A DNA stretch of 64,000 bases. It comes from Ranitomeya imitator. Taxonomy: Eukaryota. The notes below the pieces were generated by a model that was not told the origin of the DNA, made no database searches, and saw only the letters and a program-made list of their open reading frames with translations. Position numbers and translations under genes: made by a program. Below, one piece after another: positions 1 through 64,000 of the stretch. Every line of letters starts with the position of its first letter. Position 1 is the first letter of the stretch. The DNA lies in NCBI RefSeq assembly GCF_032444005.1, contig NC_091283.1:29326001-29390000 (forward strand). Reading direction: 5' to 3'.

Positions 1-1120
1 AGGGCAATCCTACATGCTTGTACAACCTCTCAATATTCTTGACTGCCTTCTTCCCCTCCCGTGACTCTACTATTGACTTGACTTCCACAGCATCCTCACT
101 TAACTCGTGGGGCACGGACTTCTTCTGCTATAAGAGACGCAACATGACTCACAGAATACTACGCCCTTCTGCAGCAGGCCGCTGACAGCGACGACAACAC
201 TTGTGTCCTAACACGGAGCCTCGTGCTCGACGTGTTATGAATAAAGAGCATCGCGCTCAATATTTTTCCCTAACCTGAACACCAGTGATTACAGTCTGCC
301 CTGTCACGATATTCTAAACGTTGGGAGGCTGTCTCCTAGTGAGACCCCTCCACTGTGTTTCTGGTGGTCCCCCTCTTGGGACGTCTTAATTACCGATATG
401 TGCAAGTGTGTGCAAGTGTTTCTGGTGGTCCCCCTCTTGGGACGTCTTAATTACCGATGTATGTGCGTGCAATATCACAGAGGCTACGTCTCCTATCCCT
501 TCCTCTAAGCCGCCCCCAATCCACAAACTTCTCAATCTTTCACTCTATCACTACTAGGCAACAGTCACGGGTAGGGTGGTTGAATGGAGTACAATGACCG
601 GTGGAGGAGGCGTGGTGTACACGAGGACACGCAGAGTGCGACGTCTCTCAGTTGCTGGTTCGAAGCGTGGCACGGGATCGCGCTCGGTCTCACCACTCGA
701 CCGGTCACTCCCCAGACCCAAGGAGACCACAGACTAACCAATAACGGCTGAAACACTAGCAAGTGTGACACATACATAGTATGTGATCTCCACTTACCAT
801 GTTTGGAGGGTGATTAGTCCTCGAGGTCAGCCACTACGGGTGTCGTCCACGGACGTCCAGGCATGGGTCCAGGGGGTCTCGGATCGCCGGCCACGCCCCA
901 CGTTGGTTGCGCCAAATTGTCGGGGTCGTCACGACAATACCCTTCCTTCACCAGTCATTCCAAATCAGATTAAAAGCAGTGGTACCGGAGTGAAGAATGA
1001 GTCAGACAAAAGCTGGTTCAAACTCAGTGCCTGCTTGTATGTCTACATAGTGTAGCAACGTCTCAGCAACTAACTTTATTTCCTGATACACAACATTATA
1101 TGGTCTATTGGGGGAAGGTG
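1..1120 (-). mobile_element. Endogenous retrovirus 5' portion (part of 5' LTR, PBS, leader, decayed gag start), continuing left out of the window
   Basis: On -, an LTR-like end ...GACCCCGACA (918) is followed by ATT and TGGCGCAACCAACGTGGGGC (914-895), resembling the tRNA-Lys PBS TGGCGCCCAACGTGGGGC. CCAAT, TATAAT and AATAAA (1080-1075) lie upstream on -. There is a 43-bp direct repeat (355-397/416-458). A gag-like frame (...EESVPHELSEDAVEVKSIVESREGKKAVKNIERLYKHVGLP) runs off the window start. The LTR 5' boundary was not found. Confidence 0.5.
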
Positions 1121-1548
1121 TGCAGAGGGCAGGGTTAGGCGGGGGTTAAGCAATGTATCTAGTATTCAGTCCCTCTGGTTGGTCTGACATCATATGATGA
1201 ATCTTCCTTTGTCCACATCTTGTCCACATCGCTTTAAGTATCATTTCAGGAGAAATGATACTTGTCCTTCTGGAATGTGTTACTTGCTTCTTCAGCAGAG
1301 TGAATCTGGAGCAAAGGTGAATACTGGCAGCCATCTTAAATACAGTCAAATTTGCATTAGCAAGCATAAACGGAAAAACTTATTGTTTCACAGCATAAGA
1401 ATATATAAAAGTACAAAAGAGTATAAAGATATATATTTTCACCTTGACACTGTCAGCCACTGTAAGCGCGAGCTTCTAATTGCAGCAGGTAAAAAGTACG
1501 GATATCTCCAGAACTGTGCGTCCCAACTAGGACAAATTTGGTCTTAAT

Positions 1549-2090
1549 TGAAAGGCAATTTTAAAATAAGAGGAATGCTGGGTGTGTTATGATTCTGACA
1601 TGTTCGGGAACGAAAATGCAAGAATTATAAGAATTGTTGGAGAAAACTGTACAGCTGAGGAAAGAGGAGGGGGACGTTAACTCAACCCCTGTAGTGATGT
1701 CACGAGGCTGCAGTTTTTAAGTCCCTACACTTAACCCAGCCTAGAGTCTTACCTGAGGAGCTGTTCCTATCCAGACCTCCTGATGCACTGGGACATTTGG
1801 GGTTCTGCCTGCCAGCATGGTTTGCCTGCAATGACCTGAACACATGTAAGTGTTAACTTCTCATTTAACCCCTGTTATTTTATAATTACCTTGTACATAT
1901 TTTCAATTGTCTCTTTTGTAACATCCTTGTAATATTTTTTATAAACACTGCCTTAATCTTTCATGGAGTAAAATATTTAAAATACTAGATTCGTTATCCT
2001 GCTCTAAAACGTACCCTAAGTCTTCTGAAGGGAATTACGCTACTGTTTTGGGTTAGCTTCGGACCCGTTAATTGAAACTGGTGGCAGCAT
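1549..2090 (+). mobile_element. Possible LTR remnant followed by a PBS-like TGGTGGCAGC
   Basis: Starts TGAAAGG and is followed by TGGTGGCAGC at about 2079-2088, a motif often seen just after Gypsy LTRs. No partner LTR was found and the boundaries are approximate. Confidence 0.3.
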
Positions 2091-2541
2091 ACCTTGTTCT
2101 GTGCCTTTGGGGAGTTGTTGTAGCGACGGCGGTATTGATAATTATTGTTCCTGCCTGAGTGGGAGTAGTTATATCGCCTCGCTGCAGCGTACCCAATAGC
2201 CAGTACATAGCAGGCAGCCTTTCTGGCAACTAATTACCCTAGGTGCAGTATCTAATCTGACCTGAGGGTAAGGGGGGCGCCAGAGAGCTGCAAGTTTTCA
2301 AGCAGAACTGTAAAGCGGGATATACATAAATCCCTGCAGTTCGTGGTATATTGTAGAGCAGTGGGATAACTAGAATAAGCCCCTGCTGTAAATCGATAGG
2401 TCAATAGCCTGGTGTGTGTTTTCATCACAGTGTAGCAGTGGAGGGATAACTAAGATAAGCCCCCTTGCACATGTGATAGCCGTCTGTTGGCCTAAAGTCA
2501 CCCCGATCCGTGATGTAAGAGTGACAGTCACGGTGTGAATC

Positions 2542-5500
2542 GTGACTTCCTTGGTAGTGCTTTCTGGCATGGGTACCTCCTGCTTAGTAACCGGGTTCCA
2601 GTACCATCAGCTGGTCCTCGGTAGCTCCATTGGCTCTAGTACCTTCGGCTACCCATCCGGGTTCCAGTACCGTCAGCTGGTTCTCGGCAGTGTCTTTGGC
2701 TCTTGTACCTTCTGCTATCCATCCTGGTTCCAGTAGCGTCAGCTGGTTCCAGGCAGAGCCTTTGGCTTAGGTGCCTCCTTCTCGGTATCCGAGTTCCACC
2801 AACGTCTGGTGGTCCTTGGTAGTGCTTTCTGGCACGAGTATCTCCTGCTTAGTAACCAGGTTCCAGTACCATCAGCTGGTCCTCGGTAGTTCCATTGGCT
2901 CTTGTACCTTCGGCTACCCATCTGGGTTCCAGTACCATCAGCTGGTTCTCGGCAGTGTCTTTGGCTCTTGTACCTTCTGTTACCCATCCTGGTTCCAGTA
3001 CCGTCAGCTGGTTCCAGGCAGAGCCTTTGGCTTAGGTGCCTCCTTCTCGGTATCCGAGTTCCACCAACGTCTGGTGGTCCTTGGTAATGCTTTCTGGCAC
3101 GGGTACCTCCTGCTTAGTAACCAGGTTCCAGTACCATCGGCTGGTCCTCGGTAGTTCCATTGGCTCTTGTACCTTCGGATACTCATCCGGGTTCCAGTAC
3201 CGTCAGCTGGTTCTCGGCAGTGTCTTTGGCTCTTGTACCTTCTGCTACCCATCCTGGTTCCAGTACCGTCAGCTGGTTCCAGGCAGAGCCTTTGGCTTAG
3301 GTGCCTCCTTCTCGGTATCCGAGTTCCACCAACGTCTGGTGGTCCTTGGTAATGCTTTCTGGCACGGGTACCTCCTGCTTAGTAACAGGGTTCCAGTACC
3401 ATCAGCTGGTCCTCGGTAGTTCCATTGGCTCTTGTACCTTCGGCTACCCATCCGGGTTCCAGTACCATCAGCTGGTACTCGGCAGGGTCTTTGGCTCTTA
3501 TACCTTCTGCTACCCATCCTGGTTCCACTACCGTCAGCTGGTTCCAGGCAGTGCCTTTGGCTTAGGTGCCTCCTTCTCGGTATCCGAGTTCCACCAACGT
3601 CTGGTGTTCCTTGGTAGTGCTTTCTGGCACGAGTATCTCCTGCTTAGTAACCAGGTTCCAGTACCATCAGCTGGTCCTCGGTAGTTCCATTGGCTCTTGT
3701 ACCTTCGGCTACCCATCTGGGTTCCAGTACCGTCAGCTGGTTCTCGGCAGTGTCTTTGGCTCTTGTACCTTCTGTTACCCATCCTGGTTCCAGTACCATC
3801 AGCTGGTTCCAGGCAGAGCCTTTGGCTTAGGTGCCTCCTTCTCGGTATCCGAGTTCCACCAATGTCTGGTGGTCCTTGGTAATGCTTTCTGGCACGGGTA
3901 CCTCCTGCTTAGTAACCAGGTTCCAGTACCATCAGCTGGTCCTCGGTAGTTCCATTGGCTCTTGTACCTTCGGCTACTCATCCGGGTACCAGTACCGTCA
4001 GCTGGTTCTCGGCAGGGTCTTTGGCTCTTGTACCTTCTGCTACCCATCCTGGTTCCAGTACCATCAGCTGGTTCCAGGCAGAGCCTTTGGCTTAGGTGCC
4101 TCCTTCTCGGTATCCGAGTTCCACCAATGTCTGGTGGTCCTTCGTAGTGCTTTCTGGCACGGGTACTTCCTGCTTAGTAACCGGGTTCCAGTACCACCAT
4201 CAGCTGGTCCTCGGTAGTTCCACTGGCTCTTGTACCTTCGGCTACCCATCCGAGTTCCAGCACCATCAGCTGGTTCTCGGCAGTGTCTTTGGCTCTTGTT
4301 CCTTCTGCTACCCATCCTGGTTCCAGTACCGTCAGCTGATTCCAGGCAGAGCCTTTGGCTTAGGTGCCTCCTTCTCGGTATCCGAGTTCCACCAACGTCC
4401 GGTGGTCCTTGGTAATGCTTTCTGGCTCGGGTACCTCCTGCTTGGTAACCGGGTTCCAGTACCATCAGCTGGTCCTCGGTAGTTCCATTGGCTCTTGTAC
4501 CTTCGGCTACCCATCCGGGTTCCAGTACCGTCAGCTGGTTTTCGGCAGTGTCTTTGACTCTTGTACCTTCTGCTACCCATCCTGGTTCCAGTACCATCAG
4601 CTGGTTCCAGGCAGAGCCTTTGGCTTAGGTGTCTCCTTCTCGGTATCCCAGTTCCACCAACATCTGGTGGTCCTTGGTAGTGCTTTCTGGCACGGGTACC
4701 TCCTTCTTAGTAACCGGGTTCCAGTACCATCAGCTGGTCCTTGGTAGTTCCATTGGCTCTTGTACCTTCGGCTACCCATCCGGGTTCCAGTACCGTCAGC
4801 TGGTTCTCGGCAGTGTCTTTGGCACGGGTACTCCCCCCTGCCCAGCCTGGTTCCAGCACGCCAGCTGTTTCCGGGTAGTGTCAAGGTCATTTTGCCTCCA
4901 ATACGTTGTCCTGTCGGGTTGCGGTCGGTTTAGCCGACTGTATGGTGCCTGCAGTTTAGGTGCTTCCTATGTGGGCTGCGGGATCTGGCAATCAAGGCTG
5001 GTTCCGTAGTGCCAATAGGACAAGCTTCCCCTGTAGGACTGTGGGTTTTCGGTAACTCCGGCCGGCTCGCGGCCTTGCAATTTTTTTTCATGTGGACCTT
5101 CTGCTGCCTATCGGAGTTCCAGCACCATTAGCTGGTTCTTTGGAAGTGAATCTTGAATAGGTCCCCGTGGGTTCCAGTACTGTCAGCTGGTTCCAGGCAG
5201 AGCCTTTGGCTTAGGTGCCTCCTTCTCGGTATCCGAGTTCAACCAATGTCTGGTGGTCTTTGGTAGTGCTTTCTGGCACGGGTACCTCCTGCTTAGTAAC
5301 CGGGTTCCAGTACCATCAGCTGGTTCTCGGTAGTTCCATTGGCTCTTGTACCTTAGGCTACCCATCCGGGTTCCAGTACCGTCAGCTGGTTCTCGGCAGT
5401 GTCTTTGGCTCTTTTACCTTCTGCTACCCATCCTGGTTCCAGTAGCGTCAGCTGGTTCCAGGCAGAGCCTTTGGCTTAGGTGCCTCCTTCTCAGTATCCG

Positions 5501-5665
5501 AGTTCCACCAACGTCTGGTGGTCCTTCGTAGTGCTTTCTGGCACGGGTACCTCCTGCTTAGTAACCGGGTTCCAGTACCATCAGCTGGTCCTCGGTAGTT
5601 CCATTGGCTCTTGTACTTTCGGCTACCCATCCGGGTTCCAGTACCGTCAGCTGGTTCTCGGCAGT
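2542..5665. repeat. 265-bp higher-order tandem repeat (66+66+66+67-bp monomers), about 10-11 units, interrupted at about 4823-5165
   Basis: ORF-track repeats recur every 265 bp. Monomers share the core GGTTCCAGTACCRTCAGCTGGT (degenerate in the fourth) and were counted by hand. Confidence 0.9.
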
Positions 5666-5699
5666 TCCTCAGCCTTCTTGTACCTTCTGCTACATTTCC

Positions 5700-6720
5700 A
5701 ATTTCAAGCTTTTTGAAATGGTTTTTGGTAATCACTCTCGATCTCCCTGACGACGACCCTAAAGAAGATGACCCTGAAGAAGATGACCAAAAGGACAAAG
5801 AACAAGAAGACAACCACCAAGATACAGAAGAACAAGAGACAGAAGACCAAGAAGCAGAAGAACAAGAAGCTGCAGAACAAAAAGCAGAAGAACATTAAGC
5901 ATAAGACTAAAAATCAGAGCAAAAGATATTATCTAAATTATAAGCAGAAGAAGACTAAGCAGTGTATGGGGCTGAGTCCATTCCTCCTCGTGGTGCCCCT
6001 GGAAAAAACCTGCTGCTGCAGGCAAAACTGAAAGCGGCAAATCCTGTTGTAAATCTTTTGTGACAGGCAGAACGGAAGGTGTAATCTTCAAACTTTTGTA
6101 GATAACAACTACAGGAATGCGTGTCACAAATAAGAATATGATGAAGAAGAAGAATATGAAGAAGATGAAGAAGTAGAATATGAAGAAGAATAATAGTTGA
6201 ATAAGAAGAATATGAAGAATGTAAAAAAAAGAATAATAGGAAGAAGGTGAAGAAGAAGAAAATGAATAAGGTGAAGAAAAAGTTGATGAAAAAGATGCTG
6301 CTGCTGAGGATGATGGAGAAAGTGTGGGAGAAGTAAAAAAGAAGGTGAAGAGCATGGAAGTAGTGAAACATAAATATTTGACGAAATATAAAAAAGCTTA
6401 ACATAGTCAATATCTTTGTAACTCCGAACATCTTAAAAAAATAAAATAATTCCTGCTATTCCGTTTGATTGGGCTAAACCTCTATGCCTTTAATGTCTCC
6501 TCCACCTCCCCAATACATGGTACATGATTCTTAGTTGTTTTCCTTCATGTAGAATTAACCTACAAGGAAAGAAAGGGTTTATTTTAATTCCGATATTTGT
6601 GTCCCATTGACTTGCATTGTTTTCCGGTATCGGAATCGGCGATATCCAATATTTTTGCGGTATTGGTTCGATCCAATCTGATCCGATATTTCCCGATATC
6701 GGAAGGTATCGCTCAACATT
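5700..6720. mobile_element. GAA-rich low-complexity interior and right end of a probable non-autonomous hAT-like element
   Basis: GAAGAA-rich tract at 5750-6350, palindromic GATATC/ATCGG-rich subterminal region, terminus ...GTATCGCTCAACATTA (TAG...CTA-type end). The left end is not in view. Confidence 0.4.
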
Positions 6721-6895
6721 ATTCATCATGATGAGCTGTTGGATTGCAAACGGCCCATTTATTTTTTTTCCACAGAGCACTCTTCTGTCTCTGTCCCCTC
6801 CAGGTACTGTTTTGGTAGCACTCACCCATCTTTCACAGAGCACTGATATCACGTTTTATATTTTTTATTATATATACGCACATATTTATGTGAGT

Positions 6896-6898
<3 letters not shown>

Positions 6899-6930
<32 letters not shown>
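6899..6930. repeat. (TA)n microsatellite
   Basis: Pure TA run. Confidence 0.95.
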
Positions 6931-6936
<6 letters not shown>

Positions 6937-7156
6937 TTTTATTGTTTTATAATTTTAGGGTGATTCTCAGTGTATCTGTTTTTTAATACCCTCCAGGTAC
7001 TGGCTGTATGGCGCAGTTTCTTGGGACATGATGCACATCAGTGACATGTGTCGTCATGAGGTGATGACGTGAGGCCTATTTCTGCAGACTGTGAAAATCG
7101 GCCATGGAATGACAGGAGGGAGAGCGGAGTACCCAGCTGGGAGCTACAGCAAGAAG

Positions 7157-8039
7157 ACAGGTGAGAGGCAGGAACAGGGCAGGTGAGTACACAACACAGA
7201 TGAGAGGCAGGAATAGGGCAGGTGAGTACAAGAGAGGTGAGAGGCAGGAATAGGGCAGGTGAGTACACAACACAGATGAGAGGCAGGAATAGGGCAGGTG
7301 AGTACAAGAGAGGTGAGAGGCAGGAATAGGGCAGGTGAGTACAAGACAGGTGAGAAGCCGGAATAGGGCAGGTGAGTACAAGACAAGTGAGACGCAGGAC
7401 TAGGGCAGGGGAGTACAAGACAAGTGAGACACAGGAAAAGGGCAGGTGAGTACAAGAGAAGTGAGAGGCAGGACTAGGGCAGGAGAGTACAAGACAGGTG
7501 AGAGGCAGGAATAGGGCAGGTGAGTACAGGACAGGTGAGAGGCAGAAATAGGGCAGGTGAATACAAGACAAGTGAGACACAGAAATAAGGCAGATGAGTA
7601 CAAGACAGGTGAGAGGCAGGAATAGGGCAGGTAGGTACACAACACAGATGAGAGGAAGGAATAGGGCAGGTCAGTACAAGACAAGTGAGACACAGGAAAA
7701 GGGCAGGTGAGTACAAGACAGGTGAGAGGCAGGAATAGGGCAGGAGAGTACAAGACAAATGAGAGGCAGGAATAGGGCAGGTGAGTAGAAGACAGGTGAG
7801 AGGCAGGAATAGGGCAGGTGAGTACAAGACAAGTGAGACGCAGGAATAGGGCAGGTGAGTACAAGACAAGTGAGACACAGGAATAGGGCAGGTGAGTACA
7901 AGACAGGTGAGAGGCAGGAATAGGGCAGGTGAGTGCAAGATAGGTCAGAGGCAGGAATAGGGCAGGTGAGTACAAGACAGGTCAAAGTCAGGAATAGGGC
8001 AGGTGAGTACAAGGCAGGTGAGAGGCAGGAGTAGGGCAG
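7157..8039 (+). repeat. 37-bp purine-rich satellite, left arm (about 24 units)
   Basis: Unit GGGCAGGTGAGTACAAGACAGGTGAGAGGCAGGAATA. Confidence 0.95.
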
Positions 8040-8824
8040 TGTTGTGAATTCCGCTCTTGGGCTCCCTCCAGTGGCTGTAAGTGGCACTTTTGTGAGTTCT
8101 GCTCTTGGGCTCCCTCCGGTGGTTTTAAGTGGAATGGCTGCTCCTTGGATTTAGCAGTCAGCAGCTGCTTCCAATGATTGTCTATTCTGCTCGGCTATTT
8201 AGCCTGGCTCTTTCCTTCAGCTTGTGCCACTTGTCAATGGTTCCTGGTTGGATTCACATCTCTGCTTGGATTTCCCTGATATCCTGACCAGTTCAGCAAA
8301 GATAAGTCCTTGCTTTGCTCTTTTCTGTCCACATGTCCACATTCTATGTTTTTGTCCAGCTTGTCAGTATGGATTTATTCAGTTAAGCTGGAAGCTCTGG
8401 GAAGCAGATTTACCCTCCACACCTTTAGTCAGGTGTGGAGATTTTTGTAAACTCTGTGTGGATTTTTCTAGTTTTTAATACTGACCGCACAGTATTCTGT
8501 CCTGTCCTATCTATCTAGCTAGCTAGACTGGCCTCCTTTGCTACATCCTGGTTTCATTCTACGTATGTCTTTTCCCTCTCCACTCACAGTCATTATTTGT
8601 GGGGGGCTATCTATTCTTTGGGGATTTTCTCTGAGGCAAGATAGCTTTCCTGTTTCTATCTTTAGGGGTAGTTAGTTCTCAGGCTGTGACGAGGTGTCTA
8701 GGGAGTGACAGGAACATCCCACGGCTACTTCTAGTGTTGTGTTGAGCTTAGGAACTGCAGTCAGACAGGTACCACCTCCTTCAGAGCTCGTCCCATGTTG
8801 CTCCTAAACCACCAGTTCATAACA
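8040..8824 (+). repeat. 5' LTR of element A (785 bp)
   Basis: Matches 29950-30749 apart from a net 15-bp deletion and about 10 substitutions (by eye). Confidence 0.95.
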
Positions 8825-8959
8825 GTACAAGTGGCCAAAAATGAATTAAATGCATCTCAAAAGAAGGAAAAAGAAATTCTGAGCCATTTTTTTTTCTGCA
8901 CTCTGTTTTGTCTTTTTTTTCCTCTTGATCTCTGGGTGGTTCAGGATTTTGGAGCTGGC

Positions 8960-9691
8960 ATGGATGTTCAGGGTTTGTTTTCTCGTGTGGATCAACTTGC
9001 TGCAAGCGTACAGAGTATCCAAGATTATGTTGTCCAGACTCCGGCTTTGGAGCCTAGAATTCCTACTCCTGTTATGTTTTTGGGGACAGATCCAAGTTTT
9101 TGAATTTTAAAAATAACTGCAAATTGTTTTTTGCTTTGAAACCCCGTTCTTCTGGTGATCCAATTCAGCAAGTTAAAATCATCATATCCTTGCTGCGTGG
9201 TGACCCTCAGGACTGGGCATTCTCCCTTGAATCAGGGGATCCGGCATTGCTGAATGTAGACGCATTTTTTCAAGCGCTCGGATTATTGTATGACGAACCT
9301 AATTCTGTGGATCATGCAGAAAAAACCCTGTTGGCCCTGTGTCAAGGTCAGGAAGCGGCAGAATTATACTGCCAGAAATTTAGAAAATGGTCTGTGCTCA
9401 CTAAATGGAATGAGGATGCTCTGGCTGCAATTTTCAGAAAAGGTCTTTCAGAAGCCCTTAAAGATGTTATGGTGGGCTTCCCTACGCCTGCTGGTTTGAG
9501 CGAATCTATGTCTCTAGCCATTCAGATTGATCGGCGTCTGCGCGAGTGCAAAGCTGTGCACCATATGGCAGTGTCCTCTGAGCAGAGTCCTGAGCCTATG
9601 CAATGTGATAGGATTTTGACTAGAACAGAACGGCAGGAATTCAGACGTCAGAAGAGGCTGTGTTTTTACTGTGGTGATTCTGCTCATGTTA
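8960..9691 (+). pseudogene. gag: Element A gag (frameshifted near 9080), with its zinc knuckle split by element B
   Basis: MDVQGLFSR...NFKNNCKLFF...CFYCGDSAHV, continuing as ISEC after 15917. Confidence 0.85.
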
Positions 9692-10626
9692 TGTAACAAT
9701 ATATAGGTACTAAGGAATCTGATAGCGTGGGATAAAACCAGTCTGAGAGCAAAGCTGCAGTAAAAGATGTATTTAAACAAAACAGAAAAGCTAACACAGA
9801 TATTCCTGCAATTGAAACGAGGTGCTCAGCACAATATGGTAAACAGAAAAGCAAACAGAACTAACACAGATATTCCTGCAATTGTAACGACGTGCTCAGC
9901 ACAATATGGTAATCACCGCACAGTGAATAGCGGGACGCGACCGTTTATATGAACCAGTCCAGCAAGGATGTGACGAGGGAGCAAACAAGACACTTGACAA
10001 GGAAGTCCAGTAGATTATTAGTGGAAATGCACTCAGAACTTAAACTTGAGGATCCAGCAGAAGTGAAGTAGAAATGCACACAGTACTTAATGAGGAAGTC
10101 CAGCAAAACTTGATCCCACGTGCGCACAGCACTAGTTTGTGGAAGTTCAATAATAAGCAGGTGGTGCATTGAGCATGAAGTCCTGGTGAAAGAGGATTAA
10201 GGGAAAAAGAGGGAGAACGCTATCTAAGCGTAGTAGGTGAGTACAACACTCTTGGTGAGATAAGCAACACTGGAAACTTGCTCACCTGGTGTGGTTGTGC
10301 AAAGAGGCACAACACTGGGAAAGTCTTAGCAAACAAGGGAAATCCTTCCAAAGGTGTGCGGCCAGTCAACAGCAGTAACAGAAGTGAGACACAGCTCAAA
10401 GAGACGAGGCAGCTGAAGCAGGGAGTTCCCCAGACCACAGGCAGAAGCTCAGGAGCCACCAGCACAAAATACTGAAGCACAGAACACCACATGGCTCAGA
10501 CTTAAATAATCAAGACTGACAGGAAGTTCCATGACAGGGTGAGATCCAAGACTCCATCTTGGATCAGGGCGAACAGGAACAAGGGAAGTCCGGAATCCTT
10601 ACATTACTCCCACCTCAGAAGCGGCC

Positions 10627-13158
10627 TCAGGACGATCCAGGACCAGGCTTGTCAGGATATTTCTGATGGAACAGAGCAATTTTTTGGGGAGCACAGATAT
10701 TGTCCACTGGCTCCCAAGAGTTCTCCTCAGACGGATATCCTTGCCATTTGATGAGATACTGCAGTCGATTCCTGCGGATCCTAGAGTCCAGAATCTTCTC
10801 CACAATAAACTGTTCTTGTCCGTCCACTAACACAGGCTGCGGAGGAGGTGTAATACGACCCTGAAAAGTATTTGGAGACACTGGTTTTAACAGGGAGACA
10901 TGAAACACAGGATGTACCTTCAAGGTCCTTGGCAACTTCAGGCGACAGGCGACGGAGCTTATGATCCAAGAGATCTTGAAAGGACCGATGAATTTTTGTC
11001 CCAGCTTCTGTGAAGGCACATTCAGTTTTAAATTTTTAGTGGATAACCACACAGAGTCTCCTACCTTAAACATAGGTGCAGGTCTCCGGAACCTATCAGC
11101 AGATTTCTTGTATCTTTCCTGTGCAGTAGATAGTGATTCTTTCAGAGTTTCCAGATCTTGTCTCATCCTTGCCAACCTCTCATCTACTGCGGGCACTGGA
11201 GCCTCAACTGGGGATCTGGGGAGAATACTAGGATGAAATCCCAGATTGGCAAAGAAGGGTGTTAACTTAGTGGATGCATTCTGCGAGTTGTTATAAGAGA
11301 ATTCTGCTAGAGGAAGCAACTCCAGCCAGTCATCCTGCGAGTGGTTGATATAACACCGAAGATACTGCTCCAGCGTCTGATTAGTCCGCTCCGTTTGCCC
11401 ATTTGTCTGAGGATGATATGCTGAGGACAGACAGACATTGATACCAAGTGCAGAACAAAATCCCTTCCAGAATCTGGAGGTAAACTGCACTCCCCGATCA
11501 GAAATAATCTCATCCGGAACTCCATGCAGACGGAAAACATTCTGAATGACCAGCTCAATCGTCTCCTTAGCCGAGGGAAGACCAGTGCAAGGGATGAAGT
11601 GAGCAGCTTTAGTAAGACGATCCACCACAACAAGAATGGTGTTCTTACCACCAGAGGTAGGTAATTCCACTATAAAATCCATCGAAATAGACCCCCAAGG
11701 GCGAGAGGGGACTGGTAGTGGTTGCAGCAAACCCGTAGGCGTTACACGAGGAGTCTTGAAACGTGCACATACCTCACAAGATAGAACATAGCTCTTCACG
11801 TCCTTCAGACAGGTAGGCCACCAGAAGAAACGTCTTAGGAACTCTTGTGTCTTCTGTACCCCCCGATGACCAGCCAACTTAGAATCATGGACAAACTTGA
11901 GAACCTGCAGCCTTACAACCTCCGGAACGTATAAACGTTGATCTCGAACCCACATACCGTTCCTAAGAACTAAATTCACATCATCAGTAGGGTTGGCAAG
12001 GAATGGATCAGCGTCATAGGCCTCCTTAATAGTCTTCCATAAGTCCTTATCTTGAATGACACCAACAAAATTGGCATCAGACAAAATTGTCTTAGACGGG
12101 GTCCCAGGTACGGAATCTGTGGCATGGATTCGGGACAAAGCATCCGCTTTCCCATTACGTGAACCTGGGCGGTATGAAATGACAAAATTAAATTGGTTCA
12201 AAAACAAACTCCAACGAGCCTGACGAGGAGAAAGACATCTAGCAGACCTTAAAAATTCTAGGTTGCGATGATCTGTGAGCACAATAACTTGTTGTGCTGC
12301 CCCCTGCAGATGGTGTCTCCATTCTTTAAATGCAGCAATGATGGCTAGGAGCTCCTTATCTCCCACATCATAGTTCTTCTCTGCAGCAGAAAGTTTACGG
12401 GAGAAAAAGGCACATGGATGTAACAGACCTTTCTCCCCTGTTCTTTGTGAGAGTATGGCCCCCAATGCACAATCTGAAGCGTCCACCTCCACTATGAAAG
12501 GATGTGCTGGGTTAGGATGAATCAACAGCGGTGCAGATGTAAAACGAGACTTAAGACAGTCAAAGGCCTCCTGAGCCAGTGTAGACCACAAGAAAGTCTC
12601 TTTTTTCTTGGTTAGTTGGGTAATAGGTCGGACAATCTCAGAGAAGTTACGGATAAAGCGTCTATAAAAATTAGCAAACCCGATAAAGCGTTGTACCTCT
12701 TTGACATTCTTAGGTGCAGGCCAATCAAGAATAGCCTGAATCTTACTTGCCTCCATGTTAAGCCCCTGAGGCGAGATGACGTAGCCTAAAAATTTGATCT
12801 CAGTGCGGTGGAACTCACACTTCTCTGGCTTGATGTAGAGATGATTCTCTTTCAGGCGTCTTAAAACAGTCTTAACATGTTCTTGATGCTCCTGCAAAGA
12901 ATCAGAGAAAATCAAAATATCGTCCAGATAGATTACGACAAATTGATCTAGCAAATCTCTAAAGATGTCAGTAGCCAAGTGTTGAAAGGTGGCCGGAGCG
13001 TTGCAGAGACCAAAAGGCATCACAAGGTATTCAAAGTGACCATAACGACATCTAAATGCTGTCTTCCATTCATCCCCAGAACGGATCCGAACTAAGTTAT
13101 ATGCTCCTCGGAGGTCCAGCTTAGAAAAAATCTTGGCGTGTCGTACTCTTTCCAGCAA
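10627..13158 (-). CDS. pol: Element B pol: RT (YLDD), RNaseH, integrase (HHCC, DDE), C-terminal chromodomain
   Basis: 843-aa ORF; KILDSRIRRNRLQYLIKWQGY chromodomain. The frame continues upstream to the 1-bp shift at about 13301. Confidence 0.92.
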   Translation of the reverse strand: MLERVRHAKIFSKLDLRGAYNLVRIRSGDEWKTAFRCRYGHFEYLVMPFGLCNAPATFQHLATDIFRDLLDQFVVIYLDDILIFSDSLQEHQEHVKTVLRRLKENHLYIKPEKCEFHRTEIKFLGYVISPQGLNMEASKIQAILDWPAPKNVKEVQRFIGFANFYRRFIRNFSEIVRPITQLTKKKETFLWSTLAQEAFDCLKSRFTSAPLLIHPNPAHPFIVEVDASDCALGAILSQRTGEKGLLHPCAFFSRKLSAAEKNYDVGDKELLAIIAAFKEWRHHLQGAAQQVIVLTDHRNLEFLRSARCLSPRQARWSLFLNQFNFVISYRPGSRNGKADALSRIHATDSVPGTPSKTILSDANFVGVIQDKDLWKTIKEAYDADPFLANPTDDVNLVLRNGMWVRDQRLYVPEVVRLQVLKFVHDSKLAGHRGVQKTQEFLRRFFWWPTCLKDVKSYVLSCEVCARFKTPRVTPTGLLQPLPVPSRPWGSISMDFIVELPTSGGKNTILVVVDRLTKAAHFIPCTGLPSAKETIELVIQNVFRLHGVPDEIISDRGVQFTSRFWKGFCSALGINVCLSSAYHPQTNGQTERTNQTLEQYLRCYINHSQDDWLELLPLAEFSYNNSQNASTKLTPFFANLGFHPSILPRSPVEAPVPAVDERLARMRQDLETLKESLSTAQERYKKSADRFRRPAPMFKVGDSVWLSTKNLKLNVPSQKLGQKFIGPFKISWIISSVACRLKLPRTLKVHPVFHVSLLKPVSPNTFQGRITPPPQPVLVDGQEQFIVEKILDSRIRRNRLQYLIKWQGYPSEENSWEPVDNICAPQKIALFHQKYPDKPGPGSS

Positions 13159-13219
13159 CTCGGGAATTAATGGTAAAGGGCAGCGGTTGCGAATGGTTAC
13201 CTTGTTGAGCTCCCGATAG

Positions 13220-14971
13220 TCAATGCACGGTCTCAGGGTTCCATCCTTTTTCTTTACGAAAAAGATGGGTGCTCCTGCCGGTGATGAAGAGGGGCGGATG
13301 AAAACCCTTAGCTAGATTTTCATCAATGTATTCTTTCAAAGCCTGCAGCTCCGGAGCTGCTAGTGGGTAAACATTTTTAAACGGAATAGCCGCCCCTGGA
13401 AGAAGCTCAATTGGACAGTCATAGGATCTATGAGGAGGAAGCTGATCTGCCAACCTTTTATCACAGATATCAGAAAACTCGTTGTAGATGGGTGGTAAAA
13501 TAGGTACTCCAGTGATGCATTCTGCATCCCGAGAATTTACCTGACCTGCTACTGGTGTATCCTTTGGTGGGAAGGTGATCTCCTTGGTTTCCCAGTTGAT
13601 GATTGGGTTCTGTGCCTGAAGCCAGGGAATTCCTAAAATCAAAGGAAAATGTGGCGAAGAAATTAGCAAAAAAGAAAGCACCTCCCGATGATTAGGCTCT
13701 ATGTAAATCTCCAGGGGTACCGTCTCCTGATCCACCGGTCCAGAGGCTAAGGGGGAACCATCTACTGTTTCCATGGTTACTGGAGTGGCTCGCTGTTGAC
13801 ACTGTATGCTATGCTCCTTGGCAAATGTGATGTCCATAAAGTTACCCCCTGCTCCAGAATCCACCATAGCTGCACATGAGATCCATTGGCCCGACAACAA
13901 GATCTTAATGGGAAGGGAACAATGTGTATCCTTATCCTTACGTGTCTTGGAAGCTGCAGTCACTGCTAGGGAAGGAAACACAGCATTCACAGAAAAGCTG
14001 GACTCAGAAAGGACAGATTCATCATCACAATTCTCTTGTTCCCCAACAGCAGCTAGTATCTTGCGAGGCCGCTTAGGGCAGTTTATAAGGAAATGGTCAG
14101 ACTGACCGCAATAAAAGCATAAACTCTCACGGAAGCGATGCTCCCTGCGCTCGTTACTCTCACGGCGCTGTAAAGCATCCACTTGCATAGGGACTGGTTC
14201 TGCTTCCCAAGAGGCTTTGCCTGCAAGTTCTTTGGAGGGAAGGGGAGAGTTAGAAACACGGTTAAAGGCGGCAACTTTCTCCTGTCTACGTTCAGTGACA
14301 CGTATGTCAATGCGCACACAATGTTGTATGAACGCCTCTAACTCTTGAGGAGAATCTGCATGGGCTAATTCGTCCTTAATCACACTAGAAAGCCCCTTCT
14401 TAAAAATAGGTAACTGAGCATAACAGTCCCAAACCGTATCCACTGCCAACCGCCTAAATTCAGTGGCGTATTCAACAACGGAACGCTTACCCTGACGTAA
14501 AGACAGCAATGCAGTTTCAGCTGTAGTGCGACGATTTGGATCGTCAAACATCATAGACATTGCTGCAAGAAAATCGTCCAGATTATTTAAGCGAGGGTCA
14601 CGAGTCTCAATTAGTGGATTCGCCCATGCGAGAGCTCGGGAAGTAAGTAACATAATTATACACAAAACCTTGGATCGATCTGTGTGAAAGTGGGCAGCAT
14701 GAACATCAAAATACAAAATGCATTGATTTATAAACCCACGAAATTTGTAGCGTTCACCATTAAATCTAAATGGCGGTAACTTGGGAGGACTAGTTGGCAG
14801 TGACTGCCCCTGAGGCGGAGGCGCCCGTGCTGTTACTTGATTACCCAAATCCTGTAGCGCCTGCCCGAAATGGGCCTCCAAACTAGCCACCTTGTTTTGC
14901 AGAGTTTCAACATCACCTTGTAAGGAGTTGATCATAGAAAACAACTGATCCAACTTTGTCTCAGCCGACAT
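13220..14971 (-). CDS. gag: Element B gag (capsid, CCHC knuckle), aspartic protease and start of RT
   Basis: 583-aa ORF; CFYCGQSDHFLINC; MVDSGAGGNF; leaves frame at KGF (A-run 13301-13304). Confidence 0.92.
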   Translation of the reverse strand: MSAETKLDQLFSMINSLQGDVETLQNKVASLEAHFGQALQDLGNQVTARAPPPQGQSLPTSPPKLPPFRFNGERYKFRGFINQCILYFDVHAAHFHTDRSKVLCIIMLLTSRALAWANPLIETRDPRLNNLDDFLAAMSMMFDDPNRRTTAETALLSLRQGKRSVVEYATEFRRLAVDTVWDCYAQLPIFKKGLSSVIKDELAHADSPQELEAFIQHCVRIDIRVTERRQEKVAAFNRVSNSPLPSKELAGKASWEAEPVPMQVDALQRRESNERREHRFRESLCFYCGQSDHFLINCPKRPRKILAAVGEQENCDDESVLSESSFSVNAVFPSLAVTAASKTRKDKDTHCSLPIKILLSGQWISCAAMVDSGAGGNFMDITFAKEHSIQCQQRATPVTMETVDGSPLASGPVDQETVPLEIYIEPNHREVLSFLLISSPHFPLILGIPWLQAQNPIINWETKEITFPPKDTPVAGQVNSRDAECITGVPILPPIYNEFSDICDKRLADQLPPHRSYDCPIELLPGAAIPFKNVYPLAAPELQALKEYIDENLAKGFHPPLFITGRSTHLFRKEKGWNPETVH

Positions 14972-15917
14972 TATCCCAGCAGATTCCTAAATGGCTTCAG
15001 TATCCTGTAACAATATATAGGTACTAAGGAATCTGATAGCGTGGGATAAAACCAGTCTGAGAGCAAAGCTGCAGTAAAAGATGTATTTAAACAAAACAGA
15101 AAAGCTAACACAGATATTCCTGCAATTGAAACGAGGTGCTCAGCACAATATGGTAAACAGAAAAGCAAACAGAACTAACACAGATATTCCTGCAATTGTA
15201 ACGACGTGCTCAGCACAATATGGTAATCACCGCACAGTGAATAGCGGGACGCGACCGTTTATATGAACCAGTCCAGCAAGGATGTGACGAGGGAGCAAAC
15301 AAGACACTTGACAAGGAAGTCCAGTAGATTATTAGTGGAAATGCACTCAGAACTTAAACTTGAGGATCCAGCAGAAGTGAAGTAGAAATGCACACAGTAC
15401 TTAATGAGGAAGTCCAGCAAAACTTGATCCCACGTGCGCACAGCACTAGTTTGTGGAAGTTCAATAATAAGCAGGTGGTGCATTGAGCATGAAGTCCTGG
15501 TGAAAGAGGATTAAGGGAAAAAGAGGGAGAACGCTATCTAAGCGTAGTAGGTGAGTACAACACTCTTGGTGAGATAAGCAACACTGGAAACTTGCTCACC
15601 TGGTGTGGTTGTGCAAAGAGGCACAACACTGGGAAAGTCTTAGCAAACAAGGGAAATCCTTCCAAAGGTGTGCGGCCAGTCAACAGCAGTAACAGAAGTG
15701 AGACACAGCTCAAAGAGACGAGGCAGCTGAAGCAGGGAGTTCCCCAAACCACAGGCAGAAGCTCAGGAGCCACCAGCACAAAATACTGAAGCACAGAACA
15801 CCACATGGCTCAGACTTAAATAATCAAGACTGACAGGAAGTTCCATGACAGGGTGAGATCCAAGACTCCTTCTTGGATCAGGGCGAACAGGAACAAGGGA
15901 AGTCCGGAATCCTTACA

Positions 15918-17822
15918 TGTTATTTCTGAGTGCCCTAAGCGTACTAAGAGGGTCGCTAGGTCTGTTGCCATCAGTACTGTACAGCCTAAATTTCTCTTAT
16001 CTGTGACCCTGATTTGCTCATTATCATCCTTTTCTGTCATGGCATTTGTGGATTCAGGCGCTGCCCTGAACTTAATGGACTTAGAATTTGCCAGGCGCTG
16101 TGGTTTTTCCTTGCAGCCTTTGCAGAGCCCTATTCCTTTGAGGGGCATTGATGCTACACCGTTGGCCAAGGATAAACCTCAGTACTGGACGCAGATGACC
16201 ATGTACATGGCTACAGCATATCAGGAAGATTTCCGTTTTCTGGTGTTGCATAACCTGCATGATGTTGTTGTACTGGGTTTTCCATGGTTACAGGAACATA
16301 ATCCGGTGCTGGATTGGAAAACTATGTCTGTGACTAGTTGGGGTTGTCAAGGGGTACATAGTGACGTTCCTTTGATGTCAATTTCCTCTTCCCCCTCTTC
16401 TGAGGTCCCTGAGTTTTTGTCGGATTTTCAGGATGTATTTGATGAGCCCAAGTCCAGTTCCCTTCCACCGCACAGGGACTGTGATTGTGCTATTGACTTG
16501 ATTCCTGGCTGCAAGTTCCCTAAGGGCCGACTTTTCAATCTGTCTGTGCCAGAGCATGCCGCCATGCGGAGTTATGTTAAGGAGTCTTTGGAGAAGGGGC
16601 ATATTCGGCCGTCTTCGTCACCATTGGGAGCGGGTTTCTTTTTTGTTGCTAAGAAGGATGGCTCCTTGAGACCCTGTATAGATTATCGTCTTCTTAATAA
16701 GATCACGGTCAAATTCCAATACCCCTTGCCTTTGCTTTCTGATTTGTTTGCTCGGATTAAGGGGGCTAGTTGGTTTACTAAGATTGACCTTCGAGGGGCA
16801 TATAATCTTGTTCGTATTAAACAGGGTGACGAATGGAAAACTGCATTTAATACGCCCAAAGGCCATTTTGAATACCTTGTGATGCCATTCGGGCTCTCTA
16901 ATGCTCCATCTGTGTTCCAATCCTTCATGCATGATATTTTCCGCAATTATCTTGATAAATTCATGGTTGTATATTTGGATGATATTTTGATTTTTTCCGA
17001 TGATTGGGAGTCTCATGTGAAGCAGGTCAGGATGGAATTCCAGATCCTTCGTGATAATACTTTATTTGTGAAGGGGTCTAAGTGCCTATTCGGAGTTCAG
17101 AAGGTCTCTTTTTTGGGTTTTATTTTTCCCCCTCGTCTATGGAAATGGATCCTGTTAAGGTCCAAGCCATTCATGACTGGATTCAACCCACATCTGTGAA
17201 GAGCCTTCAGAAATTTTTGGGCTTTGCTAATTTCTATCGCCGTTTCATTGCCAACTTTTCCAGTGTGGTTAAGCCCCTTACTGATTTGACGAAGAAAGGC
17301 GCTGATGTGACGAATTGGTCCTCTGCGGCTGTTGAGGCCTTTCAGGAGCTTAAACGCCGATTTACTTCTGCCCCTGTGTTGCGTCAGCAGGATGTTTCTC
17401 TTACTTTTCAGGTTGAGGTTGACGCTTCTGAGATTGGGGCAGGGGCCGTTTTGTCTCAGAGGAATTCTGATGGTTCTTTGATGAAACCGTGTGCTTTTTT
17501 TTCCAGAAAGTTTTCACCTGCGGAGCGCAATTATGACGTCGGCAATCGTGAGTTGTTGGCTATGAAGTGGGCATTTGAGGAGTGGCGACATTGGCTTGAG
17601 GGAGCCAAGCACCGTGTTGTGGTCTTGACTGATCATAAGAATCTGGTTTACCTCAAGTCGGCCAAGCGGCTCAACCCTAGACAGGCTCGATGGTCCCTGT
17701 TTTTCTCCCGTTTTGATTTTGTGGTCTCGTATCTTCTGGGATCTAAGAATGTTAAGGCTGATGCCCTCTCTAGGAGTTTTTTGCCTGATTCTCCTGGAGT
17801 CCTTGAGCCGGTTGGCATTCTT
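15918..17822 (+). pseudogene. pol: Element A protease-RT-RNaseH (frameshift near 17125)
   Basis: [36 protein letters not shown] motifs across two ORFs. Confidence 0.9.
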
Positions 17823-20800
17823 TTTTTTTAACCAAGAAATTTTTAGAGGGAAAGAAAAAATCCAGTACAAAATACATGAAGACCACAACATAATTAGTAT
17901 AAAATACACAGTTACAGTGTCAAGTACAGCAAAAAGGAAATTAACCCCTTCATGACCCAGCCTATTTTGACCTTAAAGACCTTGCCGTTTTTTGCAATTC
18001 TGACCAGTGTCCCTTTATGAGGTAATAACTCAGGAACGCTTCAACGGATCCTAGCGGTTCTGAGATTGTTTTTTCGTGACATATTGGGCTTCATGTTAGT
18101 GGTAAATTTAGGTCAATAAATTCTGCGTTTATTTGTGATAAAAACGGAAATTTGGCGAAAATTTTGAAAATTTCGCAATTTTCACATTTTGAATTTTTAT
18201 TCTGTTAAACCAGAGAGATATGTGACACAAAATAGTTAATAAATAACATTTCCCACATGTTTACTTTACATCAGCATAATTTTGGAAACAAAATTTTTTT
18301 TTGTTAGGAAGTTATAAGGGTTAAAATTTGACCAGCGATTTGTCATTTTTACAACGAAATTTACAAAACCACTTTTTTTAGGGACCACCTCACATTTGAA
18401 GTCAGTTTGAGGGGTCTATATGGCTGAAAATACCCAAAAGTGACACCATTCTAAAAACTGCACGCCTCAAGGTACTCAAAACCACATTCAAGAAGTTTAT
18501 TAACCCTTCAGGTGCTTCACAGGAGCAGAAGCAACATGGAAAGAAAAAATGAACATTTAACTTTTTAGTCACAAAAATTATCTTTTAGCAACAATTTTTT
18601 TATTTTCCCAATGGTAAAAGGAGAAACTGAACCACGAAAGTTGTTGTCCAATTTGTCCCGAGTACGCTGATACCTCATATGTGGGGGTAAACAACTGTTT
18701 GGGCGCACGGCAGGGCTTGGAAGGGAAGGAGCGCCATTTGACTTTTTGAATCAAAAATTGGCTCCACTCTTTAGCGGACACCATGTCACGTTTGGAGAGC
18801 CCCCGTGTGCCTAAAAATTGGAGCTCCCCCACAAGTGATGCCATTTTGGAAACTAGACCTCCCAAGGAACTTATCTAGTTGCATAGTGAGCACTTTGAAC
18901 CCCCAGGTGCTTCACAAATTGATCCGTAAAAATGAAAAAGTACTTTTTTTTCACAAAAAAATTCTTTTAGCCTCAATTTTTTCATTTTCACATGGGCAAC
19001 AGGATAAAATGGACCCTAAAATGTGTTGGGCAATTTCTCCTGAGTACATCAATACCTCACATGTGGGGGTAAACCACTGTTTGGGCACATGGTAAGGCTC
19101 GGAAGGGAAGGAGCGCCATTTGACTTTTTGAATGAAAAATTATTTCCATCGTTAGCGGACACCATGTCGCGTTTGGATAGCTCCTGTGTGCCTAAACATT
19201 GGCGCTCCCCCACAAGTGACCCCATTTTGGAAACTAGACCCCCCAAGGAACTTATTTAGATGCCTAGTGAGCACTTTAAACCCTCAGGTGCTTCACAAGT
19301 TGATCTGTAAAAATGAAAAAGTACTTTTTTTTCACAAAAAAATTCTTTTCGCCTCAATTTTTTCATTTTCACATGGGCAGTAGGATAATATGGATCATAA
19401 AATTTGTTGGCCAATTTCTCCCGAGTACGCCGATAACTCATATGTGGGGGTAAACCACTGTTTGGGCACTCGGCAGGGCTCGGAAGGGAAGGCGCGCCAT
19501 TTGACTTTTTGAATGGAAAATTAGCTCCAATTGTTAGCGGACACCATGTCGCGTTTGGAGAGCCCCTGTGTGCCTAAACATTGGAGCTCCCCCACAAGTG
19601 ACCCCATTTTGGAAACTAGACCCCCCAAGGAACTTATCTAGATGCATATTGAGCACTTTAAACCCCCAGGTGCTTCACAGAAGTTTATAACGCAGAGCCA
19701 TGAAAATAAAAAATTATTTTTCTTTCCTCAAAAATGACTTTTTAGCCTGGAATTTCCTATTTTGCCAAGGATAATAGGAGAAATTGGACCCCAAATATTG
19801 TTGTCCAGTTTGTCCTGAGTACGCTGATACCCCATATGTGGGGGTAAACCACTGTTTGGGCGCATGGCAGGGCTCAGAAGGGATGGCATGCCATTTGGCT
19901 TTTTAAATGGAAAATTAGCTCCAATCATTAGTGGACACCATGTTACGTTTGGAGAGCCCCTGTGTGCCTAAACATTGGAGATCCCCCAGAAATGACCCCA
20001 TTTTGGAAACTAGACCCCCAAAGGAACTAATCTAGATGTGTGGTGAGGACTTTGAACCCCCAAGTGCTTCACAGAAGTTTATAACGCAGAGCCATGAAAA
20101 TAAAAAAAAAAATTATTTTCTCAAAAATGATCTTTTAGCCTGCAATTTTTTATTTTCCCAAGGGTAACAGGAGAAATTTGACCCCAAAAGTTGTTGTCCA
20201 GTTTCTCCTGAGTGCGCTGATACCCCATATGTGGGGGTAAACCACTGTTTGGGCACATGCCGGGGCTCGGAAGTGAAGTAGTGACGTTTTGAAATGCAGA
20301 CTTTGATGGAATGCTCTGTGGGCGTCACGTTGCGTTTGCAGAGCCCCTGATGTGGCTTAACAGTAGAAACCCCCCACAAGTGACCCCATTTTGGAAACTA
20401 GACCCCCAAAGGAACTTATCTAGATGTGTGGTGAGCACTTTGAACCCCCAAGTGCTTCATAGAAGTTTATAATGCAGAGCCGTGAAAATAATAAATACGT
20501 TTTCTTTCCTCAAAAATAATTATTTAGCCCAGAATTTTTTATTTTCCCAAGGGTTACAGGAGAAATTTGACCCCAATATTTGTTGTCCAGTTTCTCCTGA
20601 GTATGGTGATACCCCATATGTGGGGGTAAACTACTGTTTGGGCACATGCCGGGGCTCGGAATTGAAGTAGTGACGTTTTGAAATGCAGACTTTGATGGAA
20701 TGCTCTGCGGGCGTCACGTTGCGTTTGCAGAGCCCCTGATGTGCCTAAACAGTAGAAACCCCCCACAAGTGACCCCATTTTAGAAACTAGACCCCCCAAG

Positions 20801-21171
20801 GAACTTATCTAGATATGTGGCGAGCACTTTGAACCCCCAAGTGCTTCACAGACGTTTACAACGCAGAGCCGTGAAAATAAAAAATCATTTTTCTTTCTTC
20901 AAAAATGATGTTTTATCAAGCATTTTTTTAGATTCACAAGGGTAACAGGAGAAATTGGACCCCAGTAATTGTTGCGCAGTTTATCCTGAGTATGCTGGTA
21001 CCCTATATGTGGGGGTAAACCACTGTTTGGGCACACGTCAGGGCTCAGAAGTGAGGGAGCACCATTTGACTTTTTGAATACGAGATTGGCTGGAATCAAT
21101 GGTGGCGCCATGTTGCGTTTGGAGACCCCTGATGTGCCTAAACAGTGGAAACCCCTCAATTCTACCTCCAA

Positions 21172-21318
21172 CACTAACCCCCCCACACCCCTAACCCTAA
21201 TCCCAACTGTAGCCATAACCCTAATCACAACCCTAACCCCCCCACACCCCTAACCCTTATCCCAACTGTAGCCGTAACCCTAACCACAACCCTAATTCCA
21301 ACCCAACCCTAACCCTAA
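21172..21318 (+). repeat. Degenerate telomere-like (CCCTAA)n tract inside the piggyBac-like element
   Basis: Repeated TAACCC/ACCCTAA motifs. Confidence 0.8.
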
Positions 21319-21664
21319 GGCTATGTGCCCACGTTGCGGATTCGTGTGAGATATTTCCGCACCATTTTTGAAAAATCCGCGGGTAAAAGGCACTGTGTTT
21401 TACCTGCGGATTTTCCGCGGATTTCCAGTGTTTTTTGTGCGGATTTCACCTGCGGATTCCTATTGAGGAACAGGTGTAAAACGCTGCGGAATCCGCACAA
21501 AGAATTGACATGCTGCGGAAAATACAACGCAGTGTTTCCGCGCGGTATTTTCCACACCATGGGCACAGCGGATTTGGTTTTTCATATGTTTACATGGTAC
21601 TGTAAACCTGATGGAACACTGCTGCGAATCCGCAGCGGCCAATCCGCACCGTGTGCCCATAGCC
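21319..21664. mobile_element. PIF/Harbinger-type MITE
   Basis: TIR GGCTATGTGCCCACG/CGTGTGCCCATAGCC, TAA on both sides. A second related MITE starts at about 21674 and runs into the gap. Confidence 0.8.
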
Positions 21665-22005
21665 TAATTCTAAAGGTATGTGCACACGCTGCGGAAAACC
21701 CTGCGGATCCGCAGCAGTTTCCCATGAGTTTACAGTTCAATGTAAACCTACGGGAAACAAAAATCGCTGTACACATGCTGCGGAAAAACTGCACGGAAAC
21801 GCAGCGGTTTACATTCCGCAGCATGTCACTTCTTTCTGCGGATTCCGCAGCGGTTTTACAACTGCTCCAATAGAAAATCACAGTTGTAAAACCGCAGTGA
21901 AATGCGCAGAAAAAAACGCGGTAAATCCGCCATAAATCCGCAGCGGTTTAGCACTGCGGATTTATCAAATCCGCAGCGGAAAAATCTGCAGAGGACCAGA
22001 ATACG

Positions 22006-22249
22006 NNNNNNNNNNNNNNNNNNNNNNNNNNNNNNNNNNNNNNNNNNNNNNNNNNNNNNNNNNNNNNNNNNNNNNNNNNNNNNNNNNNNNNNNNNNNNNN
22101 NNNNNNNNNNNNNNNNNNNNNNNNNNNNNNNNNNNNNNNNNNNNNNNNNNNNNNNNNNNNNNNNNNNNNNNNNNNNNNNNNNNNNNNNNNNNNNNNNNNN
22201 NNNNNNNNNNNNNNNNNNNNNNNNNNNNNNNNNNNNNNNNNNNNNNNNN
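22006..22249. other. Assembly gap (N run)
   Basis: Run of Ns. Confidence 1.
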
Positions 22250-23156
22250 GGGAAAAAAAAATTTCTTTATTTTTTTATTGTCCCTACCTATGGGGGTGAC
22301 AAAGGGGGGGGTCATTTATTATTTTTTTTATTTTGATCACTGAGATAGATTATATCTCAGTGATCAAAATACACTTTGGAACGAATCTGCCGGCTGGCAG
22401 ATTCGGCGGGCGCACTGCGCATGCGCCCGCCATTTTGGAAGATGGCGGCGCCAAGGAGAAGACGGACGGGACCCCGGCAGGATCGGTAAGTATGATGGGG
22501 TGGGGACGCACACGGGGGGGGGATCGGAGCGCGGCAGGCGTGGAACGGAGCACGGGGGCGTGGAACGGAGCACGGGGGGGCTGGAACGGAGCACGGGGGG
22601 GTGGAACGGAGCACAGGGGGGGGTGGATTGGAGTGCAGTGGGGGTGATTGGAGCACGGGGGGTGATTGGAGCACGGGGGGAGCGGACACGAGCACGGGGG
22701 GGAGCGGAGCACAGGGTGGAGGGGAGCCGGAGCAGTGTACCGGCCAGATCGGGGGGCTGGGGGGGCGATCGGTGGGGTGGGGTGGGGGCACATTAGTATT
22801 TCCAGCCATGGCCGATGATATTGCAGCATCGGCCATGGCTGGATTGTAATATTTCACCCGTTATAATAGGTCAAATATTACAAATCACTCTGATTGGCAG
22901 TTTCACTTTCAACAGCCAATCAGAGCGATCGTAGCCACGAGGGGGTGAAGCCACCCCCCCTGGGCTAAACTACCACTCCCCCTGTCCCTGCAGATCGGGT
23001 GAAATGGGAGTTAACCCTTTCACCCGGCCTGCAGGGACGCGATCATTCCATGACGCCACATAGGCGTCATGGGTCGGAATGGCACCGACTTTCATGACGC
23101 CTACGTGGCGTCATGGGTCGGGAAGGGGTTTTAAAGAAACATACGTTTAAAATGTT

Positions 23157-26100
23157 TTAAATGAGGGCAAGAGCAGACTGAGAGATGCATGCGGAGGACG
23201 CCCAGGGGTCCCACCATGAGAGGACCCTAGTTTTCCTCAACAAGCCCTGAGCCATAATAACTTCATAGCAAAAGTGTAAGTCGATTCTGGCGATCAGTTC
23301 GGCTCTGGAAGCGAGGTCCGAGGACTTCCAATATTTCGCAATACATTGTCTTGCGGCAACTAGGAAATTAGAGACTATGGGCAGGAGAGGGGAGGGGAGG
23401 TCGATGAGGGAAATGCCTAGGACAGCGAGCTGACCACTCAGCGCCAGGGGGAGACCAGTCAGATCGGAAATCAATGCCTCCACCTCACGCCAAAAAGCCC
23501 GGATCCGCGGGCACGACCACCAGACATGGGAGGAGGACCCCACGGCGCCACACCCCTTCCAACAAAGAGGGGAGGAAGACGGGGAAAACTTCGCCAAGCG
23601 GGCAGGGGTAATGTACCAATGCAGCTGGATCTTTTTCACCTGTTCCAAGTGGCCAATACATGAGGAGAATTTAGAGGGGTGTATCATTGCAAACTGCCAA
23701 TCCTCCAGGGAGGCCTCAAAGCCCAGCGAGGACTCCCAGGAGGTCATAAATTGAAATTTGTCAGTGGAACCATAGGATATGAGGGCTTTGTAGATAATGG
23801 AGATGCCATGGGGCAATATAGTGGCTGGTCTGAAGAACCTATGAGCCGGGTCCTCTGTTAAAAGCGGGGGCGCCCCGAATGACCGACGTGACCTGAGAAA
23901 GCTACGGAGCTGAAGATATTGGAAAAAGTCAGTGACATTTAGGGAGAATCTCCCTGAGAGGTCCTCAAATGACAGAAGGCCATCCGATCCAAATAGGTCC
24001 GCCACCCGGAGCACCCCGCGACTTCTCCAGGAGGAAAGAGATATGTGTCCGATGGCATACTCCAAAGCCCGCAAAGAGACATAATCATACATGAACCCCA
24101 GATGAGAGGAGCTAAGCAGCGCCCAGAGTTTAGCAGCATTCCTGATAGAGCGGAGACAAGGGCCCACCAGAGGAGCCCGAAGCAGCTGAAGTTCTAAGAG
24201 TAATTTAAGCGAGTTTTGGGGGGCAAAGTGAGAGTCAATAAGAAACCAGGGCAAGCATGAGTTCCCCTCCCACCATATTTTAAGGGGCTCAAGGATCGCC
24301 GCCCTGTAGTAAGACTGCACCGCAGGAGCACCCAGCCCACCTACAGAGTACGGTAGGGACATAATCCGACGCCTGACCCTGTGAGGCTTCTTGTTCCAGA
24401 TAAACCGATCTATAAGCGATTGAAAAGCTGAAATGAACTTCGAAGGGATAAAAAGGGGGAGGCACCGGAAAAGGTACATAATTTTAGGTAGGAACAACAT
24501 TTTAGTAGTTTGTATGCGGGCCATCCACGAGAGTGTCGCATTTGATAAATGATCCATGCCCTTCCTGACCTCCGCAAGAGTTTCCTCACAATTTGCGCAA
24601 ACTATATTGTCTAACCTAGTTATCCTGATCCCTAGGTACGTGAAGCCCAGGGGAGCCCAAATGAACGCGTATTGTGATTGAATTTGGATCTGGAGGGGAG
24701 CCGGGAGAAATAGGGGAAAAATTGTGGATTTAGTCAAATTGAGTTTGTAGTATGAAACCGCCGAGAACTCAGTTAAAATGGAGGTAATCGCGTTCAACGA
24801 GGTTAAAGGTGAGGTGCAGGTTAGTACCACATCATCGGCGTAGAGACCAATTTTGTGTTCAGTTCCCCCCACCACAATTCCCTTTATGTCCGCACTTTGC
24901 CTGACCAATGCAGCCAAGGGCTCCATGACCAAAGCAAAGATGATAGGGGAGAGGGGGCAGCCCTGATGCGTACCATACCGAATGGGAAATGTCCGAGATC
25001 CAAAACCCACCGATCGAACCGACGCGCAGGGGTTGGAATACAATGCCATAACCGCTCTACCAATTTGCCCGGTGAGCCCAAATTTCTCCAGTATAAGCTC
25101 AATATATCCCCAGTGCACCCTGTCGAACGCTTTTTCAGCATCAAGCGACAGAAATACACTGGGGAGGCCTCCCCCCTCCACCACATCCAAAAGATCTATC
25201 AGGCGCCTGGTGCCATCCCTGGTCTGTCTGCCAGGAACAAACCCAACTTGGTCGGGGTGAATGAGGCTAGGGAGAACCGAGAATAACCTGTTAGCCCAGA
25301 TTTTTGCATAGATCTTAACGTCGCAGTTTAAGAGTGCTATCGGGCGGAAGTTCCCCGGGATGTTGGGGGTTTCCCTTGTTTGGGGAGGGTCGCTATGGAA
25401 GCCTCCAACCCCTCAGCCCTAATACTGCCTGTTGACAACCAATTATTAAAAAGCCGCAAAAGATAAGGGGAGAGGACAGAAAAGAACTGGGCATAGTAAA
25501 GAAAAGAAAAACCATCCGGCCCAGGGGAGGAACCCTTATTGGCCTCTCTGACAATCTGTGAGAGCTCAGACTCGACAATGGGGGAGTTCAGGAAAGAGAG
25601 CTGCTCCGAAGTGACCGAGGGGAGATTGGCCTTCTCCAAGAATGCCAAAATTGACTCCCGCGAAGGCTGGGGAATCCCTGGGTCAGACCCGAAGTCATAG
25701 AGAGAGGAATAATAAGATGCAAACTCCTCAGCAATATGAATAGGGTTGCGCACCTGGGAGCCGTCAGGCCTGAGCAAGAATGGGATCTTGGATTGAGCCT
25801 CTCTCTTCCTAACACGTCGAGCCAGAACAGCACCCGCTCGGTCCCCCATTGTATAAAATTTAGCTCTAGTTTTCCTCAGGGTCTTTTCAGCTCTATGGAG
25901 GAGCAAGTTGAGGACATGCATGCGAGCTTTAGAAAGATCAGAGAGAAGCGCTGGCGTAGGGGATAGTTTGTAAGCAGACTCGAGATGAGCTAGTTCATCT
26001 AAGGCAGATTGGAGAGCTGCATTATACTTCCTTTTTGCTATTGCCGCCATCTTAATGAAACGACCCCTAATTACCGCCTTGTGGGCAAACCAAAGGGTAT

Positions 26101-26922
26101 CATCATGTATGTCAGGAGTATCATTGGAGGCAAAAAATTCCCGCAAGGCCTCCTCTATACACTGTGAGTTGGATTGGTCAGCAAGGAGATGGGCGTTGAG
26201 GCGCCAATGTGCGGGAGGCCTGATGGCCAAGGGGTCTTTTAGAGTGAGGGAAACCGGGGCATGATCCGACCAGGTGATACTGCCTATATCTGCTGAGATG
26301 CAGTGAGGAAGAGCCACGTCATTCACCAGCACAACATCAATCCTGCTGTAGGAACCGTGCCTGGGAGATAAGAACGTGTAATCTCTCTCGCCGCAATGCA
26401 GATATCTCCAAATATCATGCAGGTTGAAAGAATTAGTTAGGGGACCTGCTTCGCATCTTGACAGGGAGGAGGCAGAGCAGTCCAGATCCCTAGACATTGG
26501 AGCATTGAAATCACCAGCAATCAGTTTGTGACCGTGTTGGATGTCGTGTAGAATTTTGAAACCCCCCTCCAAAAATCTGAGCTGCCCTACATTAGGGGCA
26601 TAGATCGAGGCAATGGTGTAGGGTGCATTGTTAATAAGGCATAGGACCACAATGCACCTACCCAGCGGATCCGCTATAGAGCGAACCAGCTGAAAGGGGT
26701 TGGCCCTGCTAAAGAAAATGGCTACTTTTTTGACGGGCCATTAGCAAAAAATTGGTGCGGGTATAAACCTGAGTGCATTCTGGGGTTATCACATTCCAGC
26801 AAGTGTGTTTCCTGAAGACACAAAATGTCATGGCGAGATTTGCCCAACTGACGCCACACAACAGACCTCTTGCCCGGGGAGTTAAGACCATTAACATTAA
26901 TTGAATACAACTAAATACTCAT
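23157..26922 (-). pseudogene. L1 ORF2 (APE endonuclease and RT), disrupted
   Basis: ATG AGT ATT TAG early stop; SINVNGLN, LQETH, IDVVL, SDHAPV, LYADD motifs split over ORFs 26722-26910, 25337-26650 and 23157-25190. Confidence 0.92.
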
Positions 26923-27292
26923 AATGAGGTCATGTTAATAGTTTTGCAATCATCTGGACACCGACAACCTGTGTATGAGAATAAACGACATGTGGCCAGT
27001 AAGCTAGAGCATACATGTGGGGAGACCGGAAGAAGGGAAGAGAAAGAAGGGTGGGGACAAACAAGACACATGACAAATAACAAGTAACAAGTAAACCAGT
27101 GGACCAAAGTCCATTCAGGGATACCCTGAGTCCAGAAGGTGAGCATCAGAAAAACAGTTCACCTATGGGGCAAACAAAAGCTGCGGATGCACTCGAAAGA
27201 GGGACCGGCGCAGCTAAAAAAAACAAAAAAAAAAAAGGAAACCAAAGTAAATCCGTGCGGGAAAATAGCCAGGAACCGTAGACGCAGTGGGC

Positions 27293-28348
27293 TCAGGCTA
27301 CCTCCCAGTCCGGTGTATTACGGGCCCTGAGGCCTCCGTCACCTCCAGGCCTGGAAAGGGTCGCAGAGACCGGAGAATCAGGAGCTGAGAGTCCCCATTT
27401 GGAGAGAGCGGTAGCCGCGTGAGCCTGAGACAGGCAGGTGGTGATCGATCCATCCTTGCGGATGAGGAGCTTGGTAGGAAACCCCCAGCGGTACTGGATG
27501 CCTTTCTCTCTGAGGATAGTAGTGTAGGGGCCAAAAGCCTTCCGAAGGGCCAAAGTACCCGGGGAGAGATCTGGAAAAACAGAGATGCGTGCAAATCTTT
27601 CAGGGAGGGCTGGATTCTTCCTTAGAGCCTGGAGAAAATCTTCCTTCATTTCGAAGAAGTGTATGCGTGCCAGCACATCTATTGGGACGGAGGGCCCCAG
27701 GCCAGACGGTTTAGGGATCCTGTGTACACGGTCAATTGTGATATCCTTTGGAGCAAACTGAGGGAGAGCTGCAGCCATAAAGTCCTGCAAAAATAGCTTC
27801 AAATCTCCTGCAAGAACAGATTCCTCAATGCCTCTGAGTTTAACGTTATTTCTCCTGGACCTATCTTCCAGGTCCAGGGCTTTAGAGTGGGTTTTAGTGG
27901 CCAGGGTTTGCAGGGCCTCATGAGCGTCCCAGAGATCGTTATGAGAAGAGACCAGTTCCGCCATCTTACGCTCCAGGCGATCAGTGCGGTTACCCAGCTC
28001 CACCACCTCCCCTCTTAACTCAGCCAGCATAGTGCGCATATCCTCTTGAATGGAGGTTCTGAGGTCTCCAAGAAGGCCCTTGAGGAGAGCAGCAGTCACC
28101 GGACCGTCAGCTGAATCCGACGCCGCAGCGCCTGAGTGCGACGCTGCTCCGCCTGAATGCAACGCTGCTCCGCCTGGATGCAACGCTGCACCACCCGATT
28201 GCGACGCTTGAGCGTTGCGTTGTGAAGAGCGGGAAGGCCTGAGGGAGGACGGCGACATCTTGGATTTTGGCGGCGGGAGCGGGGAGGCCGCAAAGAAGTC
28301 AGGAATTCTCCTGGAGGGATCACGGGCGCCCGCTTTAACTTTCCCCAT
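27293..28348 (-). CDS. L1 ORF1p (coiled coil, RRM, CTD), intact, 351 aa
   Basis: LEDRSRRNNVKLRGIEE, IDRVHRI, FPDLS, YRWGFP motifs. Confidence 0.92.
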   Translation of the reverse strand: MGKVKAGARDPSRRIPDFFAASPLPPPKSKMSPSSLRPSRSSQRNAQASQSGGAALHPGGAALHSGGAASHSGAAASDSADGPVTAALLKGLLGDLRTSIQEDMRTMLAELRGEVVELGNRTDRLERKMAELVSSHNDLWDAHEALQTLATKTHSKALDLEDRSRRNNVKLRGIEESVLAGDLKLFLQDFMAAALPQFAPKDITIDRVHRIPKPSGLGPSVPIDVLARIHFFEMKEDFLQALRKNPALPERFARISVFPDLSPGTLALRKAFGPYTTILREKGIQYRWGFPTKLLIRKDGSITTCLSQAHAATALSKWGLSAPDSPVSATLSRPGGDGGLRARNTPDWEVA

Positions 28349-28495
28349 ACACTCACCACCGCATCGGGAGTCGGTACCGATATCGTGGAGGTGAGCGAGA
28401 ACGCCGAGAAGGTAGATATGAGCCGCTTTAAGGTTCCTGGCTGAGGAGCTCCCGCTCTGTGCGACCTACTCCATCGGCAGTTAGGCCACGCCCCC

Positions 28496-29949
28496 GCCGG
28501 TTGGCATTCTTAAGGAAGGGGTGATTCTTTCTGCCATCTCCCCTGATTTGCGGCGGGTGCTTCAGGAATTTCAGGCTGATAAACCTGACCGCTGTCCAGT
28601 GGGGATGCTGTTTGTTCCTGATAGATGGATGAAGTAAGGTAATTTCTGAGGTTCATTGTTCAGTGTTGGCTGGTCATCCTGGGATTTTTGGTACCAAAGA
28701 TTTGGTTGCTAGGTCCTTTTGGTGGCCTTCCTTGTCGCGAGATGTGCGTGCTTTTGTGCAGTCCTGTGGGACTTGCGCCCGGGCCAAGCCTTGCTGTTCC
28801 CGCGCTAGTGGGTTGCTTTTGCCTTTGCCGGTCCCTGAGAGGCCCTGGACGCATATTTCCATGGATTTTATTTAGGATCTTCCTGTTTCCCAGAAGATGT
28901 CTGTTATCTGGGTGGTTTGTGACCGGTTTTCTAAAATGGTCCATCTGGTACCTTTGCCCAAGTTGCCTTCCTCCTCAGATTTGGTTCCATTGTTTTTTCA
29001 GCATGTGGTTCGTTTGCATGGCATTCCGGAGAATATTGTGTCTGACAGAGGTTCTCAGTTTGTTTCTAGGTTTTGGCGGGCCTTTTGTGCTAGTATGGGC
29101 ATTGATTTGTCTTTTTCTTCGACGTTTCATCCTCAGACAAATGGCCAAACTGAGCGAACTAATCAGACCTTGGAAACCTATTTGAGATGCTTTGTGTCTG
29201 CTGATCAGGATGATTGGGTGGCTTTCTTGCCGTTGGCCGAGTTTGCCCTTAATAATAGGGCTAGTTCGGCTACTTTGGTTTCACCTTTCTTTTGTAATTT
29301 TGGTTTTCATCCTCGTTTTTCTTCGTTTTTCTTCGGGGCAGGTTGAGCCTTCTGATTGTCCTGGTGTGGATTCTGTGGTGGACATGCTGCAGCAGATTTG
29401 GACTCATGTGGTAGACAATTTGACGTTGTCTCAGGAAAAGGCTCAACGTTTTGCTAACCGCCGTCGGTGGGTTGGTCCCCGGCTTCGTGTGGGGGATTTG
29501 GTTTGGTTGTCTTCTCGTCATGTTCCTATGAAGGTTTCTTCCCCTAAGTTTAAGCCTCGGTTTATTGGTCCTTATAAGATTTCTGAAATTCTCAATCCGG
29601 TTTCTTTTCGTTTGGCTCTTCCAGCCTCTTTTGCCATTCATAATGTTTTCCATAGATCTTTGTTACAGAGATATGTGGTGCCCGTTGTTCCCTCGGTTGA
29701 TCCTCCTGCCCCGGTGTTGGTTGAGGGAGAGTTGGAATATGAGGTTGAGAAAATTTTGGATTCTCGTTTTTCGAGGCGGAGGCTTCAGTATCTTGTCAAG
29801 TGGAAGGGTTATGGCCAGGAGGATAATTCTTGGGTTGTTGCCTCCGATGTCCATGCCGCCGATTTGGCTCGTGCTTTTCACTTGGCTCGTCCTGATCGGC
29901 CTGGGGGCTCTGGTGAGGGTTCGGTGACCCCTCCTCAAGGGGGGGGTAC
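28496..29949 (+). pseudogene. pol: Element A integrase and chromodomain (stops and frameshifts)
   Basis: GHPG...CGTC, SMDFI*, SDRGSQF, NGQTERTNQ, EKILDSRFSRRRLQYLVKWKGY; short tandem duplication at about 29315-29335. Confidence 0.9.
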
Positions 29950-30749
29950 TGTTGTGAATTCCGCTCTTGGGCTCCCTCCGGTGGTTGTAAGTGGCACTTT
30001 TGTGAGTTCTGCTCTTGGGCTCCCTCCGGTGGTTTTAAGTGGAATGGCTGCTCCTTGGATTTAGCAGTCAGCAGCTGCTTCCACTGATTGTCTAATCTGC
30101 TCGGCTATTTAGCCTGGCTCTTTCCTTCAGCTTGTGCCACTTGTCAATGGTTCCTGGTTGGATTCACATCTCTGCTTGGATTTCCCTGATATCCTGACCA
30201 GTTCAGCAAAGATAAGTCCTTGCTTTGCTCTTTTCTGTCCACATGTTGTGGACTTAATTGTTCTGTACATTCTCTGTTTTTGTCCAGCTTGTCAGTATGG
30301 ATTTATTCAGTTAAGCTGGAAGCTCTGGGAAGCAGATTTACCCTCCACACCTTTAGTCAGGTGTGGAGATTTTTGTAAACTCTGTGTGGATTTTTCTAGT
30401 TTTTAATACTGACCGCACAGTATTCTGTCCTGTCCTATCTATCTAGCTAGACTGGCCTCCTTTGCTACATCCTGGTTTCATTCTACGTATGTCTTTTCCC
30501 TCTCCACTCACAGTCATTATTTGTGGGGGGCTATCTATTCTTTGGGGATTTCCTCTGAGGCAAGATAGCTTTCCTGTTTCTATCTTTAGGGGTAGTTAGT
30601 TCTCAGGCTGTGACGAGGTGTCTAGGGAGTGACAGGAACATCCCACGGCTACTTCTAGTGTTGTGTTGAGCTTAGGAACTGCGGTCAATACAGGTACCAC
30701 CTCCTTCAGAGCTCTTCCCATGTTGCTCCTAAACCACCAGTTCATAACA
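29950..30749 (+). repeat. 3' LTR of element A (800 bp)
   Basis: Homologous to 8040-8824. Confidence 0.95.
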
Positions 30750-33700
30750 GGGCAGGTGAGTACACAACACAGATGAGAGGAAGGAATAGGGCAGGTGAGT
30801 ACAAGACAAGTGAGACGCAGGAATAGGGCAGGTGAGTACAAGACAGGTGAGAGGCAGGAATAGGGCAGGTGAGTGCAAGATAGGTCAGAGGAAGGAATAG
30901 GGCAGGTGAATACAAGACAGATAAGAGGCAGGAATAGGGCAGGTGAGTACAAGACAAGTGAGACACAGGAATAGGGCAGGTGAGTACAAGACAGGTGAGA
31001 GGCAGGAATAGGGCAGGTGTGAACAAGACATGTGAGACACAGGAATAGGGCAGATGAGTACAATGCAGGTGAGAGGCAGGAATAGGGCAGGTGAGTACAA
31101 AACAGGTGAGAGGCAGGAATAAGGCAGGTGAATACAAGACACCTGAAACAAGGGAATAGGGCAGGTGAGTACAGGACAGGTGAGAGGCAGGAATAGGGCA
31201 GGTGCGTACAAGACAGGTGAGAGGCAGGAATAGGCACGTGAGTACAAGACAGGTGAGAGGCAGGAATAGAGTAGGTGAATACAGGACAGCTGAGAGGCAG
31301 GAATAGGGCAGGTGAGTACAGGACAGGTGAGAGGCAGGAATAGGGCAGGTGAGTACAAGATAAGTGAGATGCAGGAATAGGGCAGGTGAGTACCAGACAA
31401 GTGAGACACAGGAAAAGGGCAGGTGAGTACAAGAAAGTGAGAGGCAGGAATAGGGCAGGAGAGTACAAGACAGGTGAGAGGCAGGAATAGGGCAGGTGAG
31501 TACAAGACAGGTGAAACACAGGAATAGGGCAGGTGAGTGCAAGACAGGTGAGAGGCAGGAATAGGGCAGGTGAGTACAAGACAGGTGAGAGGCAGGAATA
31601 GGGCAGGTAAGTACAAGACAAGTGAGAGGCAGGAATAGGGCAGGTGAGTACAGGACAGGTGAGAGGCAGAAATAGGGCAGGTGAATAGAAGACAAGTGAG
31701 ATGCAAGAATAGGGCAGATAAGTACAAGACAGGTGAGAGGCAGGAATAGGGCAGGTAGGTACACAACACAGATGAGAGGAAGGAATAGGGCAGGTCAGTA
31801 CAAGACAAGTGAGACACAGGAAAAGGGCAGGTGAGTACAAGACAGGTGAGAGGCAGGCATAGGGCAGGAGAGTACAAGACAGGTGAGAGGCAGGAATAGG
31901 GCAGGTGAGTAGAAGACAGGTGAGAGGCAGGAATAGGGCAGGTGAGTACAAGACAAGTGAGACGCAGGAATAGGGCAGGTGAGTAGAAGACAGGTGAGAG
32001 GCAGGAATAGGGCAGGTGAGTACAAGACAAGTGAGACGCAGGAATAGGGCAGGTGAGTACAAGACAGGTGAGAGGCAGGAATAGGGCAGGTGAGTGCAAG
32101 ATAGGTCAGAGTCAGGAATAGGGCAGGTGAGTACAAGACAGGTGAGAGGCAGGAATAGGGCAGGTGAGTGCAAGATAGGTCAGAGTCAGGAATAGGGCAG
32201 GTGAGTACAAGACAGGTGAGAAGCAGGAATAGGGCAGGTGAGTGCAAGATAGGTCAGAGGCAGGAATAGAGCAGGTGAATACAAGACAGGTGAGAGGCAG
32301 GAATAGGGCAGGTGAGTACAGGACAGGTGAGACAAGGGAATAGGGCAGGTGGGTACAAGACAGGTGAGTGGCAGGAATAGGGCAGGTGAGTACAAGACAG
32401 GTGAGAGGCAGGAATAGGGCAGGTGAGTACAAGACAAGTGAGATGCAGGAATAAGGCAGGTGAGTACAGGACAGGTGAGAGGCAGGAATAGGGCAGGTGA
32501 GTACAAGATAAGTGAGATGCAGGAATAGGGCAGGTGAGTACAAGACAAGTGAGACACAGGAAAAGGGCAGGTGAGTACAAGACAAGTGAGAGGCAGGAAT
32601 AGGGCAGGAGAGTACAAGACAGGTGAGAGGCAGGAATAGGGCAGGTGAGTACAAGACAGGTGAGACACAGGAATAGGGCAGGTGAGTACAAGACCGGTGA
32701 GAGGCAAGAATAGGGCAGGTAAGTACAAGACAGGTGAGAGGCAGGAATAGGGCAGGTGAGTACAGGACAGGTGAGAGGCAGGAATAGGGCAGGTGAGTAC
32801 AGGACAGGTGAGAGGCAGAAATAGGGCAGGTGAATACAAGACAAGTGAGACGAAGGAATAGGGCAGATGAGTATAAGACAGGTGAGAGGCAGGAATAGGG
32901 CAGGTAGGTATACAACACAGATGAGAGGAAGGAATAGGGCAGGTTAGTACAAGACAAGTGAGACACAGGAAAAGGGCAGGTGAGTACAAGACAGGTGAGA
33001 GGCAGGAATAGGGCAGGTGAGTACAAGACAGGTGAGACACAGGAATAGGGAAGGTGAGTACAAGACCGGTGAGAGGCAAGAATAGGGCAGGTAAGTACAA
33101 GACAGGTGAGAGGCAGGAATAGGGCAGGTGAGTACAGGACAGGTGAGAGGCAGGAATAGGGCAGGTGAGTACAGGACAGGTGAGAGGCAGAAATAGGGCA
33201 GGTGAATACAAGACAAGTGAGACGAAGGAATAGGGCAGATGAGTATAAGACAGGTGAGAGGCAGGAATAGGGCAGGTAGGTACACAACACAGATGAGAGG
33301 AAGGAATAGGGCAGGTCAGTTCAAGACAAGTGAGACACAGGAAAAGGGCAGGTGAGTACAAGACAGGTGAGAGGCAGGAATAGGGCAGGAGAGTACAAGA
33401 CAGGTGAGAGGCAGGAATAGGGCAGGTGAGTAGAAGACAGGTGAGAGGCAGAAATAGGGCAGGTGAGTACAAGACAAGTGAGAAGCAGGAATAGGGCAGG
33501 TGAGTACAAGACAGGTGAGAGGCAGGAATAGGGCAGGTGAGTGCAAGATAGGTCAGATGCAGGAATAGGGCAGGTGAGTACAAGACAGGTCAGAGTCAGG
33601 AATAGGGCAGGTGAGTACAAGACAGGTGAGAGGCAGGAATAGGGCAGGTGAGTGCAAGATAGGTCAGAGGCAGGAATAGGGCAGGTGAATACAAGACAGG

Positions 33701-35820
33701 TGAGAGGCAGGAATAGGGCAGGTGAGTACAGGGCAGGTGAGTCAAGGGAATAGGGCAGGTGGGTACAAGACAGGTGAGAGGCAGGAATAGGGCAGGTGAG
33801 TACAAGACAGGTGAGAGGCAGGAATAGGGCAGGTGAGTACAAGATAAGTGAGATGCAAGAATAGGGCAGGTGAGTACAAGACAGGTGAGAGGCAGGAATA
33901 GGGCAGGTGTGTACAAGGCAAGTGAGACACAGGAATAGGGCAGGTGAGTACAAGACAGGTGAGGGGCAGGAATAGGGCAGGTGAGTACCAAACAGGTGAG
34001 AGGCAGGAATAGGGCAGGTGAGTACAAGACACCTGAGACGAGAGAATAGGGCAGGTGAGTACAGGACAGGTGAGAGGCAGAAATAGGGCAGGTAAATACA
34101 AGACAAGTGAGACGAAGGAATAGGGCAGATGAGTATAAGACAGGTGAGAGGCAGGAATAGGGCAGGTGAGTACAACACAGATGAGAGGAAGGAATAGGGC
34201 AGGTCAGTACAAGACAAGTGAGACACAGGAAAAGGGCAGGTGAGTACAAGACAGGTGAGAGGCAGGAATAGGGCAGGAGAGTACAAGACAGGTGAGAGGC
34301 AGGAATAGGGCAGGTGAGTAGAAGACAGGTGAGAGGCAGGAATAGGGCAGCTGAGTACAAGACAAGTGAGAAGCAGGAATAGGGCAGGTGAGTACAAGAC
34401 AGGTGAGAGGCAGGAATAGGGCAGGTGAGTGCAAGATAGGTCAGATGCAGGAATAGAGCAGGTGAGTACAAGACAGGTCAGAGTCAGGAATAGGGCAGGT
34501 GAGTACAAGACAGGTGAGAGGCAGGAATAGGGCAGGTGAGTGCAAGATAGATCAGAGGCAGGAATAGGGCAGGTGAATACAAGACAGGTGAGAGGCAGGA
34601 ATAGGGCAGGTGAGTACAGGGCAGGTGAGTCAAGGGAATAGGGCAGGTGGGTACAAGACAGGTGAGAGGCAGGAATAGGGTAGGTGAGTACAAGACAGGT
34701 GAGAGGCAGGAATAGGGCAGGTGAGTACAAGACAAGTGAGATGCAAGAATAGGGCAGGTGAGTACAAGACAGGTGAGAGGCAGGAATAGGGCAGGTGTGT
34801 ACAAGGCAAGTGAGACACAGGAATAGGGCAGGTGAGTACAAGACAGGTGAGAGGCAGGAATAGGGCAGGTGAGTACCAAACAGGTGAGAGGCAGGAATAG
34901 GGCAGGTGAGTACAAGACACCTGAGACGAGAGAATAGGGCAGGCGAGTACAGGACAGGTGAGAGGCAGGAATAGGGCAGGAGAGTACAAGACAGGTGAGA
35001 GGCAGGAATAGGGTAGGTGAATACAGGACAGCTGAGAGGCAGGTATAGGGCAGGTGAGTACAGGACAGGTGAGAGGCAGGAATAGGGCAGGTGAGTACAA
35101 GATGATAAGTGAGATACAGGAATAGGACAGGTGAGTACAAGACAAGTGAGACGCAGGAATAGGGCAGGTGAGTACAAGACAGGTGAGAGGCAGGAATAGG
35201 GCAGGTGAGTGCAAGATAGGTCAGAGGAAGGAATAGGGCAGGTAAGTACAAGATAGGTCAGAGGCAGGAACAGGGCAGGTGAATACAAGACAGGTAAGAG
35301 GCAGGAATAGGGCAGGTGAGTAAAAGACAAGTGAGACACAGGAATAGGGCAGGTGAGTACAAGACAGGTGAGAGGCAGGAATAGGGCAGGTGTGTACAAG
35401 ACAAGTGAGACACAGGAATAGAGCAGGTGAGTACAAGACAGGTGAGAGGCAGGAATAGGGCAGGTGAGTACAAAACAGGTGAGAGGCAGGAATAGGGCTG
35501 GTGAGTACAAGACACCTGAGACGAGGGAATAGGGCAGAGTACAGGACAGGTGAGAGGCAGGAATAGGGCAGGTGAGTACAAGACAGGTGAGAGGCAGGAA
35601 TAGGGTAGGTGAATACAGGACAGCTGAGAGGCAGGAATAGGGCAGGTGAGTACAGGACAGGTGAGAGGCAGGAATAGGGCAGGTGAGTACAGGATAAGTG
35701 AGATGCAGGAATAGGACAAGTGAGTACAAGACAAGTGAGAGGCAGGAATAGGACAGGTGAGTACCAGACAGGTGAGAGGAAGGAATAGGCAGGTGAGTAC
35801 AAGACAGGTGCGAGGCAGGA
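30750..35820 (+). repeat. 37-bp purine-rich satellite, right arm (about 137 units)
   Basis: Same unit as 7157-8039. Confidence 0.97.
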
Positions 35821-36047
35821 ATTGGAAATATGAGTACACGTTTTTACTACTTTTTTTAACCCCTTCCGTTTGTCTATTATGTGCTGGCATCTGGAGAGAC
35901 CTCAGCGCATGATAATTGTCTTTTAAGACAATTTAGATTTAAGTCAAATCCTCCTGAAATAATTTTCCTCTCCATTCCATACAATAAATGTAATGGGTCC
36001 TTGACTAAGGGAAAATAACACTGATTGAGGACCTGACAGCCCATTAA

Positions 36048-36429
36048 GGGTATGTGCACAGGTATTCCTGAGGTCTGCGGATTTTTCCGCAGCGGATTTG
36101 TGAAAACCGCAGGTAAAAGGCACTGCTTTTTACCTGCGGAGTTCCTGCGGAATTACTGTGCTTTTTGTGCGGATTCCACTGCGGTTTTACACCTGCGGTT
36201 TTCTATTATGGAGCTGGTGTAAAACCGCTGCGGATTCTGCACAAAGAATTGACATGCTGCGGAATGTAAACCGCTGCGTTTCCGCGTGTTTTTTCCGCAG
36301 CATGTGCACTGCAGATTGTGTTTCCTATAAGTTTACATGGTACTGTAAACACATGGGAAACCGCTGCGGACCCGCAGCTGCGGAAACACTGCAGGTGCGC
36401 AGCAAAATCCGCAGCGTGTGAACATAGCC
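36048..36429. mobile_element. PIF/Harbinger-type MITE (family of 21319/21674)
   Basis: GGGTATGTGCACA ... TGTGAACATAGCC; TAA/TTA flanks; CCGCAG-rich interior. Confidence 0.75.
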
Positions 36430-36624
36430 TTATATTGCCCTGCTCTATTAATAAAGTTTACTATTTGTCTCACTAAATTCTAACTCAGTAACTAATGACA
36501 TTTCTATTTATTGGGGTAATTCTAAAACATTATCAGCTCCCCAGAGATAACTCCACTGCTGCTCTGTCTCTTTATAACAGGAACCTCAGAAGTTCCTGTC
36601 ATTAAACTTTGAAGACAATATCTG

Positions 36625-36666
36625 CCTAGTAACAGATGGTGCGTTAACTGATTGCAATTCTATTGG
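36625..36666 (+). promoter_or_regulatory. MHC-type X1-X2-Y module (RFX / CREB / NF-Y)
   Basis: CCTAGTAACAGATG (1 mismatch to class II X1 CCTAGCAACAGATG), then TGCGTTA, then ATTGG starting 24 nt after X1. Confidence 0.65.
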
Positions 36667-36824
36667 CTGCAGCATCTAACATTGTCATTATCCAGAGACT
36701 TATCATATAATGTGTGATGTACAATAACAAATTGTATTGTGGTGCTGTGTTAGCCAGAAAAATCAATGTGAATACTTTTCTGCCCAATGATGACAGAAGT
36801 ATTCTAGGAGTGATATATATATAA

Positions 36825-38032
36825 CACTGGGGAACACAATTTTTTAAGAGTTAGGTCAGACAACTGTTCTTAATTAATTTTTGGATGCTGAATCCAGAAA
36901 TGATCTCAGTTTTTCTCTATCACGTCAAGTTTTTGAACTATAGGATTTTTGTCTTCTCAAAACTATGTAAACTACTGTACCTAAAAAGTGTTTGTTGTTT
37001 TAAAATAGTACAAATATGAACAAAAAATGAAATATATAAGAAATAGGTATGACAAAGTTGTGACTACTCTTACAAGTTGCCACGTAGCTCTATATGAGTC
37101 GAATTGTAATCAGATAACAAGTCTTATTACAGATATCAGTAGAATTGTGCTTCTCTGGCAGGTAAAGGTACCTTCACACATAACGATATCGTTAACGATA
37201 TCGTTGCTTTTTGTGACGTAGCAACGATATCGTTAAGGAAATCGCTATGTGTGACAGCGACCAACGATCAGGCCCCTGCTGGGAGATCGTTGGTCGCTGA
37301 ACAAAGTCCAGAACTTTATTTCGTTGCTGGATCTCCCGCGGACATCGCTGGATCGGCGTGTGTGACACCGATCCAGCGATGTCTTCACTGGTAACCAGGG
37401 TAAACATCGGGTAACTAAGCGCAGGGCCGCGCTTAGTAACCCGATGTTTACCCTGGTTACCATCCTAAAAGTAAAAAAAAACAAACACTTCATACTTACC
37501 TAACGCTGTCTGTCCCCCGGCGCTGTGCTCTGCTCTCCTCCTGCACTGGCTGTGAGCGTCGGTCAGCCGGAAAGCAGAGCGGTGACGTCACCGCTCTGCT
37601 TTCCGGCCGCTGTGCTCAGTCAGTGCAGGAGGAGAGCAGAGCACAGCGCTGGAGGACAGACGGCTGTAGGTAAGTATGTAGTGTTTGTTTTTTTTACTTT
37701 TAGGATGGTAACCAGGGTAAACATCGGGTTACTAAGCGCGGCCCTGCGCTTAGTTACCCGATGTTTACCCTGGTTACCGGCATTGTTGGTCGCTGGAGAG
37801 CTGTCTGTGTGACAGCTCTCCAGCGACCAAACAGCGACGCTGCAGCGATCCGGATCGTTGTCGGTATCGCTGCAGCGTCGCTTAATGTGAAGGGGCCTTA
37901 AGTTGTGTAGGAAAAACTTGACGTGCTAGAAAAAAAACTGACTACATTTTTGGAATCAGCATGCCAATTTTAGTATAAATCAGCTCAAAAACCTAACTCA
38001 ACAGAAATTTTTTTTCAAATTGTTCTCCTGTG
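36825..38032. mobile_element. Probable non-autonomous Tc1/mariner-type element hosting a MITE
   Basis: Imperfect TIR CACTGGGGAACACAATTT / AAATTGTTCTCCTGTG followed by TA. Confidence 0.4.
37166..37898. mobile_element. Harbinger-type MITE with internal hairpins
   Basis: TAA|AGGTACCTTCACA...TGTGAAGGGGCCT|TAA; two long internal palindromes (GTAACCAGGGTAAACATCGGG...CCCGATGTTTACCCTGGTTAC). Confidence 0.85.
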
Positions 38033-38363
38033 TAATGTGTGATAGGGGTGATGTATATAATGCATATAATGTGTGAGCATGCATAGTATAGGTGAGCATG
38101 CGCAGAATAGGGAAGGGGAGCAGGCACAGTATATACTTTTATATACCTTGTTGTTTTCTATACTATATTTGGATATATAATACTGTATGTGCATGCAATT
38201 CATCCAGGACTCTACAGTCAGACCCCAGTGATCAGTTGATAAAAGGCTTGTGCCAAGTTTGTAAGTTAATAACAGTGAAGTGCTTTGCGGAAGGGCAGAG
38301 AGGAACCTGAGGAGATTACTACCACAGTGAGGACCCTGCTGTGAAATACGATGGATCCCGTTA

Positions 38364-38692
38364 GGCTACGTTCACATTAGCGTTATGCTAGTTTGCGTCG
38401 GGTTTGCGTCGGACGACGCAGCGGCGACGCATGCGTCATGCGCCCCTATATTTAACATGGGGGACGCATGCGTTTTTGTTTGTTGCGTTGTGCGACGCAT
38501 GCGTCTTTTTTACCGCAAGCGTCGGACCAAGAAAACGCCACAAGTTGCATTTTTCTTGCGTCCAAATTTCGGCAAAAAACGACGCATGCGTCGCAAAACG
38601 CAGCGTTTTTGCGTGCGTTTTGGTGCGTTTTAGCGTGCGTTGTGCGTTGAATCGCCGACGCAGCGGCGCACAACGCTAATGTGAACGTAGCC
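38364..38692. mobile_element. PIF/Harbinger MITE
   Basis: TIR GGCTACGTTCACATTAGCGT / ACGCTAATGTGAACGTAGCC, TTA TSD on both sides. Confidence 0.88.
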
Positions 38693-38763
38693 TTACTGTC
38701 AATGGGCACAGATGGGCTCTCAAATGTGCATCAAATGAAAAATCCCTCACAAGTCCATTAAAC

Positions 38764-38819
38764 TGTAAAGCGCTGCGGAATATGTTGGCGCTATATAAAT
38801 AAAGATTATTATTATTATT
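38764..38819 (+). mobile_element. CR1/L2-type LINE 3' tail fragment
   Basis: TGTAAAGCGCTGCGG...ATAAATAAAG followed by (ATT)n. Confidence 0.5.
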
Positions 38820-39154
38820 TCCCATGACTTTGCTCCTGGAAACAGAAAAGTAATGTGTACACAGCCCTAGATGTGAGTTTTCATTATTTTATTGTCCCCA
38901 ATGTCTTGCTGTATGTAAAAAAGTAAGTGTCAGGCATAATTACACCTCCCAACCGTCCCAGATACAGCAGGACATTACTGAATTTGTAAATCTCTGCTGG
39001 GAGGTTGGGGTTCCAATTTCGAGTGTACCGAGTCCCCAGGATGATCAGTTTAGAAATTTTGTGGATATCATCTGCGCTGCTGTGAAAAATGAATGTCCAG
39101 GCGTAATGGAGATGAAGGATGACGGTTGACCAGTGGATCTGAGGCAGCTGTTAA

Positions 39155-42100
39155 CCCCTTTACCCCCAAGGGTGGTTTGCACGTTAATGACCGGGCCAAT
39201 TTTTACAATTCTGACCACTGTCCCTTTATGAGGTTATAACTCTGGAACGATTCAACGGATCCCAGTGAATCTGACATTGTTTTCTCGTGACATATTGTAC
39301 TTCATGACAATGGTAAAAATTCTTTGATAGTACCTGCATTTATTTGTGAAAAAAGCGGAAATTTGGCGAAAATTATGAAAATTTTGCAATTTTCCAACTT
39401 TGAATTTTTATGCAATTAAATCACAGAGATATGTCACATAAAATACTTAATAAGTAACATTTCCCACATGTCTACTTTACATCAGCACAATTTTGGAACC
39501 AAAATTTTTTTTGTTAGGGAGTTATAAGGGTGAAAAGTTGACCAGCAATTTCTCATTTCTACAACACCATTTTTTTTTAGGGACCACATCTCATTTGAAG
39601 TCATTTTGAGGGGTCTATATGATAGAAAATACCCACGTGTGACACCATTCTAAAAACTACACCCCTCAAGGTGCTCAAAACCACATTCAAGAAGTTTATT
39701 AACCCTTCTGGTGCTTCACAGGAATTTTTGGAATGTTTAAATAAAAATGAACATTTAACTTTTTTTCACAAAAAATTTAATTCAGCTCCAATTTGTTTTA
39801 TTTTACCAAGGGTAACAGGAGAAAATGGACCGCAAACATTGTTGTACAATTTGTCCTGAGTACGCCAATACCCCACATGTGGGGGTAAACCACTGTTTGG
39901 GCGCATGGCACAGCTCGGAAGCGAAGGAGCGCCATTTGACTTTTCAATGCAAAATTGACTGGAATTGAGATGGGACGCCATGTTTCGTTTGGAGAGCCCC
40001 TGATGTGCCTAAACATTGAAACCCCCCAAAAGTGACACCATTTTGGAAAGTAGACCCCCTAAGGAACTTATCTAGAGGTGTGGTGAGCTCTTTGACCCAC
40101 CAAGTGCTTCACAGAAGTTTATAATGTAGAACCGTAAAAATAAAAAATCATATTTTTTCACAAAAATTATCTTTTCGCCCCCAATTTTTTATTTTTCCAA
40201 GGGTAAGAGAAGAAATTGGACCCCAAAAGTTGTTGTACAATTTGTCCTGAGTAAGCTGATACCCCATGTGTGGGGGTAAACCACTGTTTGGGCGGATGGG
40301 AGAGCTCGGAAGGGAAGGAGCGCCGTTTGACTTTTCAATGCAAAATTGACAGGAATTGAGATGGGATGCCATGTTGCGTTTGGAGAGCCACTGATGTGCC
40401 TAAACATTGAAACCCCCCACAAGTGACACCATTTTGGAAAGTAGACCCCCTAAGGAACTTATCTAGAGGTGTGGTGAGCACTTTGACCCACCCAGTGCTT
40501 CACAGAAGTTTATAATGCAGAACCGTAAAAATAAAAAATCATATTTTTTCACAAAAATTATCTTTTTGCCCCCAATTTTTTATTTTTCCAAGGGTAAGAG
40601 AAGAAATTGGACCCCAAAAGTTGTTGTACAATTTGTCCTGAGTACGCTGATACCCCATATGTGGGGGTAAACCACTGTTTGGGCGGATGGGAGAGCTCGG
40701 AAAGGAAGGAGCGCCGTTTGACTTTTCAATGCAAAATTGACAGGAATTGAGATGAGACGCCATGTTGCGTTTGCAGAGCCCCTAATGTACCTAAATAGTA
40801 GAAACCCCTCACAAGTGACACCATTATGGAAAGTAGACCCCCTAAGGAACTTATCTAGATGTGTGGTGAGCGCTTTGACCCACCAAGGGCTTCACAGAAG
40901 TTTATAATGGAGAGCCGTAAAAATAAAACAAAAATTTTTTTCCGCAAAAATTATTTTTTAGCCCCCAGTTTTGTATTTTCCCGAGGGTAAAAGGAGAAAT
41001 TGGACCCCAAAATTTGTTGTCCAATTTGTCCTGAGTGCGCTGATACCCCATATGTGGGGGGGAACCACTGTTTGGGCGCATGGGAGGGGTCGGAAGGGAA
41101 GGAGCTCCATTTGAATGCAGACTTACATGGAATGGTCTGCAGGTGTCACATTGCGTTTGCAGAGCCCCTAATGTACCTAAACAGTAGAAACCCCCCACAA
41201 GTGACACCATTTTGGAAAGTAGACCCCCTAAGGAACTTATCTAGATGTGTGGTGAGCGCTTTGACCCACCAAGGGCTTCACAGAAGTTTATAATGGAGAG
41301 CCGTAAAAATAAAACAAAAACATTTCCCACAAAAATTATTTTTTAGCCCCCAGTTTTGTATTTTCCCGAGGGTAAAAGGAGAAATTGGACCCCAAAATTT
41401 GTTGTCCAATTTGTCCTGAGTGCGCTGATACCCCATATGTGGGGGGGAACCACTGTTTGGGCGTATGGGAGGGGTCGGAAGGGAAGGAGCTCCATTTGGA
41501 ATGCAGACTTAGATGGAATGGTCTGCAGGTGTCACATTGCATTTGCAGAGCCCCTAATGTACCTAAACAGTAGAAACCCCCCACAAGTGACACCATTTTG
41601 GAAACTAGACCCCTAAGGAACTCATATAGATGTGTTGTGAGAGCTTTGAACCCCCAAGTGTTTCACTACAGTTTGTAACGCAGAGCCGTAAAAATAAAAA
41701 ATCTTTTTTTTCCCACAAAAATTATTTTTTAGCCCCCAGTTTTGTATTTTCCCAAGAGTAACAGGAGAAATTGGACCCCAACAGTTGTTGTCCTATTTGT
41801 CCTGAGTACACTGATACCCCATATGTTGGGGTAAACCCCTGTTTGGGCACACGGGCGAGCTCGGAAGGGAAGAAGCACTGTTTTACTTTTTCAACGCAGA
41901 ATTGGCTGGAATTGAGATCGGACGCCATGTCGCTTTTGGAGAGCCCCTGATGTGCCTAAACAGTGGAAACCCCCCAATTATAACTGAAACCCTAATCCAA
42001 ACACTCCCCTAACCCTAATTCCAACGGTAACCCTATTCACACCTCTAACCCTTACACACCCCTAACCCTAATCCCAACCCTATTCCCAACTGTAAATGTA

Positions 42101-43774
42101 ATCTAAACCCTAACTGTAACTTTAGCCCCAANNNNNNNNNNNNNNNNNNNNNNNNNNNNNNNNNNNNNNNNNNNNNNNNNNNNNNNNNNNNNNNNNNNNN
42201 NNNNNNNNNNNNNNNNNNNNNNNNNNNNNNNNNNNNNNNNNNNNNNNNNNNNNNNNNNNNNNNNNNNNNNNNNNNNNNNNNNNNNNNNNNNNNNNNNNNN
42301 NNNNNNNNNAATGGGAAAATGGAAATAAATACATTTTTTTTCCCTATCTAAGGGGGTGATGAAGGGGGGTTTGATTTACTTTTATAGCGGGTTTTTTAGC
42401 GGATTTTTATGATTGGCAGCCGTCACACACTGAAAGACGCTTTTTATTGCAAAAAATATTTTTTGCGTTACCACATTTTGAGAGCTATAATTTTTCCATA
42501 TTTTGGTCCACAGAGTCATGTGAGGTCCTGTTTTTTGCGGGACGAGTTGACGTTTTTATTGGTAACATTTTCAGGCACGTGACATTTTTTGATCACTTTT
42601 TATTCCGATTTTTGTGAGACAGAATGACCAAAAACCAGCTATTCATGAATTTCTTTTGGGGGAGGCGTTTATACCGTTCCGCGTTTGGTAAAATTGATAA
42701 AGCAGTTTTATTCTTCGGGTCAGTACGATTACAGCGACACCTCATTTATATCATTTTTTTATGTTTTGGCGCTTTTATACGATAAAAACTATTTTATAGA
42801 AAAAATAATTATTTTGGCATCGCTTTATTCTCAGGACTATAACTTTTTTATTTTTTTGCTGATGATGCTGAATGGCAGCTCGTTTTTTGCGGGACAAGAT
42901 GACGCTTTCAGCAGTACCATGGTTATTTATATCTGTCTTTTTGATCGCGTGTTATTCCACTTTTTGTTCGGCGGTATGATAATAAAGCGTCGTTTTTTGC
43001 CTCGCTTTTTTTTTTTTTTCTTACGGTGTTTACTGAAGGGGTTAACTAGTGGGCCAGTTTTATAGGTTGGGTCGTTACGGACGCGGTGATACTAAATATG
43101 TGTACTTTTATTGTTTTTTTTTATTTATTTAGATAAAGAAATGTATTTATGGGAATAATATTTTTTTTTTTTCATTATTTAGGAATATTTTTTTTATTTT
43201 TTTTTACACATTTGGAAATTTTTTTTTTTACTTTTTTACTTTGTCCCAGGGGGGGACATCATAGATCAGTGATCTGACAGTTTGCACAGCACTCTGTCAG
43301 ATCACTGATCTGACATGCAGCACCTCAGGCTTCACAGTGCCTGCTCTGAGCAGGCTCTGTGAAGCCACCTCCCTCCCTGCAGGACCCGGATCCGCGGCCA
43401 TCTTGGATCCGGGACCTGGAGCAGGGAGGGAGGGCGGTAAGACCCTCGCAGCAACGCGATCACATCGCTTTGCTGCGGGGGGCTCAGGGAAGCCCGCAGG
43501 GAGCCCCCTCCCTGCGCGGTGCTTCCCTGCACCGCCGGCACATCGCGATCATCTTTGATCACGGTGTGCCAGGGGTTAATGTGCCGGGGGCGGTCCGTGA
43601 CCGCTCCTGGCACATAGTGCCGGATGTCAGCTGCGATAGGCAGCTGACACCCGGCCGCGATCGGCGGCGCTCCCCCCGTGAGCGCCGCCGATCGCGCTGG
43701 ACGTACTATCCCGTCCATGGTCATGGGGGCCCACCCCACATGGACGGGATAGTACGTCCGATGTCAGAAAGGGG
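39155..43774. mobile_element. Second non-autonomous TTAA-flanked (piggyBac-like) element
   Basis: TTAA|CCCCTTT...AAAGGGG|TTAA. Internal ~390-bp tandem array (about 39600-41980) homologous to that in 17945-23128. Telomere-like tract at about 41985-42131. Confidence 0.8.
42132..42309. other. Assembly gap (N run)
   Basis: Run of Ns. Confidence 1.
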
Positions 43775-43864
43775 TTAAACTCTGTTGAGTTCTTATGCTA
43801 TATTCTTGGAAACACTGGGTGAGTGCAATCTCATTGTATATCTCAAAATCTCCATCGATAAGAC

Positions 43865-44170
43865 TAGTGATGATCGAGTGTACTCGTTGCTCAGGTTTTC
43901 CCGAGCAAGCTCGGGTGGTCTCCAAGTATTTGTAACTGCTCGGAGATTTAGTTTTTGTTGCCTCAGCTGTATGATTTACAACTGATAGATAGCTTGAATA
44001 CATGTGGGGATTCCCTAGCAACCAGGCAACCCCCACATGTACTCAGGCTGGCTAGCAGCTGTAAATCATGCAGCTGTTTCAACAAAAACTAAATCTCAGT
44101 TACAAATACTCTGAGACCACCCGAGCACGCGCGGGAAAACCCGAGCAACGAGTATACTCGCTCATCACTA
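43865..44170. mobile_element. hAT-type MITE
   Basis: TIR TAGTGATGATCGAGTGTACTCG / CGAGTATACTCGCTCATCACTA; 8-bp TSD GATAAGAC. Confidence 0.9.
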
Positions 44171-44542
44171 GATAAGACCCTATTGCGCTTTTCTTTCCTG
44201 CAGTATCTTTGAGTCCCCAGGATGCAGATACAGTTGAACATAAGTGCACAGATGGCCGTATGACTAGGACCGGGATCATAACGCAATGCTCAGACTGACC
44301 GGCGGCTCTCCGAACCCGAGTCATGCACTCTAATGGTGGAGGAGGAAAGCGTCAGCTCTCTGCTCCACAATTTGATCTGTGTGTCTGAGTTTCGGCACAG
44401 CAGGCACAGTGATGTCAGTACACCGTTCCGGCTTTGGGAGGAGAATACAACACAGACCGCAGCAGCTTATCATGGGAAGGGGACTAAGTGCATCGGGGGC
44501 ATGTCAATGCACTTGAAATATGAAGATTATGTGGATTGACAC

Positions 44543-45294
44543 TGTGACGGGGTATGTGACAGAGCAGAAAGAGGCACCAGGCCGACAAACAATCCAACAA
44601 GATTTATTAGAACAGGGAACTGGCACAACACAAATGAAAGTAATCCTGTAGCATCCTCAATGAGTCCACACTGAGTCCACACAAAGGGAACAGATCTGGG
44701 GGCGCCACCCGGCAATCCGACACCAGGGAAATAGAAATAGTCCTTGAGTGAATTCAATGGCTCCAGCAGATGAGGGCCACAACACAGTCCAAAGTGGCAG
44801 CTTTTAACCCTCCACACACTGGCACCAGGATCTCGCCTCAGCATAAGATCCCAGCCCTTCCCAAGTCACCACACAACTACAGTCTTCAGATTCAGTCCTT
44901 AAATCCAGTAGGGTGACCTCACAATTCCATATGGCAAAATGATCTCCAATCTCCATGCATGATACCAGCATCCAGCTGCAGCTGCAGATCCTTGTCCTTC
45001 AAAGCACACAGCATCAACTAACAGAAGATGTGGCTTGTTGTCCTACCACTCTTAGTATCTCTGCCCAACAAAGGGGCTGATCTCAACACCCACCCCCTTA
45101 AACATAGCTCCAAGGAATAAGAAAGTTCCAGAAACCCTGTCTGCAGTCTCTCTACAGGTTTGTGTATTGGAGATGCCCCCTGCAGAGGGGAACAAAGACA
45201 AGCATGCCCCCACCAGATACAGGGCAAGGAATGCTAATGTAAGCCTGATTACAGTATGGTCCATGTGTACAGGCTGGGGTGTCACTCTGTTACA
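44543..45294 (-). mobile_element. Solo LTR (752 bp)
   Basis: TGTGAC...GTTACA termini, 5-bp TSD GACAC, AATAAA on - at 44608-44603. Confidence 0.85.
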
Positions 45295-45841
45295 GACACG
45301 TCCCCACTTGCACTTTCAGCCTGACCTGCATATGGCTTCTACGTCAGATTTCTCATGACCGGCACATTGAATCTATGCAGAAAAAAAAATAATCCATATG
45401 TAGGATGGTGATGAAACATTTAGGAATCCTTCGCTCATTCGCCTTTTTCATGTTAAAAAATGTAATAAATAATAATTGTGTTTTTTATTCTGTAACATTA
45501 TATAGAAGCGTCTTCCCTGTTCTCTTTTAAATCCTCTAAAACAGCCGGTGAACATGAAAAACAAAAACAAAAACAAAAAAACACGCCATACCAAGAGAAT
45601 GCTGAGCTTCAGCTGAAAAATAAAATGTGAGAAGTCATATTTGTGATTGCATTATTTCTAAATGTAAATTTTTGCTGTGAACATTTAGACATTGGAGTCC
45701 TTGGTCATGAAAGGGTAACGGAGCTAAGTAAATTACCGCGAACCATGAAGTAAACCTAGATGAGTTCTTTCAGATTTGTGCTTCGATGAACAGTCAATAC
45801 GAGACTAAAGAGGAGGAGGAGAGTAGGATCATGTGCGACAC

Positions 45842-45854
45842 TTTCAGTTTCATT
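45842..45854. promoter_or_regulatory. ISRE/IRF-E in the PSMB8 promoter
   Basis: TTTCAGTTTCATT (reverse AATGAAACTGAAA, GAAANNGAAA consensus) about 135 bp upstream of the ATG; CRE-like GACGTCA nearby. Confidence 0.7.
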
Positions 45855-45988
45855 CAGACAGAAGACGTCAGGAAAAAACAAGAGGAAGAGAAAATTATAT
45901 AAAATAAAGAGAAAATAAACAGAGAAGAGTAGATCCGGGGGATCAGAAGACTAAGGATCGCGTTTCTGGGTCGACTCTTCTCCTTGGT

Positions 45989-46120
45989 ATGGCTCTTCTG
46001 AGTTTTTGTGGGTTGTCTGGGCATGAGGACTGGAGACTGCCCCTCTACGGTGGCAAAATTTCACCCACAGTCTCCTTTAAACCATATAACACTGAACTGA
46101 TGGTGCCGCCCGGATGCCAG
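45989..46120 (+). CDS. PSMB8: PSMB8 exon 1 (propeptide)
   Basis: MALLSFCG...ELMVPPGCQ then GT donor; phase 0. Confidence 0.88.
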
Positions 46121-47535
46121 GTACAGATATTTACTTATTGTATCACATTTCTCATTGGTATATATCATATAATATATATATATATATATTAATCATATAA
46201 TAATTAATATATAATATATTACGCATGGCATTACAGCAGCTTGAAGTATGTTTCTGTTAAGCAGATGTGGCAAAATTAACCAGTATGGGATCTACTTTTT
46301 GTCTGTGATGATGTGCAGCTCCAGTCACCTGACCGCTGCAGCCAGTCACAGGTGTCATTGATCAGCTGACCATAGTTCAGTGTCATCAGTTCCTGTCCCA
46401 CCTTAGACCCCTGGAGAGGCCTGCTTGGAGCCAACATGGCTGGAGTGGGGGAGTATCCATCATTTTATTTTTTTAACCATCCTTTGCTGCTGTATTTTTT
46501 TAAGGTGGGCAGTTACTTTAGAAACGGTTATATAGGTGGGAGTCTGACTCTCGGGGTCCCTGCTGATCAGTTGTTTGAAAAGGATGCAGCACTTGTACGA
46601 CACATAGAAGTGGTAACGTCACAACTACAACACATGTACCTGCTGCAGACCATCAATGTTTTCAGCGCCTTGTGCCGTTGAACCAAGAAACTGGCTGCAT
46701 CAGTCACGTGTGCTGTAGTTATAACATCACCACTGCAGCCTGTCAACAAAAACCATTAGAGATGCAGTGCTGGATTACAGGGGGTGAGTATTGGTGTTTT
46801 TTTGCATCTGCAATTATATAATAAAATTAATATTTCCCCAATATTCACTTCAAGGAGATCAATCTGGAGTGCAGAAACTCATGGGGAAAAGTAGGCATAT
46901 TCCCTCTCTTCCAGGAGGAAAATACAGACATCCTAGTTATGAAAAGGCCTTTGAGCTGAGTCAAATCCTTCTCATCCAGCCATCGAGTACCCTCCTCTAC
47001 GGACAAGATGGATTTCTGGCTTAGCTACAGATAGGTTCCTGGCTTAGCTACAAATGGGTTTTGGGCTTGGTTCCAGATGGGTTTGTGGCTTAGCTCCAGA
47101 TGGGTTTGTGGCTTGGCTACAGATCCGTTTCTTGTTTGGCCAATATCCTTAGTCATGTTGCAAAGTTTGGTAAAGGGTCAGATAACTTGTAGAATAGCAA
47201 TCTCCAATGGATAGTACAAGAGTGTGAGAGAAAAAAAGCTATGGAGAACTCTTGCACTTTGCCTTTACAGTAGTTTTGGTAAATATTGATTGTGACCGTC
47301 CTTCACAAATGAAGGCCAAAAATAAGGCAACATGGACTGTATATTGGCCCAGGTGGTTCATGTACTCTAGACTATATTTTCTCAACCCATCGGGTAGATG
47401 ACATGTCTCTAAGTGGTATCTATGCTTCACAGTGTCAGATCATAACATCAGAGGTATGTAATTTATTTCAGTAGGAACATCGAGAAACACAAATCCAGAC
47501 CATGTGAACCTCATGATTTATACTATTGTTCTCAG

Positions 47536-47680
47536 CCTGCAGCATTTCTCCATCATCTGGAGGAAGGGGTGGATGGCGTGAAACTAGAGCCATGGCACGG
47601 GACCACCACGTTGGCCTTCAAATTTCAGCATGGAGTGATTGTGGCGGTGGATTCGCGTGCATCGGCGGGACAGTATATCT
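47536..47680 (+). CDS. PSMB8: PSMB8 exon 2 (contains catalytic Thr1)
   Basis: AG/GT bounded; [48 protein letters not shown]. Confidence 0.98.
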
Positions 47681-47796
47681 GTGAGTGGTTGCTAAATACC
47701 TTTTACATTAGAATCTAATTTCCAAGTGATTTAGTATTAGGTTTGGGTGACTGATTACTTCCATATAATGATTCCCATGCATTATTTTCCCCACAG

Positions 47797-47908
47797 CTAC
47801 ACTGAAGTTTAACAAAGTGATTGAGATAAACCCGTATCTGCTGGGCACCATGTCCGGGAGTGCGGCAGACTGCCAGTACTGGGAACGGCTTCTCGCCAAG
47901 GAGTGCAG
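47797..47908 (+). CDS. PSMB8: PSMB8 exon 3
   Basis: 112 bp; [38 protein letters not shown]. Confidence 0.98.
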
Positions 47909-48595
47909 GTGTGTTATATAATACCCATAACTGAATTAGTGCGGCTTCACACTCTATATTAGTGAGTATGATTATGGAACCGTGCAATGCAGTGACCGTG
48001 TCCAAAAAATAAAAACCTTTATTTCCATTTCCCTACTCATACTTGTAAGGGGGTCCTTTCATAAGTAAAGAATTTAGGAAGTTTGGACCTAACAGTGCAG
48101 ATTCCCTTCCCTAAAAACGACGCAACACTGTCTATGGACCATTGACAAACTTTACTCATTCTCGAGGACCAATCAGTGGAACAAATCCTTAACTCTTTTC
48201 TTCAGTCTCAGGTCCACACTTGACGGTCTCAACACGCATCAGTCACATTTCCTTTACACCTCAGACCTTTGTCTCCTATAGTGACACATTAATCACTCGC
48301 AGTACAAACGCTCTCTGACCTTGACTTTGCAAAATTAATTTGCAACATACTGATCATCATATGGTTACCAAATTTTTAGTTTATTCCTTCTTAGACTTTC
48401 ATGGTGGAAATATCTCCATCCAGACTTTAACCACAGGTGGTGGGGCTACAGAAATGGCTACTCTGTGTTCATAGGTCCCATTCATTTCTATAGCGGTTAC
48501 AGAGACAGTGTTTCCAGCCGATCTTAGCTGTTCTTGTAAATCCATCTCCAGTGGTCGATGCCTGGGCTTATTCCAGTCATAAATCAAATACAACA

Positions 48596-49500
48596 GGCGC
48601 CCTTTTTAAAATTCACTCATTTGTCAACTGCCAGTCCACTTACGTAGTTTATTTGATCGAATGCGACTGCGGTCTACAGTATGTGGGCCGCACTATACAA
48701 ACTATGCACACCAGACTGAATAAACATTGACAGAATATAAAAATGTGTTTTTACTACACAGTCTGTCCAAACATTTTTTGTTAATGCACCAAAAAAACTG
48801 TAAATCTCTGAAATTAACAATTATTGATCATATACCCGACAATGTGGCAGACCGGTTCAGCAGTCTAATAAAAAAAGAAAGCTTCTGGATATTTAAATTG
48901 GGTAAGCTGGCCCCTGAAGGATTGAATCTTATGATTGATAAAGTGACAAGTTAGATATGTCTTTTTTATATTTGCGTATTTTTTTTTTCTTATTTTTCTT
49001 TCTTTATGTTTATTTTTTATGATTAATTTAGCGGTTTTCCTTATTTTTTATCCTAGTATGATTTTATTACGTTTTTTTATGTGATAGCTTTTCGCTGCGT
49101 TTGTTCTGCAGTTTTTTAAATGCTCTGTGTATTTGCCACTGTGTGCAAGCTGTTTTATAATGATCTATTAAACCTACACGTTAGCATATGTAATTATAAT
49201 AGCTCTGCGATTGGTTGTTGTCTATTTAAATACTGCCTCTTTTTCATCACCAATAAAATGTCCACCTGATGAAGACGGTGTTAACCGTTGAAACGCGTTG
49301 CGGCTCAAATATAACCTGGTGTCCGAGCATTCCTTCTGCGCTCCTGGGACCGAATTTTACTTTCTCTGTTCTTGCGTCCTCCATCGGAGGTGTTTGGCTG
49401 GAATCTGCGGGGGACTCTGCAATTGGTTTCTCTTCCCCCCGGGTCTACTCTTGGCGCTCCACCACCAAACCCCCTATCACTGAATTCCAGCCATAAATGC
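48596..49500 (+). mobile_element. Penelope-like element 3' fragment (decayed GIY-YIG endonuclease and pLTR/UTR) in PSMB8 intron 3
   Basis: NCQSTYVVYLIECDCGLQYVGRT...HSLSKHF...ESFWIFKLGKLAPEGLN, with a stop and a frameshift. Confidence 0.8.
49261..49305 (+). ncRNA. Minimal type I hammerhead ribozyme-like motif (degenerate)
   Basis: TCCAC-CTGATGA-[ACGGT GTTA ACCGT]-GAAA-CGCGTT-GCGGC. Confidence 0.5.
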
Positions 49501-49866
49501 TTGAGATGTGAATAAAACTTTCATTTTTTATTGTGTTTATTTTACATTTTTTTGTCTAGTATTTTTTAATTCTAGATTTTTTCAACACTTCATTAGGACG
49601 TTGTAATATATTGAAATAAGTCTAGCTATGTTCGTATCTGCGCCGGAGACTTGCGATTCCAGATTTGATAGGACATGCAGAACAGTCAAAATTACTGTCC
49701 CAATGTTGGGGCAAAAGAGATCCCACTATAAGTCAATGGGGTATTTTGTGTGCTGGAGGTATCCCCTGACTGTTTTGGCTTTCATTATAGACGGAAGTCA
49801 CAATGCACATATGAACAGAGGATACATACATTTTGCCTAATATCCACACATTTCTCTTTATATCAG

Positions 49867-49996
49867 GTTATACCAGCTGCGGAATAATTCCCGGATCACG
49901 GTGTCGGCGGCTTCCAAACTCCTATGTAACATGATGCTTGAGTACAGAGGTACAGGACTGAGCGTGGGCAGCATGATCTGTGGCTGGGATGAGAAG
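49867..49996 (+). CDS. PSMB8: PSMB8 exon 4
   Basis: 130 bp; [43 protein letters not shown]. Confidence 0.98.
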
Positions 49997-50639
49997 GTAA
50001 TAGGCTCGGCACGATGATTCAGGCTGCAGAATTGCTTCATTACCAGTTGGCAAATGAGACAAAATTTGCAGGAGTCAGAAATTGACATTACACATCTTTC
50101 TCATGTCCCTAAACGTAAAATCGTGGTGCTCAAAAACCTCACTATGCATCAAAACAGAGTGTTATGTTCAGACTATCGGTATTTCTCGAAAGCAATTGTT
50201 ATTAAATTATGGTTAAAATATGAGATAATAGTTTATCATACACTGTAATTTTTTTTTCGTGATTAATTTTCCTGAATATTTACGAAAGCAACAGTGGGGT
50301 TCTGCCTTTCTTAGGATATCTGTGTGTGCAGAATTGTTATCCATCTAAATGAAAAATGAAATGTTTCCATCTCAATTGTTTGTTTTCATTAATTACAGTG
50401 AAAATAATAACCAAACAACTCAAAATGTACAAAATACAATTCTGACATTTGCATAAAAACCTCAGTCACCAATATAATAATATGGCCACCCTTCTTCTCA
50501 ATAACAGTCATAAGCTCCATCCATGGAGTCTGACAGTTTCTTCATCTATTGACGACCAACTTTTTGGGCAGCACTAAACACAGCCCCAGACACTAATCAA
50601 GGAGGTGACTGTTCTCCTTTACTGTTACCCCACCTCACA

Positions 50640-52610
50640 AAATACTGATCATGATGAGCAACGGCGTGTTCTATACATAATACTGATAATAAGGAGCGTT
50701 CTGTACATAATACTGACTCTGAGGAATGGTGGGGTTTTCTGTACATACGGTTGTGCTCAAAAGTTTACATACCACAGCAGAATTTTTGCTTTCTTGATGT
50801 TGTTTTCAGAAAATTTGAATGATAACACCAAAACTTGTTCTTCACTCATGGTTAGTGGTTGGGTGAAGCCATTTATAGTCAAACTTCTGTGTTTTCACTT
50901 TTTAAATCTTAATGACAACTCAAAAAATCCAAATGACCTTGATCAAAAGTTCACATACACTGGTGAGTTGGGCCTGATAACATGCACAGAAGTTGACACA
51001 AATGGGTGTGAATGGCTACTAAAGGTAACATCCTCACCTGTGACCTGTTTGCTTGTAATCAGTGTGTGTGCATAAAAGCTGAGTGAGCTTCTGGGATCCA
51101 GACAGACTCTTGCATCTTTTATCCAGCCACTGACGTTTCTGGATTGTGAATCATGGGGAAAGCCAGAGAATTGTCAACGGATCTACGGGAAAAGGTAACT
51201 GAACTGTATCAAACAGGAAAGAGATTCAAAAAGATATCCAAGGAATTGATAATGCCAGTCAGCAGCGTTCAAACTATGATTAACAAACGGAAAATCAGGG
51301 GCTTTGCAATAACAAAACCAGGTAGACCAACAAAATTGTTGTCCACAACTGCCAGGAAAATTGTTTGGTATGCAAAGAAAAACCCTCAAATAACATCAAA
51401 TGAAATACTGGACTCCCTGAAAACTAGCGGTGTGGCTGTTTCAAGATGAACAATAAGGAATAAGAAATGGGCTGCCTGGTCGAGTCGCCAGAAGATAGCC
51501 ATTACTGTGCAAATGCCACAAAGAATCTCACCTACAATACGCAAAACAGCACAGAGACAAGGCTCAAAATGTCTGGAACAAGGTAGTTTGGAGTGATGAG
51601 ACCAATATTGAACTGTTTGGCCACAAACATAAAGGTAACATTTGTAGAGAGGTCAACAACGCTTATGATGAAAGGAACACTATTCCTACTGTAAAGCATG
51701 GAGGTGGATAGCTGATGTTTTGGGGATGTGTGAGCTACAAAGGCAAAGGAAACTTGGTCAAAGTTGAAGGAAAGATGAATGCAGCACGTTATCAGCAAAT
51801 ATTGGAGGCAAATTTGCAATCATCAGTCCAGAAGCTGCACATGGGACGTACGTGGACGTTCCAACATGACAACAATCCAAAACACAAGGCCAAGTCGACC
51901 TGTCATTGGCTACAGCAGAACAAAGTGAAGGTTCTGGAGTGGTCATCTCAGTCTTCTGACCTCAGTATCATTGAGCCACTCTGGGGAGATCTCAAGCGCA
52001 CAGTTCATGCTAAACAGCCTAGGAATTCACAGGAACTGGAGGCTTTTTGCCAAGAAGGGTGGGCAGCTTTACCATCTGAGAAAATAAAGAACATCCACAA
52101 CTACCATAAAAAACCTCAAGCTGTTATTGATGTTAGAGGGGGCAATACACGGTATTAAGAAATTGCGTATGTGAACTTTTGATCTGGGTCATTTGGAAGT
52201 TTTGGGTTGTCATTATTATTTAAAAAGAGAAAACACAGTAGTTTGACAATACAAATAACCATGAGTGGAGAAAAAGGTTTGGTGTGAATGATAATTCATA
52301 TTCTACGAAAAAAGACAAAGAAAGCAAAAATTCTGCCAAGGTATGTAAACATTTGAGCACAACTGCAATTCTAACAATGAGGAACAATGGTGCGTTCTGT
52401 ACATAGTACTGACGATAAGGAGCGATGGTGCGTTCTGTACATGTACATAATACTGACGATGAGGAGCAATGGTGTGTTCTGTACATAATACTGACGATGA
52501 GGAGCAATGTTGTGTTCTGTACATAATACTGACGATAAGGATCGATAGTGCGTTCTATACATAATACTGACGATGATGAGCGGCGCTGTGTTCTGTACAT
52601 AATACCATAC
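50640..52610. repeat. 38-bp minisatellite (50640-50745 and 52370-52610) split by a Tc1
   Basis: Unit CTGTACATAATACTGACGATGAGGAGCAATGGTGTGTT on both sides of the Tc1. Confidence 0.8.
50748..52365 (+). mobile_element. Tc1-family transposon with disrupted transposase (51153-52158) in PSMB8 intron 4
   Basis: Long TIRs (CGGTTGTGCTCAAAAGTTTACATAC / GTATGTAAACATTTGAGCACAACTG); paired-like N-terminus; WSDE, FQHDN, DLSIIEPLW motifs; stops and frameshifts. Confidence 0.92.
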
Positions 52611-52643
52611 ATTAGAACCATTTACATTATGTTTAACCTACAG

Positions 52644-52848
52644 GGCCCTGGTTTATATTACGTGAATGAAAATGGGACAAGACTCTCCAATGACATGTTC
52701 TCCACCGGATCGGGCAGTTCCTTTGCTTATGGAGTTATGGATAGTGGATACCGCAAAGATCTGACCCCTGAAGAGGCGTATGACCTGGGCCGCAGAGCTA
52801 TCAGTTATGCCACACACCGTGATAATTATTCCGGAGGGGTGGTGAATA
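52644..52848 (+). CDS. PSMB8: PSMB8 exon 5
   Basis: 205 bp; [36 protein letters not shown]...[11 protein letters not shown]. Confidence 0.98.
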
Positions 52849-53267
52849 GTAAGTACCTTTGCTACTGTCTGCAGATATAAAACCGTGTCTCATATATAAA
52901 TAGGCATGTTTACTGAATATGTACATTTTCCACATATTATTACTTCTCTTTACAAAATTGTTTAGCTCTGCTAGTGTCACAGGGACTCAAGACCCCTTTT
53001 CTTGTGATTGTGGGGGCCCCAGCAATCATATGTTCATCTCCTGACTTATGTTTTAGAGATTTTTTGTGGGCCACCCCCTTTTAAGCTTCAGACCTTTCTG
53101 GTACTCCTAGAAGAACATCATCTTCACCACATTTCTTGACTTTGTGGTAAGACTATTGGCCAATTAGCCATTTACATTCAGTTAGACGGTGCAGAGGCGG
53201 TGTTGGGGAAGTTCTCCCAATAGACAGTGCAGTGGCGGTGTGATTGAAGCTCTGCCCACACGGTGGT

Positions 53268-54727
53268 GCGAAGCAAGCTCTGCCCACTAGATGGTGCAGA
53301 AGTGGTGAGGATGAAGCTCTGCCCATTAGTCGGGGCAGCAGAGGTGAGGATGAAGCTCTGCCCATTAGTTGGGGCAGCAGAGGTGAGGATGAAGCTCTGC
53401 CCATTAGTCTGGGCAGCAGAGGTGAGGATGAAGCTCTGCCCATTAGTCGGGGCAGCAGAGGTGAGGATGAAGCTCTGCCCATTAGTCGGGGCAGCAGAGG
53501 TGAGGATGAAGCTCTGCCCATTAGTCGGGGCAGCAAAGGTGCAGATGAAGCTCTGCCCATTAGTCGGGGCAGCAGAGGTGAGGATGAAGCTCCGCCCATT
53601 AGTTGGGGCAGCAGAGGTGCGGATGAAGCTCTGTCCATTAGTCGGGGCAGCAGAGGTGAGGATGAACCGCTGTCCATTAGTTGGGGCAGCAGAGGTGCGG
53701 ATGAACCGCTGTCCATTAGTTGGGGCAGCAGAGGTGCGGATGAAGCTGTCCATTTGTCGGGGCAGCAGAGGTGTAGACAAATCTCTGCTAATTAGTCAGG
53801 GCATCAGCGGTGAGAATGAAGCTCTGTCCATTAGTCCGGATAGAAGAGGTGAGGATGAAGCTCTGCTCATTAGTAAGGGCACCAGAGGTGAGGAAGAAGC
53901 TTTGTCAATTCGTCCGGGCAGCAGAGGTGAGGATAAAGCTCTGCCTATTTGTTGGGGCAGCAGAACTGCAGGTGAAGCTCTGCCCATTAGTCAGAGCAGC
54001 AGAGGTGAGAATGAAGCTCTGCCCATTAGGCGGGACTGCAGAGGTGCGGATGAACCTCTGCCCATTAGTCGGGGCAGCAGAGGTGAGGATGAAGCTCTGC
54101 CCATTAGGCGGGACTGCAGAGGTGCGGATGAACCTCTGCCCATTAGTCGGGGCAGCAGAGGTGAGGATGAAGCTGTGCCCATTAGTCGGGGCAGCAGAGG
54201 TGAGGATGAAGCTGTGCCCATTAGGCGGGACTGCAGAGGTGCGGATGAAGCTCTGCCCATTAGTCGGGCAGCAGAGGTGCGGATGAAGCTCTGCCCATTA
54301 GTCGGGGCAGCAGAGGTGAGAATGAAGCTGTGCCCATTAGTCGGGGCAGCAGAGGTGAGGATGAAGCTCTGCCCATTAGGCGGGACTGCAGAGGTGAGGA
54401 TGAAGCTCTGCCTATTTGTCGGGGCAGCAGAGGTGCGGATATGAAGCTCTGTCCATTAGGCGGGACTGGAGAGGTGCGGATGAAGCTCTGCCCATTAGTC
54501 GGGCAGCAGAGGTGCGGATGAAGCTCTGCCCATTAGTCGGGGCAGCAGAGGTGAGGATGAAGCTCTGCCCATTAGGCGGGACTGCAGAGGTGTGGATGAA
54601 GCTCTGCCCATTAGTCGGGGCAGCAGAGGTGCGGATGAAGCTCTGCCCATTAGTCGGGGCAGCAGAGGTGCGGATGAAGCTCTGCCCATTAGTCGAGCAG
54701 CAGAGGTGAGGATGAAGCTCTGCCCAT
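53268..54727. repeat. 39-bp minisatellite in PSMB8 intron 5 (about 37 units)
   Basis: Unit GAAGCTCTGCCCATTAGTCGGGGCAGCAGAGGTGAGGAT. Confidence 0.95.
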
Positions 54728-55376
54728 TAGGTGGGCAATGACTGCACGATTTCGAAACAAAATTGTGTAGCAAAAGGCCATCACAGTGGAAGGTGTTTCT
54801 GTTGATTCTACACTTAAAGGGATTTTCTTCTCTACATTTACACTTAAAATATTTGTGCTAAGTATGAAGTTATCCACTATACAAGGAACTTCCTGGTTGT
54901 TGGGGGTCCAGATACTGGGACCCCCATTGATTCTGAGAATGCTGTGCTTGGATATTTCCGTCAGTCTCATAGTGAAAGAATGGAGCAGGGGTGCGCACAC
55001 TCAACTTCCGCTACATTTACACCTCATTCTTAAGAGCCACAGTCATGGGATCGATGGGGGTCATACTTACCAGAGTAATGCACCCCCTCGCTCCAGTGCT
55101 GCCGCTGTGACGGTCTACCACTCGCGCCCACCACTGACCTTCCCGCGGAGGCCACTGATTGGCTGCAGGGTAAGGTAACTGGTGTTTGAGATGTCACTAT
55201 TTCCTGTCTGTCCGGCGGAGACCATCAGAGTGCCACGTCGGAGCAGACCGGTAAGTACGGCTTCTTTATCGCTTTTACAAGCATGGCTTCCCTCTGTTAA
55301 CTTGATAAAGAGAGCAAACCCCTTTTATTAATTTCATGTCACCGATTAAACATTTGCCTGGTCTGTGTCTCCTCAG

Positions 55377-55465
55377 TGTACCACATGAAGGAGGACGGAT
55401 GGGTGAAAGTCGGGCAGTACGATGTCAGTGACCTGCTGTACGACTACAAGGAGGAGAAGAAGTGA
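55377..55465 (+). CDS. PSMB8: PSMB8 exon 6 (last coding exon)
   Basis: [29 protein letters not shown]. The six exons total 813 nt, in frame. Confidence 0.97.
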
Positions 55466-55563
55466 TATCAGACACTGAGCCCAGAGACGAAGACTCCATT
55501 ATCGTCTCCAACATTTCTCCATTTTTCGTTATCACAACAAACCTGCGAATGTCAATCCCCAAA

Positions 55564-55599
55564 AATAAAGGAGTTTCTCTAACATTTTATTGTTTTATT
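55564..55599. terminator. Opposed poly(A) signals: AATAAA on + (55564-55569) and on - (55586-55591, 55594-55599)
   Basis: Motifs seen directly; assignment to PSMB8 and TAP1 is inferred. Confidence 0.55.
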
Positions 55600-56122
55600 A
55601 CTTTTTATGTCTGTTTCATTATTATTACAATGCTAACAATATATTAAAATATAACAATAAGCAAATATAAAGATAAAAAAGATAAAGGTTTTTTTTTTTT
55701 TTTTTGCAAAACTACATAAATGACAAAGGTGCAGCTAGGTGAGCCTTATAAGTGCAATATCTGGCTGCCATTTTCACATTTGCTGTTGGTGAATGAGGAC
55801 GCTGGTACAATTGTATACATTCTAGACAATGCTCTGCGAGCTCAACATCCCGGACTCCAGACTGATACATGGGAACAAATGAGCAGAGAATTGTGTGCGG
55901 CTCACAGAGCATCGAGTCCACTTCTCGGCTGAGGGTAGGATTAGCAATGGACAGGTACAGCCTCTGAATGTAGTTCTCCTTCACTGACAGCAAGCACATC
56001 TGCAATGTGTGAACACGGAAAATACTGGTTGGGATGTATTGTAAAAAGTCACTATGCAGCAAAACAGGAGTAATAGTCCATAGATAAAGTTTGGGGCTAC
56101 ACATCCAAAGCAGTAATCTAAA

Positions 56123-56826
56123 AGGTACCTTCACACTCAGCGACGCTGCAGCGATACCGACAACGATGTCGATCGCTGCAGCGTCTCTGTTTGGTCGCTG
56201 GAGATCTGTCACACAGACCGCTCTCCAGCGACCAACGATGCCGGTAACCAGGGTAAACATCGGGTTACTAAGCGCAGGGCCGCACTTAGTAACCCGATGT
56301 TTACCCTGGTTACCATCGTAAAAGTAAAAAAAACAAACACTACATACTTACCTTCAGCTGTCTGTCCCCGGCACTCTGCTTCTCTGCACTGGCTGTGAGC
56401 ACAGCGGCCGGAAAGCAGAGCGGTGACGTCACCGCTGTGCTTTCCGGCTGTTCGGCGCTCACAGCCAGTGCAGGAAGCAGAGCGCCGGGGACAGACAGCT
56501 GAAGGTAAGTATGTAGTGTTTGTTTTTTTTACTTTTACGATGGTAACCAGGGTAAACATCGGGTTACTAAGCGCGGCCCTGCGCTTAGTAACCCGATGTT
56601 TACCCTGGTTACCAGTGAAGACATCGCTGAATCAGCGTCACACACGCCGATTCAGCGATGTCTGCAGGGAGTCCAGCAACGAAATAAAGTTCTGGACTTT
56701 CTGCAAAGACCAACGACAGCACAGCAGGATCCTGATCGCTGCTGCGTGTCAAACTGAACGATATCGCTATCCAGGACGCTGCAACGTCACGGATCGCTAG
56801 CGATATCGTTCAGTGTGAAGGTACCT
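56123..56826. mobile_element. Harbinger-type MITE, inverted relative of 37166-37898
   Basis: TAA|AGGTACCTTCACAC...GTGTGAAGGTACCT|TAA; same internal palindromes. Confidence 0.87.
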
Positions 56827-56964
56827 TAAGACTGTAATGTCTGTAATGTCTCGCTGCCACAAAACGCAACAAATGATAGAAAATGCTAAAAGGTGGCAGA
56901 TATAACCATACAATCTGATCTCACACGTCCTCAAGTCGCTGTATGCAGCGTGTCACATCCACGA

Positions 56965-57118
56965 GGGACACGGCACGAAGGACGCAGCAAAAGGCACAGA
57001 GGACAAGGCACAGGGGACACGGCACAAGGGACGCGGCGCGAGGGATGTAGCACAAGGCACAGGGGACACGGCACAAGGGACGCGGCACAAGGGATACGGC
57101 ATGAGAGACACGGCACGA
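56965..57118. repeat. Roughly 15-bp degenerate minisatellite just downstream of the TAP1 stop (presumed 3' UTR)
   Basis: GGCACAAGGGACAC-like units. Confidence 0.7.
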
Positions 57119-57132
57119 GCGTGGCCTCCTTT

Positions 57133-57357
57133 TCATTCCTCGGTGTCTCCGTTCTCCCTGTGGAAAGTGCTGTGCTGTTTGTTCCAGAGTCTCCAGTAGA
57201 CGCCCTCCTGGGCAAGTAAATGTTCGTGTCTGCCGGACTCTCTGATCTGACCTCCTTCCAGAACCAGAATGTGGTCGGCTTTCTCCACGAAGTTCAGGCG
57301 GTGAGAAATTAGCAGTACAGTACGTTTGGTTGGGTTGTCGTAAATGGTGCTTTGTAT
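57133..57357 (-). CDS. TAP1: TAP1 last exon (H-loop, C-terminus)
   Basis: After CCAG acceptor: IQSTIYDNPTKRTVLLISHRLNFVEKADHILVLEGGQIRESGRHEHLLAQEGVYWRLWNKQHSTFHRENGDTEE*. Confidence 0.85.
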   Translation of the reverse strand: MQSTIYDNPTKRTVLLISHRLNFVEKADHILVLEGGQIRESGRHEHLLAQEGVYWRLWNKQHSTFHRENGDTEE

Positions 57358-57813
57358 CTGGACAGAAAAGTCACATCATTACAGGGAAACACATGGGTGT
57401 AAATCTGCTGTACAAAAGCACACATAGATGGAGGATCGAGTGTGAGTAACAATGACATAATCGCTGATCGACGCTCCCTCCAGTTATTTGGTGCGGCTAC
57501 TAGTTAAATTCTCCTCGTGGCCAGGATGGCTACTCAGCGTCAGGTCACACGCTCCCTCCATCAAAGCTGAGTGGGTGTTATGGCAGTGAGGAGACCCTGT
57601 CTAGTCCCCACTGCAGCACCGTCACGGAGATAACTACAAGGAGCGGCGCACAGCAATCTGTAAGTCACCTTTCTCATTCATACTAAATCTGGCAATTTTT
57701 TGAGGGAAAACCAGAAACTATAATGTATGGAACATGTCGTATGGCGCAATGCTCGGCAGCACAACTGGGGAAACACTGTGAGCATTGCAGCATTATCCTA
57801 TTGGTTTACTCAC

Positions 57814-57950
57814 CTTGAGTTCACTTTCAGAGTCCAGGGAGCTGCTGACATCATCCAGTATAAGGACCTTGGGATCCCTCACCAGGGCCCGCGCTAACGC
57901 CACTCTTTGTTTCTGACCTCCAGACAAAAGGGCGCCTTTTTGTCCAGCAC
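57814..57950 (-). CDS. TAP1: TAP1 penultimate exon (ABC signature, Walker B)
   Basis: 137 bp, AG/GT bounded; [32 protein letters not shown]. Walker B DD rather than DE points to TAP1 over TAP2. Confidence 0.88.
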
Positions 57951-58046
57951 CTAAAATACAGCACATGACTATTATCTCCACACACGAGTCATTCATTTAT
58001 TGCTGCGAAAATACAAGACCGTCCTTCAGAGTGTGCAAAGCGCGCA

Positions 58047-58775
58047 GCCGCACAGAGAACATCAGCCACACAGAGAACATCAGCCACACAGAGAACATCA
58101 GCCACACAGAGCACATCAGCCACACAGAGAACATCAGCCACACAGAGAACATCAGCCACGCAGAGCACATCAGCCACGCAGAGCACATCATATGCACAGA
58201 GAACATCAGCCGCACAGAGAACATCAGCCACACAGAGAACATCAGCCACACAGAGAACATCAGCCACACAGAGAACATCAGCCACACAGAGAACATCAGC
58301 CACGCAGAGCACATCAGCCACGCAGAGCACATCATATGCACAGAGAACATCAGCCGCACAGATAATATCAGCAGCACAGAGCACATCATATGCACAGAGA
58401 ATATCAGCAGCACAGAGCACATTAGCTGCACAGAGAATGTCAGCCGTACAGAGCACATCAGTCACATAGAGAACATGATCCGCACAAAGAACATCAGCCA
58501 CGCAGAGAACATCATCCGCGAAGAGAATATCAGCTGCACAGAGGACATCAGCAACACAGAGGACATCAGCAACACAAAGGACATCAGCCACACAGAGAAC
58601 ATCAGCAGCACAGAGCACCAGCACATCAGCCACATAAAGAACATCAGCCAAACAAGACACATCAAACGCACCCAGCACATCAGCTGCAGAGAACATAAGC
58701 CACACAGAGAATATTGGCCACACAGAGCAAATCAGCCGCAGAGAGCACATCAGCCACACAGAGAACATCAGCCGC
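58047..58775. repeat. 18-bp minisatellite in a TAP1 intron
   Basis: Unit CACAGAGAACATCAGCCA. Confidence 0.93.
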
Positions 58776-59081
58776 TCCTATATGACCACCATGTATTGTA
58801 ATGAAGCCTGTATAACGGTATTATTCACATACCGTATAGCACTGTTATTATATGGCTTTATGTATGGAGCAGTTTCGGTCACTGCTGGTATCTGAGCACT
58901 GTATGGGGGATTATACATATGTATGTTATTAGGCCGATATATGGTAGTGGTATGTAGGCATTAAACATTACACCAAATGGGGTAATAACAGAAAGTACAA
59001 CCCAGGGCAGAGTGTAATAACCCTTGTGTGACCCGACGCTTCCATCATACACGCCTCGTATATCATCTGTCCTACACCCAC

Positions 59082-59241
59082 CTGTCTTGTACCCGTCCAC
59101 CATGCTGGAAATAAAATCATGTGCGTTTGCTGCGGCTGCCGCGTTCTCCACAGACGACTGAGAAATGTGTCCCAAACCGTAAGAGATATTGTCATCTAAT
59201 GGCCGGGCAGTGAGGACGGGCTCCTGACTCACCACGGACAC
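59082..59241 (-). CDS. TAP1: TAP1 Q-loop exon (human exon 9 equivalent). Upstream exons were not found in the window.
   Basis: 160 bp; VSVVSQEPVLTARPLDDNISYGLGHISQSSVENAAAAANAHDFISSMVDGYKT; phases join the next exons in frame. Confidence 0.88.
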
Positions 59242-59586
59242 CTGCAATGAAGGAAGCGAGGTAAGACAGAGGACAGTGAAGAATGCGAGACGCCACCAGC
59301 GGCACATGATGATGATGGAGTCCGCTTCCAGTCTCGTTGCTCTGGGATTCATGGTGTGATGAAGTCGAAAGAAATAAATCTGCATGAGCAAAGTCTGATC
59401 AACGCAGCGGCCACCATGGTTTTCCATCCTGTAACAGTCATTGTATTTGGCAGTGATGTGCAGCAGTAGTGTGACCTTACGTCTATGGATATGGTGGACG
59501 TTGTGCTTTTTTTTCCAACCTTACTGCACTGGGCATCACATCATATAAGTGCTTCTTAAAAAATTAGAATATCATGAAAAAGTTAA

Positions 59587-59914
59587 AGGGACTCTGTCAC
59601 CTGAATTTGGCGGGACCGGTTTTGGGTCATATGGGCGGAGTTTTGAGGTGTTTGATTCACCCTTTCCTTACCCGCTGGCTGCATGCTGGCTGCAATATTG
59701 GATTGAAGTTCATTCTCTGTCCTCCATAGTACACGCCTGCACAAGGCAATCTTGCCTTGTTCAGGCGTGTACTATGGAGGACAGAAAATGAACTTCAATC
59801 CAATATTGCGGCCAGCATGCAGCCAGCGGGTAAGGAAAGGGTGAATCAAACACCTCAAAACTCCGCCCATATGACCCAAAAGCGGTCCCGCCAAATTCAG
59901 GTGACAGGTTCCCT
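59587..59914. mobile_element. T2/Kolobok-type MITE, nearly fully palindromic
   Basis: TTAA|AGGGACTCTGTCACC...GGTGACAGGTTCCCT|TTAA. Confidence 0.88.
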
Positions 59915-61080
59915 TTAATTTATTTCAGTTCTTCAATACAAAAAGTGAAACTCATATATTCTATAGAGTCATTACACACCGTGATCTATTTCACGTGTTT
60001 ATTTCTGTTAATGTTAATGATTATGGCTTACAGCCAATGAAAACCCAAAAGTCTTTATCTCAGTAAATTAGAATACTTTATAACACCAGCTTGAAAAATT
60101 ATTTTAAAATCTGAAATGTTGGCCTACTGAAATGTATGTTCGGTAAATGCCCTCAGTACTTGGTCACGGCTCCTTCTGGATCAATTAATGCATCAATGTG
60201 GCGTGGCATGGAGGCGATCAGCCTGTGGCACTGCTGAGGGGTTATGGAAGCCCAGGTTGCTTTGATAGCAGCCTTCAGCTCCTCTGCATTGTTGGGTCTG
60301 GTGTCTCATCTTCCTCTTGACAATACTCCATAGATTCTCTATGGGGTTAAGGTCAGGCGAGTTTGCTGCCAATCAAGCACAGTGATACTGTTGTTTGTAA
60401 ACCAGGTATTGGTACTTTTGGCAGTGTGGACAGGGGCCAAGTCCTGCTGGAGAATTAAATTTCCATCTCCAAAAAGTTTGTCGGCAGAGGGAAGCATGAA
60501 GTGCTCTAAAATGTCCTGGTAGACGGCTGCGCTGACTTTGGTCTTGATAAAACCCAGTGGACCTACACCAGCAGATGACATGGCTCCCCAAACCATCACT
60601 GATTGTGGAGACTTCACACTAGACCTCCAGCAGCTTGGATTGTGGCCTCTCCACTCTTCCTCCAGACTCTGGGACCTTGATTTCCAAATGAAATGCAAAA
60701 TTTACTTTCATCTGAAAACAGCACCTTGGACCACTGAGCAACAGTCCAGTTCTTTTTCTCCTTGGCCCAGGTAAGACGCTTCTGGCATTGTCTATTGTTC
60801 ATGAGTGGCTGACACAAGGAATGTGACACTTGTAGCCCATGTCCTGGATACATCTGTGTGTGGTGAAGCAATGACTCCAGCAGCAGTCCACTCCTTGTCA
60901 ATCTCCCCCAAATTTTTGAATGGCCTTTTCTTAACAATCCTTTCAAGGCTGCGGTTATCCCGGTTGCTTGTGCACCTTTTTCTATCACACTTTTTCCTTC
61001 CACTCAACTTTCCATTAATATGCTTGGATACGACACTCTTTGAACAGCTAGTTTCTTTATCAGTGGCCTTTTGTGGCTTA

Positions 61081-62078
61081 CAAATGTGCATGTGTCTGCA
61101 CAAACGGTTAGAAACCGACTCCATGAGGATGGTCTGAGTGCCCGACGCCCACAGATGGGGGTTGTGCTCACAGCCCAACACCGTGCAGGACGCTTGGCAT
61201 TTGCCACAGAACACCAGGATTGGCAAATTCACCACTGGCGCCTTGTGCTCTCCACAGATGAAAGCAGGTTCACACTGAACACATGTGACAGATGTGACAG
61301 AGTCTGGAGACGCCGTGGAGAGCGATCTGCTGCCTGCAACATCCTTTAGCATAACCAATTTGGCAATGGGTCAGTAATGGTGTGGGGTGGCATTTCTTTG
61401 GAGGGCGCACAGCCCTCCATGTGCTCGCCCGAGGTAGCCTGACTGCCATTAGGTACCGAGATGAGATCCTCAGACCCCTTGTGAGACCATATGCTGGTGC
61501 GGTTGGCCCTGGGTTCCTCCTAATGCAGGACAATGCCAGACCTCATGTGGCTGGAGTGAGTCAGCAGTTCCTGCAAGATGAAGGCATTGAAGCTATGGAC
61601 TGGCTCGCCCGTTCCCCAGACCTAAATCCGATTGAGCACATCTGAGACATCATGTCTCGCACCATCCACCAACGACACATTGCACCACAGACTGTCCAGG
61701 ACTTGGCGGATCTTTAGTCCAGGTCTTGGAGGAGATCCCTCAGGAGACCATCCGCCGCCTCATGAGGAGCATGCGTTGTAGGGAGGTCATACAGGCACGT
61801 GGAGGCCACACACAATTCTGAGCATCTTTTCCTTGTCATGAGGCATTTCCACTGAAGTTGGATCAGCCTGTAATTTGATTTTACACTTTGATTTTGAGTA
61901 TCGTTCCTAATCCAGACCTCCGTTGGATATTAGTTGTGATTTACATTGATCATTTTTATGTTTTATTGTTCTTAACACATTCCACTATGTAATGAATAAA
62001 GATTTGCAACTGAAATATTTCATTCAGTGATATCTAGGATGTGGGATTTTAGTGTTTCCTTTATTTTTTTTAGCAGTG
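61081..62078 (+). mobile_element. 3' half of a second Tc1 (element B) inside Tc1 A
   Basis: STDESRF, MQDNARPH, SPDLNPIEH motifs on +; right end GCAGTG|TA. Confidence 0.82.
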
Positions 62079-62691
62079 TATATGAGTTTCACTTTTTGTA
62101 TTGAAGAACTGAAATAAATTAACTTTTTGATGATAGTCTAATTTTGTGAAATGCACCTGTATTTATTGGACAATATTAATGATTTCTGCACCATATTATC
62201 GAGACAATGCAGGTTTCACATTTATTTTTCTTTTTTTATATAGGGTATACTTAATTTTTCCCTTTTATTAAGAATTTTCAGGTTTATCGCAAAAAGAAAA
62301 ATAAATAAAAAATATTCATTGTTGATTCTAAGCAATTTTTCAGGAGATATATTAAAACTGACATTTCATACTCCAGTCGATAAAAAATTTTTTTTGCATT
62401 TTTTCCGAGTGATGTGCAAAGTGAATGACTGTGACTTTTTGTGTGAGTTGCAACTATTTGGAACTCACTTTCTTGCAAAAACTGTGGGCTATAAATATAA
62501 TAAAAGTGGTCCATAGCGTTACCCTAGAATATAATTATTTCCACTTTTTATTACCTACCAAATATTTTGATATTACCTCTTTCAGATAGAAATTATATTT
62601 TATGTATTTTTAATTTATTTTTATTACTTACTCTTATTTTAATTGCCTGAACCTCATTCTTAGAAAAAAGATCCACGGGGACTCTAGTAAA

Positions 62692-63567
62692 CTATATACA
62701 TAATTGTCTAAGGGTCACTTCCGTCTGTCTGTCTGTCCTTCTGTCACGGTTATTCGTTCGCTGATTGGTCTCGGCAGCTGCCTGTCATGGCTGCCGCGAC
62801 CAATCAGCGACGGCCACAGTCCGATTAGTCCCTCCCCTACTCCCCTGCACTCACTGCCCGGCGCCCGCTCCGTAATCCCCTCCACTTGCCGCTCAAACAG
62901 GGTTAATGGCAGCGGTAACGGCCCGTGGTGTAACGCACTCCGTTACCCCTGCTATTAACCCTGTGTGTCCCCAACTATTTACTATTGATGCTGCCTATGC
63001 GGCATCAATAGTAAAAATATGTCGTGTTAAAAATAATAATTAAAAAAAAAACCTGCTATACTCACCCTCCGTCGCCTTTCTCGCTCCTCTCCACGCTCCC
63101 GGCACCGCACCATTGCAAGCGGCAGCTTCCGCTCCCGTCCCAGGGCTGGTGTGGGACAAGGGCCTGCCGTGATGTCACGGTCGGTCATGTGACCGCGACG
63201 TCATCATAGGTCCTGCTCCACCACTACACCAGCCCTGGGACGGGACTGCAAGCTGCTGCTTCCAATGGAGCGGTGCCGGGAGCGTGGAGAGGAGCGAGAA
63301 AGGCGGCGGAGGGTGAGTATAGCAGGACTTCAACGGGCTATAGGTGAGTATATGTTTTTTTTTTTTTTTTAAACTTTCTATACTACGTGGCTCTGTGCTG
63401 GGCAATATACTACGTGACTGGGCAATATACTACGTGGCTGGGCAGTATACTACGTGACTGGGCAATATACTACGTGGCTGGGCAATATACTACGTGGCTG
63501 GGCAATATACTACGTGGACATGCATATTCTAGAATACCCGATGCGTTAGAATCGGGTCACCGTCTAG
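62692..63567 (+). mobile_element. Non-autonomous Helitron-like element
   Basis: 5' (A)CTATATACATAATTGTCTAAGGG; 3' hairpin CCCGAT...ATCGGG then CTAG|T; internal duplication and 20-bp tandem repeat at 63401-63517. Confidence 0.7.
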
Positions 63568-64000
63568 TTCTATATATAAACGTCCTCTGCTCGTTTATGT
63601 CCTTAATGGGATATTCCCATCTTCACATATGGGTATTGTCGGATAGAGCCCATAAAAAGAAACACTTTATTAATTCCCTGTTTATTAAAATTTGCAACCA
63701 TTTTTGAGATATTAACACTTTTCTTTTCTTTACAGCTAGTTACCTAGGAGATCGACCACCACTGCTGTCTAGTTTGTAAGCACTGCACATTTGGCAACAG
63801 CGCACTCCAGCCACCCTGGTCAGCTTCATTGCAGCACATACAAGCTTCGTAGAAAAGAGCGTGTAAACACTGAACGTTTGGCAGCAGTGGTCGGACTCCT
63901 AGGCAACAAGCTGTAGACAAACATGTTAATATCTCAAGATAGGCAGCAAATTTTAATAAACAGTAAATTGCAAAAGTGCTTGTTTCTTCCATGCACTACT

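Follow-up and report, generated by a model that had tools for sequence, protein, structure and literature searches.

A conserved S-X1-X2-Y module in the upstream region of frog PSMB8, a candidate enhancer

The PSMB8 region of Ranitomeya imitator

The window, by which is meant the whole stretch of 64,000 nucleotides of Ranitomeya imitator DNA analysed here, contains the gene PSMB8 on the + strand in six coding pieces that extend from 45989 to about 55462 and were identified from open reading frames and exon pieces. The coding part of exon 1 (45989-46120, + strand, 44 codons) aligns with exon 1 of other frogs. Exon 5, which was searched alone with the exons left unjoined, showed up to 85% identity to the best-scoring PSMB8-like matches, and its bullfrog match led to named full-length frog PSMB8 proteins. 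The 3' end of a TAP gene is found at 57.8-59.4 kb on the - strand. The proximal ISRE of PSMB8, ACTTTCAGTTTCAT, is located at 45840-45853 on the + strand with the canonical sequence ACTTTCAGTTTC, 149 nt before the ATG, and is accompanied by a TATA-like run about 90 nt before the ATG. In the same way, an ISRE of the form ACTTTCA[GC]TTTC was observed about 150-333 nt before the PSMB8 ATG in all seven frog species examined.

The region that precedes the gene contains LTR and LINE retroelements at 8-30 kb and a 37-bp satellite at 30.6-35.9 kb. Past the satellite lies a short cluster of S-, X1-, X2- and Y-like boxes, hereafter the module. Copy number around it was read from public contig depth in four runs over positions 35950-39650. 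A depth of 10-23, corresponding to single-copy DNA, was found only at 36446-36693, 38058-38305 and near 38926-39049, the rest of the interval reaching 10^4 to 10^6. The module is thus carried by a single-copy island of about 290 bp (36430-36717), with a depth of 10-23 in two DNA runs and flanks at 10^4-10^6; a contig from organism B covers 36430-36710, and no second copy of the island was found in the window. An initial reading of the letters, referred to here as the sequence-only reading, had placed the motif in unique DNA. The single-copy state is borne out, and the unique stretch is a narrow one, 36446-36693 being the only interval at single-copy depth around the motif.

Directly 3' of the island, a transposon block with high-copy depth occupies 36718-38062. 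Two exact copies of a 14-bp direct repeat, CATATAATGTGTGA, delimit this block at 36704-36717 and 38063-38076, and nested in it is a 736-bp palindromic MITE (37163-37898) that was skipped by the contigs of all four runs. Inverted repeats were recognized in this MITE, and the window contains another copy of it at 56122-56827. More repeats follow at 38306-38925 and 39050-41976. The distance between the module and the PSMB8 ATG (45989) was measured as 9,364 nt, in agreement with the 9.3 kb first proposed. About 7 kb of that distance had been ascribed to transposable elements; the insertions are indeed present, and the length that could be shown to be repeat is at least 4.9 kb. Finally, no tRNA was detected between 36 and 46 kb, and an Rfam scan of the same interval returned only sub-threshold hairpin matches located in palindromic MITEs.

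Boxes of the module

The X1-like box CCTAGTAACAGATG is located at 36625-36638 on the + strand and differs from the HLA-DRA X1 box by a single mismatch. Together with a pyrimidine-rich lead, TCTG, it forms at 36621-36638 a presumed RFX site of the CCYAGCAACAGATG type. It is followed on the same strand by TGCGTTA (36640-36646), one mismatch from the TGCGTCA of DRA, within an X2-like, CRE-like box GTGCGTTA at 36639-36646. The HLA-DRA X1/X2 text used for these comparisons, CCTAGCAACAGATGCGTCATCTC, was confirmed against a published probe (PMC4806502), relative to which the start of the X2-like box is shifted 3 nt later with respect to X1. The Y box (36657-36671, + strand), an inverted CCAAT and presumed NF-Y site, contains ATTGG at 36662-36666, which begins 37 nt from the start of X1. 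The X-to-Y distance in HLA-DRA is also 37 nt. The sequence-only reading had described precisely such an X1 box, one mismatch away from the class II box, with TGCGTTA and then ATTGG behind it; letters and position of the former are as it gave them and the latter two lie where it placed them.

An S-like box, TAAACTTTGAAGAC, is present at 36603-36616 on the + strand and aligns without gaps to the modules of other frogs, its CTTTG core being presumably in register with the HLA-DRA S box. It had been described as weak, which undersold it, this stretch being a conserved block among frogs. SXY modules have their S (W) box at a fixed spacing, about 15-16 bp upstream of X, and the frog block occupies the corresponding place. 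At 36695-36704 (+ strand), the sequence GAGACTTATC is a decayed NF-kB-like site that shares 7 of 10 positions with GGGACTTTCC; the consensus GGGRNNYYCC is not matched in the window at this position, which is conserved in frogs.

A few other features were recorded in the vicinity. A 47-residue open reading frame overlaps the module, and a TATA-like sequence, CATATAAT, is located 3' of it at 36704-36711. A degenerate pair of X-like and ATTGG motifs at 36484-36514 was dropped, since the two motifs stand 26 nt apart, which is not the expected spacing, and organism B differs there at three bases.

Modules upstream of PSMB8 in other frogs

PSMB8 loci were retrieved with 10 kb of flanking sequence and numbered so that the PSMB8 ATG is at position 10001 on the + strand in every locus. 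They comprise one locus of Nanorana parkeri (L001), two of Eleutherodactylus coqui (L002 and L003), two of Engystomops pustulosus (L004 and L005), one of Dendropsophus ebraccatus (L006), one of Mixophyes fleayi (L007) and two of Spea bombifrons (L008 and L009). Anomaloglossus, the closest relative listed, as well as Bufo and Xenopus lie outside this comparison.

A plain BLAST of the window island against Nanorana gave no match. A module was found by motif scan in Engystomops, in the same orientation as in the window (+ strand; L004 6339-6454 and L005 6652-6767, 3.3-3.6 kb upstream of PSMB8), and its flanks matched two weaker matches of Nanorana. BLAST joined the Engystomops and Nanorana modules with an E value of 7e-7, the latter being present in two copies on the - strand, 3.5 and 6.8 kb upstream of the gene. 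With a profile derived from these aligned modules, further copies were recovered on the + strand of Dendropsophus (L006 1154-1261, 8.8 kb upstream, E = 8e-9), Mixophyes (three copies in L007, 3.6-5.3 kb upstream, E = 8e-8 to 2e-15) and Spea (L009 8573-8644, 1.4 kb upstream, E = 1.5e-8). Moreover, when a profile was made of Engystomops and Nanorana only, without Ranitomeya, its top match in the window was 36603-36675 (21.8 bits, E = 5.5e-6), where all boxes between S and Y align in a colinear manner and only one 1-nt gap is needed.

All ten profile matches with E <= 1 in about 270 kb of frog loci fall within the 10-kb upstream flanks, and none was found in gene bodies, downstream regions or the gaps between TAP genes. 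Eight of the ten module copies are oriented toward PSMB8 and the Nanorana copies point away from it. In Eleutherodactylus coqui, the 10 kb that precede PSMB8 yielded no module. The module lies upstream of an antigen-presentation gene in six genera, and homologous S-X-Y modules occur 1.4-8.8 kb upstream of PSMB8 in five genera other than Ranitomeya, which is the conservation in other anurans that had been put forward as a check. The ancestral distance of about 2 kb that had been proposed is compatible with the 1.4 kb of Spea and the 3.3-3.6 kb of Engystomops, Mixophyes and Nanorana. Because matching copies stand upstream of PSMB8 in these five genera, the module is neither an orphan nor, most probably, the leftover promoter of another gene, and its sequence marks it as an old and conserved putative control element upstream of frog PSMB8.

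The flanks of the island are dense in transposons and many windows were scanned, and one could argue on these grounds that the boxes came together by chance or form part of a dispersed repeat. Nevertheless, X1 with at most one mismatch occurs only once on the two strands of the 64-kb window. A first-order Markov simulation of both strands yielded 0.4 X1-like matches per Mb, that is 0.026 expected per 64 kb, and 20 Mb of simulated sequence contained no X1 match followed by ATTGG at a distance of 35-39 nt; a relaxed scan tolerating up to five mismatches and including the Y box found nothing comparable elsewhere in the window. The scan with constrained spacing thus sets the motif far beyond chance. 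The profile made without Ranitomeya recovered the module independently, and the module is not a dispersed repeat because the island of about 290 bp that carries it is at single-copy depth. An origin by chance or from a repeat is consequently regarded as extremely improbable.

In Spea, the module is located between two head-to-head genes that are 3 kb apart, a proteasome gene of 216 residues on the - strand and PSMB8 on the + strand. The former is taken to be PSMB9 by the likeness of its exons to the human protein. No module precedes the second PSMB8 copy of Spea, which follows a TAP gene and has an ISRE. Since this second copy, placed after a TAP gene, has the ISRE without the module, the module may belong to the divergent PSMB9/PSMB8 pair.

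Conservation of boxes and spacing

The order of elements in frog modules is S, pyrimidine lead, X1, X2, Y and then the NF-kB site. The distance from X1 to Y is 37 or 38 nt in the ten copies, and no insertion or deletion was found between S and X1 in any aligned module. Conservation of each block was expressed as the mean majority fraction in an alignment of nine frog sequences. Among the S, X and Y blocks, X1 was the most conserved (0.87), ahead of Y (0.80) and S (0.78), and the NF-kB site reached 0.88. Spacers and flanks had values of 0.53-0.66, with 0.53 for the spacer between S and X. The X1 of Mixophyes copy c is exactly the DRA X1 box. At the X2 position, other frogs read GATGATGC and Nanorana copy 1 reads TGATGTCA.

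The NF-kB site starts at +78 to +84 from the start of X1, about 35-40 nt after Y. A perfect GGGACTTTCC was observed in Engystomops, Dendropsophus, Nanorana and Mixophyes copy c, and the site of Spea, CGGACTTTCC, is one mismatch away from it. In Mixophyes copy c, TATAAA is found at +58.

The Mixophyes copies were also compared with each other. Copies b and c align by BLAST only over about 120 bp, which correspond to the module, with 71% identity; copy a was recovered by the profile only, and the flanks of the copies no longer align. This restriction of the alignment to the module argues for selection acting on it. The overall pattern looks like a footprint, in which boxes and spacing are kept and spacers have diverged. 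The XY motif of human class II promoters is constant in length (47-49 bp), its spacing being conserved and its spacer sequence not (PMC4381081). At the level of sequence, the pattern of boxes and spacing in frogs is the one described for mammalian modules.

It had been suggested that the module could be what is left of the promoter of a lost MHC gene, which would be one of class I or class II. The class II-like X1, identical to that of DRA in one Mixophyes copy, speaks for such an origin, and the copies duplicated locally in Mixophyes and Nanorana might conceivably be traces of a duplicated gene family. On the contrary, a regular expression search for Ig C1-set or class II beta-1 signatures in the six frames of the window gave nothing outside the TAP region, ten sampled open reading frames between the module and PSMB8 had no credible match to a Pfam domain, and no leader-like open reading frame was found within 200 nt after the Y box. 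The absence of an intact exon near the motif, already remarked upon by the sequence-only reading, thus extends in these searches to class I or class II exon relics. In addition, the module has the same place relative to PSMB8 in all six genera, no gene of class I or class II was called between the two, and conservation focused on the boxes across distant frog lineages would be unexpected for a dead promoter. The description as an orphan does not hold for what is a regular feature upstream of PSMB8 in frogs, and we consider an origin as a leftover promoter very unlikely.

Variation and state of the module in Ranitomeya

Position 36639, the first of the X2-like box, is G in the window and A in the eight other frog sequences (8/8). 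Organism B has A as well, and so does a second contig from the same DNA run; the variant is either an allele or a paralogue. It could be a haplotype-specific regulatory variant linked to old PSMB8 allelic lineages. The second contig of this run has two changes, both outside the cores of X1, X2 and Y. Over the 281-bp island, 11 substitutions and 17 gap letters separate organism B from the window, and the substitutions listed all lie outside these three cores. The conservation of the boxes between organisms A and B is not significant by itself, since about one change was expected in them and none was seen.

In the window, S, X1 and Y are intact and the interval between Y and the NF-kB site is shortened. 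The module may be weaker in Ranitomeya than in other frogs because of its displacement to 9.4 kb, its decayed NF-kB site and the X2 substitution in the reference haplotype. A further step in this direction would be that the module, active in other frogs, is a decaying relic that no longer contributes to expression in Ranitomeya. In favor of it, the NF-kB site retains 7 of 10 positions, against a perfect GGGACTTTCC or one mismatch to it in other frogs, the conserved A at 36639 is replaced by G, at least 4.9 kb of repeats separate the module from PSMB8, and the lack of a module within 10 kb in E. coqui indicates that loss or displacement happens. However, S, X1 and Y are intact here with exact spacing, the X1, X2 and Y cores were spared by the listed substitutions of organism B and by the two changes of the second contig, and the Dendropsophus module has a perfect NF-kB site at 8.8 kb, so that distance alone does not imply loss. 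We regard decay into an inactive relic as rather unlikely.

A contig of 216 nt (36567-36782, depth 5) without any difference from the window was found in a run whose RNA label was guessed. The same possibly-RNA run had no contig on the other single-copy islands. This is at most suggestive of either local transcription or enrichment, and it is the one possible sign of expression or accessibility that was seen. It has a bearing on whether the module could be an alternative distal promoter, with a start just 3' of the NF-kB site that would give a non-coding first exon of PSMB8 or an unannotated non-coding RNA. The contig overlaps the region concerned, TATA-like sequences occur 3' of the module (the one noted above in the window and TATAAA in Mixophyes copy c), and SXY modules of promoters precede the start site with Y as the box nearest to it, eight of the ten copies being turned toward PSMB8. 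Yet the contig begins 58 nt upstream of X1 and so crosses the module instead of starting after it, BLAST across genera between the module and the proximal promoter recovered only one high-copy fragment and no conserved block, the ISRE close to the ATG marks the usual promoter in all frogs examined, and the Nanorana copies face away from PSMB8. A distal promoter is thus deemed unlikely.

Proposed function and significance

The interpretation that is preferred here is that the module is a conserved upstream S-X1-X2-Y enhancer of frog PSMB8, ancestrally equipped with an NF-kB site, and we consider this fairly probable on the basis of the sequence comparisons. A distal RFX- and NF-Y-dependent enhancer of the PSMB8/TAP cluster had been among the first suggestions; its position is now supported by five other genera, and factor binding, choice of co-activator, target gene and activity are what we infer from there, PSMB8 being the presumed target by position alone.

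By analogy with SXY modules of mammals, an RFX complex would bind X1, a CREB/ATF factor X2 and NF-Y the Y box, cooperatively and at a fixed spacing. The platform so formed would recruit an NLR co-activator, more likely NLRC5 and possibly CIITA. NLRC5 is favored because the presumed target belongs to the class I pathway, because of the NF-kB site and because the X region of Nanorana resembles a mouse H2-D primer. From a distance, the module would act on the promoter of PSMB8, where a separate conserved ISRE and a TATA-like sequence are found 90-150 nt before the ATG. NF-kB would be a further input in most frogs alongside the promoter-proximal ISRE. That the Nanorana copies point away from PSMB8 fits with an enhancer independent of orientation, like human S-Y modules (PMC1802633). 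The ancestral module probably also served the divergently transcribed PSMB9, as it may do in Spea, and transposon insertions would have moved it to 9.4 kb from the ATG in Ranitomeya.

More tentatively, and with some doubt, the module could be the ancestral shared node of a head-to-head PSMB9-PSMB8 pair and orthologous to the mammalian PSMB9/TAP1 SXY module. If this were true, RFX/NF-Y control of antigen processing, and probably NLRC5 control too, would have been in place in the MHC core before the split between amphibians and amniotes, and the module would have outlived changes in gene order and, in poison frogs, a heavy transposon invasion.

Antigen presentation in mammals has its master switch in SXY modules and their NLR co-activators. 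To our knowledge, almost nothing is documented on SXY/NLR control in amphibians. The order and spacing of the boxes, kept beside PSMB8 across pelobatoid, myobatrachoid, hyloid and ranoid frogs, make the module a testable cis-element. With it, one may examine whether the immunoproteasome was under NLRC5- or CIITA-type control before amniotes arose, and how the regulation of linked PSMB8/TAP/class I haplotypes is coordinated in frogs. The module would also be an example of a short functional island that persists in a region made mostly of transposon and satellite.

Comparison with known systems

A close mammalian counterpart is the SXY module of the bidirectional TAP1/PSMB9 promoter, which is occupied by NLRC5 and depends on RFX5. 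For instance, mouse Tap1 and Psmb9 have one NLRC5-occupied SXY peak in common (PMC4374748). Here too, an S-X-Y module stands beside immunoproteasome and antigen-processing genes in the MHC. The mammalian module is shared between head-to-head genes, as would be the one of Spea if its neighbor is PSMB9 as we take it to be, and NF-kB and ISRE inputs exist at both loci. In contrast, the frog partner is PSMB8 and not TAP1, the module is located 1.4-9.4 kb from the start codon and not in a promoter-proximal position, the NF-kB site is 3' of Y, and the ISRE is separate and near the ATG.

Another group of counterparts is that of the distal S-Y and X-box-like elements of the human MHC (PMC1802633), namely the DRA enhancer, elements #2, #4, #6 and #8 and the XL9 neighborhood. 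These are complete modules located kilobases from promoters, which are bound by RFX and CIITA and work as enhancers independently of orientation (PMC1802633, PMC4243378). Since human distal S-Y modules sit kilobases from promoters, a position that looked orphan is normal for this kind of element. In addition, CIITA binding intervals were associated with PSMB8 in human monocytes treated with IFN-gamma (PMC4243378). The human distal modules serve class II genes, whereas the frog module is tied by its position to an immunoproteasome gene and carries an NF-kB site in most frogs.

With the proximal promoter of HLA-DRA, the module shares the order of the boxes, an X1 that differs at one base and an equal X1-to-Y distance of 37 nt. 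On the contrary, it is followed by no class II gene, octamer or start site, and its X2 is shifted by 3 nt with one mismatch. The S box is what decides the choice of NLR in the mouse. MHC class I promoters likewise receive inputs from NF-kB, from IRF through the ISRE and from the RFX/CREB/NF-Y platform, and an X-box ChIP primer for mouse H2-D (PMC4374748) agrees with the pyrimidine-X1-X2 segment of Nanorana at 18 of 22 positions by hand count. Nevertheless, their NF-kB site, ISRE and SXY module follow each other in that order within about 200 bp, whereas in frogs the SXY module is followed by the NF-kB site and the ISRE is kilobases away.

This kind of element is therefore already known, since SXY modules of mammalian antigen-processing genes, distal SXY enhancers of the MHC and CIITA near PSMB8 are all established. 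A full-text literature search found no paper describing SXY modules in frogs or amphibians. What appears to be new is the frog element itself, its layout of SXY followed by NF-kB, its constant link to PSMB8, extended in Spea to the presumed PSMB9, and its conservation across four anuran superfamilies.

A conserved ISRE close to the PSMB8 start codon

In each of the seven frog species examined, a canonical ISRE of the ACTTTCA[GC]TTTC type is conserved a short distance 5' of the PSMB8 ATG. It lies at 45840-45853 in the window and, in the fetched PSMB8 loci L001, L002, L004, L006, L007, L008 and L009, at 150-333 nt ahead of the ATG at position 10001. The element marks the presumed interferon-responsive proximal promoter.

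Copies and variants of the upstream SXY module

The S-X1-X2-Y (SXY) module upstream of PSMB8 was found to be locally multiplied in two frogs, Mixophyes and Nanorana. Mixophyes carries three old copies (L007 4642-6543), two of which are joined by BLAST over only about 120 bp while the third is detected by profile only. The Nanorana duplication (L001 2978-3528 and 6231-6755) spans about 550 bp at 86% identity with the module included, and is younger than the Mixophyes copies.

Within the window, two single-base variants, 36639 G>A and 36652 T>C, were observed both in a second contig from the best DNA run and in organism B, which is represented among the public sequencing runs compared. With A at 36639, this conserved X2 position again carries the base that all other frogs have there. 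These differences could reflect either regulatory variation specific to one haplotype or a paralogous copy. In a run whose type was guessed as RNA, the module was covered by a 216-nt contig (36567-36782) with no differences and a depth of 5; neighbouring single-copy islands had zero depth in that run.

Repeats and transposons around the module and the gene

The module starts about 0.8 kb past the end of an array of about 5 kb of a 37-bp satellite (30616-35800). The same unit forms an array of about 1 kb at 7119-8160, and the two arrays flank 22 kb of LTR and LINE retroelements. The module is followed directly on its 3' side by a transposon block (36718-38062) bordered on both sides by an identical 14-bp direct repeat, within which a palindromic MITE of 736 bp is nested (37163-37898). 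Each of the four runs includes some contigs without this MITE, and a second copy of it is located downstream of PSMB8, ahead of the TAP gene (56122-56827). At 38759-38819, a 55-64-bp fragment of a very high-copy repeat shares 85-91% identity with PSMB8-upstream sequences of E. coqui, Mixophyes, Spea and Nanorana; the fragment had no match in tRNA or Rfam scans and probably represents a conserved core segment from an old SINE or transposon.

Elsewhere, a Tc1/mariner-like transposase remnant occupies a PSMB8 intron (51150-52160), with further copies at 60.3-61.6 kb. Other tandem arrays comprise one with a period of about 265 bp (2500-5500), an array of short period in the final intron of PSMB8 (53150-54700) and a heptad-like array within the TAP gene (57965-58800).

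The antigen-processing block of Spea bombifrons

In Spea bombifrons, the antigen-processing block is compact and duplicated (L009, L008). PSMB8 (L009 10001-12476, + strand) stands head-to-head, 3 kb apart, with a gene on the - strand (L009 4589-6988) that we take to be PSMB9 from the likeness of its exons to the human protein. This PSMB9/PSMB8 pair is followed by TAP genes in convergent and divergent orientation and then by a second PSMB8-TAP-TAP unit; the SXY module is present only at the PSMB8 copy adjoining PSMB9.
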